Part shown: one piece after another, positions 1 through 46,696 of the stretch
Numbering within the stretch: position 1 is the stretch's first letter
How the letters are laid out: the number at the start of each line of letters is the position of its first letter
DNA from: Candidatus Omnitrophota bacterium
GTDB taxonomy: Bacteria; Omnitrophota; Gorgyraeia; Gygaellales; Profunditerraquicolaceae
Direction of reading: 5' to 3'
Assembly: GCA_016782485.1 (NCBI GenBank)
Contig: JADHYK010000002.1
Location: 1-46,696, forward strand
DNA length: 46,696 nucleotides
Notes under the pieces: model-generated
Database searches by the model: none
Seen by the model: the letters and a program-made list of their open reading frames with translations, nothing else
What the model was told of the DNA's origin: nothing
Program-made: the position numbers and the translations under genes

Positions 1-98
1 CTCTGGTGCATCAGAAGGTTTCTGGCCATGCTCCTTAAGGTCGCCTTGCGCCAGCTGGTAAAACGGTTTAATCTAAACCTTGATTTTCGATGTCTCAT
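1..98 (-). CDS. rplQ: 50S ribosomal protein L17, N-terminal fragment (runs off window start)
   Basis: Own minus-strand translation from the ATG at 98 gives MRHRKSRFRLNRFTSWRKATLRSMARNLLMHQ, a typical L17 N-terminus. It starts 2 nt after the rpoA stop, as in alpha operons. Confidence 0.85.
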   Translation of the reverse strand, partial: MRHRKSRFRLNRFTSWRKATLRSMARNLLMHQ

Positions 99-99
99 G

Positions 100-1092
100 C
101 TAAGTTTTTTTCAGTTTCTTTGTATCCACCTGCATGCCTAAAGTCAACCCCATTACCAAAAGCAATTCTTTTATTTCATTTAAGGACTTCTTGCCGAAAT
201 TTTTAAAACCGAGCATCTCCTCTTCCGTCCTCTTAACCAGGTCTGCGATAATCTTAATTCCGGCCTCCCGGAGGCAATTGGAGCTTCTTACCGATAACTC
301 CAGTTCCGAAATAGGAAGCCTCAATTTCTCGTATACCGCCATTTCTTCTTTGGACATCTCCGGCTCATCTTCGGCGATATCCTCCGGCAACTGCCCGAAA
401 TTAACAAAAATATCCAGGTGCCTCTGTAATATATTGGAGGCATAAAGCAGCGCATCTTTCGGGGTTATTGCGCCGTTGGTGAATATCTCCATTATGAGCT
501 TGTCATAATCGGTCCTCTGGCCGACCCGGGTATTCTCAACGTAATAGTTTATTTTTTTAACCGGCGTGAAAATGGAGTCTATGGGGATTACGCCTACGGC
601 ATTATCCTCCCTTTTATTCATTTCGGCAGGCACATACCCCCTCCCCCTTGAAACCTCCATCTCGATATGGAATTTGGTGTCTTTGGTCAATGTGGCGATG
701 TGTAAATCCGGGTTAACTATCTCTATCGACTCATTGAGCTCTATGTCCTTGGCCTTCACCTCTCCCTTAGAGTTTTTCTTTATATATATCAACTTGGGAA
801 TCTTGGAGTGAGAATTCAATATCAGGCTTTTAATGTTCAAAATTATCTCGGGCACATCCTCAAACACCCCGCTTATCGTGGAAAATTCATGTTGAATACC
901 CGCTATTTTAATGGAAGTAACCGCACTCCCCTCTATAGAAGAAAGCAAAACTCTCCTGAGAGAATTTCCTAAAGTTACCCCGTAGCCCCTTTCAAAAGGA
1001 GCGGCAAAAAATTTGCCGTAAGTAGGCGTATAGCTAGACTCTTCACACTCCAATCTTTTTGGTAGCTGAAAATCTCTCCACTTTATACCCAT
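100..1092 (-). CDS. rpoA: DNA-directed RNA polymerase subunit alpha
   Basis: 330 aa ORF with a recognisable alpha NTD and CTD (ELSVRSSNCLREAGI). AAGGAGG lies 5 nt upstream of the ATG. It follows rpsD. Confidence 0.97.
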   Translation of the reverse strand: MGIKWRDFQLPKRLECEESSYTPTYGKFFAAPFERGYGVTLGNSLRRVLLSSIEGSAVTSIKIAGIQHEFSTISGVFEDVPEIILNIKSLILNSHSKIPKLIYIKKNSKGEVKAKDIELNESIEIVNPDLHIATLTKDTKFHIEMEVSRGRGYVPAEMNKREDNAVGVIPIDSIFTPVKKINYYVENTRVGQRTDYDKLIMEIFTNGAITPKDALLYASNILQRHLDIFVNFGQLPEDIAEDEPEMSKEEMAVYEKLRLPISELELSVRSSNCLREAGIKIIADLVKRTEEEMLGFKNFGKKSLNEIKELLLVMGLTLGMQVDTKKLKKT

Positions 1093-1104
1093 CTATTCCT
1101 CCTT

Positions 1105-1222
1105 AATGAACGCTTAACTTACGGAACGAGTGAAGCGAGTGAACGTAAGTTAATGCGTGAATTAATCCCGAAGCGTGCGCAGTAGATTTCGCAAGAAATC
1201 TACAAGCGTTTACGCGAGGGAC
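1105..1222 (-). repeat. Composite element E1 in the rpsD|rpoA spacer: PU-A variant (1165-1222, ATCCCGAAG..CGAGGGAC) plus hairpin H copy 1 (helix 1110-1158)
   Basis: Read directly from the sequence. Same architecture as 9456-9542, 15137-15278 and 27553-27664. Confidence 0.85.
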
Positions 1223-1228
1223 AACTGT

Positions 1229-1855
1229 CTATTTCGAATACAACTCGACTATCAACTGTTCCTGTATGGGCTGCCGAATATCTTCCTTCTCGGGCAGCCT
1301 TAACACCTTGGCGCTAAATGCCGCCGCATTAAACTCCAGCCACGAAGATACCGCCCTATCTTTTGAAACCTCCAGGTTTTCCTTAATTTTATTCAGCGCC
1401 TTCTCCTTGGCCTTCAACTGGATAAGGTCGTCTTTGTCAACCTGATAAGAGGGTATATTCACACGTTTTGAATTTATATAGATAAAATTATGGCGCACGA
1501 TCTGGCGTGCCTGCGCCCGCGAGAGCGCTAATCCCAGGCGGAATACTACGTTATCCAGCCTTCTTTCCAATTGTTGCAACAATATCTTTCCGGTAACACC
1601 TTTTGATTTGGCAGCAATATAAAAATAACGGCGGAACTGCCTCTCTAAAACCCCGTAAATCCTCTTTACCTTCTGCTTTGCCCGCAGCTGCAGGCCGTAA
1701 TTGGAAAATTTGGTCCTGGACTGGCCGTGCTGCCCCGGAGCATAGCTTCTCTTGGTTATCGGGCATTTCTCGGTGGAGCATTTTGTGCCCTTTAAAAATA
1801 ACTTTTCTCTTTCACGGCGGCACAATCTGCATACTGCATTTATATATCGAGCCAT
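1229..1855 (-). CDS. rpsD: 30S ribosomal protein S4
   Basis: 208 aa ORF starting MARY..CRLCRRE with an S4 RNA-binding domain. Conserved order rpsM-rpsK-rpsD-rpoA. Confidence 0.97.
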   Translation of the reverse strand: MARYINAVCRLCRREREKLFLKGTKCSTEKCPITKRSYAPGQHGQSRTKFSNYGLQLRAKQKVKRIYGVLERQFRRYFYIAAKSKGVTGKILLQQLERRLDNVVFRLGLALSRAQARQIVRHNFIYINSKRVNIPSYQVDKDDLIQLKAKEKALNKIKENLEVSKDRAVSSWLEFNAAAFSAKVLRLPEKEDIRQPIQEQLIVELYSK

Positions 1856-1858
1856 CTA

Positions 1859-2248
1859 TTACACTCTCCGTTTCTTCTTCGGCCGGCAGCCGTTATGCGG
1901 AATAGGAGTCACATCCTTGATTGAAGTTACTACCAACCCTGCTGCCTGTAGAGCCCTGATCGCCGACTCCCTGCCGAATCCCGGCCCCTTTACGCAGACC
2001 TCGATTTCTTTAAGGCCGATTTCTTTGGCCTTTCTGGCCGCATCTGTAGCTGCTATCTGAGCGGCAAAAGGCGTGGATTTTTTCGAACCGCTGTAACCTA
2101 CAATACCGGGGGCAGACCAGACCAGGACATTTCCCTGTTTATCGGTTATGGTAATTATGGTATTGTTAAAACTTGCCTGTATATGGGCTATCCCTGAAGT
2201 TATGCCTTTGGCTATTTTCTTCTTTTTTGCCCTATCTTTTGTTGCCAT
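1859..2248 (-). CDS. rpsK: 30S ribosomal protein S11
   Basis: 129 aa ORF with the [18 protein letters not shown] motif typical of S11. Confidence 0.97.
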
Positions 2249-2266
2249 TTTTTCCTCTCTTTTAAA

Positions 2267-2327
2267 GATCCTTCGCTCGCTTTCGCTCGCTCAGGATGAC
2301 GGGCCAGCAGGAATCTGCGGCCCGTCA
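2267..2327 (-). repeat. Composite element E2c in the rpsM|rpsK spacer: stop-codon hairpin PU-C (2297-2327) plus PU-A (2267-2297)
   Basis: The mRNA reads AAA TGACGGGCC-GCAGATTCCTGCT-GGCCCGTCA TCCTGAGCGAGCGAAAGCGAGCGAAGGATC. The 9+4 bp stem includes the rpsM TGA. Confidence 0.85.
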
Positions 2328-2756
2328 TTTTGCGGGTTTAGCCGCTGCGGTAACAGCAGGGGCCTTCTTTGCTACCGACACCTCTTTTTTAATAACCGCC
2401 ATTCCGCCTTTACGCGGGCCCTTTCTGGTCCTGGCGTTTGTGCGCGTACGCTGGCCCCTTACAGGAAGCCCTTTTTTATGCCGCAACCCTCTCCAGGAAC
2501 CAATCTCCATTAATCTTTTGATATTCTGGGAGATATCGCGGCGCAAATCACCCTCCAGCCTGAAACCGCCCTTCTGTATGGCGCTGGTGATTCTGGAGAC
2601 CTCCTCTTCGGTCAGCTCTTTTGCGCGCTTATCCGGGCTAATCTGGGCTATTTGGAGAATCTTATTGGAAACCACCCTTCCGACTCCATATAGATATGTC
2701 AAGGCGATTTCAATCCTTTTTTCCTTGGGTATATCTACACCTAATATTCTTGGCAT
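2325..2756 (-). CDS. rpsM: 30S ribosomal protein S13 (Ala/Lys-rich C-terminal tail)
   Basis: 143 aa ORF with [10 protein letters not shown], a typical S13 start. The TGA stop is embedded in a hairpin stem. Confidence 0.96.
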
Positions 2757-2768
2757 ATTTTTTGGCTC

Positions 2769-2882
2769 CTATCCCTGTCTCTGCTTATGCTTAGGGTTTG
2801 AGCAGATTACCCGCACTACCCCGCGCCTCTTAACAATCTTGCACTTATCGCAAATTTTTCTTACCGACGCTTTTACTTTCAC
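2769..2882 (-). CDS. rpmJ: 50S ribosomal protein L36 (zinc-ribbon form)
   Basis: Not in the ORF track (37 aa). Own translation from GTG gives [37 protein letters not shown], a near-consensus L36. It sits between infA and rpsM as usual. Confidence 0.9.
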
Positions 2883-2931
2883 CCCGCCCTTCCTTCCCTA
2901 AACCCCGCTCTTATTTAGAAAGGGCGGGGTT
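2881..2931 (-). promoter_or_regulatory. Alternative-pairing RNA structure over the rpmJ SD and GTG start
   Basis: 2921-2930 (plus agggcggggt) is perfectly complementary to 2881-2890 (accccgccct, which covers the rpmJ start and SD flank). It also pairs locally with 2901-2910 (hairpin 2901-2931). Confidence 0.5.
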
Positions 2932-2936
2932 CATAT

Positions 2937-3152
2937 TTATTTAATCCTGAATGTAATCCTTCCCCTTGTCAAATCGTAAGGGGAAAGCTCCAACTTAACC
3001 CTGTCCCCCGGCAATATCCTGATGAAATTCATGCGCATTTTTCCTGAGACGTGTGCCAGAACAACATGGCCGTTTTCCAGCCCTACCTTAAACATAGCGT
3101 TGGGCAGGGTCTCTATAATCTTGCCTTCGGTCTCAATCAGCTCTTCTTTCAT
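2937..3152 (-). CDS. infA: Translation initiation factor IF-1
   Basis: 71 aa ORF with an S1-like fold sequence [16 protein letters not shown]. Confidence 0.96.
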
Positions 3153-3892
3153 GCCGTCAATATCTCCGGTCCGGTTTCAGTTATTGCCACAGTATGCTCA
3201 AAGTGCGCCGAAGGAAGGCCGTCTTTTGTAACCGCAGTCCAGCCGTTTTCCAAAATTTGCGACTCCCATCCCCCCATATTTACCATCGGCTCTATTGCCA
3301 GGACCATCCCGTTTTTTAAAACCGGTCCCTGATGCGGCCTGCCGAAATTAGGGACTTCGGGCTCTTCGTGCAATTGCGAGCCTATACCGTGTCCTACAAA
3401 CTGCCTGACTACAGAAAAGCCGTTCTTCTCAACATATTCCTGAACAGCATAAGAAATATCCGAAAGCTGATTCTGGACATGCGCCTTCTTAATCCCCTCG
3501 GAGAGCGCACGCCTGGTAACGTCAATCAGCCTTTTTGCCTGCGCAGATACTTCTCCTACCGGTAAAGTTACGGCTGCGTCGGAAAAATAACCTTCGTACT
3601 GTATCCCCATGTCAAGGCTGATGATATCGCCGTCTTTAAGTTTGCGCTCACCCGGTATCCCGTGAACAATCTCTTCGTTTATCGATGTGCATACGGTCGC
3701 CGGATACCCCCGGTAGCCTTTAAAGGCACTAACGGCATTCTCTTTGCGCAGTAAATCTTGCGCATAACGATCGACCTCAATGGTGGATGTGCCCAAAGTG
3801 ATAATCTTCTTTAGCTCCTTTATAATCCCGGCAAGAATTCTGCCTGCTTTTCTCATAGTATCTAACTCTGCTTTACTCTTTAAAAGGATCAT
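3149..3892 (-). CDS. map: Methionine aminopeptidase type I
   Basis: The ORF carries MetAP metal-ligand motifs. I prefer the ATG at 3892 ([10 protein letters not shown]) over the TTG at 3910 used by the ORF track. ATGA overlap with infA. Confidence 0.9.
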
Positions 3893-4541
3893 CCTGTATC
3901 CCTGCGGCAAGCCCGATGATACTTTTTAGGACAACTTCCGCATCTTCGTCTGCGGATAAACGATGGAGCTTTTGCATCTCTTGGTAATACTGAATCAGCG
4001 AAGCGGTTTCCTTTCTGTAAACCTCAAGGCGCTTTCTTACCGTCTCTTCTTTATCGTCACTGCGCTGATAAAGCCTGTCCCCGCAATAATCGCATACCGC
4101 GTCTCGTTTCGGAGGCATGTTCTTAATATGGAAGTTTGCGCCGCACTTACTGCAGACTAAACGGCCGGTAAGCCGCTGGATAATCACCGGCTCACTCGTA
4201 TCCAGATAAACCACCAAATCAACACCCATGTTCTTTTTTTGGAGGATGCCGTCAAGGGTCTTAGCCTGTACCAGATTGCGCGGGTAACCGTCAAGGATAA
4301 AACCTTCTTTTATGTCCGGCTGTTCGAATCTGTGCATCAACATCTTAGCTACCAATTCATCGGGAACCAGGTCTCCGCGGTCCATAAAGGCCCTGGCCTG
4401 CAGGCCAAGAGCAGTTGCCTCTTTAACGTTCTGCCTCAATATATCGCCAGTCGATATGTGCGGTAAGTTTAATTTCTCTGCCAGTATCTTTGCCTGTGTC
4501 CCCTTACCCGCTCCCGGCGGACCCAATAATATGATTCTCAT
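3873..4541 (-). CDS. adk: Adenylate kinase (zinc-lid type)
   Basis: 222 aa ORF with P-loop GPPGAGKGT and lid cysteines CSKC..CDYC. Confidence 0.96.
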   Translation of the reverse strand: MRIILLGPPGAGKGTQAKILAEKLNLPHISTGDILRQNVKEATALGLQARAFMDRGDLVPDELVAKMLMHRFEQPDIKEGFILDGYPRNLVQAKTLDGILQKKNMGVDLVVYLDTSEPVIIQRLTGRLVCSKCGANFHIKNMPPKRDAVCDYCGDRLYQRSDDKEETVRKRLEVYRKETASLIQYYQEMQKLHRLSADEDAEVVLKSIIGLAAGIQDDPFKE

Positions 4542-5884
4542 CGTCTTCCCCGGATACGCCCGGACTTAATAAAACCTTCGTAGTGGTGCGTCAAAAGATG
4601 CGACTCGATCTGCTTCAATGTATCAAGCATAACGCCCACCACGATCAGAATGCCGGTGCCCCCGAAAAAGGAAGCAACCAGGTATGGTATATTAAGCCAG
4701 GCCATCAGAAAATCGGGAAAAATGGCGATAAAAGCTATGAACAGCGCCCCGGCCAACGTAATCCTGGTCATTACATAGTCCAGGAATTCCGCCGTAGGTA
4801 CACCCGGGCGGATACCGGGGATAAAACCCCCGTATTTCTTCATATTTTCAGAAAGGTCGTTAGGATTAAAGACTATCGCGGTATAAAAATAGCAAAAGAA
4901 GGTGATCAGCAGCGCATAAACCGCCGTATAAAGTAAATGCCCTCTGACCAGGCTACTGGCTAACCTTTGAAAAGCAGGATTGGGAATAAAGGAAGCTAGG
5001 GTTGCAGGAAAAAGAATTATCGACTGCGCAAAGATGATTGCGATTACCCCCGAAGTATCCACTTTCAGGGGTATATAGGTAGATTGCCCCCCGTAAATCT
5101 TTCTGCCTACGATCCGGCGCGCGTACTGCACGGGAATCTTTCTCTGCCCCTGCGTTATAAGAATAACGGCAAATACCACCCCGATTAACAGGGCTGCCAT
5201 AATCGGTAGTTTCCAGAATTCAATACTCCCGGACTGGCCCGTTGAAGCAAACATTAGAATAGTCAGCTGATGAATGGCGGCGGGTATCCGCGATATGATA
5301 CCGGCGGTAATCACCAGCGATATGCCGTTACCGATACCCCTTTCCTGTATCTGTTCGCCCAGCCACATAATGAATATCGTCCCGGTAGTCAGAGTCAGCA
5401 CCGTGATCAACCTGAAACCCCATCCCGGATTCATTACTATCCTCAGGCCTTCGAATCGCGCCGGGTTTTCCAGCCAAAGCGCTATAAAAAACGACTGAAT
5501 CACCGCTAAAGCAACTGTACCATAGCGCGTATATTGATTTATCTTCTCGTAGCCGACCTTACCCTCCTTGGCCAGCTTTTCCAAGGCGGGTATAACTGCG
5601 GTCAAAAGCTGCATTATAATCGAGGAGGAAATATAGGGCATTATCCCTAAAGCAAAGATGGTAAGCCGCTCCATCGCGCCTCCGGAAAACATATTAATGA
5701 TCCCGAAGATTGTCCCTCCCTGCGTCTTAGCTATGCGGGCAAAAAACTCCGCCAGTGCCGCGGCATTAATGCCCGGCGTAGGGACATAACAACCAGTACG
5801 ATATATGGCAATAAGCGCGCCGGTTATAATAAGGCGCCTCTTTAAATCGGGGATTTTAAATGAATTAAGCAGCGCGCTAAGCAT
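4538..5884 (-). CDS. secY: Preprotein translocase subunit SecY
   Basis: 448 aa multi-pass membrane ORF in the canonical position after rplO. Confidence 0.96.
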   Translation of the reverse strand: MLSALLNSFKIPDLKRRLIITGALIAIYRTGCYVPTPGINAAALAEFFARIAKTQGGTIFGIINMFSGGAMERLTIFALGIMPYISSSIIMQLLTAVIPALEKLAKEGKVGYEKINQYTRYGTVALAVIQSFFIALWLENPARFEGLRIVMNPGWGFRLITVLTLTTGTIFIMWLGEQIQERGIGNGISLVITAGIISRIPAAIHQLTILMFASTGQSGSIEFWKLPIMAALLIGVVFAVILITQGQRKIPVQYARRIVGRKIYGGQSTYIPLKVDTSGVIAIIFAQSIILFPATLASFIPNPAFQRLASSLVRGHLLYTAVYALLITFFCYFYTAIVFNPNDLSENMKKYGGFIPGIRPGVPTAEFLDYVMTRITLAGALFIAFIAIFPDFLMAWLNIPYLVASFFGGTGILIVVGVMLDTLKQIESHLLTHHYEGFIKSGRIRGRR

Positions 5885-6446
5885 TCAATACCTCAATTTT
5901 TCCGCCCGTGCCTTTAATCTGCTCTGCGGCTCTGCGCGAAAACGCATGCGCCTGCACGGTAAGCGGATTCTTTATCTGGCCATCGCCTAGAATCTTTACT
6001 AATTTGTCCTTATCGCCGATAAGATTATTCTCCTTGAGCACATGAGGGTTTATGAGCGTTTCTTTTATCCTCGATAAGTCCTTCAGGTTTACAATCTGAA
6101 ATTGCCTTTTGCTTCTGGAGGTAAAACCCCTTTTCGGTATCCTGCGGATTAAGGGGGTCTGGCCGCCTTCAAAACCCGGATAAAAATCCCGGCCGGCACG
6201 GGAGGTCTGGCCCTTGCTGCCCCTGGTAGAGGTCTTGCCGTGCCCGGAACTGGGGCCGCGGCCTAAAATTCTTTTGCCCTTGTTTGCTCCGCGGACAGCA
6301 GGCAAATTATGTATACCCAGCCATTTAAGCGAAACCGCAACCTCTTTTTTCTTTTTTGCAGGCGCTTTTCTTTGAACTGCCGGCTTTGGCCCGGCTTTAA
6401 CTTCGTCTTTTTTTCTTATTTCTGGAATTTTTTTCTTCATCTTCAA
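5877..6446 (-). CDS. rplO: 50S ribosomal protein L15 with a Lys/Pro/Ala-rich N-terminal extension of about 40 aa
   Basis: 189 aa ORF. The L15 core starts near [27 protein letters not shown] found no in-frame ATG/GTG/TTG nearer the core. ATGA overlap with rpsE. Confidence 0.9.
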
Positions 6447-6895
6447 ACCTTCAGGTTCTTAAGGCCCTGCGCCGTAGCCTTAATAACATTAACCGGATTA
6501 TTGCTGGTAAGGCACTTGGTTAAAATATCTTTTATGCCCGCTGCTTCGCAAACTGCCCTTACCGGGCCTGCGGCGATTACACCGGTACCCTCCGAAGCAG
6601 GCTTCAATAAAACGCGTGCGGCACCGAATTCACCGACAATTTCATGAGGTATAGTGGAGCCCTCCATGGGGACCTGAAAAAGGCTCTTCTTTGCCTTAGT
6701 AAGCGCCTTACGTATGGCACTGGCAACTTCATTTGCCTTTTCCAGGGCAAAACCAACCCTTCCCCTGGTGTCGCCGACCACAACCAGAGCGCTAAAATGT
6801 AGTTTCTTACCGCCTTTGGTAACCTTTGTTACGCGATTTATGGTAATTACCCGTTCTATTAATTCCGGACCCTGTTCGATATTTACTTCACGCAT
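6443..6895 (-). CDS. rpsE: 30S ribosomal protein S5
   Basis: 150 aa ORF with motif [24 protein letters not shown]. Confidence 0.96.
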
Positions 6896-6898
6896 CTT

Positions 6899-7258
6899 TT
6901 AAAACTCCAATCCGCCTTTTCGCAGGGCCTCGGCAAAGATCTTAACCTTGCCGTGATATAAATAGCCTGCGCGGTCAAATATTATTTTTGTAATCCCTTT
7001 TTCCTTTGCCTTCTGGGCAAAGAGTTGTCCGAAAATTTCCGCTGCCTTGGTATTGACTGCAGCGGGTATTTTCTGCCTGACTTCTTTATTTGTGGTGGAA
7101 TAAGAGAACAGCGTTTTGTTGGCGGTATCATCGATGACCTGGGCGCTAAGATTCTTAAGGCTACGCTGGACTACCAGCCTGGGACGCTGGGTGGTTCCGC
7201 AGATCCTTAATCTTATGCGACGGTGGCGTTTTAATCTTAAGGCTTTTCTCTTGTTCAT
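6899..7258 (-). CDS. rplR: 50S ribosomal protein L18
   Basis: 119 aa ORF in the conserved spc-operon position, with [26 protein letters not shown] at the C-terminus. Confidence 0.96.
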
Positions 7259-7260
7259 AA

Positions 7261-7806
7261 TTATTTGGTGGTAGCCTGGGATTTACCGACCTTTTTCTTT
7301 ATATATTCTCCTGCAAAGCGTATCCCCTTGCCCTTATACGGTTCCGGCGGGAAAATCATGCGTATCTCCATAGCTACCTCGCCTACCTGCTCCTTATCAA
7401 TCCCGCTTACCATAATCTGATTAGGCTTTGGGGTTTCTATCTTTATACCTTCGGGTATGGGAAAATTCACCGGATGTGAAAACCCGAGCTGCATATTCAG
7501 GACCTTTCCCCGCACCTCGGCCTTAAACCCCACCCCCACTATCTCCAACTGCTTGGAATACCCTTCGGTAACGCCTTTAACCATATTAAAGATAAGGGCG
7601 CGAAAAAGCCCGTGCAGCGATTTATCTATCTTTGTATCGCTTAAACGCCCAAGAATAACCTGACCATCCTTTATCTGGAGGCTGATCCTGTCGGATAAAC
7701 TACGGCTCAAGTTTCCCTTCGGACCCTCTACAAATACCGTACCGTCCCTGACCTCTACTTTAACTGCCTGGGGTAAACTTATGGGTTTTTTTCCTATTCG
7801 TGACAT
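7261..7806 (-). CDS. rplF: 50S ribosomal protein L6
   Basis: 181 aa ORF starting MSRIGKKPI. No SD is visible. Hairpin H ends 9 nt upstream of the ATG. Confidence 0.96.
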   Translation of the reverse strand: MSRIGKKPISLPQAVKVEVRDGTVFVEGPKGNLSRSLSDRISLQIKDGQVILGRLSDTKIDKSLHGLFRALIFNMVKGVTEGYSKQLEIVGVGFKAEVRGKVLNMQLGFSHPVNFPIPEGIKIETPKPNQIMVSGIDKEQVGEVAMEIRMIFPPEPYKGKGIRFAGEYIKKKVGKSQATTK

Positions 7807-7810
7807 AATT

Positions 7811-7864
7811 AATGAGCACTTAATTTACGAACACGATAGTGTGAGTAAGTTAATGTGCGAATTA
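7811..7864 (-). repeat. Hairpin H copy 2 (helix 7816-7859), directly upstream of rplF
   Basis: Plus strand gcacttaatttac..gtaagttaatgtgc with the conserved apical gaacacgatagtgtga. Confidence 0.85.
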
Positions 7865-7865
7865 A

Positions 7866-7929
7866 CCCCGCACCTTTTTATTATTCAAAAGTACTTATAA
7901 AAACGTCTTGAATAGTAAAAGGTGCGGGG
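7866..7929. repeat. Single-copy long inverted repeat (13 + 7 bp stem) in the rpsH|rplF spacer
   Basis: ccccgcacctttt..tattcaa / ttgaata..aaaaggtgcgggg. The apical loop contains the palindrome aagtactt. Confidence 0.8.
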
Positions 7930-7985
7930 TAAGTTCGGCCAGACGACTTATGTTCACTTCGTTCCATAAGTCGTGGCCTCACTTA
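7930..7985 (-). repeat. PU-B copy 1 (TAAGTGAGG..CCGAACTTA unit); its first 3 nt are the rpsH TAA stop
   Basis: The mRNA reads TAAGTGAGGCCACGACTTATGGAACGAAGTGAACATAAGTCGTCTGGCCGAACTTA. Confidence 0.85.
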
Positions 7986-8378
7986 CCAAATATATCCGAT
8001 AACTTCTCCGCCTAAACCTTTTTCCCGGGCTTGTTTATCCGTCACTATACCTTGCGATGTGGAAATAATAGCTATCCCCTTGCCCCTTATAACTACTGGA
8101 ATCTTGTCGCGTTTTACGTATACCCGCAAACCAGACCGTGAGACGCGCCGGATATTTCTTATTGCGGGCCTGCCTGCGCTATACTTCAGGTGCACTCTTG
8201 CCGTGCCCTGCTTTTTATCCTCTATAATCTTAAAATCCTCTATGTATTCTTCCTTTTTTAGGATCTCCAGAATGGATTTGATGGTATTGGAAACAGGTAT
8301 ATCCACAACATCCTTCTTGGCCATGATGGCATTGCGTATTATCGTGAATACATCGGCTATTAAATCCGTCCTTGACAT
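7983..8378 (-). CDS. rpsH: 30S ribosomal protein S8
   Basis: 131 aa ORF in the spc-operon position. The TAA stop is the first 3 nt of repeat unit PU-B. Confidence 0.96.
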   Translation of the reverse strand: MSRTDLIADVFTIIRNAIMAKKDVVDIPVSNTIKSILEILKKEEYIEDFKIIEDKKQGTARVHLKYSAGRPAIRNIRRVSRSGLRVYVKRDKIPVVIRGKGIAIISTSQGIVTDKQAREKGLGGEVIGYIW

Positions 8379-8389
8379 CTATACTCCTC

Positions 8390-8575
8390 TCACCAGCTTG
8401 CCTTCCTTATTCCCGGGATCAACCCCTGCCAGGCCAGCTCCCTGAAACAAATCCGGCAAAGCTGAAACCTTCTTAAATACCCTCCGGACCTGCCGCAGAT
8501 ACGGCAGCGGTTATGTGCGCGCGTAGAAAACTTTGCCGGCCGCTTCCATCTTGCTATCTGTGAATTCTTAGCCAT
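8390..8575 (-). CDS. rpsN: 30S ribosomal protein S14, Z-type (zinc-binding, 61 aa)
   Basis: Two CxxC pairs (CRICGRS..CRIC) and the short length typical of S14 type Z. Confidence 0.95.
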
Positions 8576-8578
8576 CCC

Positions 8579-9145
8579 TTATTGGTTCTCCTGGTTTCTA
8601 AAAGGCATCCCGAATGCCTTGAGCAACTCTTTCGACTGCTCCTTGGATTTGCTGTTTTTTATTACGAAGGTAATATCCATGCCCTGCGTGCGGCTGATCT
8701 TATCATACTCTATCTCGGGAAAGATATTCTGCTCGGTCATTCCAAGCGTATAATGGCCGGCCATATCAAAAGCATCGGCTGAAACCCCCCTGAAATCTCG
8801 TATACGCGGAAGGGCGATACTAAGCAGCCGGTCCATAAACTCATACATTATTGCCCTGCGCAGGGTAACTTTGCAGCCGATTGCCTGCCCCTCTCTTATT
8901 TTAAAGTTAGAGATGGCCTTCTTTGCGCGCCTGATCACCGGCTTCTGCCCGGTAATCAATCCCAGTTCTTCCATGGATTTTTCCAATAACTTGATATCCT
9001 GGACCGCCTCTCCGACTCCCATATTCACCACTATCTTCTCTAGGCGCGGGGCGGCAAACCTGTTTTTGAGATTAAAGGCCTGCATCAACTGCGGGACAAT
9101 TTCATTCCTGTATTTTTCCAATAATCTTGGGGTAATTTTATTCAT
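8579..9145 (-). CDS. rplE: 50S ribosomal protein L5
   Basis: 188 aa ORF in the spc-operon position. Confidence 0.96.
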
Positions 9146-9453
9146 ATACCCTCTTTACAGCTCTTACAAAATCTTGATTTGCTGCCGTCTTTTAATACCG
9201 TAAAACCAACCCGCACAGGACGGTTACACTGCTTACAGAAAACCATCAGGTTGGAAATGCTAAGGGGGGCTTCTATCGAAACAATCCCTCCCTGCTGGTC
9301 CTGGCGCGTCTGGCGCTTATGCTTCTTGACCAGGTTTAAACCCTCAACCAGCGCACGCCTGCCTTCAGGCAGAAGTTCCAACACCTTGCCTTTTTTGCCT
9401 CTATCTTTGCCTGCGATTATCTGGACTGTATCGCCTTTTTTTATCTTAAACAT
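9142..9453 (-). CDS. rplX: 50S ribosomal protein L24
   Basis: 103 aa ORF with the KOW motif [20 protein letters not shown]. No SD. Hairpin H ends 7 nt upstream of the ATG. Confidence 0.96.
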
Positions 9454-9455
9454 AA

Positions 9456-9542
9456 AATGAACACTTAACTTACGAGCACGATAGTGTGAGTAAGTTAATG
9501 TGTGAATTTATCCTGAGGCTGCGCAAGCAGCCGAAGGATCTA
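9456..9542 (-). repeat. Composite element E1 in the rplN|rplX spacer: PU-A (9509-9542, opposite orientation) plus hairpin H copy 3 (helix 9461-9503)
   Basis: Plus strand tatcctgaggctgcgcaagcagccgaaggatcta, adjacent to acacttaacttac..gtaagttaatgtgt. Confidence 0.85.
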
Positions 9543-9553
9543 TTGTTCCCCTG

Positions 9554-9922
9554 TCAGATTACCTCTGGAGCCAACGATATAATCTTGGTAAAGTTTTTCT
9601 CCCTCAGTTCTCTTGCTACCGGCCCGAAGACGCGTGTCCCGCGGGGGTTAAACTGATTATCTATAAATACGATGGCATTGCGGTCAAACCTTAAGTAGGA
9701 ACCGTCGGGCCGCCTGATCGGCTTTCTCGTCCTTACTACAACCGCCCTGGCAACCTCACCCTTCTTTATTACCGCTCCGGGAGAAGACTCTTTTATGTTG
9801 ACATTAATTACATCGCCGACGTTAGCGAAACTTTTCCCTTTTGCCCCCAGGACGCCGATCATGGCAACGCGCTTGGCACCGGTATTATCCGCGACATCTA
9901 AAATACTACGCAGCTGAATCAT
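9554..9922 (-). CDS. rplN: 50S ribosomal protein L14
   Basis: 122 aa ORF starting [17 protein letters not shown]. Confidence 0.97.
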
Positions 9923-10196
9923 CAGTCTCCTCTTTTACCTGCGCATAACTAGCAGCCTTCTTAACTATGGCCGCAAGGCGATAGCGCTTATCCTTTGACA
10001 AAGGCCGGGTTTCAATGATGCGTACCGTATCGCCGATTTTTGCGGTATTATTCTGGTCGTGCGCCTTAAATTTACTGTACTTCTTCATGATTTTAGCATA
10101 CTTGGGATGCTTGCTCATTCTCATCACTCTGACGATAATGGTTTTCTGCATCTTATCGCTTATTACAATGCCCTCGTATTCTCTTCTTTTTCCCAT
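9906..10196 (-). CDS. rpsQ: 30S ribosomal protein S17
   Basis: 96 aa ORF in the S10-operon position. It overlaps the rplN start by 17 nt. Confidence 0.93.
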
Positions 10197-10197
10197 T

Positions 10198-10389
10198 CTA
10201 TTTCTCTTTCTTTTCGTTTAAAATGGTCTCGATGCGCGCAATATCCTTCCTGACCAGTGAAAACCTGTGCGGTTTCTCTACCCTGCCGCCATAACGCTGC
10301 AGATTAAGTTTGTACAGCTCCGCTTTAAGCTCTTCTTCTTTCTGGAGCAACTCCTCCCTGGAAAGACCGCGTAGTTGGTCTATCTTCAT
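10198..10389 (-). CDS. rpmC: 50S ribosomal protein L29
   Basis: The true start is the ATG at 10389 (MKIDQLRGLSREELLQKEEELKAEL, 63 aa), with GAAGGA 5 nt upstream. The 115 aa track ORF over-extends through the repeat-filled spacer. Confidence 0.92.
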   Translation of the reverse strand: MKIDQLRGLSREELLQKEEELKAELYKLNLQRYGGRVEKPHRFSLVRKDIARIETILNEKKEK

Positions 10390-10392
10390 CTT

Positions 10393-10456
10393 TATCCTTC
10401 GCTCGTTATTTTTCTGTTCTCGCTCAGGATGACCCCGAACGTAATCGAGGGGGTCA
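10393..10456 (-). repeat. Composite element E2c in the rplP|rpmC spacer: PU-C (10430-10456) plus PU-A (10393-10430)
   Basis: The mRNA reads AAA TGACCCC-CTCGATTACGTTC-GGGGTCA TCCTGAGCGAGAACAGAAAAATAACGAGCGAAGGATAAAG ATG. Confidence 0.85.
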
Positions 10457-10870
10457 TTTATGAATCCTGCTAATAAATTTTGTCCGTAACGGCAACTTAT
10501 AAGCCGCCAGCCTGAAACACTGCCGCGCATACTCTTCCTGCACACCGCCTAATTCAAATAATACACGGCCCCTTTTTATTACAGCAACCCAATGGTCCAG
10601 TTCACCCTTGCCCTTGCCCATACGAACTTCGGCGGGTTTTTTGGTTATGGATTTGTCCGGAAAAATCCTGATCCAGAGTTTTCCGCCCTTATGCAACTGC
10701 CGCGCAAGAATAACGCGCACGGACTCTATCTGCGTATTTTTAATCCAGCCGTTTTCCAGGCATTTTAAACCAAACTCTCCAAACGCCAATTCTGCGCCCG
10801 TTGTGGCAACTCCGCGCCTGGAGCCTTTCTGTAATTTCCGGTATTTTACCCTCTTGGGCATTAATGCCAT
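10454..10870 (-). CDS. rplP: 50S ribosomal protein L16
   Basis: 138 aa ORF starting [12 protein letters not shown]. The TGA stop is embedded in a hairpin stem. Confidence 0.97.
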
Positions 10871-10892
10871 CTTTTAAACCCTGGTATAATCA

Positions 10893-11561
10893 TCAAGACA
10901 TCCTCTTGTTGTTCCCATTATAGGATGTCTTCTTGATAAGAATATCGCCTTTATAAATCCAAACCTTGACCCCTATAAGCCCATAAGTAGTTAGTGCCTC
11001 GGCAAAGCCGTAATCAATGTCTGCGCGAAATGTCTGCAGGGGGACCTTTCCCTGCTTATAGGTTTCGGTGCGCGACATCTCGGCACCGTTAAGGCGCCCG
11101 GCACAACTCACCCTGATGCCCTGGGCACCGGCGTTTATCGACTGTTCCATAGCGCGCTTTACCGCCCTGCGGAAAGCGATCCTCTTCTCTAACTGCATAG
11201 CGATGTTTTCCCCCACCAACTGCGCCTCCAGCGCAGGCATCTTTACTTCCTCAATATCAATAGACATCTCTTTTTTAACGATGTTATTGAGGTCCTCGCG
11301 TAAACGTTCGATATCAGAACCGTGCCTGCCGATGATGATACCGGGGCGCGCACTGAATATGCGGATCCTTATCTTTTCAGTAAGCCTCTCTATAATAATC
11401 CTTGCCACCGCCGCATTTTTGCACTTTTCTTTAATAAATTTCCTTATCTTGTAGTCCTCGAGTATAAAGCGCGCAAAATAAGGCGATTTTGCAAACCAGC
11501 GGCTGTGCCACGTCCTTATAAAACCGACCCTGAGTATAAACGGATGAACTTTTTGTCCCAT
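10893..11561 (-). CDS. rpsC: 30S ribosomal protein S3
   Basis: 222 aa ORF starting MGQKVHP, with a KH domain. Confidence 0.97.
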   Translation of the reverse strand: MGQKVHPFILRVGFIRTWHSRWFAKSPYFARFILEDYKIRKFIKEKCKNAAVARIIIERLTEKIRIRIFSARPGIIIGRHGSDIERLREDLNNIVKKEMSIDIEEVKMPALEAQLVGENIAMQLEKRIAFRRAVKRAMEQSINAGAQGIRVSCAGRLNGAEMSRTETYKQGKVPLQTFRADIDYGFAEALTTYGLIGVKVWIYKGDILIKKTSYNGNNKRMS

Positions 11562-11564
11562 ATT

Positions 11565-11897
11565 TTATCCTTTAATATCCAGCTCTATTCTTATATGCGA
11601 AGTCCTCTTTTTAATCGGGGCGGCCCTGCCGAAAGCAGCGGCCTTAAACCTTTTCCAACTTGGGCCGGAATTGCAAACTATCTTTGATATGTAAAGCTGT
11701 CCCGGATTGAAACCTTTAACTTTTGCATTGGCTACTGCGGAGTTCAATATCTTTGCCAGAAATTCCTTCGGGCGTTTGTTTAATATCCGAAGAATGCTCT
11801 GCGCGGTCAAGACGTCCTTGTGGCGGATAAGCGCCATTACCTGCCTAACCTTCATAGGTGAAACCCTTAAAAACTTGCCCTCTGCCTTAACAATCAT
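11565..11897 (-). CDS. rplV: 50S ribosomal protein L22
   Basis: 110 aa ORF in the S10-operon position. Confidence 0.96.
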   Translation of the reverse strand: MIVKAEGKFLRVSPMKVRQVMALIRHKDVLTAQSILRILNKRPKEFLAKILNSAVANAKVKGFNPGQLYISKIVCNSGPSWKRFKAAAFGRAAPIKKRTSHIRIELDIKG

Positions 11898-11933
11898 TTT
11901 ATCCCCTAACTACCAACTACTATCTACTGACTA
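11898..11933 (-). repeat. Low-complexity GTAG/TAG-rich spacer between rpsS and rplV
   Basis: The mRNA reads TAGTAGTCAGTAGATAGTAGTTGGTAGTTAGGGGATAAA ATG. There is a tandem in-frame TAG TAG after rpsS. Confidence 0.7.
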
Positions 11934-12221
11934 CTATGTTTTATCCGGCGCCTTCTTTGCCTTTACCCCGCCGTGCCTTCTGAATATGCGCGTAGGGGAA
12001 AATTCTCCGAGTTTATGCCCGACCATATTCTCGGTAACAAAAACCGGGATATGTTTTTTTCCGTCATGCACCGCAAAAGTAAATCCTACAAATTCCGGGA
12101 TAATCGTCGAACGCCTCGACCAGGTCTTGATCGCCTGGCGGTTGGCAGAACGGCGTACCCGGTCAACCTTCTTCAAAAGCTTTTCATCTACAAACGGGCC
12201 TTTTTTTAACGAACGGGGCAT
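11934..12221 (-). CDS. rpsS: 30S ribosomal protein S19
   Basis: 95 aa ORF starting [12 protein letters not shown]. Confidence 0.97.
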
Positions 12222-12261
12222 AGTTCCTCCCTGCGGTCGTCAAAATTCAAATTACAAATTT

Positions 12262-12333
12262 CAAAATCCAAAATAAATTCTGTTTTTAATTTTAATTTTT
12301 GGATTTGGGATTTATTTTGACATTTGGATTTTG
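12262..12333. repeat. AT-rich long hairpin built from CAAAATCC/GGATTTTG-type repeats in the 122 bp rplB|rpsS spacer
   Basis: 12270-12278 pairs with 12310-12318 (9 bp). 12262-12269 pairs with 12326-12333 (8 bp). There is a 7-nt bulge and a 31-nt loop. Confidence 0.75.
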
Positions 12334-12343
12334 GCATTTGGAT

Positions 12344-13177
12344 TTATCCTCTCCTTTTAACTATGAATTTACTAGAATACCTCTTCTTATGCCTGGTCTT
12401 ATACCCCTTAGTCGGTTTTCCCCACTTGGACACCGGGTGGGGATTGCCCTGCCCGGATTTACCTTCGCCGCCGCCATGGGGATGGTCCACCGGGTTCATC
12501 GCCAACCCTCTTACCGTCGGGCGTGTTCCGAACCAGCGGCTCCTGCCGGCCTTACCCAAGACTATTGCCTCATGTTCTACATTGCCAACCTGCCCGATGG
12601 TAGCGTGACAATCAAGGCTGACCAGCCTAACTTCTCCGGAAGGAAGTTTTACGTGCGCAACTTCCCCCTCTTTTGCCATAATCTGCGCGCTTGAGCCGGC
12701 GCTCCTTACAATCTGCCCGCCCTGTCCCTTGCTTAATTCTATATTATGAATCGCGGTGCCTGAAGGAATATACCTTAAAAGCATGCAATTCCCTATTTTA
12801 ATTTCGGCTTCCTTCTGGTTTGATGAAACTACGCTATCGCCTACATTCAAACCTAAAGGCGCCAAAATATACCTCTTTACTTTATCAGGATATTCCAATA
12901 ACGCAATCCGGGAGGAGCGGTTGGGGTCATATTCAATAGCAGCGACCTTTGCCGGCACTTCAAACATATCCCTCTTAAAATCAACAATACGCATCATACG
13001 CTTGTGCCCGCCGCCATGGTGCCTGACGGTTATGCGGCCGTAAACATTCCTGCCCCCGGTTTTCTTTAGGGGCCGGATTAATGACTTTTCCGGCCTGTCT
13101 TTGGTAATCTCCGAAAAATCAGGGCCGCTCATCCATCGCCTGCCGCTGCTCGTAGGTTTAAATTTCTTTATTCCCAT
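12344..13177 (-). CDS. rplB: 50S ribosomal protein L2
   Basis: 277 aa ORF with motif [13 protein letters not shown]. Confidence 0.97.
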
Positions 13178-13179
13178 TT

Positions 13180-13458
13180 TTATGCTACCTCAATCTTCTG
13201 GCCATCTTTGAGCGTTACCACTGCTTTTTTAAGATCCCTGGTCCTGCCTAACTGGTATCTTACCCTTTTTAATTTCCCCGTTGAAATGAGGGTGTTTACG
13301 TTTTTGACTTTTACTTTATAAATTTCCTCCACCGCACGGCGTATCTGGATTTTATTGGCACAATTATTGACTAAAAAAAGGTATTTCCCCTCCGGTTCGT
13401 AAAGGGTTGTTTTTTCCGTATGGATCAATGCCCTGATTATATCGTGCGCGTTATCCAT
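13180..13458 (-). CDS. rplW: 50S ribosomal protein L23
   Basis: 92 aa ORF in the S10-operon position. Confidence 0.95.
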
Positions 13459-14111
13459 TATTTCAACCTGTTAGTAAGCTGCTCAAGCGCGCCTTTGGTA
13501 ATAATAATCTTGCGGTGCGCCAAAACTTCATATGAATGCGTATCCCTGGCGGCATTAACGTCTAAAAAACTTATGTTGCGCAGGGCCAGTTTCAAATTCT
13601 TATCTAATTTATCCAATAATAACAGTGTGCTGTATTTTTTTGCCCTGCCGGCAGACTTAAAGCTCATTAAATTAGAAAATACCATGGCTGCCTCTTTGGT
13701 TTTGGGTTTATCCAGCTTCAACTCATCTAAAACCATAAAGTTGCCCTCCTTAACTTTGGCGTTGAGGCTTGATTTTAATGCCAAACTTTTTAATTTCTTC
13801 GGCAGCTGGTAATAGAAATTCCTGGGGTGCGGGCCGAAAATAACGCCTCCGTGACGCCATAACGGAGAACGGATAGAGCCGACTCTTGCGCGGCCGGTGC
13901 CCTTCTGCCTCCAGGGCTTAACGCCGCCTCCGGAAACCTCTCCCCTGGTCTTTGTGCTAGCCAAACCTTTTCTTTGGCCCGCCCTATATGCCACCACTGC
14001 TTGATATAAAGAATCCTTATTGACGCTGCCGTCGAAAACCGCAGCGTTTAATTTTACTGAATCTATCTGTTTGCCCTCGCTATTGTATATAGGTAAGGTT
14101 ATTGGCTCCAT
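13458..14111 (-). CDS. rplD: 50S ribosomal protein L4
   Basis: 217 aa ORF with motif GGGVKPWRQKGTGRAR. Confidence 0.96.
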   Translation of the reverse strand: MEPITLPIYNSEGKQIDSVKLNAAVFDGSVNKDSLYQAVVAYRAGQRKGLASTKTRGEVSGGGVKPWRQKGTGRARVGSIRSPLWRHGGVIFGPHPRNFYYQLPKKLKSLALKSSLNAKVKEGNFMVLDELKLDKPKTKEAAMVFSNLMSFKSAGRAKKYSTLLLLDKLDKNLKLALRNISFLDVNAARDTHSYEVLAHRKIIITKGALEQLTNRLK

Positions 14112-14112
14112 C

Positions 14113-14772
14113 TTATTTATTAGCCGCCGGTTTTGCCTTGCTTTCCTGCTTTTCTACAGCCTTCTTTTTCTTTGCCTGCCTTATTATCAAACAACTGTTC
14201 TTAGGCCCGGGCACAGCCCCTTTTACCAGAATCAGATTTTTCTCGGCATCGGCCCTGATCACCCGCAGATTTTGTAAAGTTACCCTCTGGTCCCCCATAT
14301 GCCCGGGTAGATGCTGTCCCTTCCAGACTCTTCCCGGACTGGTAGAGGCGCCGATTGAACCTATGCGCCGATGCGACGTGGAACCGTGGCTCTTGGGGCC
14401 GCCATGCCAATTCCAACGTTTCATACCACCCTGAAACCCGCGGCCTTTTGAGGTGCCGATAATGTCTACGTAGTCGCCCGGCTTAAACAAATCGGCCTTT
14501 AACTCTTCACCGACAGCATACTCTCTTGAAGGGTCCTTTAAGACCTCCTTTATTACTCTACAGGGAGCAAGGTTCCTTTTCTTAAAATACCCTAAAAGCG
14601 GCTTATTGATGCGGTTTTCCTTTACCGGGCCAAAACCTATCTGTATGCTTTTCTCCTTAACCGCAAGCACAGTACAGGGGCCTGCTTCGATAACCGTGAC
14701 GCTGACGAACTTTCCGTCTTCGGCAAAAATATGCGTCATCCCTATTTTTTTCCCTAATATCCCTTTAGGCAT
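14113..14772 (-). CDS. rplC: 50S ribosomal protein L3
   Basis: 219 aa ORF starting MPKGILGKKIGMTHIF. The ATG directly abuts an 11-nt tandem repeat. No SD. Confidence 0.96.
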   Translation of the reverse strand: MPKGILGKKIGMTHIFAEDGKFVSVTVIEAGPCTVLAVKEKSIQIGFGPVKENRINKPLLGYFKKRNLAPCRVIKEVLKDPSREYAVGEELKADLFKPGDYVDIIGTSKGRGFQGGMKRWNWHGGPKSHGSTSHRRIGSIGASTSPGRVWKGQHLPGHMGDQRVTLQNLRVIRADAEKNLILVKGAVPGPKNSCLIIRQAKKKKAVEKQESKAKPAANK

Positions 14773-14822
14773 TTTCAGCGTAATTTCAGCGTAATTTCAG
14801 CGTAATTTCAGCGTATTTCAGC
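14773..14822 (-). repeat. 11-nt tandem repeat (plus tttcagcgtaa; mRNA TTACGCTGAAA): 3 perfect copies, one copy with a 1-nt deletion, and a partial copy
   Basis: Copies at 14773-14783, 14784-14794, 14795-14805, 14806-14815 and 14816-14822. The last unit abuts the rplC ATG. Confidence 0.9.
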
Positions 14823-14832
14823 TTCTATGCTT

Positions 14833-15132
14833 CTACTTTATTTCAACATCCACGCCTGCCGGAAGATTGAGCTTCCTTAATGAGTCGATTGTTTTGGCAG
14901 TAGGCTCAAAAATATCTATAAGCCGCTTATGCGTGGATAACCCGAACTGTTCACGCGACTTTTTATCGATAACCGGAGAACGCAGCACCGTATAAAGCTC
15001 GTTTTTAGTAGGAAGCGGTACCGGGCCGGACAATTTGGCACCGGTGCGCCTTACGGTATCTACGATTTCCGTTACCGCCTGGTCTAACAGGCGGTGGTCG
15101 TATGCTTTTAATTTAATCCGTATCTTTTGCAT
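14833..15132 (-). CDS. rpsJ: 30S ribosomal protein S10
   Basis: 99 aa ORF starting [17 protein letters not shown]. No SD. Hairpin H lies directly upstream. Confidence 0.97.
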
Positions 15133-15136
15133 AGTT

Positions 15137-15278
15137 AATGAGTGCTTGACTTACGAACATGATAGTGTGAGTAAGTCAATGCACGAGATTCTTCACTTTG
15201 TTCAGAATCGTCCATCGAGTCCTGAACGAAGTGAAGGACGAATTAATCCTGAGGCTGCGCAAACAGCCGAAGGATCTA
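15137..15278 (-). repeat. Composite element E1 in the tuf|rpsJ spacer: PU-A (15245-15278, contains the tuf TAG stop), extra hairpin F (15190-15238) and hairpin H copy 4 (helix 15142-15184)
   Basis: The mRNA reads GCG TAG ATCCTTCGGCTGTTTGCGCAGCCTCAGGATT .. CCTTCACTTCGTTCAG..CTGAACAAAGTGAAG .. H .. CTCATTAACT ATG. Confidence 0.85.
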
Positions 15279-16481
15279 CGCTATAACCTCTGTTACTACA
15301 CCTGCGCCAACGGTGTGGCCGCCTTCGCGTATAGCGAAACGCGACTCTTTTTCCATGGCGATAGGCGTAATCAGTTCTACTTCCATGTTGACGTTATCTC
15401 CGGGCATCACCATTTCTATGCCCTCGGGCAGCTTTGCGGTCCCGGTAACGTCGGTAGTGCGGAAATAAAACTGCGGCCTGTATCCGGTAAAGAACGGGGT
15501 ATGCCTTCCGCCCTCTTCTTTTGTCAGGATATAGACCTGGGCCTTAAACTTGGTGTGCGGGGTAATGGATTTGGGCGCTGCTATAACCATCCCGCGTTCG
15601 ATATCGCCTTTTTCAACGCCTCTCAGCAATAACCCTACGTTATCGCCGGCCTGGCCTTCATCAAGGATCTTCCTGAACATCTCGATACCGGTAACTACCG
15701 TCTTTTTAACTTCAGGCCTTAAGCCAACCAGCTCTACTTCTTCGCCTACTTTAACCTTTCCGCGTTCAATCCTTCCTGTCCCTACCGTCCCGCGGCCTTC
15801 AATGCTGAAGACGTCTTCCACTGCCATGAGTAACGGCTTATCCATGTCCCTCTGGGGTAAAGGGATGAACTCATCAACTGCCTTCATTAAATCAAGGATC
15901 GGTTTGCATTCGGGATTGTTGGGGTCCCCGCCTGCCTGCAACGCCTTAAGCGCGCTGCCCTTGATAATAGGCGTTTTATCGCCGGGGTAATTATATTTCG
16001 TAAGTAACTCTCTTACTTCCATTTCAACCAGGTCAATCAGCTCTTTATCGGAAACCACATCAACCTTGTTCAAAAAAACCACCATCGCCGGAACGTTAAC
16101 CTGGCGCGCCAGAAGAATATGCTCTCTGGTCTGGGGCATTGGGCCGTCTGCCGCGGAAACCACCAGTACCGCCCCATCCATCTGAGCGGCACCGGTAATC
16201 ATATTCTTAATGTAATCGGCATGGCCCGGGCAGTCTATATGCGCGTAATGACGGTTATCGGTTTCGTATTCTACGTGCGCAACCGAAATAGTTAAAATTT
16301 TGCTTTCGTCTCTTACTGCGCCGCCCTTTGCTATTTCAGCGTAGGATTTGGCCTGGGCCTTTCCCAGCTTGGCCAATACATGCGTAATAGCTGCGGTTAA
16401 AGTAGTTTTGCCGTGGTCTATATGGCCAATTGTCCCTATGTTTACATGCGGTTTAGTCCTTACAAATTTATCTTTAGCCAT
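15276..16481 (-). CDS. tuf: Elongation factor Tu
   Basis: 401 aa ORF with motifs [17 protein letters not shown] and NKVD. AGGAGGTG SD. Confidence 0.98.
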
Positions 16482-16506
16482 TTAAACACCTCCTGTTAAG
16501 ATTTCG

Positions 16507-18600
16507 CTAAGTTCTTCTGGTGCTCGTGCCCGCTAATCCTGTTATAATTTTCTCAGCTATATGTGAAGGCACCTGCGCGTAATGCGAGGGCTCCATTGTA
16601 TAAGATGCGCGGCCCTGAGTCAATGACCTCAATGACGTGGCATAATTGAATATCTCGGCCAAAGGGACGCTTGCCCTGACCGTACGCAAATTATGCCGTT
16701 GAGACAACGATGATATTTTAGCGCGCCGTGCACTCAAGTCTCCGATTACCTGCCCCATATATTCTTCGGGCACGATAATCTCAATGTCCATAATCGGCTC
16801 CATTAAAATCGGCCTGGCCTTCCTTAACCCCTCGGTAAAGCCGATGGAAGCCGCCATCTGAAAAGCCAGCTCTGAAGAATCGACTTCATGGAAAGAACCG
16901 TCTACCAGCGTTACCTTTACGTCTGTCACGGGGTAATTGGCCAATACGCCGCTCTTGGCAGCACCCATAACCCCCTGTTTTACCGACGGGATAAACTCCC
17001 GGGGAATCGCCCCGCTTTTAATTTTATCTTCAAAAGTAATGCCTGTGCCGGGAACCTCCTGCGGCTCCATCTCTAAAACCACATGCCCGTATTGCCCCCG
17101 CCCGCCGCTCTGCGAAATGAATTTACCGACCGAGGAGACTTTCTTTGTCAGTGTTTCGCGATAGGCGACCTGCGGCTGGCCGACCTGTGCCTCCACTTTA
17201 AATTCGCGCAATATCCGGTCTATAATGACCTCCAGGTGTAACTGTCCCATCCCGGCAATCAGGGTCTGCCCGGTCTCCTGATTATAGATAACCTTAAACG
17301 ATGGGTCTTCGTCTTCAAGCTTATGCAGCGCCATGCCTAACTTTTCCTGGGCATCCTTTGATTTGGGCTCCACTGCCTGCTGAATTACCGGCTCGGGGAA
17401 ACGCATCGCTTCGATCAAAATATGATTCTCCTGGGTGCAAAGCGTATCTCCGGTCTTGGTCTCCTTTAAGCCTACCGCAGCTGCGATATCCCCGCAAGAT
17501 ACGCTCTCTACAATCTCCTGGTGGTTAGCGTGCATCTTTACGATTTTTGCAACGCGCTCTCTTTCTCTCTTTGTAGCATTATATATATAGGAACCGGAAT
17601 TAAGCACACCCGAATAAACCCTGATATAATTAAGCTTACCCACAAAAGGGTCGGTGGCTACCTTAAAACAAAACGCGCAAAAAGGCGCTTCTTCCGAAGC
17701 AGTGATCTCTTCAAAATCTCCGCTGTCCGGATTTGTCCCTTTTATCGGAGGCAGGTCAACCGGAGAAGGCAGATAATCACAGACGGCGTCCAGGACCAGC
17801 TGAATGCCTTTATTCTTGAATGCCGAGCCGCACAAAACCGGGACAAATTTATTGGCAATAACGGTTCTGCGTATCGTTTCCTTAATCTCTTGCGCGGAAA
17901 TCTCTTTTCCCTGCAGGTAATCCTCCATAATCTTATCATCAACCTCTGCCAGCTTCTCAATCAGGATAGTGCGGTATTTCTCCACATCGCCATGAAGCTC
18001 CGGCGGTAGCGGCCTATCTTCAAACTCTTTACCCATGTCATCCGTATAAAACGTCAGTTTCTTATCGATCAGGTCAATCAGGCCCGCAAAATCACTCTCT
18101 TTGCCAAAAGGCAATTGGATTGCCGCGGCATTTGCCCCCAGCCTTTTATGTATCTGCTTTATTACCTGAAAAAAGTCGCTTCCGGTCCTGTCCATCTTGT
18201 TCACAAAGGCAATCCTGGGCACCTCGTATCTATCGGCCTGGCGCCATACTGTTTCCGACTGAGGCTCAACGCCCCCTACCGCGCAAAAAATAACCACCGC
18301 ACCGTCTAAAACCTTCAGAGACCTTTCTACTTCAATCGTAAAATCAACGTGGCCCGGCGTATCGATAACATTTATACTGATATCCCTCCAGATGCAGGTA
18401 GTAGCGGCAGAGGTTATGGTTATTCCTCTTTCCTGCTCCTGGACCATCCAGTCCATAGTTGCCGTCCCCTCATGAACCTCTCCAAGCTTATAGGTCTTTC
18501 CGGTATAATAAAGGATACGCTCGGTAGTGGTGGTCTTGCCGGCGTCTATATGCGCAATAATCCCGATGTTCCTAATTTTATCTAATGATATCTTTTTCAT
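16507..18600 (-). CDS. fusA: Elongation factor G
   Basis: 697 aa ORF with motifs AHIDAGKTT and DTPGHVDF. Confidence 0.98.
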
Positions 18601-18607
18601 AATACGA

Positions 18608-18702
18608 TAGATCCTTCGCCCCGCCGTTGGCGGGACTCAGGATAACTTCGGTCATAAACTTATGTCGCTCTTCCAGAGCTCCATAAGTTTAGGCCTCACT
18701 TA
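18608..18702 (-). repeat. Composite element E2 in the rpsG|fusA spacer: PU-B copy 2 (18643-18702) plus PU-A (18608-18644)
   Basis: The mRNA reads TGG TAAGTGAGGCCTAAACTTATGG..CCGAAGTTATCCTGAGTCCCGCCAACGGCGGGGCGAAGGATCTA. Confidence 0.85.
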
Positions 18703-19170
18703 CCAACGGAAATGCGCAAAGGCCTTATTGGCCTCTGCCATTTTATGCGTATCGTCCCTTTTCTTTATCGCTGAACCTTCGCCTTTATAAGCGGCGACTA
18801 TCTCATCGGCAAGCTTTTCCTTCATCGGCCTGCCCTTTTTGCTCTTAGCGAAATCCCTGATCCAGCGCAGCGCTATGGAGGTGCCGCGTTCCTGCCTTAC
18901 CTCGACGGGGACCTGATAGGTCGCGCCACCCACGCGCCTGGGCTTTACTTCCAGGCGAGGCCTGGCATTATCCAACGCCTTATAAAAAATATTCAATATG
19001 TCCTGTTCATTGAGGTTCTTTTTTATTATTTCAAAAGCGCCGTAAACCATCTTTTCCGCAAGCGACTTCTTGCCTTTGAGCATAACCATGTTTATGAATT
19101 TTGCTACAATCTTGCTGTTAAACTTGGGATCTAAGATAACTTCTTTATTGGCTGTCCTTCTTCTTCTCAT
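18700..19170 (-). CDS. rpsG: 30S ribosomal protein S7
   Basis: 156 aa ORF in the str-operon position. The TAA stop is the first 3 nt of PU-B. Confidence 0.97.
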
Positions 19171-19200
19171 GCTTCGACTCGCTCCTGACTTTTATTTTAA

Positions 19201-19246
19201 TACCAGCGCTCGCTCAGCATGACCCTCAAGCGCAGCGAATGGGTCA
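19201..19246 (-). repeat. Degenerate E2c in the rpsL|rpsG spacer: PU-C (19220-19246) plus a truncated PU-A
   Basis: The mRNA reads AAA TGACCC-ATTCGCTGCGCTTGA-GGGTCA TGCTGAGCGAGCGCTGG. Confidence 0.7.
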
Positions 19247-19615
19247 TTTAGGCCTCTTGGCTCCGTATTTAGAACGCGATTGCCTGCGCTGATTAACGCC
19301 CGCCGCATCCAATGTCCCGCGCACGATATGGTATCGCACGCCCGGCAGGTCCTTGACACGGCCTCCCCTTACCAGGACTATGGAATGCTCCTGAAGGTTA
19401 TGGCCTTCCCCCGGGATATAAGAGGTAACTTCTATGCCGGTAGTCAAACGGACCCTGGCAATCTTTCTTAACGCTGAATTCGGCTTCTTGGGGGTCATCG
19501 TGCGCACCTGAAGGCAAACCCCTCTCCTTTGCGGACAGGCCTTCAGGGCCGGTGACTTTGTCTTTTTTCTTTTCGAAATCCTGCCTGACCTTATTAACTG
19601 CGAAATTGTGGGCAT
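19244..19615 (-). CDS. rpsL: 30S ribosomal protein S12
   Basis: 123 aa ORF with MPTISQLIR and [10 protein letters not shown]. Confidence 0.98.
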
Positions 19616-19617
19616 AA

Positions 19618-22600
19618 TTATTCTTTCTTCTCTTGGCTCTTTTTTAGGACTTCGATATCGCGGTGCGTATGAAATCCGGTCCCGGCCGGAATCAGGTGTC
19701 CGACGATAACGTTCTCCTTAAGGCCGAATAATTCGTCGCGTTTTCCTGATGTCGCTGCCTCGGTAAGCACGCGCGTAGTCTCCTGGAAGCTTGCCGCGGA
19801 GATAAAACTTTCCGTGGTCAGCGATGCCTTGGTAATTCCCAGTAATAAAGGCGTTGCCTGTGCAGGCTTGCCGCCCTTTTTTATCACCCGCGAATTCTCT
19901 TTCTGGAACTTCCATTTATCCACCTGCTGTGTAGCCAGGAATTCGGTATCGCCCGGGTCCTCTATCCTTATCTTCTTTAGCATCTGCCTGATAATCAACT
20001 CTATATGTTTATCGTTAATACGCACACCCTGCAGCCTGTATACCTCCTGAACCTCATTGACCAGATATTCCTGCAGGACTTTATCGCCACAGACTCTTAA
20101 TATGTCCTGTAAAACAACCGGCCCGTCGGTCAGCTGCTGCCCGGCAATAACCTTATCCCCCTTATAAACATTGGGATGTTTGCCGTGCGGAATCACGTAT
20201 TCTCTCTGCATACCGGTGGTAGATTTAACCACAATTACGCGCTGGCCCTTTTTGGTCTCGCCAAATTCCACAAAACCGTCTATTTCGCTGATTACCGCCG
20301 GGTCTTTGGGCCGCCTGGCTTCAAATAACTCCGCAACGCGCGGAAGGCCGCCGGTAATATCCCTGGTCTTTACTACCGAGCGCGGGATCTTGGCTAAAAG
20401 CTCCCCGGCGTTGACCTTGTCCCCGTCTTTTACCAGAATATGCGCTCCTATGGGAATCGGATAAATCCCGAGTACCTCTTTGGCCGCATCCAATATTAAT
20501 ATTGAAGGATGGTAATCCTGTTTGTGTTCGACAACGACGCGTTCGCTCAGCTTTGTTACCGGATTTAACTCTTCCCTTACGCTAACGCCCTCGCGCAAGT
20601 CCTCATATTTTACCTGGCCGTCGACTTCCGTAAGAACCGGCAGGGTATAAGGGTCCCAGCGCACAAAGGCAACGCCCTTTGGCACTTCCTGGCCGTCGGC
20701 AATACTGATAAATGCGCCCTGCGAAACAGTATAACGCTCAAGCTCCCTCCCCTGTTTATCATTTATGCTGATTGAGCCGTTCCTGTTTAAGACTACAAAT
20801 TCCTTGCTCCTGTGCGCAACCCTTAAATTATGGTATCTAAGCGTACCCTTGTTTTTAGATTTTATAAATGACTGCTCGATGATTCTGGAGGCGGTCCCTC
20901 CGATATGAAAGGTCCTCATGGTCAGCTGCGTGCCGGGTTCGCCGATACTCTGCGCCGCAATTACCCCCACGGCCTCGCCCAATTCTACAAGCCTGCCGCT
21001 GGCAAGGTTCCTGCCGTAGCACATGGTGCAAACACCCCTGCCTGATTCACAGGTTAATACGCTGCGGATGCGGATCTTCTCTATCCCCAGCTTCTCGATC
21101 ATCTCCGCCTTCTCTTCCGAAATCTCATGCCCGGCCTCCACTATAACCTCGTCGGTAATAATATCCACGATATTATCCAGTGCCACCCTGCCGACGATAC
21201 GGTCTTTGAGGCTGACTACTTCTTCGTCCCCTTCGATAATCGCAGAAACCGTAATCCCGTTAAGGGTACCGCAGTCAAGTTCGGCCACGATGACCTCCTG
21301 TGCGACGTCTACCAGCCTGCGGGTCAGATACCCTGCATCCGCGGTCTTAAGCGCGGTATCGGCAAGGCCCTTGCGTGCGCCGTGGGTGGAGATAAAATAC
21401 TCCAGAACATTCAACCCCTCCCTGAAGTTTGCGGTAATCGGACTTTCAATGATTTCTCCGGAGGGCTTTGCCATCAGCCCGCGCATACCGGCCAGCTGCC
21501 TTATCTGCAGCCGCGAACCCCTTGCCCCGGAATCGGCCATCATAAAAATGGGATTAAACGCATCCATCCCCTGGAATAATAAATCGGAAACCTTATCCGT
21601 TGCATGCGTCCAGATATCGATGACCTTTGATTTACGTTCGCTGTCGGTAATAATCCCCTTGTGGTATTGCTCCTCGACTTTAACCACTTCGCTTTTTGCT
21701 TCCTTAAGGACCGCGCCCTTTTCCTTGGGGACCTGAAGGTCGTCTATGCCGATGGAAATCCCCCCGAGCGTCCCCATCTCAAACCCCAGCCTCTTCATAT
21801 CGTCAAGTAATTTGACGGTGGTGTTCTGGCCGAACCTCTTGTAACATTCCACCACGATATCGCCGACCCGGTTTTTATTCAATTCCCTGTTTACAAAACC
21901 GAAACCCTGCGGCAGGGACTGGCTGAAGATGACCCTGCCGACGGTGGTTTCAATGAGTTGTTTTCCCGCGATGAATTTTCTCGTTTCCATGTCGAAGACA
22001 CCGTCAACCCTTACCTTTATCTTTGCGTGTAAATCCACGGCTTTATCATCGTAAGCGATTATGACTTCGTCACAGTTGGAGAAAACCTTGCCCTCTCCCT
22101 TTGCTCCTGCTTTTTCCTTGCAGATGTAGGAAACACCTAAGACAATATCCTGTGTGGGGGTAACGACCGGCCTTCCGTCTGCCGGAGAGAAGATATTGTT
22201 TATGGAAAGCATTAAAATCTTGGCTTCCAGCTGAGATTCCAGCGATAACGGTACGTGTACCGCCATCTGGTCGCCGTCAAAATCAGCGTTAAAGGCAGTG
22301 CAGACAAAAGGGTGGATCTTTATTGACTTGCCCTCTATCAGGCGCGGCTGAAATGCCTGTATGCCCAAACGGTGCAGGGTAGGGGCGCGGTTTAAAAGCA
22401 CGGGGTGATCCCTGATTACTTCGTCCAGTATATCCCAGACCTCGATTTTGCCGCGTTCGACCATTCTGCGTGCGCCCTTTATGGTATGCACAAAACCCTT
22501 CTCTTTTAGCTTCTTGATAATAAAAGGCTCGAATAATTCCAGGGCCATCTGTTTAGGCAGTCCGCATTCGTGAAGTTTAAGCTCCGGGCCCACCACGATA

Positions 22601-23631
22601 ACCGAACGGCCGGAATAATCTACGCGCTTGCCCAAAAGGTTCTGCCTGAACCTGCCCTGTTTTCCTTTAAGCATGTCGGAAAGCGACTTCAACGGACGGT
22701 TATTGGCGCCGTTCACCGGCTTTCCGTGCCTGCCGTTATCCAACAGGGCATCAACGGATTCCTGAAGCATACGCTTCTCATTACGGATAATTATCTCGGG
22801 CGCACTTAATTCCATAAGCTTCTTCAGGCGGTTATTCCGGTTAATAACGCGGCGGTACAGGTCATTCAGGTCTGAAGTGGCAAACCTGCCGCCGTCTAAG
22901 GGAACCAGCGGCCTTAAGTCCGGCGGGATTACCGGAAGCACCTCCAGAACCATCCACTCCGGCCTGTTGCCGGATTTTTTAAAATCTTCGACGATTTTCA
23001 GGCTCTTCAACCCCTTCATGCTTCCGGGGGCATCTTTAGACTTGGAAAGGTCACGGCGCAGCTTACGGCACTGCGCATCAATTTCAAGCTCCTTCAATAA
23101 ATCCCTTATTGCCTCGGCGCCGATTTTGGCCTTGAAACCCGCACCGAACTTCTCCAATGCCTTCTGATATTCCTCCTCGCTAAGCAACTGCTTTTTTTTG
23201 AGGCTGCTGGTGCCGGGGTCGATTACCACGTACTCCTCATAATAAATTATTTTTTCCAGGTCCCTTAAACCGATATCCAGGAGAGCCGACATCCTGCTGG
23301 GAACCGCCTTAAAAAACCAGATATGCGTGACGGCAGAGGCTAATTCAATGTGGCCCATCCGTTCGCGCCTTACCGAAGAGCGGTCTACGGTAACTCCGCA
23401 ACGGTCACAGGTTATCCCTTTGAACTTTATACCTTTATATTTGCCGCAGTTACACTCCCAGTCGCGGACCGGCCCGAAAATCTTCTCGCAGAATAACCCG
23501 TCTTTTTCGGGTTTAAGCGTGCGGTAGTTAATCGTCTCTGCTTTTTTTACCTCTCCCTTAGACCAGGACTTGATCACCTGGGGAGAAGCGATTTTTATGG
23601 AAATACTATCAAATAAGACTACCTCGTCCAT
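19618..23631 (-). CDS. rpoC: DNA-directed RNA polymerase subunit beta prime
   Basis: 1337 aa ORF with the NADFDGD catalytic motif and an N-terminal zinc-binding cysteine cluster. Confidence 0.98.
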
Positions 23632-23642
23632 ATCTTTATCTA

Positions 23643-23743
23643 AGGTCCTTCGCTTGACTTCTCTTAAATTCTCTGCGTAAGCTCAGGATAAGTTCGGGCA
23701 TAAACTTATGTTCACTTCGTTCCATAAATTTAGCCCTCACTTA
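23643..23743 (-). repeat. Composite element E2 in the rpoB|rpoC spacer: PU-B copy 3 (23689-23743) plus PU-A (23643-23690)
   Basis: The mRNA reads AAG TGA within TAAGTGAGGGCTAAATTTATGGAACGAAGTGAACATAAGTTTATGCCCGAACTTATCCTGAGC..GCGAAGGACCTTA. Confidence 0.85.
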
Positions 23744-26700
23744 CTTTTCTCCGTTTTGATATCCAGGCATAATCCCTGCAGTTCCTTTATTAAAACATTA
23801 AAGGATTCCGGTGTCCCGTGGGTCAGGCGCTGCTCGCCTTTAACGATGGCTTCGTATATGCGGGTCCTGCCTGAAACGTCATCGCTTTTTACGGTGAGCA
23901 TCTCTTGCAGGGTAAATGCCGCCCCGTATGCCTCCAGTGCCCAGACCTCCATCTCGCCCAGCCTCTGGCCGCCAAACTGCGCCTTGCCTCCGAGGGGCTG
24001 CTGGGTTACCAGAGAATACGGGCCGATAGAGCGGGCATGAATCTTTTCATCAACCAGATGAATTAATTTCATAATGTAAATATACCCGATGGTTATTCTG
24101 TGGTCAAATGGTTCTCCCGAGTAGCCGTCATAAAGAACGGTCTTGCCGTCCTGGTCTAACCCCGCTTTTTTAAGCATCTCTTTGATTTCATCTTCCCTGG
24201 CGCCGTCAAACACAGGGCAGCCGACATATAACCCAAGGACTCTGGCAGCCCACCCCAGATGCGCCTCCAGGATTTGGCCGACATTCATACGCGAAGGCAC
24301 GCCTAATGGATTCAATACTATTTCCACGGGAGTCCCATCCGGCAGATAAGGCATATCTTCCTCGGGGAGTATCCTGGCCACCACGCCTTTGTTCCCGTGC
24401 CTGCCTGCCAGCTTATCGCCCTCTGATAATCTGCGCTTCGTGGCGATATAGACAACTACCCTCTTTAATACTCCGGGCGGCAATTCATCCCCTCTTTTTA
24501 CCTTTTCTATCTCCTGCTCCTCTTCGGATAAGAGCTCCTGAATCTGATTATCAAAGGAGGCAGCCAGAATCTTTGCCTCTTCATTATCGCTGAAATCCGC
24601 TTTCTCCAGTTTATTCTTATCTATGCCTAAAAGCTGGCATAGGCGCGTCTGGCGCTCCTTCTGCACAAATTCTATCTCCTGCTTGTAGTAGGCCTTTAAT
24701 TCCTTAATCTTTACCTGCTCCTTGGCTTTTTCCTCTTTTGATTTTCTGCCGCGCTCCTTGCGTTGGAATACATGGACGTCTATTGCCACGCCCTCGACGC
24801 CCGGAGTAACGGTCAATGAAGAATCGCGGACATCCCCTGCCTTTTCTCCGAAAATAGCCCGCAGCAACCTTTCTTCGGGCGAAGGCTCTACGTCAGTCTT
24901 GGGGGTAATTTTTCCCACCAGTATGTCCCCGGGCCCGATTTCCGCCCCGATGCGGATCACGCCCGATTCGTCCAGGTTTCTAAGGGAGTCTTCGCTTACA
25001 TTAGGTATATCACGGGTTATTTCTTCGTTTCCCAGGCGGGTTTCGGTTGCCTCAATTTCAAATTCTTCTATATGTATAGAGGTAAATGTATCCTCTTTGA
25101 CCAGTTTATTGCTGATCAGTATCGCATCTTCAAAATTGTAGCCTCTCCAGGGCATAAAGGCGCAAAGCACATTCTTGCCAAGGGCGAGCTCTCCCTGCTG
25201 TGTGCTTATACCGTCGGCAATAATATCGCCCTTTTCAACATGCTGGCCCAATTTAACCAGCGGCCGCTGATTCAGGCAGGTATCGGCGTTGGTACGCAAA
25301 AATTTATTCAGGTGGTAGGTATGTTTACCGATAATGATTACCGTAGAATCAAGATAGGTTACCCTCCCGGAATTTTCCGCGGTTATTACCGAACCTGAAT
25401 CGCGCGCAACCTTTTCCTCCATTTCAGTACCCACTAAAGGCGCCTCGGTTATCATCAGGGGTACAGCCTGGCGCTGCATATTTGAACCCATCAGCGCACG
25501 GTTGGCGTCGTCATGTTCCAGGAAGGGAATTAAAGATGCCGCCACCGAAACCAGCTGTTTCGGAGAAACATCCATGTATTCAACTTGTTTGGCCAATACT
25601 TTAGGGAAATCGTTTTTATAACGGCAGGATACTTCGCGCTCTACAAAATGGCCTTCGTTATCCAGCGGGACATTGGCCTGGGCAACGACCTTATCCTCTT
25701 CGATATCGGCAGTCAAATACTCAATTCTTTTTGTAACCCGGCTGTCTTGGACCTTTCGGTAAGGGGTCTCAAGCAGCCCCAGCGGGTTGACCCTGGCAAA
25801 AGTACTTAAGGAGGCAATCAAACCGATATTCGGGCCTTCGGGAGTCTCGATAGGGCAAACCCTGCCGTAATGAGAGGGATGAATATCTCTGACTTCAAAG
25901 CCGGCTCGTTCACGGGATAACCCTCCCGGCCCCAATGCACTTAATCTTCTCTTATGGGTTATCTCTGCCAGGGGATTTACCTGGTCCATAAACTGGGACA
26001 ATTGACTGCGGCCAAAAAAGTCACGAATCTGGTTGGATAATAATTTCGAATTAATAAGGTAATGGACATTGAGATTATCGAGTTCTCCCAGCAGGCTCAG
26101 GCGCTCCCTCATTGAACGCTCTACGCGCGCAAGGCCAATCCTGATCTGGTTCTGGATTAATTCGCCAACCGTCTTGACGCGGCGGTTACCGAGATGGTCT
26201 ATATCGTCGATTTTGCCGATGCCTTCCTTTAATTTAATCAGGTATTCTATGGCCTTTATAACGGTTGCGGAATCCAGAATCCTTTTTTCAAGCGAAACAT
26301 CCATCCCTAATTTTCTGTTTAAGATAAACCTTCCGGCACGCTCCAGGTCATACCTGGCCGGGTCAAAAAATAATCTGTAAAATAAGGCCTCGGCTGTCTC
26401 CTTGGTCACCGGTTCCGTCGGCCGCATCTTGCGGTAAAAATCAAGATAGGCCTCTTCTTTATTCCTGGTACTATCCTTATTTAAGGTATTGGCGATCTCG
26501 GGATATTCCTTGCCGAAAGCCCTGATGATATCCGTATCCTCGGAGAATCCGAGTATCCTTAAAATCTGGGTGGCGGGAAAATTCCTGCGTCTGTCGACAT
26601 AAGCCAGGATGTTGTCTGAAAGGTCATATTTGAATTCCAGCCATGCCCCGCGGTAGGGGATAATCCTGGCGTAAAATATCTTTTTGCCCGTAGGATGCTC

Positions 26701-27141
26701 CTCTTCCTCGAATGAAATTCCCGGAGAACGCTGTAACTGGCTTACCACCACACGCTCATCCCCGTTTATTATAAAAGTCCCCTTATCTGTCATCAACGGC
26801 AAGTCGCCGAAATAGGCATCCTGCTCTTTGGTCTCTTTGGGGGTGGTCAACCTGAAGCGCACCTTAAGGGGCGCAGCGTAAGTCAGTGCCCTGATTTTGG
26901 ACTCATTCATGGTATATTTATGCTTTCCCAGCGAGTAACTGATAAACTCCAGCTTTACCGAACGGTCTGCATTCTCAACCGGAAATATCTCCTCAAAAAC
27001 CTCCTGCAACCCCTGGCGTTTTCTTTCCCGGGCAGAAACCTCCATCTGTAAGAACTCGCGATAAGCATCAAGTTGCACTTCCAGAAGGTTGGGAAGCTGA
27101 TAAACTTCTTTGAGTTTAGCGAAACTCTTGCGTTTTATCAT
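23737..27141 (-). CDS. rpoB: DNA-directed RNA polymerase subunit beta
   Basis: 1134 aa ORF with conserved beta regions ([16 protein letters not shown]). The stop is the TGA inside the PU-B terminus TAAGTGAGG. Confidence 0.98.
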
Positions 27142-27146
27142 ATGTG

Positions 27147-27536
27147 CTATTTTAGCTCAACTGTGGCGCCGGCAGCTTCAAGTTTCTTTTTCATATCCTG
27201 AGCCTCTTCCTTGGTCGCGCCTTCTTTTACCGGTTTTGGCGCAGCATCCACGAGATCCTTGGCTTCTTTTAAGCCCAGGCTGGTCATAGTCCTTACTTCC
27301 TTTATGACCGCAATCTTATTTGCGCCTGCACTAACCAAAACTACAGTAAAAGCGCTCTTTTCTTCCTCCGCTGCCGCAGCAGCTCCGCCAGCCGCAGCAC
27401 CGGGTGCGACAGCAACTATTGGCATATTGGCCTTTACGTCAAACTTCTCTTCCAGGGCCTTGACTAAATCCGAAAGCTCTAATACGCTCATAGCTTCGAT
27501 GGATTTAATCAGCTCCTCTAATTTCACAGCAGCCAT
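27147..27536 (-). CDS. rplL: 50S ribosomal protein L7/L12
   Basis: 129 aa ORF with an Ala-rich hinge and a conserved C-terminal domain. AAGGAGG SD. Confidence 0.97.
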
Positions 27537-27552
27537 TTTATTTTCCTCCTTA

Positions 27553-27664
27553 AATGAGCGCTTGATTTACGAGCATGACAATGCGAGTAAGTCAATGCGC
27601 GAATTTATCCCGAGTCCCTCGCGCCATAACAAAAATATAATATGCGCTCGGGACGAGGGATCTA
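27553..27664 (-). repeat. Composite element E1 in the rplJ|rplL spacer: PU-A variant (27607-27664, contains the rplJ TAG stop) plus hairpin H copy 5 (helix 27558-27600)
   Basis: The mRNA reads CAA TAG ATCCCTCGTCCCGAGCGC..GGCGCGAGGGACTCGGGATAAATTC-H-CTCATTTAAGGAGGAAAATAA ATG. Confidence 0.85.
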
Positions 27665-28213
27665 TTGAGCTTCTCCTTCTGGTTTTTCGTTTGCCTTTTT
27701 TTCCTTTATCTGGTCTAAGCAATAAACAAATTTCCTGATTATCTGGCTCAATGCCATGACTAGGCCTGAGATGGGGGCATTTAATGTCATAACCAGCTGC
27801 GCCCTTAAAATCTCTTTGGAGGGCAGGCGGGCCATTGATTCAATGTCCTTGCCTGCCAGAACCTTGTCCTTTAAGAATCCGCTTTCTAAGATAAACTTCT
27901 CATGTCCCTTTTTGAAGTCGCAGAGAATTTTAGAGGTAACTACCGGATCCTCCTTGATAAACACCAGCCCGCATGGCCCCTCTACGCTTGTAACCAGGGA
28001 ATCGTAGCCGGAATTTTTCAGTGCCCGCCTGGCCACGCTGTTTTTTACCACAAAAAAAGAGCCATTTTGCCCTTTTAGGCTCTGCCTCAAGACACTTAAA
28101 TCAGGTCCGGAAACCCCCGCATGTTTTATAATAAGGAAGGCCTCGGATTTTTTAAGGCGGTCTTTAATAATGCTTTCGGACGTCTCTTTAAATAAAGGCC
28201 CCAGTTTTTTCAT
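27662..28213 (-). CDS. rplJ: 50S ribosomal protein L10
   Basis: 183 aa ORF between rplA and rplL. Confidence 0.93.
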   Translation of the reverse strand: MKKLGPLFKETSESIIKDRLKKSEAFLIIKHAGVSGPDLSVLRQSLKGQNGSFFVVKNSVARRALKNSGYDSLVTSVEGPCGLVFIKEDPVVTSKILCDFKKGHEKFILESGFLKDKVLAGKDIESMARLPSKEILRAQLVMTLNAPISGLVMALSQIIRKFVYCLDQIKEKKANEKPEGEAQ

Positions 28214-28215
28214 AG

Positions 28216-28890
28216 TTAAACCGAAAGTTTAAGCCCCGGATTCATCGAGGTGGCAATCCAGAGGCTGCGGATAAATTTACCCTTAACCGAAGCCGGGCGC
28301 GCCTCATTTATTGCCTCTATGACCCGAGAGGCGTTCTCGTATAGTTTATCTTCGCTGAAAGATACCTTGCCCACGGAAAGATGAATCCCTGCCTGTTTAT
28401 CAATACGAAACTCTACCTTGCCTTTTCTTACGTCTTCCACTGCCTTCGTGATATCCTTGGTTACCGTGCCGGTTTTAGGGCTGGGCATCAAGCCGCGGGG
28501 CCCTAAAATTTTTCCCAGTTTACTTAACTCCTTCATCATATCCGGCGTAGCGATGGCACAGTCAAAATCAAGAAAACCTGCCGCTACTTTATCTATTAAT
28601 TCATTGCCTCCTACGTAATCCGCCTGGACGTCCCTGGCGACCTTCTCGTCTTCGCCCTTGCAGAAAACCGCAACCCTTACTTTCTTGCCCGTGCCGTGAG
28701 GAAGCACCACCGTTCCGCGGACCATCTGGTCCGAATTCTTAACGTCTACATTCAGATGATAATGCAGGTCTACGGAACTGTCGAATTTCGGCAGAGGCAT
28801 CTTCTTTAGTATCAAAATGGCATCCTTTAACTGGTAGGCCGTGTTTTTTTCGGCCTGTTTTTCCGACTCTCTATATCTTTTGCTCGCCAT
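28216..28890 (-). CDS. rplA: 50S ribosomal protein L1
   Basis: 224 aa ORF in the L11-operon position. Confidence 0.96.
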   Translation of the reverse strand: MASKRYRESEKQAEKNTAYQLKDAILILKKMPLPKFDSSVDLHYHLNVDVKNSDQMVRGTVVLPHGTGKKVRVAVFCKGEDEKVARDVQADYVGGNELIDKVAAGFLDFDCAIATPDMMKELSKLGKILGPRGLMPSPKTGTVTKDITKAVEDVRKGKVEFRIDKQAGIHLSVGKVSFSEDKLYENASRVIEAINEARPASVKGKFIRSLWIATSMNPGLKLSV

Positions 28891-28901
28891 CTTTAGCCGC
28901 C

Positions 28902-29330
28902 CTAAAAACCTTCTATCCCGATACCCATGCTTCTGGCTGTCCCCTCAATAATCTTTATGGCCTGGGTTAGATCTTTGGTGTTTAAATCCTGCATCTTCTG
29001 TTTTGCTATTTCTTCAACCTGGCTCCTGGTTACCTTGCCGATTACCTCCTTGCCGCTGGTGCCGGAGGCCTTTGCCAGGTTTGCCGCCCGTTTAAGAAGT
29101 ATGGAAGAGGGCGGGGTTTTGATAATAAAACTAAATGTCCTGTCTTCGTAGACGCTTATGATGACCGGCAAGACCAGGCCGTCCCTGCCCTTAGTCTGCT
29201 CGTTGAATTGTTTGCAGAATTGCATAATATTTACGCCGTGCTGGCCCAGGGCCGGCCCGACCGGCGGCGCGGGATTAGCCTGCGCTCCGGAAACATGCAA
29301 TTTAATCTGCACTTTTAGCTTCTTTGCCAT
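28902..29330 (-). CDS. rplK: 50S ribosomal protein L11
   Basis: 142 aa ORF with motif [22 protein letters not shown]. Confidence 0.97.
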
Positions 29331-29332
29331 CT

Positions 29333-29860
29333 CTAAACCTTCTCCACCTGCCAGTATTCCAGTTCCACCGGCGTTGCCCGGCCGAAAATGGAAACGCTGA
29401 CCTTGATCTTTCCCTTTTCCGGATGGACCTCTTCGATAGTCCCGTTAAAATTCACGAACGGCCCCTCCGTCACCCTAACCTGCTCTCCCTTTTCGAAAAC
29501 AACTTTGGGGCTGGGCTTTGCCTGCGTCTCCTGTGTCCTTTTAAGTATGTTATCTACCTCAGCCTGCGGCAGGGGCATGGGCTTCTTCCCCAGGCCTATA
29601 AATCCGGTTACCCCCGGCGTAGTTTTAATGAAGAGGTAGGTCTTTTCGTTTAACTCCATTTCCAGCAGAAGGTAGCCCGGAAAAAACTTTCTCTGGGAAA
29701 TCTTTTTTTTGCCGCCGCGCACCTCGGAAACCTGTTCAGTGGGGACAATGACTTTCGCAATTAGCTCTCCGAGGCTTTCGGAAACGATTCTTCTCTCCAA
29801 TGCCGCTTTTACCTTCTCCTCAGAACCGGTCTGAGTATGGACGACATACCAGCTTTTCAT
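29333..29860 (-). CDS. nusG: Transcription termination/antitermination factor NusG
   Basis: 175 aa ORF with [11 protein letters not shown] (NGN) and a C-terminal KOW domain. Confidence 0.96.
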
Positions 29861-30048
29861 CGAAATAGTAAACTCAACAATTTTGAAAGAACCAGGTCAA
29901 TCCCTCCGATATAAATAGCCGCCAAAAAAGTAGCCACGATGACAACAAGGGTGGCTCCGATTAATTCCTGGCGCGTTGACCAGGAAACTTTGCTTAATTC
30001 CGCCCTGACTTCCTTTATAAATTTAACCGGTTTACCCAGGAAACTCAT
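29857..30048 (-). CDS. secE: Preprotein translocase subunit SecE
   Basis: 63 aa single-TM ORF immediately upstream of nusG. Confidence 0.9.
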   Translation of the reverse strand: MSFLGKPVKFIKEVRAELSKVSWSTRQELIGATLVVIVATFLAAIYIGGIDLVLSKLLSLLFR

Positions 30049-30126
30049 CCTCTATCCTTCTTATTGTTAATTCCGCCGCTTTTCTTTAATCAGCAGGAGC
30101 GACAGGACAAATCCCGCACTTTTTTA

Positions 30127-30198
30127 CAGGGGTGGAGGGAATTGAACCCCCAGTCCTGGTTTTGGAGACCAGTGGTTTGCCAGTTAACCGACACCCCT
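30127..30198 (-). tRNA. trnW: tRNA-Trp (anticodon CCA), no encoded CCA end
   Basis: Hand-folded cloverleaf: acceptor AGGGGTG/CACCCCT, D stem GGTT/AACC, anticodon stem CTGGT/ACCAG with loop CTCCAAA, T loop TTCAATT. Confidence 0.9.
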
Positions 30199-30207
30199 AA
30201 TCTATTT

Positions 30208-30275
30208 TAGATCCTTCGCTCGCCTTCGGCGGGCTCAGGATAAGTTCCCCGCCATGATTCGTGGCGGGTCACTTA
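30208..30275 (-). repeat. Composite element E2 in the rpmG|tRNA-Trp spacer (PU-B ends with a PU-C-like inner stem, plus PU-A)
   Basis: The mRNA reads AAA TAAGTGACCCGCCACGAATCATGGCGGGGAACTTATCCTGAGCCCGCCGAAGGCGAGCGAAGGATCTA. Confidence 0.85.
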
Positions 30276-30422
30276 TTTTATCTCTTTGTGCGGGGAATGC
30301 TTGTGGCAAAACTTGCAAAACTTGCTGACTTCCAGCCTTTCCTGGTGCAACTTCTTATTTTTCGTCGTCGTATAATTCCTGTTTTTGCAAACTGTGCATT
30401 CTAAAGTAATGGTTTCGCGCAT
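30273..30422 (-). CDS. rpmG: 50S ribosomal protein L33
   Basis: Not in the ORF track (49 aa). Own translation gives [49 protein letters not shown], with L33 zinc-ribbon cysteines. It sits between tRNA-Thr and tRNA-Trp/secE. Confidence 0.9.
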
Positions 30423-30428
30423 CTTCTG

Positions 30429-30564
30429 ATTCCAATGTTATCAATTTAGATCCTTCGTCGCTGTCGCTCCTCAGGATAAGTTCGGTCATAAACTTACGTT
30501 CCCGCTTCGCTTCGCTCGCGGTCCATAAGTTTAGACCTCACTTAGCTGGAGACGGGAATCGAAC
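30429..30564 (-). repeat. 136 bp direct repeat, copy 1 (E2 element 30447-30544 plus the tRNA-Thr 3' fragment)
   Basis: 136/136 identical to 30636-30771 by hand comparison (offset 207 bp). Confidence 0.9.
30544..30564 (-). pseudogene. Orphan copy of the 3'-terminal 21 nt of tRNA-Thr (T-loop half, T-stem 3' strand, acceptor 3' strand)
   Basis: GTTCGATTCCCGTCTCCAGCT is identical to 30751-30771. It is part of the 136 bp perfect direct repeat. Confidence 0.85.
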
Positions 30565-30598
30565 TTAAAATTCCCTTCTCTTGCCTGTTTGGAATTTT

Positions 30599-30629
30599 AA
30601 TCCTGAGGCCTAAAAGGCCGAAGGACCTC
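30599..30629 (+). repeat. Solo PU-A in the opposite orientation inside the 71 bp segment between the two 136 bp repeats
   Basis: Plus strand aatcctgaggcctaaaaggccgaaggacctc. Confidence 0.7.
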
Positions 30630-30635
30630 TGAAAA

Positions 30636-30771
30636 ATTCCAATGTTATCAATTTAGATCCTTCGTCGCTGTCGCTCCTCAGGATAAGTTCGGTCATAAAC
30701 TTACGTTCCCGCTTCGCTTCGCTCGCGGTCCATAAGTTTAGACCTCACTTAGCTGGAGACGGGAATCGAAC
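30636..30771 (-). repeat. 136 bp direct repeat, copy 2 (E2 element 30654-30751 plus the 3' 21 nt of the intact tRNA-Thr)
   Basis: Identical to 30429-30564. The PU-B terminus TAAGTGAGG uses the tRNA discriminator T as its first base. Confidence 0.9.
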
Positions 30772-30823
30772 CCGTGACCCCGTCCTTACCAAGGACGTGC
30801 TCTGCCGACTGAGCTACTCCAGC
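30751..30823 (-). tRNA. trnT: tRNA-Thr (anticodon GGT), no encoded CCA end
   Basis: Hand-folded: acceptor GCTGGAG/CTCCAGC, D stem GCTC/GAGC, anticodon stem CGTCC/GGACG with loop TTGGTAA, T arm ACGGG-TTCGATT-CCCGT. Confidence 0.9.
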
Positions 30824-30995
30824 ATTAAAACTTAACCCAGCCAGCTTGTAGTGGGCTCACTAACAAAATTCATTCTTTATAGCATACCGCTAGGCAAAGA
30901 CTCCCTCACCTAGAGAATTTTTAATAAAATTCTCTAATAACTACGGGCTAAGTTACCCCCTAAAAATAGTTATCTGGGATTTTAGTAAAGCCCAA

Positions 30996-31024
30996 AGTAT
31001 ATAGCATAAAAGGGGTTTTGTCAA
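30996..31024 (-). promoter_or_regulatory. Candidate sigma-70-type promoter (TTGACA-17 nt-TATACT) upstream of tRNA-Thr/rpmG
   Basis: -35 at 31019-31024 (overlaps the rsmA stop) and -10 at 30996-31001. Sequence match only. Confidence 0.4.
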
Positions 31025-31803
31025 TAATTTTTTTGAATATTTGCAAAATCCTGCAGGGTGAGCTGTTCGGGGCGGATACGCGGGTCAATCGAATACCTGC
31101 TAAAATACTCCTCTAATTTAGACCGGGGCAGGATCCCCTCAAGGCTATTTTTCAGGGTTTTTCTCCTCTTATTAAACGCCCCTCTGATAATCTGAAAAAA
31201 AAGTTTTTCGTCTTTAACGCATACCGCCGGCTCTTCTCTCATCGTTAATCTTACCAGCGATGAGTCGACCTTGGGGGCCGGGAAAAAACAGCTCTTCTTA
31301 ATATTGAACATGATTCTGGCTTGCGCATAATATTGCACAAAACAGCTGAAGGACCCGTAATCTTTGGAGCCGCAAAGGGCAGTCATCCTGCGGGCAAATT
31401 CTTTCTGTACGGTAACAAAGGCTTGAGTTATATTATCCCTGAATTCAAGCAGGCGTTGGATAATCGGACTGGATATATAATAAGGAATGTTGCCGATAAC
31501 CTTGCCCCTTGAGCCCTTAAAGAATTTTCTGAAATCAAGCTTTAAGATATCGGCGTTGATTATTTCAACATTGCGGAATTTTTTTAGTGCCTCCCTGGCA
31601 ATCTCGCACAGGTGAGGATCTATCTCCAGGGCAAAAACTTTTTTTGCTCTTTCGGCGATCAGTCCGGTCAGCTCCCCTCTGCCGGCGCCGAGCTCAACCG
31701 CTATATCGGTATTTTTAAATCCGCAGGCTGCGATTATCTTTCTCCGAATATTTCCGTCGATAAGAAAATTCTGGCCTAATCTCTTTTTAGGTTTAATCTG
31801 CAT
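31021..31803 (-). CDS. rsmA: 16S rRNA (adenine1518/1519-N6)-dimethyltransferase
   Basis: KRLGQNFL and a SAM-binding motif LELGAGRGELT-like. I prefer the ATG at 31803 (MQIKPKKRLGQNFL) over 31845. It follows pdxA as in many bacteria. Confidence 0.9.
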   Translation of the reverse strand: MQIKPKKRLGQNFLIDGNIRRKIIAACGFKNTDIAVELGAGRGELTGLIAERAKKVFALEIDPHLCEIAREALKKFRNVEIINADILKLDFRKFFKGSRGKVIGNIPYYISSPIIQRLLEFRDNITQAFVTVQKEFARRMTALCGSKDYGSFSCFVQYYAQARIMFNIKKSCFFPAPKVDSSLVRLTMREEPAVCVKDEKLFFQIIRGAFNKRRKTLKNSLEGILPRSKLEEYFSRYSIDPRIRPEQLTLQDFANIQKNY

Positions 31804-32741
31804 CTTAGGGCGAGCTTTACTGCTTCGATGAGCGGCTGCGGGCAAGCCTGCTTGTAACGGCCGGCGATTTCAAAGGCTGTCCCGTGTAGAGGCGAGGTCC
31901 TGATAAAGGGAAGGCCTAAAGTCAGATTTACGCCCGTCTGTATGCCGGTTAATTTAAGGGGTATCAGGGCCTGGTCGTGGTACATTGCAATAACGCAATC
32001 ATAATGCCCCAGGCTTGCCTTATAGATTGCCGCGTCAGCAGATAACGGACCGTCTATACTTAGATTAAACCTGTTCTTTATTTTTTTAACTGCCGGGGAG
32101 ATAATCATCGGCTCCTCCTTGCCGATAACGCCGTTATCGGAAGCATGGGGGTTCAATCCGCAGACCACCAGGCGCGGCCGCCGGATGCCAAATAAATCTT
32201 TAAGGCCGTTATAAGTAACCAGGAAATTATCGCATAGCTTTTCTTTAGTTATCTTCCCCGGAACAGCTTTAAGTGCAATATGCCGGCTGATCAGGCTGAA
32301 TTTTAACTTTTTATTTAAAAGCATCATCACCGTATTGGTACTCTTGGTTTTTTCTGCCAGATATTCGGTATGGCCGCCGTATTTAAAACCGGCGAGGTTA
32401 ATCGCCTCTTTGGATATGGGTGAGGTCACCAGGCAATCTATCTGCTTCTGATTGATTAAGCCTAACGCTGTATCGAGGTATTCCATAGATGCCCGCCCGT
32501 ATTCTGCCTTGATCTTTCCGAATGAGAATTTTTTAATTTTTACATTGGCTAAATCAACAAATCCTATCTCTTCCGCCAAATTTCTCGGCGGAAACTGATC
32601 GAAAACCCATCTATCTCCGATAATAACAAATTTAGCTAATCCGCTAATGCTCTTAAGCGCCTTATGGATTATCGCCGGGCCTATCCCTGAAGGATCGCCC
32701 ATTGTGATGCCGACTCTGATTTTATAACGCTTCTTAGCCAT
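31776..32741 (-). CDS. pdxA: 4-hydroxythreonine-4-phosphate dehydrogenase
   Basis: GITMGDPSGIGPAII N-terminus and GLNPHA motif. I prefer the ATG at 32741 (MAKKRYKIRVGIT). Confidence 0.88.
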   Translation of the reverse strand: MAKKRYKIRVGITMGDPSGIGPAIIHKALKSISGLAKFVIIGDRWVFDQFPPRNLAEEIGFVDLANVKIKKFSFGKIKAEYGRASMEYLDTALGLINQKQIDCLVTSPISKEAINLAGFKYGGHTEYLAEKTKSTNTVMMLLNKKLKFSLISRHIALKAVPGKITKEKLCDNFLVTYNGLKDLFGIRRPRLVVCGLNPHASDNGVIGKEEPMIISPAVKKIKNRFNLSIDGPLSADAAIYKASLGHYDCVIAMYHDQALIPLKLTGIQTGVNLTLGLPFIRTSPLHGTAFEIAGRYKQACPQPLIEAVKLALRCRLNLKRD

Positions 32742-33519
32742 CTTGCGAATTATTTTTTGCACTGGCACGAAAAGATTCCATATTCTTTATTACCCGCTGT
32801 GAATTCAGTTCTCTCTCAAGATGAAAGTTAAGAAAAGTATTCAGGACAAAATCCAGCTCCTTCTTAACCTGCGGGTTCATTCCCAGGTTAAGGTTGCTCC
32901 TGAAATCATTCTTTTCGATATGCAGAATCGAAGCTATCGAGCCGCGGAATATCGAGCGGGCTGCAGGGTCCTTACGGAAGCAGCCTTCGCACAACAATCC
33001 TCCCAGGGTAAGGCTGAATTTTGACTGCCCTAATATTTTATTCCCGCAGGAGAGGCAGGAGTCAAGGTGGGGCTTGAAACCCGAAATCACAAGCATTTTA
33101 ATCTTAAAAATAGTGGCTATCTTCTCGGGGTTATCCGTTCTTCTTAGTTCCTGCAGGCATTCCAGTGCCAGGTCAAAGGCCTGGCCATTGCTATCTTCCA
33201 GGGGCATAAGCGCGGCCAGTAATTCCATCATAAAACCGGCTACCGTGCATTTAGCAATATTGTTCCTTAAGGGAGCGAAATTTTCTTTGGCGTCGCACTG
33301 ACTAACCAGGTGCAGGGAACTATTGTTTTTTCTGTAAAATATGATCTCATTATAAGAAAACGGCTCCAGGGTGCTGGCGAATTTGGCCGGCTCAGCCCTA
33401 AACCCCTTGAGCAGCCCGTTTACTTTTCCGAAATCGCGGGTATAGAATTCCGCGATAAGGGAAGTTTCTCGGAAATCGCGCCTTTTTAACACTAGGGCTT
33501 CGCTTTTCTGGATAGGCAT
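32734..33519 (-). CDS. recO: DNA repair protein RecO
   Basis: 261 aa ORF with an OB-fold N-terminus (EALVLKRRDFRETS) and a Cys4 zinc motif CLSC..CEGC. Confidence 0.88.
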   Translation of the reverse strand: MPIQKSEALVLKRRDFRETSLIAEFYTRDFGKVNGLLKGFRAEPAKFASTLEPFSYNEIIFYRKNNSSLHLVSQCDAKENFAPLRNNIAKCTVAGFMMELLAALMPLEDSNGQAFDLALECLQELRRTDNPEKIATIFKIKMLVISGFKPHLDSCLSCGNKILGQSKFSLTLGGLLCEGCFRKDPAARSIFRGSIASILHIEKNDFRSNLNLGMNPQVKKELDFVLNTFLNFHLERELNSQRVIKNMESFRASAKNNSQDG

Positions 33520-33962
33520 GTTAATTTAGTCAGGTTGAGGTTGAGTGAAGATAAAATCTCTTCGGCTTTATCCTGCATCAACTTCTTTCCTTTGGGGTTA
33601 TCGTCGCGGTAACCTAAAATATGCAAAACTCCGTGTACCAGGTAAAGATATGCCTCGAATATCTTAGAGGTTCTAAAAATTCCGGCATTGCGGACTGCCG
33701 TCTCGGCAGATACCACGATATCGGCACAGATGCAGCCTGCATCCGGGGGCCCGCTCATATCGAAAGCTAAAACATCGGTCGGTGAATCTTTTTTGAGGTA
33801 TGCGCGGTTAAGCTCTTTAATCCTGCTGTCATCGACGAAACAAACATTGATCCGCGCCGGCTTGCTTTTTGCCTCTTTAGCTAAAACTTTAAGGACTATC
33901 TGTTTTATCCTTTTAGGCCGGATGTGAATCTTGTTTTGAAGGTTTTTTATGGTTATTGTCAC
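33492..33962 (-). CDS. ybeY: Endoribonuclease YbeY (rRNA maturation)
   Basis: 156 aa ORF with the metal site HGVLHILGY. Confidence 0.9.
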   Translation of the reverse strand: MTITIKNLQNKIHIRPKRIKQIVLKVLAKEAKSKPARINVCFVDDSRIKELNRAYLKKDSPTDVLAFDMSGPPDAGCICADIVVSAETAVRNAGIFRTSKIFEAYLYLVHGVLHILGYRDDNPKGKKLMQDKAEEILSSLNLNLTKLTCLSRKAKP

Positions 33963-35382
33963 TTCTTGACTCTTCAGGGTAGGTTACGCGGCTATGGTAA
34001 ATTCCGGATAATATCCGGATAAATATCTTGGAAATCTTTTCCAGGTCATTCAGGGTCAGTTCGCATTCGTCAAGCTGGCCGTCTATGAATTTATTATTGA
34101 TTACCTTGTGCACTACTTCGGTAATCTTGGGAGGGGCGGGGTCTTTTAAGGCGCGCGTAGCCGCCTCAACGGAATCAGCCAGCAATACAATTGCCGCCTC
34201 CTTCGTATTCGGTTTGGGGCCCGGATAACGGAAACCCTCCTCCTTTACCTCCTGGGCATCTTCCAGTTCTTCCAGGGCGCGGCGGTAAAAATAAAAAACC
34301 AGGCTGCTGCCGTGGTGCTGCTGAATAAAATCTATTATGAAAGGATTAAGCCTGTATTTCCTGGCAAGCTCAACCCCCTCCTTGACATGGTTCATAATTA
34401 CCATCTTGCTCATTGAAGGGGCGAGGGTATCATGCTTGCTCTGCTCTAGGCTTTGATTCTCGCTGAAATAGCCCGGCTTTTGAAGTTTGCCTATGTCGTG
34501 GTAATAAGCCCCGATCCTGGCCAGGAGCGCATTGGCCCCTATGGCGCTACAGGCGGCATCTGATAAATTCCCGACCACCAGGCTATGGTGATGCGTACCC
34601 GGCGCCTCCATAACCATCCGCTGCAGGAGCGGATGATGGAAATCAGCCAGTTCCAGCAGGCTGATATTGGTAACCCTCTTGAAGAGCCATTCAAACAAGG
34701 GAAGTACTCCGATCACGATGATACTGGAAACAAAGCCGTTTAACATGATAATTAAATAACTTTTTAAATAAATCTCCGGCGGCCCGATCCAGAAGCGGTC
34801 AATAAAAAATAAAAGTACTGCCTGAAGAATACCGATTAAAAAACCCGCCCGGATAATCGTCATACGCCTGCGGGCATTCCAGACCAGTAAACTGGACAAT
34901 ATGCCGCTTACCAGGAATAATACCCCCAGGTGCAGATGGTTGCCGGAAATAGAAGCTATCACCACTGCAATCGCCAGGCTCATCAATAAAGACAGCTCAA
35001 GCTGGTTAAAAAGCAGCGTCACCAGCATCGGCACGATACAAATCGGTATATAAAAACGCGAAAGCCCCCGGTTAATGATAATATAACTGGTTACCGATAT
35101 GATTATAAAAAGGAGGGTGAGGTTGAGCATATTGCAATCTTTGAGGCTTTTTTTGCGGTAAAAGATATACAGCGCAAGGGTCAATAAGAATACGGGGATA
35201 ATCAGGTTCAATTGCAATATAGAACTGATCACAACCAGTACCACTGCAGACAAGAGAAATTTGATACATTCGGCGGCGCTCAAAACCCGCCATAAAGGAC
35301 GGGGACAGAATGCGCCGCCTTCAGTATCAATCCTGAGCGAAGTCGAAGGATTGATTTTATTTATTACGTCCTGTTTTATCAT
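33913..35382 (-). CDS. Membrane HD-domain phosphohydrolase, 7TM-HD (PgpH/YqfF-like)
   Basis: 489 aa ORF with about 7 predicted TM helices followed by HD motifs (HHHSLVVGNL, YYHDIGK). Canonical phoH-pgpH-ybeY neighbourhood. Confidence 0.85.
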   Translation of the reverse strand: MIKQDVINKINPSTSLRIDTEGGAFCPRPLWRVLSAAECIKFLLSAVVLVVISSILQLNLIIPVFLLTLALYIFYRKKSLKDCNMLNLTLLFIIISVTSYIIINRGLSRFYIPICIVPMLVTLLFNQLELSLLMSLAIAVVIASISGNHLHLGVLFLVSGILSSLLVWNARRRMTIIRAGFLIGILQAVLLFFIDRFWIGPPEIYLKSYLIIMLNGFVSSIIVIGVLPLFEWLFKRVTNISLLELADFHHPLLQRMVMEAPGTHHHSLVVGNLSDAACSAIGANALLARIGAYYHDIGKLQKPGYFSENQSLEQSKHDTLAPSMSKMVIMNHVKEGVELARKYRLNPFIIDFIQQHHGSSLVFYFYRRALEELEDAQEVKEEGFRYPGPKPNTKEAAIVLLADSVEAATRALKDPAPPKITEVVHKVINNKFIDGQLDECELTLNDLEKISKIFIRILSGIYHSRVTYPEESRSDNNHKKPSKQDSHPA

Positions 35383-36310
35383 ATGCCTCGATTATCCTTT
35401 GCACCAATGCGTGCCTGACTACGTCAAAACCGCTGAACTCTATAAATTTTATCCCTTCGATACCGCTCAGGATACCCCGTGCCTGCAACAGGCCTATGGG
35501 TTTACCGCCGGGCAAATCGCTCTGCGTCACATCCCCGGTAATAACCGCCTTGGAATCAAACCCCAGGCGGGTTAAAAACATCTTCATCTGTTCCGCAGTG
35601 CAATTCTGTGCCTCATCCAGAATGATGAAAGCGTCATTAAGTGTGCGGCCCCTCATATAAGCCAGAGGGGCGACTTCAATAATGCCGGTCTCCAGGTACT
35701 TCTCAATGCGCTCGGCCTCCATCATATCGTATAAGGCGTCGTACAAGGGCCTCAGATACGGAGATATTTTTTCCTGCATATCGCCGGGTAAAAACCCTAA
35801 AGACTCCCCGGCCTCGATTGCAGGGCGGGTGAGAACTATCCTGCGCACTTCATGTTTTTTTAAAGCCTCCACCGCGCAGGCCATCGCCAGGTAAGTCTTT
35901 CCGGTCCCCGCCGGGCCGATACCGAATACGATATCAAACTTCCTGACTGCCTCCACGTATTCGCGCTGGCCGGCAGTCTTGGGCCCTATCGCTTTACCGC
36001 TCAAAGAACAGCTGAAATTAAGGTTTTCGGTATCTAAAATGCCTTTTTTTGAATTCTTAAGGTTGGTTATCAGGCGGCTTAATTGACCCCTGTCTAACTC
36101 CGGCTGGCCGCTGCGGGAGACATCCAATATCTGGCCGATAACCCAGAGTGCCCTTTTAATATTAGTTGCCGTACCGCTGACCTTTAAATCTTCCCCCCGG
36201 ATAACCAGCTTAACCTTAAATTCCCGCTCTATTGTTTTAAGGTTTTCGTCATGGGGCCCCAGAAGCGCCTGCGCTTCACGATGTGTCCCCAGTCTTATTC
36301 TTTTATCCAT
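35357..36310 (-). CDS. phoH: PhoH-like ATPase (YbeZ family)
   Basis: 317 aa ORF with Walker A GPAGTGKTYLA and a KH-like N-terminal region. Confidence 0.92.
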   Translation of the reverse strand: MDKRIRLGTHREAQALLGPHDENLKTIEREFKVKLVIRGEDLKVSGTATNIKRALWVIGQILDVSRSGQPELDRGQLSRLITNLKNSKKGILDTENLNFSCSLSGKAIGPKTAGQREYVEAVRKFDIVFGIGPAGTGKTYLAMACAVEALKKHEVRRIVLTRPAIEAGESLGFLPGDMQEKISPYLRPLYDALYDMMEAERIEKYLETGIIEVAPLAYMRGRTLNDAFIILDEAQNCTAEQMKMFLTRLGFDSKAVITGDVTQSDLPGGKPIGLLQARGILSGIEGIKFIEFSGFDVVRHALVQRIIEAYDKTGRNK

Positions 36311-36319
36311 ATCATATAG

Positions 36320-36414
36320 TAGATCCTTCGCCCTTCACTTTGTTCAGGGCTCAGGATAAGTTCGGCCAGACGACTTAGCTTCGCTTATCGCTCACTAAGT
36401 CGTGGCCTCACTTA
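36320..36414 (-). repeat. Composite element E2 in the LysM-lipoprotein|phoH spacer: PU-B copy 6 (36357-36414) plus PU-A (36320-36358)
   Basis: The mRNA reads AAG TAAGTGAGGCCACGACTTAGTGAGCGATAAGCGAAGCTAAGTCGTCTGGCCGAACTTATCCTGAGCCCTGAACAAAGTGAAGGGCGAAGGATCTA. Confidence 0.85.
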
Positions 36415-36966
36415 CTTGAGGTTCTCGGCCGGCTCTTTTAGTCTTTCGAGCGGTATCCGTATAACCTGCCCAGGACGGATTTTGTCGGGGCCCTTTAACT
36501 TATCCGTATTGGCTTCGAAGATCTTCTTCCATTTTTTGGTAGTGCCGAAATATTTCTGTGAGATCTTCTGCAGGGTATCGCCCTTCTGGACGGTATAATT
36601 TTCGAAATACTGCTCGCTGACAACCCCGCTGCCGGAAGTCTCGGAGACATCGCCTAAAGTATCCTGAAAAATTCCCTGCGGTGTTCCTGCGGCAAGCGAT
36701 TCCTCTTCGTATAGAGGCTTTGCCCGTTTTTCTATTTTAACCGGAGAGCCCAATTCAATCTCAAATACCCGCATAGTCCGGGTTGTGCTCCTCTCTTTCT
36801 CTTCGCCAGCCGGCGGCTGCCCCATAATATAACCTCTGTTACCTGCGGAGCTGGAGAGGTCCTGATCAACCCTGTCTTTAACTACGGGATAAGTCCTCAC
36901 CGTGCAGCCTGCCAGTATCAATACCAGTGCCAATACAATCAATTGTATCGCCTTTTGATTCTTCAT
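36412..36966 (-). CDS. Lipoprotein with a C-terminal LysM domain
   Basis: Lipobox LILAGC after the signal peptide. C-terminal YTVQKGDTLQKISQKYFG..IRPGQVIRIP is a LysM motif. Confidence 0.8.
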   Translation of the reverse strand: MKNQKAIQLIVLALVLILAGCTVRTYPVVKDRVDQDLSSSAGNRGYIMGQPPAGEEKERSTTRTMRVFEIELGSPVKIEKRAKPLYEEESLAAGTPQGIFQDTLGDVSETSGSGVVSEQYFENYTVQKGDTLQKISQKYFGTTKKWKKIFEANTDKLKGPDKIRPGQVIRIPLERLKEPAENLK

Positions 36967-38354
36967 AGCTTACCTCCTTTAATGGTTATATTCAATTCTT
37001 TTAACTGTTTCTCATCGACTTGCGAAGGCGCGCTGGTTAACGGACAGTATGCCGCGCTTGTCTTGGGAAAAGTTATCACCTCCCTGATGCTTTCTTCGCC
37101 TGCGAGTATCGCCAGCAGCCTGTCCAGGCCAAAGGCGACCCCTGCGTGCGGCGGCGCACCGAATTCAAAGGCCTCTAAAAGAAAACCGAAGCGCCTTTTG
37201 GCCTCTTCTTTATTTATGCCGATAATCTTAAAAATCTTTTCCTGCAGCCCCTGATTATGGATCCTCACCGAACCCGACCCTATCTCTGCGCCGTTTAAAA
37301 CCAGGTCATATGAACGGGACTTTATCTTCTCCGGATCTTTCTCAAAGTTGCCCAGGTCATCCTCTTTCGGAGCGGTAAAAGGGTGGTGTTCGCTTTCCCA
37401 GCGCTTTTCCTCTTTATTATACTTAAATAAAGGGAAATCCGTTATCCAGGCAAAGGCAAATCCACAGTCCTGCTCCTTCCTTAAATCAGGCTTATCGGTA
37501 GCGTATTTGTCCTGCGCAGCTTTAAAGGTAATCCGCGGAAAAGGGAGTCTTAACTCTATGCCCTTGAGGTCCCTGAATACCGCCTGCATTAACCTCTCGC
37601 TCAAAGAAAGAATATCCTCCTCTGTTACAAAAGACATCTCCAGGTCAAGCTGAGTGAACTCCGGCTGGCGGTCTGCGCGCAGGTCCTCATCCCGGAAACA
37701 CTTGGCAATCTGGTAATACCTCTCAATCCCGGCAACCATAAGGATCTGCTTGAACAACTGCGGCGACTGCGGCAGGGCAAAAAACTTTCCCGGATTCGGC
37801 CTTGAAGGGACAAGATAATCCCGCGCGCCCTCAGGAGTAGATTTGGTAAGGATAGGGGTTTCGCATTCTATAAAGTTTTCTTTATCCAGGAAAGCACGTA
37901 TCAACTTATAGAGCCTGCTCCTCAACAGGAGGTTATCCAATACCCTCCTCCTCCTTAAGTCAAGGTAGCGGTATTTAAGCCGCAACTCTTCCGCAATCTC
38001 CAGGTCTTCCGCTATCTCAAAAGGCGGGGTAAGGCTGGGGTTTATGATCTCCAGCTTCTTTACCAGGAGTTCTATCTCGCCCGTGGATAATTTCGGGTTT
38101 ACGGTATTGGCCGGCCGCCTGTTTACGCTGCCGGTGAGCTTAATTACGAATTCGCTCCTTAACCCCTGCGCCTCTTTGTATGCCTCGGGTGCATCCTGGG
38201 GTATAAATACCGCCTGCGTATAACCGTAGCGGTCGCGGATATCGATAAAGATAAGCTTGCCGTGATCACGCCTGCGCGCCACCCAACCGCAAAGGATAAC
38301 CTCCTTGCCGGCATCTTTGGCAGTTAACTCACCGCAGGTATGTGTCCTTAGCAT
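36963..38354 (-). CDS. aspS: Aspartate--tRNA ligase, bacterial type but short (463 aa; apparently lacks the GAD insertion domain)
   Basis: Class II motif 2 FRDEDLRADRQPEFTQLDLEMSF and motif 3 GVAFGLDRLLAIL. DKPDLR is followed almost directly by the ITDFPLF segment. Confidence 0.92.
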   Translation of the reverse strand: MLRTHTCGELTAKDAGKEVILCGWVARRRDHGKLIFIDIRDRYGYTQAVFIPQDAPEAYKEAQGLRSEFVIKLTGSVNRRPANTVNPKLSTGEIELLVKKLEIINPSLTPPFEIAEDLEIAEELRLKYRYLDLRRRRVLDNLLLRSRLYKLIRAFLDKENFIECETPILTKSTPEGARDYLVPSRPNPGKFFALPQSPQLFKQILMVAGIERYYQIAKCFRDEDLRADRQPEFTQLDLEMSFVTEEDILSLSERLMQAVFRDLKGIELRLPFPRITFKAAQDKYATDKPDLRKEQDCGFAFAWITDFPLFKYNKEEKRWESEHHPFTAPKEDDLGNFEKDPEKIKSRSYDLVLNGAEIGSGSVRIHNQGLQEKIFKIIGINKEEAKRRFGFLLEAFEFGAPPHAGVAFGLDRLLAILAGEESIREVITFPKTSAAYCPLTSAPSQVDEKQLKELNITIKGGKL

Positions 38355-39586
38355 TTTAATTCCTTTATTAATGCCTGACGGGCTATTTCCTTCTGTGCCC
38401 CGGAAACCATATCTTTGAGCGTTACTACGCCTTTCTTTAGTTCGTTCTCTCCTATAATCAAAACCTTGCCTGCATTTAAATCATTTGCTGCGCGCAGCGC
38501 ACCTTTTAACGATTTAGATTCATAATCCGCCTCGCAGGCAACCTCGTTCTTACGAAGTTCTTCTAATAACTTCAATCCTTCTGTCTTCGCCTCTTGACCT
38601 AAAGTTATCAGATAAAGAATATTTTTACTTTTGGCTACGGACTCCGGACTACGGACTAATAAAAGGCGCTCCACCCCGAATGCAAACCCGATTGCCCCCG
38701 CCTCAGGGCCGCCTAATTCTTTGACCAGATTATCGTATCTTCCGCCTGCGCCCAGGGCATCCTGAGCGCCCAGGTCTTTATGGACAATTTCAAATACGGT
38801 ATGGGTGTAATAATCCAGGCCGCGCACAAGATAGGGGGTAACCTCGTAATTTATGCTTAGGGCATCCAGCCCTGCTTTTACTCTGGAAAAATGCTCGCGG
38901 GATTGGAGGCAAAGATACGAATCATCAATCTCTAATCCGCTGATTACCTTAAGGCAATTGTCGTTTTTGCAGTCCAAGATGCGCAGTATATTCTTCTTGA
39001 AACGGGTTTTGCAATCCGCGCAGAGCGCGGAAAGCTTACTTTTAAGTTTTTTATTTAAGAGAGCGATTAATTCCTTTTTGTCTTTCAACGACCCCAGGCT
39101 GTTGATCTTGATCTTATAGTCTTTTACAGAAAAGGCCTTAAGCAGGCTATCTGCCAGCGCAATTACCTCAACGTCTAAGTCGGGATCGAGCGAACCGATG
39201 GCCTCGCAGCCGATATGATGGAACTGCCGTAACCTGCCCTTTTGCGGGCGCTCAAGCCGGAACATCGGCCCGAAATAATAAAATTTCCTGAACCTGGCTG
39301 TTTTATCCAGGTTATTTTCAATATAGGCCCGCACAATGGAAGCCGTGCCTTCAGGGCGCAAGGCATACAGCTCCTCTTTATTTTTAATCAGGAACATCTG
39401 CTTCTGGACGATTTCCGTAGATTCACCCAGCGAACGGTTAAATAAAGAAGCCCCTTCGATTAAAGGGGTGCGGATTTCTTTATAATTATAACGGGTAAAA
39501 ATATCGCGGGATATCTTTTCCAGCTCCTGCCAGAATAATGCCTCTTCCGGCAGAATATCTCTTGTTCCGGAAACTTTCTTCTGCAT
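38348..39586 (-). CDS. hisS: Histidine--tRNA ligase
   Basis: 412 aa ORF with class II motifs (FRLERPQKGRLRQFHH, GGGRYD). Confidence 0.94.
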   Translation of the reverse strand: MQKKVSGTRDILPEEALFWQELEKISRDIFTRYNYKEIRTPLIEGASLFNRSLGESTEIVQKQMFLIKNKEELYALRPEGTASIVRAYIENNLDKTARFRKFYYFGPMFRLERPQKGRLRQFHHIGCEAIGSLDPDLDVEVIALADSLLKAFSVKDYKIKINSLGSLKDKKELIALLNKKLKSKLSALCADCKTRFKKNILRILDCKNDNCLKVISGLEIDDSYLCLQSREHFSRVKAGLDALSINYEVTPYLVRGLDYYTHTVFEIVHKDLGAQDALGAGGRYDNLVKELGGPEAGAIGFAFGVERLLLVRSPESVAKSKNILYLITLGQEAKTEGLKLLEELRKNEVACEADYESKSLKGALRAANDLNAGKVLIIGENELKKGVVTLKDMVSGAQKEIARQALIKELKC

Positions 39587-39609
39587 ACACGGGGGGCTAA
39601 ATAATGGCT

Positions 39610-39882
39610 TTATCTAACTTTCTGTTTCATTTCCAGGCCGGCCTTAAAGACAACTACTTTTCTGGGCGGGACAGGAATTACCTGATTGGTGCGAGGGTTT
39701 CTACCGGTACGGCTTTTTCTCTGTTTTATCTTAAAGACGCCGAAATTGCGCAGTTCGATCTTTTCTCCCCTTACCAGTGCCGCGGTAATGGTGTCAAAGG
39801 TCTTCTGCACGACCTGTTTTACGTCTATCTGTTTTAAGGCCGTGTCATCAGATACCTTCAGGATTATATCCTTTTTCGTCAT
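39610..39882 (-). CDS. hup: HU/IHF-family DNA-binding protein
   Basis: RNFGVFKIKQRKSRTGRNPRTNQVIPVPPRKVVVFKAG is the HU/IHF beta-arm signature. I prefer the ATG at 39882 (AAGGGGG SD 7 nt upstream) over the GTG at 39888. Confidence 0.9.
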   Translation of the reverse strand: MTKKDIILKVSDDTALKQIDVKQVVQKTFDTITAALVRGEKIELRNFGVFKIKQRKSRTGRNPRTNQVIPVPPRKVVVFKAGLEMKQKVR

Positions 39883-40087
39883 TCTCACACCCCCTTATTG
39901 TCGCTCGCTACGCTCGCTCCTTAAGAGGGGGCTTGCCCCCTCTTAATGTTCTCCCCCAAACGTGGGGGACATCGCTTTTCCCCCACACCCCCTTAGGTTC
40001 TTTCGCCTGTTCTATTCATTTTGCGAAAGAACCTATTATTTTGCGGTAAAAGGTAAACTCAAGAAGATTTTTCCTTCTTGAGTAATT
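39883..40087 (-). promoter_or_regulatory. Structured 5' leader of hup, about 200 nt (four or more stem-loops, G5/C5 tracts, duplicated SD box)
   Basis: Hairpins at 39921-39946, 39952-39969 (alternative 39962-39986), 39996-40033 and 40058-40082. The 12-nt repeat cacaccccctta occurs at 39886-39897 and 39984-39995. Confidence 0.5.
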
Positions 40088-40093
40088 GTAACT

Positions 40094-40122
40094 ATAATAT
40101 CATCAGAAAGTTACAGTGTCAA
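40094..40122 (-). promoter_or_regulatory. Candidate sigma-70-type promoter (TTGACA-17 nt-TATTAT) for hup
   Basis: -35 at 40117-40122 and -10 at 40094-40099 on the minus strand. Sequence match only. Confidence 0.5.
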
Positions 40123-40166
40123 GCAAAATCGCTTTCGGGGGTAAAGCCTTTTGGCGATTCTGCGCA

Positions 40167-40194
40167 GACCCGCCGATGCTATGGTGGCGGGTCA
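40167..40194 (-). repeat. Solo PU-C-type hairpin overlapping the TGA stop of lipoprotein gene 40192-40713
   Basis: The mRNA reads TCT TGACCCGCC-ACCATAGCATC-GGCGGGTC. The stem and loop resemble the inner stem at 30250-30270. Confidence 0.7.
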
Positions 40195-40713
40195 AGAGGA
40201 TTTCGCGGCGGTCTGGATTGCCCGTGCCATCTCTTCCTGGCGCAAATCCTCTTCTATATAGACGGCCAATTCCGCCTTTAATCCTTCCAGGCGCTCCTTT
40301 GCGCGGGCCTCCTGCTCCCCTATAAGCTTATCGACTTTTGCCTTGTATGCGGGATTATGGTTATACCTGTATTCGGAGACAATCCTTACCGGCGTATTGA
40401 ATACCCCGCCGACTATCCCCCAGAAAAAACCCAGCCGGTCAGAAACATTTTCCTTCAGCCGGTTTTCGATCACCCCCATCTTTTTATAATAATCTTCGAC
40501 GGTCCTGCGGCGCCGCCTAAAACGCACCCTTGCCAATTCGATATCCTCGGGTACTTTATTATCGGCTCCTACGGTATACTCCAGAAGAACCTTTCCCTCC
40601 CGCTTAGCCACATAACCTTCGTCATAGGGTTTTTTAATGCCCTTTTCAATCCTGTAAGGCGCACAGCCGCTTAAAAATACAACAAGCAAAAGAAAAATTA
40701 GTATTTTTCTCAT
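40192..40713 (-). CDS. Hypothetical lipoprotein
   Basis: Signal peptide plus lipobox FLSGC. AGAGGAG SD. I recognise no domain. Confidence 0.7.
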   Translation of the reverse strand: MRKILIFLLLVVFLSGCAPYRIEKGIKKPYDEGYVAKREGKVLLEYTVGADNKVPEDIELARVRFRRRRRTVEDYYKKMGVIENRLKENVSDRLGFFWGIVGGVFNTPVRIVSEYRYNHNPAYKAKVDKLIGEQEARAKERLEGLKAELAVYIEEDLRQEEMARAIQTAAKSS

Positions 40714-40762
40714 TTAAATGCTCCTCTTTTATAAAAGATGTTTGAATATTGGAATTTGGTCA

Positions 40763-40804
40763 TTGGTTATTGTTTGGTTATTGTATCTTGATGATTGGTT
40801 ATTG
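40763..40804. repeat. Three phased copies of TTGGTTATTG in the spacer between the two lipoprotein genes
   Basis: Copies at 40763-40772, 40774-40783 and 40795-40804. Start-to-start spacing is 11 and 21 bp. Confidence 0.75.
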
Positions 40805-40814
40805 CCCATATTAC

Positions 40815-41300
40815 TCATTTGACATAATACTTTGCTTCATAATCGATTAATTTCAATGTCAGCGAACCTTCTAAAGCAGATTGCACTAAGCCGCCGGGGA
40901 TCTGATCAGAAAACCATAATTTCTGCAGTTCTTTTCCGGTATCATGCTCATAAACTTTACAGGCCATGACCTGATTTACCACCAGGGTATCCTGCACGTA
41001 TTCGAGCATATCGGGTTTAACCGGCGTCTCCGATTCAGTATCAAGGTCCAAAAGGATTTTCTCTTCGGAGCTGCCGACTATATCTGCCTGCTTAATCATT
41101 TCAACCTTCAGGGTAATCTGCGCATCCGTCTTATTAACCAGGCTCACTTTTTTCTGCAATCCGTCAGGAAGTTCATACAACACCCAGCTCCCCGGGTTAA
41201 ACCTTTCCCAGTACCGGGCCTTTTCTGCGGCCGAAGAACAACCTGTGAAAATAACCAATACGATAAGTGTAATATAAACAATGCCTGCAATCTTTTTCAT
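40815..41300 (-). CDS. Hypothetical lipoprotein
   Basis: Signal peptide plus lipobox IFTGC. ATGA overlap with the dnaE stop. I recognise no domain. Confidence 0.7.
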   Translation of the reverse strand: MKKIAGIVYITLIVLVIFTGCSSAAEKARYWERFNPGSWVLYELPDGLQKKVSLVNKTDAQITLKVEMIKQADIVGSSEEKILLDLDTESETPVKPDMLEYVQDTLVVNQVMACKVYEHDTGKELQKLWFSDQIPGGLVQSALEGSLTLKLIDYEAKYYVK

Positions 41301-44300
41301 AATACCAAAGTCAGCCGCTCTTCACCCAACAGGCCCTCTATGTCCTGGATCAGCTTCTCGGAAGGGCTGACGTAAAGCCCTTCCCCGACAATTATATGCG
41401 CCCTGGTCTTGGTCGGCGTATCTATGCGCAGATAAATGGGAACCTGGCCCCTGAAGGAGGCCAAAAGGTCCTTAAGGCTCTCAAAAATATTCTCCCGGAT
41501 ACCCGAAAGATTAATATTCATCGCCGTTATCAGTTTATAGATTTCGTCCACCGGGAAAAGGTCGTTAACCAGGATTTTCGGGGTATCCTCCCTGAGGCTC
41601 AAGTTTCCCCTCACCAATACTACGGTATTGGGCACAATATAGCGGGAAACCTTCTGGTATGCCCGCGGAAAGACCAACCCTTCCACCACCCCGTTTAAAT
41701 CCTCCAGCTTTAAAATCGCCATCTTTTCCTGTTTCGCGCGGGTAGTGGTCTGCTTAATCTTGGCAATCAATACTACAATCTTTATCTCATCCTGGTCCCG
41801 ATACTCGTGAAGCTGCGCGATAGAAGAAGAGACAAAACGTTTAAGCTGCCTGGCATAACGCGCCAGGGGATGTCCGCTGACGTAAAATCCGAGCATGTCT
41901 TTTTCAAAGGCCAAAAGCTGCGGCTCGGGCCATTCCTTTACATGAGGAATACTTACCGCTGCCCTTTTAAAGCCGTCCTGGGAAAAGGCCATATCAAAAA
42001 ATGAAATCTGGCCCTTGGCCTTTTCTTTCTGTGTGCGCGAAGCGCCCTCCAGGACCGTATCCAGTGCCGCAACCATCTGTGCCCGCGGCATATTGAATGT
42101 ATCCAGCGCCCCGCATTTTATCAGCGCCTCTAATACCTTCCTGTTAGCCAGCCTTAAATCAATCCGCTGGCAAAAGTCCTCAAGGGAAATGAATTTTGCC
42201 TCAATTCTCGCCCTGACGATGGATTGCGCAGCGCCTGAGCCTACGTTCTTTACCGCCAACAGGCCAAAACGAATAGTACCTTCATCCACTGCCTTAAATA
42301 ACTCCTCACTCTCGTTGATATCAGGAGGCAATACTTTTAATCCCATGCGGGCTGCCTCATTGACATACTCGACTATCTTATCGGTGTTATCGCGCTCAGA
42401 GGTAAGCAGGGCGGTCATAAATTCTACGGGGTAATTCGCCTTCAGGTAAGCGGTGCGGTATGAAATCAAGGCATAAGCGGTACTGTGTGACTTATTGAAG
42501 CCGTAACCGGAAAAATATTCTATTAAATCGAATATCTTATTCGCCACCGATAAGCTGATATCGTTTCTGGAGCAGCCGGAAACAAAGTTATTGCGCTCTT
42601 TTTCCATGACCTCCGGTATTTTTTTGCTCATTGCCCGGCGCAATAAATCCGCCTGGGCAAGGCTGAATCCGGCCATACTGGAAGCAATCTGCATAATCTG
42701 TTCCTGATAAACTATGATTCCGTAAGTCTCCTTTAAAACCCCCTCCAGCCGCTTATGGTCGTATTTTATGGGAACGCGGTTGTGCTTGCGCTGCATAAAA
42801 TCATTTAACATCCCCGAACCGATGGGCCCCGGCCGGTATAACGCCAGCAAAGCGATTAAATCCTCGAAACGGTTAGGCTCCAGTTTTTTTAATAGATCGC
42901 GCATCCCCGAACTTTCCAGCTGAAATACGCCCATGGTCTGCGCAGAGGCAAGGAGTTTATAGGTTTTATCGTCATCCAGCGGCAATTCATTTATATCGAC
43001 AACCTCTCCTTTAGTTTCCCTGATTAATTTCGCTGTCTGGTCGATAACCGTTAAAGTCCGCAGGCCCAAGAAATCCACCTTCAACAGGCCGATCTTCTCC
43101 AGTATCCCCATACTGTAACCCGAAGTGACCTGGTCGTCCCCGGTCTTAAACAAGGGCATATAATTATCTAACGGCTTATCGGCGATAACCACCCCTGCGG
43201 CATGAACTGAGGCATGGCGGTTAAGGCCCTCCAGCGATAGGGCGGTATTAATCAATTTCGTTATCTGGGGGTCATTTTTATAGAGCGTCTTTATCTCTGT
43301 TTCACTCTCGATGGCGTCTTTGAGGTTAAGCGAGGAGTCAGGGGGGATCATCTTGGCAATCCGGTCGACATCGGCGTAACTGATGCCCATCACCCTTCCC
43401 ACATCCCTCACCACAGCACGCGCCTGCATCGTCCCAAAAGTAATAATCTGTGCCACGTTTTCCCGGCCGTATTTTCCGGTTACATAGTCTATTACCTCCT
43501 GCCTCCTCTCATAACAAAAGTCTATATCGATATCCGGAAGGCTGAGGCGCTGCGGATTTAAAAACCTCTCAAACAGCAGGCCGTATTTTAAAGGGTTCAG
43601 GTCGGTAATTCCCAACAAATAACTTACCAGGCTGCCGGCTGCCGAGCCCCGTCCGGGCCCCACCGGAATCCCCTTGCTTTTGGCATAATGGATGAAATCC
43701 CAGACGATTAAAAAATAACTGATAAAACCCATATCCTTTATAATTTTTAATTCATGTTCCAGCCTTCCGTTTATTTCCGGCGTAACCTGCTCGATTTTTT
43801 CCTTGAGCCCCTGCTGGCAAAGTTCCTTTAAAAACTCCTCCTTATCCCTGCCTGCCGGAGGGGTATATTTGGGAAGATGCGCCCTGGAAAAATCCAATTC
43901 CAGGTTACAGCGGCCGGCTATCTCAAGGGTGTTAGTAATCGCCTCCGGAACGTCCTTAAAGGCATCCCTCATCTCCTGCGGTGATTTAAAATAAAATTCA
44001 TCGGTTTGAAAACGCATCCGGTTGGGGTCGTCAAGCGTGGTCTGGGTCTGGATACACAAAAGCGCCTCGTGGGCAGATGCCCGGTCCCGGCTTAAATAAT
44101 GCACGTCGTTAGTTGCCACCAGCGGAATCTTCAGTTCGCGGGAGATTTTTATCAGGCCGACGTTGACCTCTTCCTGCTCCCGGATGGCGTTTGACTGCAG
44201 CTCCAGGTAGAAATTATCCCTGCCCAGGATATTAAGGTAAGTGTCGGCGGTTTTCAGGGCATCGTTAAAACGTTTCTGCTGCAGTAAAACGGCAATCTCG

Positions 44301-44731
44301 CCTTTAAGGCAGGCGGATAAACCGATTAAACCCTTAGAGTGCTGTACCAATATCTCTTTATCGATGCGCGGCCGGTAATAAAAACCTTCCAGATACCCCG
44401 TGGAAACCAGTTTCATCAGATTCTGATAACCCGTCTCGTCGCGGGCAAGAAGTATGAAGTGATACGACGCATCCTCAATACCCGCGGAGGTTTTATCCAA
44501 ACGGCTCCCCGGGGCAACATAAACCTCACAGCCGATGATAGGCTTTATCCCTGCCTTCTGCGCCTCAAAATAAAATTCTATTGCGCCAAACATATTGCCG
44601 TGGTCGGTAATGGCAAGGGAATCCATTTTGTATCCTTGAGCTGTTTTTAAAATCTCGGGGATGCGGCAGGCGCCGTCCAGGAGGCTGTATTGGGTATGTA
44701 GGTGCAGATGGATAAACTCGGAATGCGGCAT
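41297..44731 (-). CDS. dnaE: DNA polymerase III subunit alpha
   Basis: 1144 aa ORF with PHP domain HLHLHTQYSLLDG, a polymerase core and a C-terminal OB fold. Confidence 0.97.
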   Translation of the reverse strand: MPHSEFIHLHLHTQYSLLDGACRIPEILKTAQGYKMDSLAITDHGNMFGAIEFYFEAQKAGIKPIIGCEVYVAPGSRLDKTSAGIEDASYHFILLARDETGYQNLMKLVSTGYLEGFYYRPRIDKEILVQHSKGLIGLSACLKGEIAVLLQQKRFNDALKTADTYLNILGRDNFYLELQSNAIREQEEVNVGLIKISRELKIPLVATNDVHYLSRDRASAHEALLCIQTQTTLDDPNRMRFQTDEFYFKSPQEMRDAFKDVPEAITNTLEIAGRCNLELDFSRAHLPKYTPPAGRDKEEFLKELCQQGLKEKIEQVTPEINGRLEHELKIIKDMGFISYFLIVWDFIHYAKSKGIPVGPGRGSAAGSLVSYLLGITDLNPLKYGLLFERFLNPQRLSLPDIDIDFCYERRQEVIDYVTGKYGRENVAQIITFGTMQARAVVRDVGRVMGISYADVDRIAKMIPPDSSLNLKDAIESETEIKTLYKNDPQITKLINTALSLEGLNRHASVHAAGVVIADKPLDNYMPLFKTGDDQVTSGYSMGILEKIGLLKVDFLGLRTLTVIDQTAKLIRETKGEVVDINELPLDDDKTYKLLASAQTMGVFQLESSGMRDLLKKLEPNRFEDLIALLALYRPGPIGSGMLNDFMQRKHNRVPIKYDHKRLEGVLKETYGIIVYQEQIMQIASSMAGFSLAQADLLRRAMSKKIPEVMEKERNNFVSGCSRNDISLSVANKIFDLIEYFSGYGFNKSHSTAYALISYRTAYLKANYPVEFMTALLTSERDNTDKIVEYVNEAARMGLKVLPPDINESEELFKAVDEGTIRFGLLAVKNVGSGAAQSIVRARIEAKFISLEDFCQRIDLRLANRKVLEALIKCGALDTFNMPRAQMVAALDTVLEGASRTQKEKAKGQISFFDMAFSQDGFKRAAVSIPHVKEWPEPQLLAFEKDMLGFYVSGHPLARYARQLKRFVSSSIAQLHEYRDQDEIKIVVLIAKIKQTTTRAKQEKMAILKLEDLNGVVEGLVFPRAYQKVSRYIVPNTVVLVRGNLSLREDTPKILVNDLFPVDEIYKLITAMNINLSGIRENIFESLKDLLASFRGQVPIYLRIDTPTKTRAHIIVGEGLYVSPSEKLIQDIEGLLGEERLTLVL

Positions 44732-44741
44732 ATCGCTGTTT

Positions 44742-46283
44742 CTATTCCCACTCGATAGTAGCGGGGGGTTTGGAAGAAATATCGTAAACCACGCGGTTTA
44801 CGCCTTTTACTTCGTTGATAATGCGGTTAGAAATCCTTTCCAGAACTTCGTATGGTAATTTTACCCAGTCGGCAGTCATGCCGTCGAAACTGTTCACGCA
44901 GCGCAGCGCCGCTACGTTCTCGTAGGTACGCTCATCTCCCATAATCCCCACGCTCTTTACCGGCAGCAGTATGGCAAAGGACTGCCAGAGCTGTTCGTAG
45001 AGGTTTGCGCTCCTTATCTCCTCTATTACGCGCCGGTCAACTTCGCGCAGTATCTCCAGCCGCTGCGGCGTTACTTCTCCGATAATCCTTATCGCCAGGC
45101 CCGGTCCGGGAAAAGGCTGGCGGTTGATTATGTTGTCGGGCAGGCCCAGTTGTCTTCCAATCTTCCTTACTTCATCCTTAAACAACTCCCGCAAAGGCTC
45201 GATGAGCTTTAACTTCATCTGCTCGGGCAAGCCGCCGACGTTGTGGTGGGTTTTAATCCTCTTACTCGGCGCTCCTGCCGGAGACATTGACTCGATCACA
45301 TCCGGATAGAGCGTCCCCTGAGCCAGGAATTTAACCCCTTTTAATTTCTTTGACTGCTCTTCAAAAACGCTGACAAACTCCTTCCCGATAATTTTTCTCT
45401 TTTCCTCCGGATCGGTTATCCCTTTCAGGGCGGCTAAGAATTTTTTACTCCTGTCAACATAACCGAGATTAAGATGAAGAATATCGCGGAATATCCTCTT
45501 TACCTGCTGGGGCTCATCCCGGCGCAGCAGGCCATTGTCTATAAAAATACACCTGGAATTCCTGCCTATTGCCTTGTGTATTAGCAGCGCAGCAACCGAA
45601 GAATCCACGCCCCCGCTCAAACCTAAGACCACCTTATTGCGGCCCACGGTCTTCTTAATATTTTCAATCGCCTCCTTGATAAACGACTCCATTGTCCAGC
45701 GGCCGAGGCACCCGCAGGCCTTAAAAATAAAGTTGCCCAGGATCTGGTTTCCTTTTTCGGTATGGGTTACCTCGGGATGAAACTGGACCGCAAATATCTT
45801 CCTCTTTGGATTTGCAATAGCGGCGATGGGCGAATTTAAAGTATGGGCGCTGACCGTAAAACCCGCGGGTGGCTTGGTCAGATAATCTCCGTGGCTGGCC
45901 CAACAGGTAAAATTGCCCGGCAGATGGTTAAATAAATGGCGGTTGTCGTCAATAAAGAGCTCAGTTTTGCCGTATTCGCGCTCTTTTGTGTGCTTAACCC
46001 TTCCGCCGAGCATCTCGGCAATAACCTGCATGCCGTAACAGATACCCAGCACGGGGATGCCTAACTTAAATATCATTTTATCGGGGCGGGGGGCTTTCTT
46101 CTGCGTCACCGACTCGGGCCCGCCGGATAAAATCAGCCCCTTAGGAGCAAGGAAGGCGATCTCTTTGGCGGAAATATTGTAGGGGACAATACGGGAAAAA
46201 ACCCTGTTTTCCCTGACGCGCCTGGCGATTAATTGCGTGTACTGCGAACCGAAATCCAGGATTAATATAGTATGTTTTGTCAT
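44742..46283 (-). CDS. guaA: GMP synthase (glutamine-hydrolysing)
   Basis: 513 aa ORF with a GATase domain (GICYGMQ), ATP-PPase SGGVDSS and a C-terminal dimerisation domain ending IEWE. Confidence 0.97.
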
Positions 46284-46696
46284 TTGCCCATCCCTACCCT
46301 CTGGCCGACCTGGAAGACCTTGCCTTCGGTCTGAATGGAAGGGGCGATAATTATTTCAACATCATGCATCTCGTGTATGTTGGCGGCACCCAGCGAACCC
46401 ATGGAGGTTTTTAAAGCACCCATCAGGTTCTGCGAACCGTCATCGACCCGGGCAGGCCCGGTGAGAATCTCTTTTAAGCTGCCGGTGGTCCCCACGTATA
46501 TACGCGTGCCGCGCGGAAGATTAACATGGGAGGTTGCCATCCCCCAGTGATAACCTCTGCCCGGCGCTTCTTTTGCACGGGCAAAACTGGAACCGATCAT
46601 TACGCTGTCTGCTCCGCAGGCAAAGGCCTTGCAGATATCCCCGCCGCGGTTCATACCACCATCAGTAATAATCGCAACATACCTGCCCGTCTTTTT
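46280..46696 (-). CDS. guaB: IMP dehydrogenase, C-terminal part (reading frame stays open to the window end)
   Basis: Own translation upstream of the track's Met continues as [36 protein letters not shown], the IMPDH active-site-flap region. Confidence 0.9.

Follow-up and report, generated by a model that had tools for sequence, protein, structure and literature searches.

Covarying hairpins at ribosomal protein gene junctions of Candidatus Omnitrophota as probable terminal modules of a mobile, non-coding repeat family

The REP, BIME and REPIN sequences of proteobacteria, which are mobilized by RAYT Y1 transposases, are among the closest described relatives in design of the repeat elements reported here from Candidatus Omnitrophota. 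Both groups are extragenic imperfect palindromes with a conserved mismatch bubble, both are found alone or in inverted pairs with a spacer between them and build mosaics, and both lie in the transcribed spacers of co-directional genes and at 3' ends. Both also lack target-site duplications, and both keep their hairpins complementary among copies (for the definition of REPINs, PMC3337134). They differ in size (20-40 nt for REP palindromes, 55-70 nt for the Omnitrophota modules) and in their ends: the REP foot is GTAG, whereas the Omnitrophota termini read TNART-GA and TC-ATTNA, and the TAGA-TCCT of the Omnitrophota A modules is similar to, but is not, GTAG. The Omnitrophota elements have a third, long central hairpin and termini that carry stop codons, neither of which is found in REP or REPIN sequences, the host phylum is another one, and no Y1_Tnp domain is among the families listed around the Omnitrophota copies (fragments totaling ~0.7 Mb). 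MITEs resemble the elements in size (148-351 nt) and in being non-coding, multi-copy, bounded by terminal inverted repeats, and polymorphic in their insertion between strains, but a target-site duplication is expected of MITEs and is absent here.

A second set of likenesses is with the Correia elements of Neisseria, the ERIC/IRU elements of enterobacteria, and the BOX A-B-C elements of the pneumococcus, which are likewise non-coding sequences of 100-250 nt with imperfect terminal inverted repeats, dispersed between genes and polymorphic between strains. Elements of this type are co-transcribed with neighboring genes (PMC10969869). BOX (boxA-boxB-boxC) is also modular, with elements nested or side by side. 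Correia elements duplicate TA, and the Omnitrophota elements show no target-site duplication; unlike the Correia, ERIC and BOX elements, they have no promoter, integration host factor (IHF)-site or terminator consensus, each of their terminal repeats is a hairpin that covaries around an invariant bubble and bulge, and they are strongly polar to genes and without similarity to Rfam or to any named family. The ribosomal protein leaders in Rfam (L10, S10, L20 and similar) gave no match, and the elements lie beside 131 unrelated Pfam families, that is, they are not restricted to one kind of operon.

The Omnitrophota elements were traced from a 46,696-nt stretch of contig JADHYK010000002.1 (assembly GCA_016782485.1), here called the window, in which an earlier note had described a hairpin, H, in front of rpoA, rplF, rplX, rpsJ and rplL. 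Reading the sites directly, we found all five hairpins in place, with the noted coordinates accurate to within ~1 nt. Pfam confirmed the genes 3' of H as RpoA, L6, L24, S10 and L7/L12, and those 5' of H encode S4, S8, L14, EF-Tu and L10. The H copies were seen on the plus strand, and the neighboring genes, like all long open reading frames (ORFs) of the window, are on the minus strand. The apical core pattern matched exactly in four H copies against 0.00 expected from shuffles, and the 3'-arm pattern GTAAGTYAATG was exact in 5/5 copies, when 1.16 matches were expected if up to one mismatch was allowed. In the module alignment, we recovered the complementary distal 4-bp helices, the R:Y covariation and the bulged A that had been reported, as well as compensatory changes in the H stems and, for copies 2 and 5, the C·A mismatch. 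A listing of the spacers likewise bore out the AAGGAGG box before rpoA and rplL and its counterpart, the lack of a Shine-Dalgarno (SD) sequence before rplF, rplX and rpsJ.

The extent of H and the number of its relatives had both been underestimated. The AATTC and TCATT segments, taken earlier for conserved flanks, are indeed conserved, and they form a further 5-bp helix that closes a TC·TC internal loop, so that the hairpin is longer than noted by an outer stem that had been missed. As this outer stem belongs to the module, H ends only 0-2 nt before the ATG of rplF, rplX and rpsJ. A covariance model was then built from an alignment in which six H modules (the five of the window plus a sixth from strain L007) and five modules of a mirrored type, K, form one family. 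It returned 11 modules in the 46.7 kb at 60-73 bits, five H on the minus and six K on the plus strand, with the next match at 17 bits; the five copies of H thus stand, but as fewer than half of the 11 modules above 60 bits. None of these 11 lies inside a coding sequence of the window. The modules and the hairpins joined to them are as follows (positions in the window).

1103-1165, minus strand: right-type module H1 before rpoA, TTAAT-TC-ACGC-A-stem-loop-stem-GCGT-TC-ATTAA; 65 bits.
1166-1221, minus strand: A-type module joined to H1, TCCC-TC-..-TTC-GGGA.
2269-2296, minus strand: solo A' module between rpsM and rpsK, TCCT-GA-GCGAGCGAAAGCGAGC-GA-AGGA.
7809-7865, minus strand: H2, the right module of a full-length element, in the rpsH/rplF spacer; 72.8 bits.
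7866-7929, minus strand: central long hairpin of the full-length element, CCCCGCACCTTTT...AAAAGGTGCGGGG.
7930-7985, minus strand: Kd, the left module of the full-length element, whose first TAA is the rpsH stop; 62.9 bits.
9454-9510, minus strand: right-type module H3 before rplX; 68.2 bits.
9511-9542, minus strand: A module joined to H3, TAGA-TCCT-TC-GGCTGC..GCAGCC-TC-AGGA, from the repeat search.
15135-15191, minus strand: right-type module H4 before rpsJ; 68.7 bits.
15192-15278, minus strand: A-type mosaic joined to H4, whose TAG is the tuf stop, with a truncated TTAATTC linker.
18612-18702, minus strand: left-type module Ka (18643-18702; its TAA is the rpsG stop) with A' (18612-18642), in the rpsG/fusA spacer; 61.1 bits.
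23645-23743, minus strand: left-type module Kb (23689-23743) with A', between rpoB and rpoC; 68 bits.
27551-27607, minus strand: right-type module H5 before the SD of rplL; 73.3 bits.
27608-27664, minus strand: A module joined to H5, whose TAG is the stop of a shortened rplJ.
30212-30275, minus strand: variant left module with another inner hairpin (TAAGT-GA-CCCGCC..GGCGGG-GA-ACTTA), with A'; weak, 11.6 bits.
30451-30544, minus strand: Kc copy 1, left-type with A', within a 207-nt tandem duplication; 61.6 bits.
30658-30751, minus strand: Kc copy 2, left-type with A', beginning at the 3' end of tRNA-Thr.
36324-36414, minus strand: left-type module Ke (36357-36414) with A', beyond the ribosomal protein cluster; 60.3 bits.

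The rpoB stop is the TGA inside the TAAGTGA of Kb, the variant left module lies upstream of tRNA-Trp, and the stem of the central hairpin at 7866-7929 recurs in the loci L030, L103, L107 and L173.

H is thus the right-hand module of a modular element made of a left, a central and a right hairpin. The element typically measures about 150-250 nt, and 38 distinct full-length examples span 148-351 nt. Read in gene direction, the right module has the layout TNAAT-TC-NNNN-A-stem-loop-stem-NNNN'-TC-ATTN'A with a stem of 9-10 bp, and the left module, in mRNA sense, the layout TNART-GA-(NNNN-hairpin-NNNN')-GA-AYTN'A. The K modules mirror the architecture of H, and the six in the window (7930-7985, 18643-18702, 23689-23743, 30477-30544, 30684-30751 and 36357-36414) are placed directly after upstream stop codons; on the plus strand they read ..TTC-GGyC-A-TAAACTTATG-loop-CATAAGTTTA-GrCC-TCAC. 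Every H or K directly abuts another hairpin, with no spacer in between; this partner is either an A module (TCCT-TC-variable hairpin-TC-AGGA, preceded by TAGA) or a long central hairpin (CCCCGC...GCGGGG). Two-module half forms, A+H and K+A', are common. At rpsH/rplF, K, central hairpin and H make up a single unit of 177 nt. On both strands, the fold predicted for this unit is a row of three hairpins (z-scores -9.8 and -10.5).

The two ends of the element are imperfect inverted repeats of one another: over the first 7-20 nt, the left end agrees with the reverse-complemented right end at 62-71% of positions, compared with 22-24% in direct orientation. Outward-facing module pairs numbered 39, and the other arrangements within 400 nt came to seven same-strand pairs and one inward-facing pair. 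The inner hairpin sequences are free to vary, and the junction nucleotides are conserved. A closing helix between the two termini, which would give a four-way junction, was rejected, since minimum free energy folds and covariation both pair each terminus with its own linker.

Covariation extends throughout the stems. Across the 11 modules of the window lineage, 83% of positions in the 18 modeled pairs are paired compared with 68% in shuffles and 22-46% in shifted-register controls, and 11 of the pairs show double changes. When 143 distinct modules are taken, pairing reaches 98.8% in one main helix and 95.1% in the other, shifted registers give 28-44%, and there are 425 double-change cells against 114 in shuffles. 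The outer stem follows the same rule, for each of the five pairs beyond the TC/TC 2x2 loop is 91-98% Watson-Crick in 149 modules. In these 149, outer pair 2 is A-T in 118 and G-C in 27, which is the difference between AATTC/TCAT in H and AGTTC/TCAC in K, and outer pair 4 occurs as T-A (61), A-T (57), C-G (18) and G-C (2), so that it is Watson-Crick in 138/149 modules when 56 would be expected for independent columns. Pairs 6-8 are random, pairing ending right after pair 5, and the module boundary is therefore sharp.

Overall, the stems are 97-98% Watson-Crick with about 1% G:T. Among the modules on the start-codon side, where the module strand is the mRNA strand, the ratio of G:T to A:C is 4:4, and among those on the stop-codon side, where it is the antisense strand, it is 6:1; these ratios give no sign of G·U tolerance on mRNA. 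No wobble bias toward the mRNA strand appears among the few mismatches available, which are too few for a strand test because the stems are ~97% Watson-Crick. The right module presents U·C/U·C mismatches on the mRNA strand, which are not a stabilizing motif. The caution voiced earlier that H might act at the level of DNA was therefore well placed, the stems being nearly pure Watson-Crick on both strands.

Searches for known signals were negative. No Rfam family matched the elements of the window at the gathering score or at E≤1, the only Rfam matches in the window being two tRNAs; hammerhead, hairpin-ribozyme or k-turn readings of the GA/GA bubbles have no Rfam support. No IHF-site consensus was seen at the elements, and a promoter role was set aside for want of consensus sites there. 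An intrinsic terminator, that is, a GC-rich stem followed by a T-run, was likewise rejected: no terminator-like site coincides with any element in positions 1-20000, and the tails read TTAATTC.

Near-identical strains were found by exact look-up of the L12 and S10 proteins in ENA, Logan and NCBI, and they revealed three junctions that are filled in one strain and empty in another at 99.8-100% identity between the strains. At rplJ/rplL, the A+H block is present in the window and in L003 and missing from L001, L002, L004 and L006, where flanks that are 100% identical enclose 19 nt in place of block 27552-27682. L10 has 183 aa in the filled allele compared with 187 aa in the empty one, in which it abuts rplL. 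The 177 nt between rpsH and rplF in the window are represented by 4 nt, AGCC (TAA-AGCC-ATG), in L007 and L008, the latter being 100.0% identical to the window over the adjoining 17,150 nt. The reverse case is rpmC/rpsQ, which is compact and empty in the window and holds a sixth A+H element in L007. A fourth pair, L155 (filled) and L101 (empty), has flanks that are 92% identical. An assembly artefact was excluded, since ENA, Logan and NCBI assemblies, made independently, contain the same alleles, both filled and empty. ENA scaffolds have 100-N gaps at or beside several of these junctions.

All four filled/empty pairs are replacements rather than clean insertions, with the loss of a few native bases; in the filled rplJ allele, about 20 nt of 3' coding sequence were replaced. 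No target-site duplication above chance was detected when direct repeats of 2-8 nt were sought with boundary shifts of -5 to +3. A TAA/TAA match, seen in 18/38 elements, lies within the paired outer stems that covary with the linkers.

The family also extends beyond this lineage. The S10 protein assigns the window to Candidatus Omnitrophota, and the closest GTDB representatives have S10 proteins 89%, 83% and 78% identical to it. The covariance model, the check that had been proposed for H, matched not only the modules of the window but also other Omnitrophota species and metagenome contigs: full-length and half elements occur in two further Omnitrophota species (L018 and L030, the latter with one element at rpsH/rplF and one before rplX), and there were 161 matches in 538 kb of metagenome loci. 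A cross-species pattern of the frame was found in at least 120 JGI metagenome contigs, where about 2 were estimated by chance, and in two IMG/VR contigs. The exact H-core pattern had no match in GTDB representative genomes or JGI metagenomes, from which this lineage's own assemblies are evidently absent. In other phyla, 59 loci with 784 kb of ribosomal operons gave 0 matches to the covariance model. At the corresponding sites, the junctions of most other Omnitrophota are compact (-1 to 28 nt), and some hold other hairpins.

The genes beside the elements in the metagenome contigs are diverse. The 117 flanking ORFs scanned (100-330 aa) fall into 131 Pfam families of a housekeeping kind and include ABC transporter, PilZ, IspD, MlaE and PTS EIIA genes, with only ABC transporters, PilZ and similar families recurring. 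Clustering of 652 ORFs yielded no recurrent transposase, and in the Pfam scan of the 117 flanking ORFs (~0.7 Mb of fragments) the listed families, the 25 with the most matches, include no transposase, recombinase, integrase or Y1_Tnp. At two different loci, L144 and L161, the central hairpins are identical at 55/56 positions, and the terminal modules differ only by compensated pairs and loops, a pattern in which modules either reassort or diversify by an arm-matching process.

Orientation relative to genes is strongly biased. The H and K subtypes face opposite ways with respect to genes. Among the 120 distinct H-type ends, 76 adjoin the start of a co-oriented ORF, with a median of 11 nt from ..TCATT to the start codon (about half at 7 nt or less) and an SD-like motif in between in 36/76; 11 adjoin an opposite-strand stop, usually inside TCATTAA, and the remainder face small ORFs, promoter-like sequences, opposite-strand terminators or tRNA. 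K-type (TCAC) ends were beside a stop in 21 cases and beside a start in none by the gene set and in one by the ORF test. Where ORFs of at least 100 aa define the context, 48 elements are tandem and co-oriented, 9 tandem and reversed, 5 divergent and 3 convergent. The reversed copies are genuine, as in L169, where a K end lies 5 nt before an ATG. In contigs with two elements, orientations agree in nine (seven co-oriented with the genes; L169 and L190 reversed) and conflict in L125, and only about 13 contigs are informative for comparing polarity to transcription with polarity to replication.

At the upstream side, the first three bases of the left module are usually the stop codon of the preceding gene. 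Upstream ORFs end within the element at offset 0 or 1 (TAA) in 26 cases and at a TGA at +4 in 10, so that at least two frames are used, and changes in the stop codon are matched in the linker, which is CTA where the stop is TAG (L139) and TCA where it is TGA (L166). Downstream, the element runs right up to the SD or ATG of the gene that follows. Flush ends can be attributed to selection that keeps the stop and the SD-ATG intact in very compact operons.

Strains that are nearly identical differ by gains and losses of the elements, which are also dispersed over unrelated genes and species. On this evidence, they would behave as mobile DNA of the MITE or REP-BIME kind, and we consider H to be, probably but with some reserve, the right-terminal module of an apparently undescribed MITE/REP-BIME-like family of mobile non-coding repeats of Candidatus Omnitrophota. 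Among the roles suggested earlier for H, strain presence/absence and the scatter among unrelated genes and species favor that of a REP-like mobile hairpin; that of RNA processing sites is a minor possibility. The elements are probably moved by a trans-acting enzyme that recognizes folded hairpins through the conserved outer stem, the 2x2 bubble and the bulged A; in this proposal, it is the enzyme's requirement for a folded hairpin that would keep the two arms complementary. Elements would be retained at gene junctions, where their presence costs little: the stop codons of the termini (TAA, and TGA one frame over) would close the upstream reading frame, and the copies that survive would be those reaching exactly to the SD or ATG of the following gene. 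Any effect on ribosomal protein expression would then be incidental, and a side effect at the RNA level, on processing, stability or coupling, is possible by analogy with Correia and ERIC elements.

Several observations count against the mobile reading. No candidate gene for the enzyme is among the families listed near copies, target-site duplications are absent, and the filled/empty pairs replace native bases instead of being clean insertions. The strong orientation bias is unexpected for random insertion, which would need selection or a polar mechanism to account for the 48:9 ratio and for K ends beside stops. Finally, the many compensated differences between copies of one genome could also stem from long-term selection in place.

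An alternative is that the elements are RNA elements between cistrons, host-selected and perhaps of mobile origin, which are transcribed within operons and work at the mRNA level through their three stacked hairpins. Processing by RNase III or another enzyme could take place at the central hairpin; the upstream message could have its 3' end protected by the left hairpin, and the downstream message its 5' end by the right one, or the right hairpin could hold stop and start close, preserving translational coupling. The gene polarity (76/120 H ends at co-oriented starts and the tandem ratio of 48:9), ends that abut the stop codon on one side and the SD or ATG on the other, hairpins that are contiguous without linker bases, and varying inner hairpins with conserved junction nucleotides, as in structured RNAs, all speak for an RNA role, as does the lack of an SD at rplF, rplX and rpsJ after insertion. 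There are precedents in Correia elements, which are cut by RNase III, and in ERIC elements, which affect RNase E sites (PMC10969869). We nevertheless regard this alternative as unlikely. The elements are missing from the same junctions in near-identical strains and are hence dispensable there; G·U pairs are nearly absent, without mRNA-strand wobble bias and with the stop-side G:T to A:C ratio of 6:1 falling on the antisense strand; nine genuine reversed insertions, such as L169, lie inside co-directional gene pairs; the U·C/U·C mismatches of the right module would not stabilize it on mRNA; and flush ends are equally expected from plain selection in very compact operons. The narrower proposal of a shared translational operator for rpoA, rplF, rplX, rpsJ and rplL, bound by one protein or ribosomal component, which the earlier note had listed, draws on the five copies directly upstream of ribosomal protein or RNA polymerase genes in the window and can hardly be upheld. 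The module also flanks genes of many other kinds in the 131 Pfam families, from ABC transporters to PTS EIIA, mirror-image copies stand behind stop codons and a tRNA, sister strains lack copies at these genes, the corresponding junctions of related species are compact at -1 to 28 nt, and no ribosomal protein leader of Rfam matches.

Folded single-stranded DNA could itself be the substrate, either as attC-like recombination sites for a tyrosine recombinase or as IS200/IS605-type ends (PATEs) for an HUH enzyme, in which case the modules would not be termini of a classical cut-and-paste MITE. Integron attC sites share with the elements a variable sequence on a conserved structure (outer stem, central bubble, extrahelical base and variable tip), a design for single strands read by structure, and they also lie between co-oriented genes; IS200/IS605 ends and PATEs are alike in subterminal hairpins that are read as folded single strands, in the lack of a duplication, and in an expected orientation bias. 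One orientation per informative contig, whatever the direction of the genes (L169 and L190 reversed, seven co-oriented), would fit a link to replication direction. Against this, the attC boxes RYYYAAC/GTTRRRY are absent, the outer stem being TNAAT/ATTNA, each element has three hairpins, the neighbors are core operon genes and not cassettes, and no integrase or Y1 transposase is among the families listed in ~0.7 Mb of flanking sequence. Elements of the IS200/IS605 type lack inverted-repeat ends and integrate on the 3' side of a fixed tetra- or pentanucleotide, whereas the Omnitrophota ends are inverted repeats with no conserved target motif outside the element, and L125 has opposite orientations. 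We therefore think it very improbable that the elements are folded-DNA sites of these known types.

Only a small likelihood attaches, in our judgment, to the idea that the elements go beyond selfish repeats, as a phylum-specific "junction cassette" or as substrates of an arm-rewriting enzyme that acts on folded DNA. As a cassette, the three abutting hairpins would allow 150-250 nt to stand between translationally coupled genes without uncoupling them, and the element would supply the stop codon, fold stop and start close together, and perhaps be processed to leave hairpin-capped mRNAs. In the arm-rewriting version, the enzyme would read folded DNA, and a copying or repair step would rewrite one arm from the other, which would explain how L144 and L161 share a center with fully compensated differences in their terminal modules.

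Omnitrophota is an uncultured phylum, reported as consisting mostly of ultra-small cells. We found no literature description that pairs the phylum with MITE, REP or intergenic repeats, its main genomic survey makes no mention of repeats, and, with no match in Rfam either, the family appears to be an undescribed part of the repeat content of Omnitrophota. It has direct consequences for genomes of this group, as it breaks metagenome assemblies, rewrites the C-termini of conserved proteins (L10 with 183 rather than 187 aa), and parts genes that otherwise lie 4 nt apart. Convincing covariation in front of essential genes may come from the ends of mobile repeats, and covariation alone is no proof of an RNA regulator. 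The fixed frame of outer stem, 2x2 bubble and bulged A around hairpins that vary gives a clear definition of the substrate for a moving enzyme, and the insertions tolerated in coupled ribosomal protein genes offer a natural test of the span of structured RNA that translational coupling can bridge.

The module repertoire of the element, a modular non-coding repeat of left, central and right hairpins at gene junctions, exceeds the right-type (H), left-type (K), A and central (C) modules; further recurrent hairpin types occur in the window and in metagenome copies.

Window 10419-10469 and 19209-19259: recurrent hairpin type CTCGCTCAGsATGACCC..GGGTCAT
Central loops of L097, L099, L100, L116, L132, L173 and L015 (loci outside the window): central-hairpin type with core CAAAATT-CTCTTCGATA-AATTTTG
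L144 3088-3264 and L161 11679-11873: element pair at unrelated loci
L213 1422-1481 and L214 3318-3376 (IMG/VR contigs): central arm plus H module

The second of these types is present in many metagenome copies. Comparison of the L144 and L161 element sequences revealed central hairpins identical at 55 of 56 positions; the left and right modules carried several base-pair changes, all fully compensated, and their loops differed too. Both contigs with the central-arm and H-module pattern, L213 and L214, are classed as viral.

The following window features, with the L10 gene of the near-identical strain L001, concern individual junctions.

Window 27662-28213 and L001 2436-2999: L10 gene, filled (element present) and empty allele, respectively
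Window 30429-30564 and 30636-30771: perfect 136-nt repeat, tandem duplication (offset 207 nt)
Window 14773-14816: rpsJ|rplC spacer, filled by ~4 copies of the 11-nt tandem repeat TTTCAGCGTAA
Window 12222-12343: rplB|rpsS spacer, 122 nt, AT-rich and of low complexity, with imperfect CCAAAT-type repeats (CCAAATG, TCCAAAT)

L10 ends in ..KPEGEAQ* (183 aa) in the filled allele versus ..KSEQTKEEGGK* (187 aa) in the empty one, the new tail being encoded by 21 nt. Each 136-nt copy comprises a K+A' element and the final ~22 nt of tRNA-Thr. The 3' end of this tRNA is precisely where the upstream copy begins; the arrangement resembles an att-like or element-associated duplication. In strain L007, the rpsJ|rplC junction holds an A-rich spacer, unlike the TTTCAGCGTAA repeat of the window. 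At rplB|rpsS the L007 spacer is only 25 nt and unrelated, which makes this a further junction that varies between strains, though of a different kind.

Short-read assemblies were evidently broken by the elements. ENA scaffolds of the window lineage contain 100-N gaps, several of which coincide with or adjoin repeat-bearing junctions, where NCBI MAG contigs also terminate.

L007 14969-15068; L008 17210-17309; L001 169-268: 100-N gaps
L009 12759-12858, 14866-14965 and 17181-17280: 100-N gaps
L125 (metagenome contig, 7,756 nt) 1-62 and 7695-7756: H-type modules in inverted orientation

Both termini of L125 fall within H-type modules, and this arrangement could be a composite unit or an assembly break at repeats.

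Follow-up and report, generated by a model that had tools for sequence, protein, structure and literature searches.

Why should the rpsH|rplF junction of an Omnitrophota ribosomal-protein operon hold a stack of three hairpins, when the same spacer measures only 5-17 nt in most relatives? We addressed this question in a window of 46,696 nucleotides, which is the whole of contig C39 of a 62-contig, 1.04 Mb MAG (47% GC, completeness 89.8%); at the closest rpsH loci, every record is titled Candidatus Omnitrophota. The genes of the window, called for this analysis with a crude procedure based on codon scores, all lie on the - strand and comprise rpoBC, the str, S10, spc and alpha ribosomal-protein clusters and secE-nusG.

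Hairpin modules and their folds

A preliminary description of this DNA had listed six copies of a palindromic unit, PU-B, and one hybrid, and all of them lie at the positions given there (Table 1). The 5' terminus TAAGTGAGG occurs six times in the window, always on the - strand (7977-7985, 18694-18702, 23735-23743, 30536-30544, 30743-30751 and 36406-36414), against a mean of 0.26 in shuffled sequences, none of which reached six in 100 trials. The 3' end had been described as uniform, which is true of five copies (CCGAACTTA) and not of the copy at 18643 (CCGAAGTTA); the termini of the hybrid are TAAGTGACCCGCC...GGCGGGGAACTTA. The stop codons that had been read for rpsH, rpsG, rpmG and the LysM gene (TAA) and for rpoB (overlapping TGA) are confirmed, as is the identity of the unit's first T with the last base of tRNA-Thr, and copies 7930 and 23689 do share the apical GGAACGAAGTGAACA on different stems. 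The 136-nt duplicated block that holds one of the tRNA-associated copies also includes 20 nt of the tRNA-Thr 3' end. Genome-wide, the profile search (E<1e-5) returned ~32 PU-B copies in 1.04 Mb, almost all of them intergenic and 15 with exact termini.

Table 1. Hairpin modules located in the window (T1, type-1 hairpin; T2, type-2 hairpin).
Feature	Position	Strand	Remarks
H-class T1, antisense	1103..1165	+	adjoins Shine-Dalgarno of downstream gene
Hairpin H, T1 architecture, antisense to genes	7809..7865	+	5' end 2 nt from rplF start codon
Central hairpin C, CCCCGCACC...GGTGCGGGG	7866..7929	-	no other copy in genome
PU-B (T1), sense	7930..7985	-	TAA 7983-7985 = rpsH stop; R1 score 77.9 bits
Antisense unit: H 9454-9510 + T2 9510-9539	9454..9539	+	ends just before rplX start codon
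T2 ATCCTGAG...CGAAGGAT + CTA	18608..18643	-	second half of unit, before fusA
PU-B	18643..18702	-	TAA 18700-18702 = rpsG stop; present in all near-identical strains
T2 variant	23645..23689	-	before rpoC
PU-B	23689..23743	-	overlapping TGA 23737-23739 = rpoB stop
Antisense unit: H 27551-27607 + nested T2 27607-27661	27551..27661	+	absent from five strains; CTA on gene strand = TAG stop of rplJ
T2 after hybrid T1	30211..30241	-	before tRNA-Trp
Short hybrid T1, TAAGT-GA-CCCGCC...GGCGGG-GA-ACTTA	30241..30275	-	TAA 30273-30275 = rpmG stop
T2 in duplicated block	30450..30477	-	
PU-B	30477..30544	-	100% identical to 30684-30751 copy; within 136-nt duplicated block
T2 after post-tRNA-Thr PU-B	30657..30684	-	
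PU-B directly 3' of tRNA-Thr	30684..30751	-	first T = last tRNA base (ARAGORN end 30751)
T2 + CTA	36320..36357	-	100% identical to T2 at C45 10946-10983 and in L081 cassette
PU-B	36357..36414	-	TAA 36412-36414 = stop of LysM gene

PU-B folds into a hairpin of ~57 nt, whose 5-bp closing stem, TAAGT/ACTTA, contains the TAA. Above this stem lies a symmetric 2x2 loop with 5'-GA-3' opposite 5'-GA-3'; the context of this tandem G.A/A.G mismatch is TGAG...CGAA. The inner helix that follows is long, is bulged by 1-2 nt and has, near its apex, a second GA...GA motif and a mini-hairpin with a GAA or GNNA loop. Hairpin H (TTAATGAGCAC...GTGCGAATTAA) has exactly the architecture of PU-B in the opposite orientation, and T2 is a shorter hairpin of the same architecture (ATCCYGAG...CGARGGAT). 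The basic unit, of ~91 nt, consists of a T1 hairpin (PU-B or H, ~57 nt), a T2 hairpin (~30 nt) and a CTA, the final A of T1 doubling as the first base of T2; in a longer form, exemplified by rpsH|rplF, T1 is followed by a central hairpin and an inverted T1. A unit usually occupies the entire spacer between two genes. PU-B is followed by T2 in ~24 of the ~32 copies and by a C-type hairpin like that at 7866-7929 in ~5; as in BIMEs, few hairpin types are combined in a fixed order, in both orientations and with conserved linkers. The preliminary description did not mention that PU-B and H are one hairpin type in opposite orientations, that PU-B is normally the first half of a two-hairpin unit, or that a tandem G.A mismatch recurs almost unchanged in every module of what is a phylum-wide family.

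The fold is supported by covariation. In an alignment of 27 copies, 96.5% of the stem cells were paired and 10 of 17 pairs showed double changes, values that none of 500 shuffles equalled, and pairing fell to 20-42% in slid-alignment controls. A set of 64 distinct copies from 43 loci in ~37 genomes gave 96.9% paired cells and 12 of 17 double-changed pairs (0/500 shuffles). In this larger set the four mismatch positions hardly vary (G 59/61, A 61/61, G 63/64, A 63/64) and the core of the inner helix, AxTTA/TAAxT, is near-invariant too, while the pairs flanking the mismatch interchange freely among GC, AU and CG; the closing stem occurs as TAAGT/ACTTA, TAAAT/ATTTA, TCAAT/ATTGA and CAAAT/ATTTG. 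Since the G.A mismatch remains constant while its neighbours covary, selection appears to act on the folded single strand. A structural scan of the MAG for N5-GA-stem...stem-GA-N5' found 66 matches, against 5-36 for other dinucleotide cores; the 72 matches to a TC/TC core are the GA/GA set read from the opposite strand. When the outer stem was set to 4 bp, 125 of 188 GA/GA hairpins fell in the intergenic ~7% of the genome. The near-invariant G.A core provides a simple handle for binding and reporter tests.

The two strands of a module are not equivalent. The GA strand, folded as RNA, exceeds its complement in stability by 5.7 kcal/mol, in 42/42 copies (19/19 PU-B, 23/23 H). G:T wobbles are also more frequent on the GA strand, 19 against 5 on the complement (7 vs 1 in PU-B, 12 vs 4 in H), with p=0.007 for PU-B and H together, a value obtained from small counts in copies that are related and not independent.

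Placement at stop and start codons

Counting only upstream frames open for at least 50 codons, PU-B supplies the stop codon of the preceding gene in 20 of 32 copies, as TAA in 18 and as the overlapping TGA in two; two copies come after the 3' end of tRNA-Thr. A genome-wide census with orientations had been proposed in the preliminary description, and it revealed many copies outside the window with a strict arrangement. Between co-directional genes of this genome, PU-B is in sense orientation in 21/21 cases (16/16 copies of TAAGT type and five PU-B-like variants), and H-type copies are antisense in 23 cases. As 943 of the 992 gene junctions of the MAG (95%) are co-directional, the directions of transcription and replication are inseparable as causes of this orientation.

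The edges of the units are equally well defined. The 5' ends of H adjoin, within 0-3 nt, a CAT (the start codon on the other strand), or else a CCTCC (the Shine-Dalgarno sequence on the other strand), and the CTA end of antisense units reads TAG on the gene strand, where it is the stop codon of tufA and rplJ. A unit thus opens with a stop whichever end it is entered from: on the T1 side this is TAA, with TGA overlapping it, and on the CTA side TAG, so that the upstream gene is closed at once in either orientation. At rplF, rplX and rpsJ no Shine-Dalgarno sequence is present and the hairpin ends 1-2 nt from the ATG. In this genome the strong GA version of the hairpin is located after stop codons and the weak complement before start codons, which fits selection on mRNA. 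The 18 nt 5' of T1 show no conservation, so there is no fixed external target in that stretch, and the TAA is itself part of the covarying stem.

The spc operon of 41 other Omnitrophota showed 8/8 sense and 10/10 antisense copies, at several different junctions. In other classes, PU-B-like hairpins also occur antisense, against Shine-Dalgarno sequences, and the division into sense PU-B and antisense H is therefore lineage-specific.

Replacement between near-identical strains

The 176-nt rpsH|rplF spacer (7807-7982), with PU-B followed by C and by H on the + strand, had been singled out in the preliminary description as unusual, and the comparison with close strains bears this out. In six contigs from other samples, with flanks 99.8-100% identical to the window and an identical RpsH, the junction reads TGG TAA AGCC ATG, that is, a 4-nt spacer from which the 176-nt cassette is missing. 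Since this AGCC is not in the window, the two alleles differ by a replacement without target duplication. Metagenome run X2 contains both alleles, the empty one at a depth of 184 and the filled one at 64-82; in run X1 the filled allele makes up ~15-17 of a depth of 42-47, and runs X5 and X6 have the empty form only. The read depth of the central hairpin equals that of the filled allele, with no excess, and neither the MAG nor runs X1 and X2 yielded a donor identical to the cassette: the best matches to its parts in the MAG are 91% identical for PU-B and 96% for H, and the central hairpin has no second copy. Homologous central stems are present at the same rpsH|rplF position in three other loci (L029, L026 and L009), and three distant genomes, whose S8 is 66-73% identical, carry a PU-B + C + H' composite at the same junction.

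Other spacers behave similarly. The rplJ|rplL gap is 1 nt in five strains and 125 nt in the window and one other strain, and in the filled allele 19 nt have been replaced by 127 nt, giving the protein a different, four-residue-shorter tail that ends at the TAG of the cassette. At rpmC|rpsQ, one strain has an additional antisense unit, with a T2 100% identical to those of two other loci and an H at most 94% identical to any copy. At rpsL|rpsG, a 97%-identical strain carries PU-B and T2, and the window has a TGACCC...GGGTCA hairpin instead. Compared with one contig, five spacers have been replaced against ~25 SNPs elsewhere in ~25 kb, with no SNP from 6280 to 12374. At the rplI-dnaB-bamA locus on contig C45, the comparison with another strain showed no cassette difference. 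In the four comparisons of filled with empty alleles, 4-19 nt or more were replaced, and no target duplication was seen. The comparison of orthologous spacers, which had also been proposed beforehand, shows cassettes present in some strains and absent from others.

Modules also occur with different partners. One identical T2 is found at three loci with different T1 partners (36320..36357, 10946-10983 on C45 and the L081 cassette), and the PU-B copies at two adjacent junctions of L009 have the same core hairpin (bases 6-47 of 47). Together with the copy number, the identical T2 on different partners and these twin cores argue for spread within genomes. Our results therefore show that the cassettes are dispensable, that they are exchanged or lost among near-identical strains and that their modules reassort between loci. 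Every difference seen is a replacement, with no de novo insertion among them, and small SNP clusters indicate that short recombination tracts occur; the strain alleles may be shuffled by ordinary homologous exchange among co-occurring strains. Within one population, the gain, loss or swapping of cassettes outpaces the accumulation of most point changes. In practice, cassettes at polymorphic spacers break assemblies, give essential proteins altered C-terminal tails and lead gene callers astray at stops and starts.

Distribution in the phylum, related repeats and possible origins

A covariance model built from PU-B (R1) matched 255 of 401 Omnitrophota genomes and 187 of 282 genera, its scores in other families reaching 80 bits; at most 14 candidates were scored per genome, and H-type hairpins score as well, at lower bits. 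In ten genomes of other phyla R1 had 0 matches, and in two MAGs labelled Planctomycet* it had 35 and 16. A search of Rfam 15 at the gathering score returned only the two tRNAs, and in E-value mode sub-threshold noise resembling hairpins of miRNA precursors; an exact-pattern search of viral contigs (IMG/VR) gave 0 matches, blastn against phage records gave no match to the spacer, and our literature search found no published description of PU-B-type cassettes. The family adds a large and apparently undescribed repeat system to what is known of an entire phylum of uncultured, very small bacteria.

The dispersed, modular, mosaic and intergenic character that the preliminary description had likened to REP/BIME elements holds well for a genome with ~32 copies and reassorting T2 modules. 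Like the REP/BIME elements of Enterobacteria and the REPIN-RAYT systems of Pseudomonas, these palindromes are short, imperfect and extragenic and have tens of copies (PMC3116915, PMC3337134, PMC5581495, PMC3733652); further shared features are the mosaic units in both orientations, the conserved internal mismatches, the inverted doublets, the location within operons just 3' of stop codons and an RNA form that would be a stable 3' hairpin. One end of a REP or REPIN carries a GTAG or CGTC tag (PMC3733652). PU-B has no such tag, its ends being TAAxTGAG and CGAAxTTA with their complements on the other strand, and it differs from REPs also in that its first bases are the stop codon itself and in that its sequence is conserved phylum-wide, across at least 187 genera, and not species by species.

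Other small repeats show partial likenesses. A few modules (boxA, boxB, boxC) make up the BOX elements of Streptococcus pneumoniae, and Correia elements (NEMIS) of Neisseria are hairpin-forming inverted repeats with 26-bp terminal repeats and a TA target duplication. Like PU-B, both are intergenic, co-transcribed with genes, strain-variable and modular or hairpin-forming; BOX elements are not known to be linked to stop codons, and neither family is known to have a tandem G.A core or to span a phylum. With integron attC sites and the ends of IS200/IS605 elements, PU-B shares the conservation of one folded strand's structure and of its unpaired positions over a covarying stem. It has no R/L boxes, however, which excludes attC, and no conserved 5' target, such as the fixed external 4-5 nt 3' of which IS200/IS605-type elements insert, and no link to an integrase or TnpA was shown. 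Rickettsia palindromic elements are likewise small palindromic repeats tolerated at gene boundaries and have spread through a reduced genome, but they are inserted in frame and translated, whereas PU-B lies outside the coding sequence and ends it.

We also discarded several RNA identities. Ribosomal-protein autoregulatory leaders do not account for hairpins that near-identical strains lack and that also stand after rpoB, after tRNA-Thr, after the LysM gene and after numerous other genes unrelated to the ribosome. Kink-turn, box C/D, hammerhead and sarcin-ricin motifs are excluded by the plain symmetric 2x2 loop, with neither a 3-nt bulge nor a CUGA core, and an intrinsic terminator by the sequence after PU-B, which is TCCTGAG... 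or CCCCGCA... and never a T run.

Taken as a whole, this evidence makes it probable, in our view, that PU-B represents one class among the small, gene-less, modular, REP/BIME-like hairpin cassettes of a phylum-wide family, which are read as folded single strands. The form recognised would most simply be single-stranded DNA, given that the G.A/A.G mismatch is kept amid covarying pairs and that wobbles accumulate on the purine-bearing strand whether or not it is the mRNA. Two layers would then be superimposed: a factor that reads the GA strand regardless of transcription and, probably, selection at the mRNA level that filters the surviving copies and thereby sets their orientation and boundaries. 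Sequence conservation across a phylum is unusual for selfish repeats, and a conserved host function fits it equally. Conservation combined with such fast turnover raises the question of which conserved factor reads the G.A hairpin.

A purely RNA-level role is a tentative alternative that we favour considerably less. The very stable PU-B hairpin of the transcript, starting at the stop codon, would act as operon punctuation that guards the upstream cistron against 3' exonucleases; further possible roles are to mark a site of processing or, with stop and start drawn together, to tune termination and re-initiation. A conserved host factor reading the G.A mismatch would account for the phylum-wide conservation, and allelic exchange for the strain differences. 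The strict orientation relative to genes, here and in the spc operon of the 41 relatives, speaks for such a role, as do the stable version after stops and the weaker one before starts, edges placed exactly at the stop, the Shine-Dalgarno sequence or the ATG, the hairpins that abut the three start codons without a Shine-Dalgarno sequence, the GAA or GNNA apical loops and a sequence kept in so many genera. Folded long spacers leave a median of ~15 exterior nucleotides unpaired, but they do so with or without T1/T2 hairpins, so that hairpin-free spacers are equally absorbed into structure. Further, junction occupancy is sporadic in relatives, near-identical strains manage without the cassettes, in H copies both the G.A mismatch and the G:T wobbles are kept on the non-mRNA strand, PU-B-like hairpins are antisense too in other classes, and Rfam holds no match.

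We regard it as a speculative and rather unlikely extension that Omnitrophota carry a conserved enzyme, other than the Y1/RAYT genes examined, which would read T1/T2 through the G.A core and write or swap cassettes exactly from the stop to the start codon or Shine-Dalgarno sequence, the hairpins doubling as operon punctuation that would fold up the spacer in the RNA and so keep termination and the next initiation coupled across 100-200 nt.

Less likely still is a classical REP/REPIN system, in which a Y1 transposase (RAYT or IS200-like) acts in trans from a gene missing from the incomplete MAG. The preliminary description had seen no transposase or RAYT gene in the window, and this extends to the entire MAG, which at 89.8% completeness contains no Y1 domain, no ORF-sized multicopy repeat and no RAYT-type repeat doublet; being only 90% complete, it could lack a mobilising gene. 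Y1 enzymes do read imperfect hairpins with conserved mismatches (PMC3116915, PMC4690160), the inverted PU-B...H' pairs look like REP doublets, and a Y1 domain is present in 319 of 401 Omnitrophota genomes, in positive association with PU-B (table 218/37/101/45, odds ratio 2.6, p=1.7e-4, uncorrected for phylogeny or completeness). Yet PU-B is present in 37 genomes that lack a Y1 gene, several of them with at least 12 scored copies, and a link to RAYT, for which a gene search had been proposed in the preliminary description, failed when the loci of relatives were read: none of 26 Y1 loci (20 RAYT-like, all taken from the same family as the host, and six IS200-like) has a T1/T2 hairpin in the 0.4-2.3 kb of flank on each side. 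All 13 RAYT-like genes whose flanks were read stand between inverted copies of a different repeat, mostly GGGACGGTTCT...AAGTGTCCCC-like. Omnitrophota have, then, genuine RAYT/REPIN systems, whose repeat is not PU-B; the enzyme that copies T1/T2 modules probably lies outside the set of Y1/RAYT genes examined. Many of these RAYT-like genes adjoin one and the same neighbouring gene.

That the cassettes are MITEs bounded by terminal inverted repeats and a TA/TAA target duplication and derived from an IS630- or IS5-like DDE transposon is very improbable and already largely refuted, for although composite spacers of ~125 to 225 nt with inverted T1 ends (TAAGTGAG...CTCATTAA) are intergenic and multicopy, the MAG has no ORF-sized multicopy repeat, the TA flanks that the preliminary description had taken as MITE-like show no duplication in filled versus empty alleles, which differ by the replacement of 4 to 19 nt, the TA/TAA ends covary as a closing stem (e.g. 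TCAAT/ATTGA, CAAAT/ATTTG) and single hairpin modules reassort individually.

Start codons beside hairpins

At the starts of rplF, rplX and rpsJ (window 7806, 9453 and 15132) there is no Shine-Dalgarno sequence, and the foot of the H hairpin, a T1 hairpin antisense to the genes, stands 1-2 nt from the start codon. The empty allele of the rpsH-rplF spacer (TAAAGCCATG), which has no cassette, is likewise devoid of a Shine-Dalgarno sequence at the rplF start. In two loci from other assemblies (L021 and L030) this spacer reads TAAGTGAGGACATAAGTCTATG: a PU-B cut off after its first 17 nt, with CT between it and the ATG. It may represent a solo 5' arm of PU-B, whose GAGG now serves as a Shine-Dalgarno sequence.

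Duplications, variable spacers and further repeats

The block duplicated at tRNA-Thr contains the last 20 nt of the tRNA gene, PU-B, the second hairpin T2 and 20 nt more. Two other spacers vary among strains: in L142 the rpsJ-rplC spacer holds other sequence, with ~40 differences in a cluster, and in one near-identical strain the rplB-rpsS spacer is 25 nt long and the C-terminal tail of RplB is different.

The window also carries a further hairpin type, the first three bases of which (TGA) are the stop codon of the upstream gene. In the rpsL-rpsG spacer, a T2-like hairpin has the ATG of rpsG within its closing stem. Separate from these is a GC-rich family of intergenic repeats, 220-330 nt long and 82-95% identical among copies, that form long imperfect palindromes.

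Repeats and variable spacers in the window and in other contigs (C) of its MAG
Feature	Location	Remarks
136-nt block, first copy	window 30429-30564	100% identity between copies; spacing 207 nt
136-nt block, second copy	window 30636-30771
T2, antisense	window 30600-30626	between both copies of the block
rpsJ-rplC spacer	window 14773-14816	filled by 4 tandem copies of the 11-mer TTTCAGCGTAA
rplB-rpsS spacer	window 12222-12343	AT-rich palindrome of 7-base units CCAAATG and CAAAATC
Further hairpin type	window 19171-19243, 2249-2324, 39889-39920	TGACCC...GGGTCA or TGACGGGCC...GGCCCGTCA
GC-rich repeat family	C16 19413-19645; C58 12428-12889; C46 12758-13108; C36 17126-17385; C47 7741-7986; C29 75-295

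Strain mixture and runs of N

Five pairs of contig ends in the MAG (C43/C32, C7/C5, C24/C23, C50/C30 and C27/C10) share overlaps of 600-840 nt that are 93-96% identical; the MAG is therefore a strain mixture, with contigs often broken at polymorphic places. In other assemblies (L082, L095, L143, L144) runs of N occur at or adjoining the polymorphic spacers rpsH-rplF, rplJ-rplL, rpmC-rpsQ and rplB-rpsS. These runs have the look expected of scaffolding gaps at two-allele sites and may be just that, while sequence masking might also account for them.

Reach of the family and RAYT-like genes

The covariance model trained on PU-B (R1) found 35 and 16 matches in two MAGs labelled 'uncultured Planctomycetia/Planctomycetales' (L057 / G406 and L014 / G412), the S8 protein of one of which shares only 50% identity with that of the window. 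Either these labels are wrong or the family extends past NCBI's Omnitrophota.

Of the 401 Omnitrophota genomes, 319 encode a Y1 domain. Both a RAYT-like Y1 gene and a GGGACGGTTCT...AAGTGTCCCC-like repeat are absent from the window's genome. RAYT-like Y1 genes of ~160-240 aa are found in relatives (L122-L141, from G171, G222, G207, G324 and others). Wherever the flanks were read (13/13), such a gene lies between inverted copies of a repeat of its own, in most cases a GGGACGGTTCT...AAGTGTCCCC-like one. The neighbouring gene is the same for many of them.
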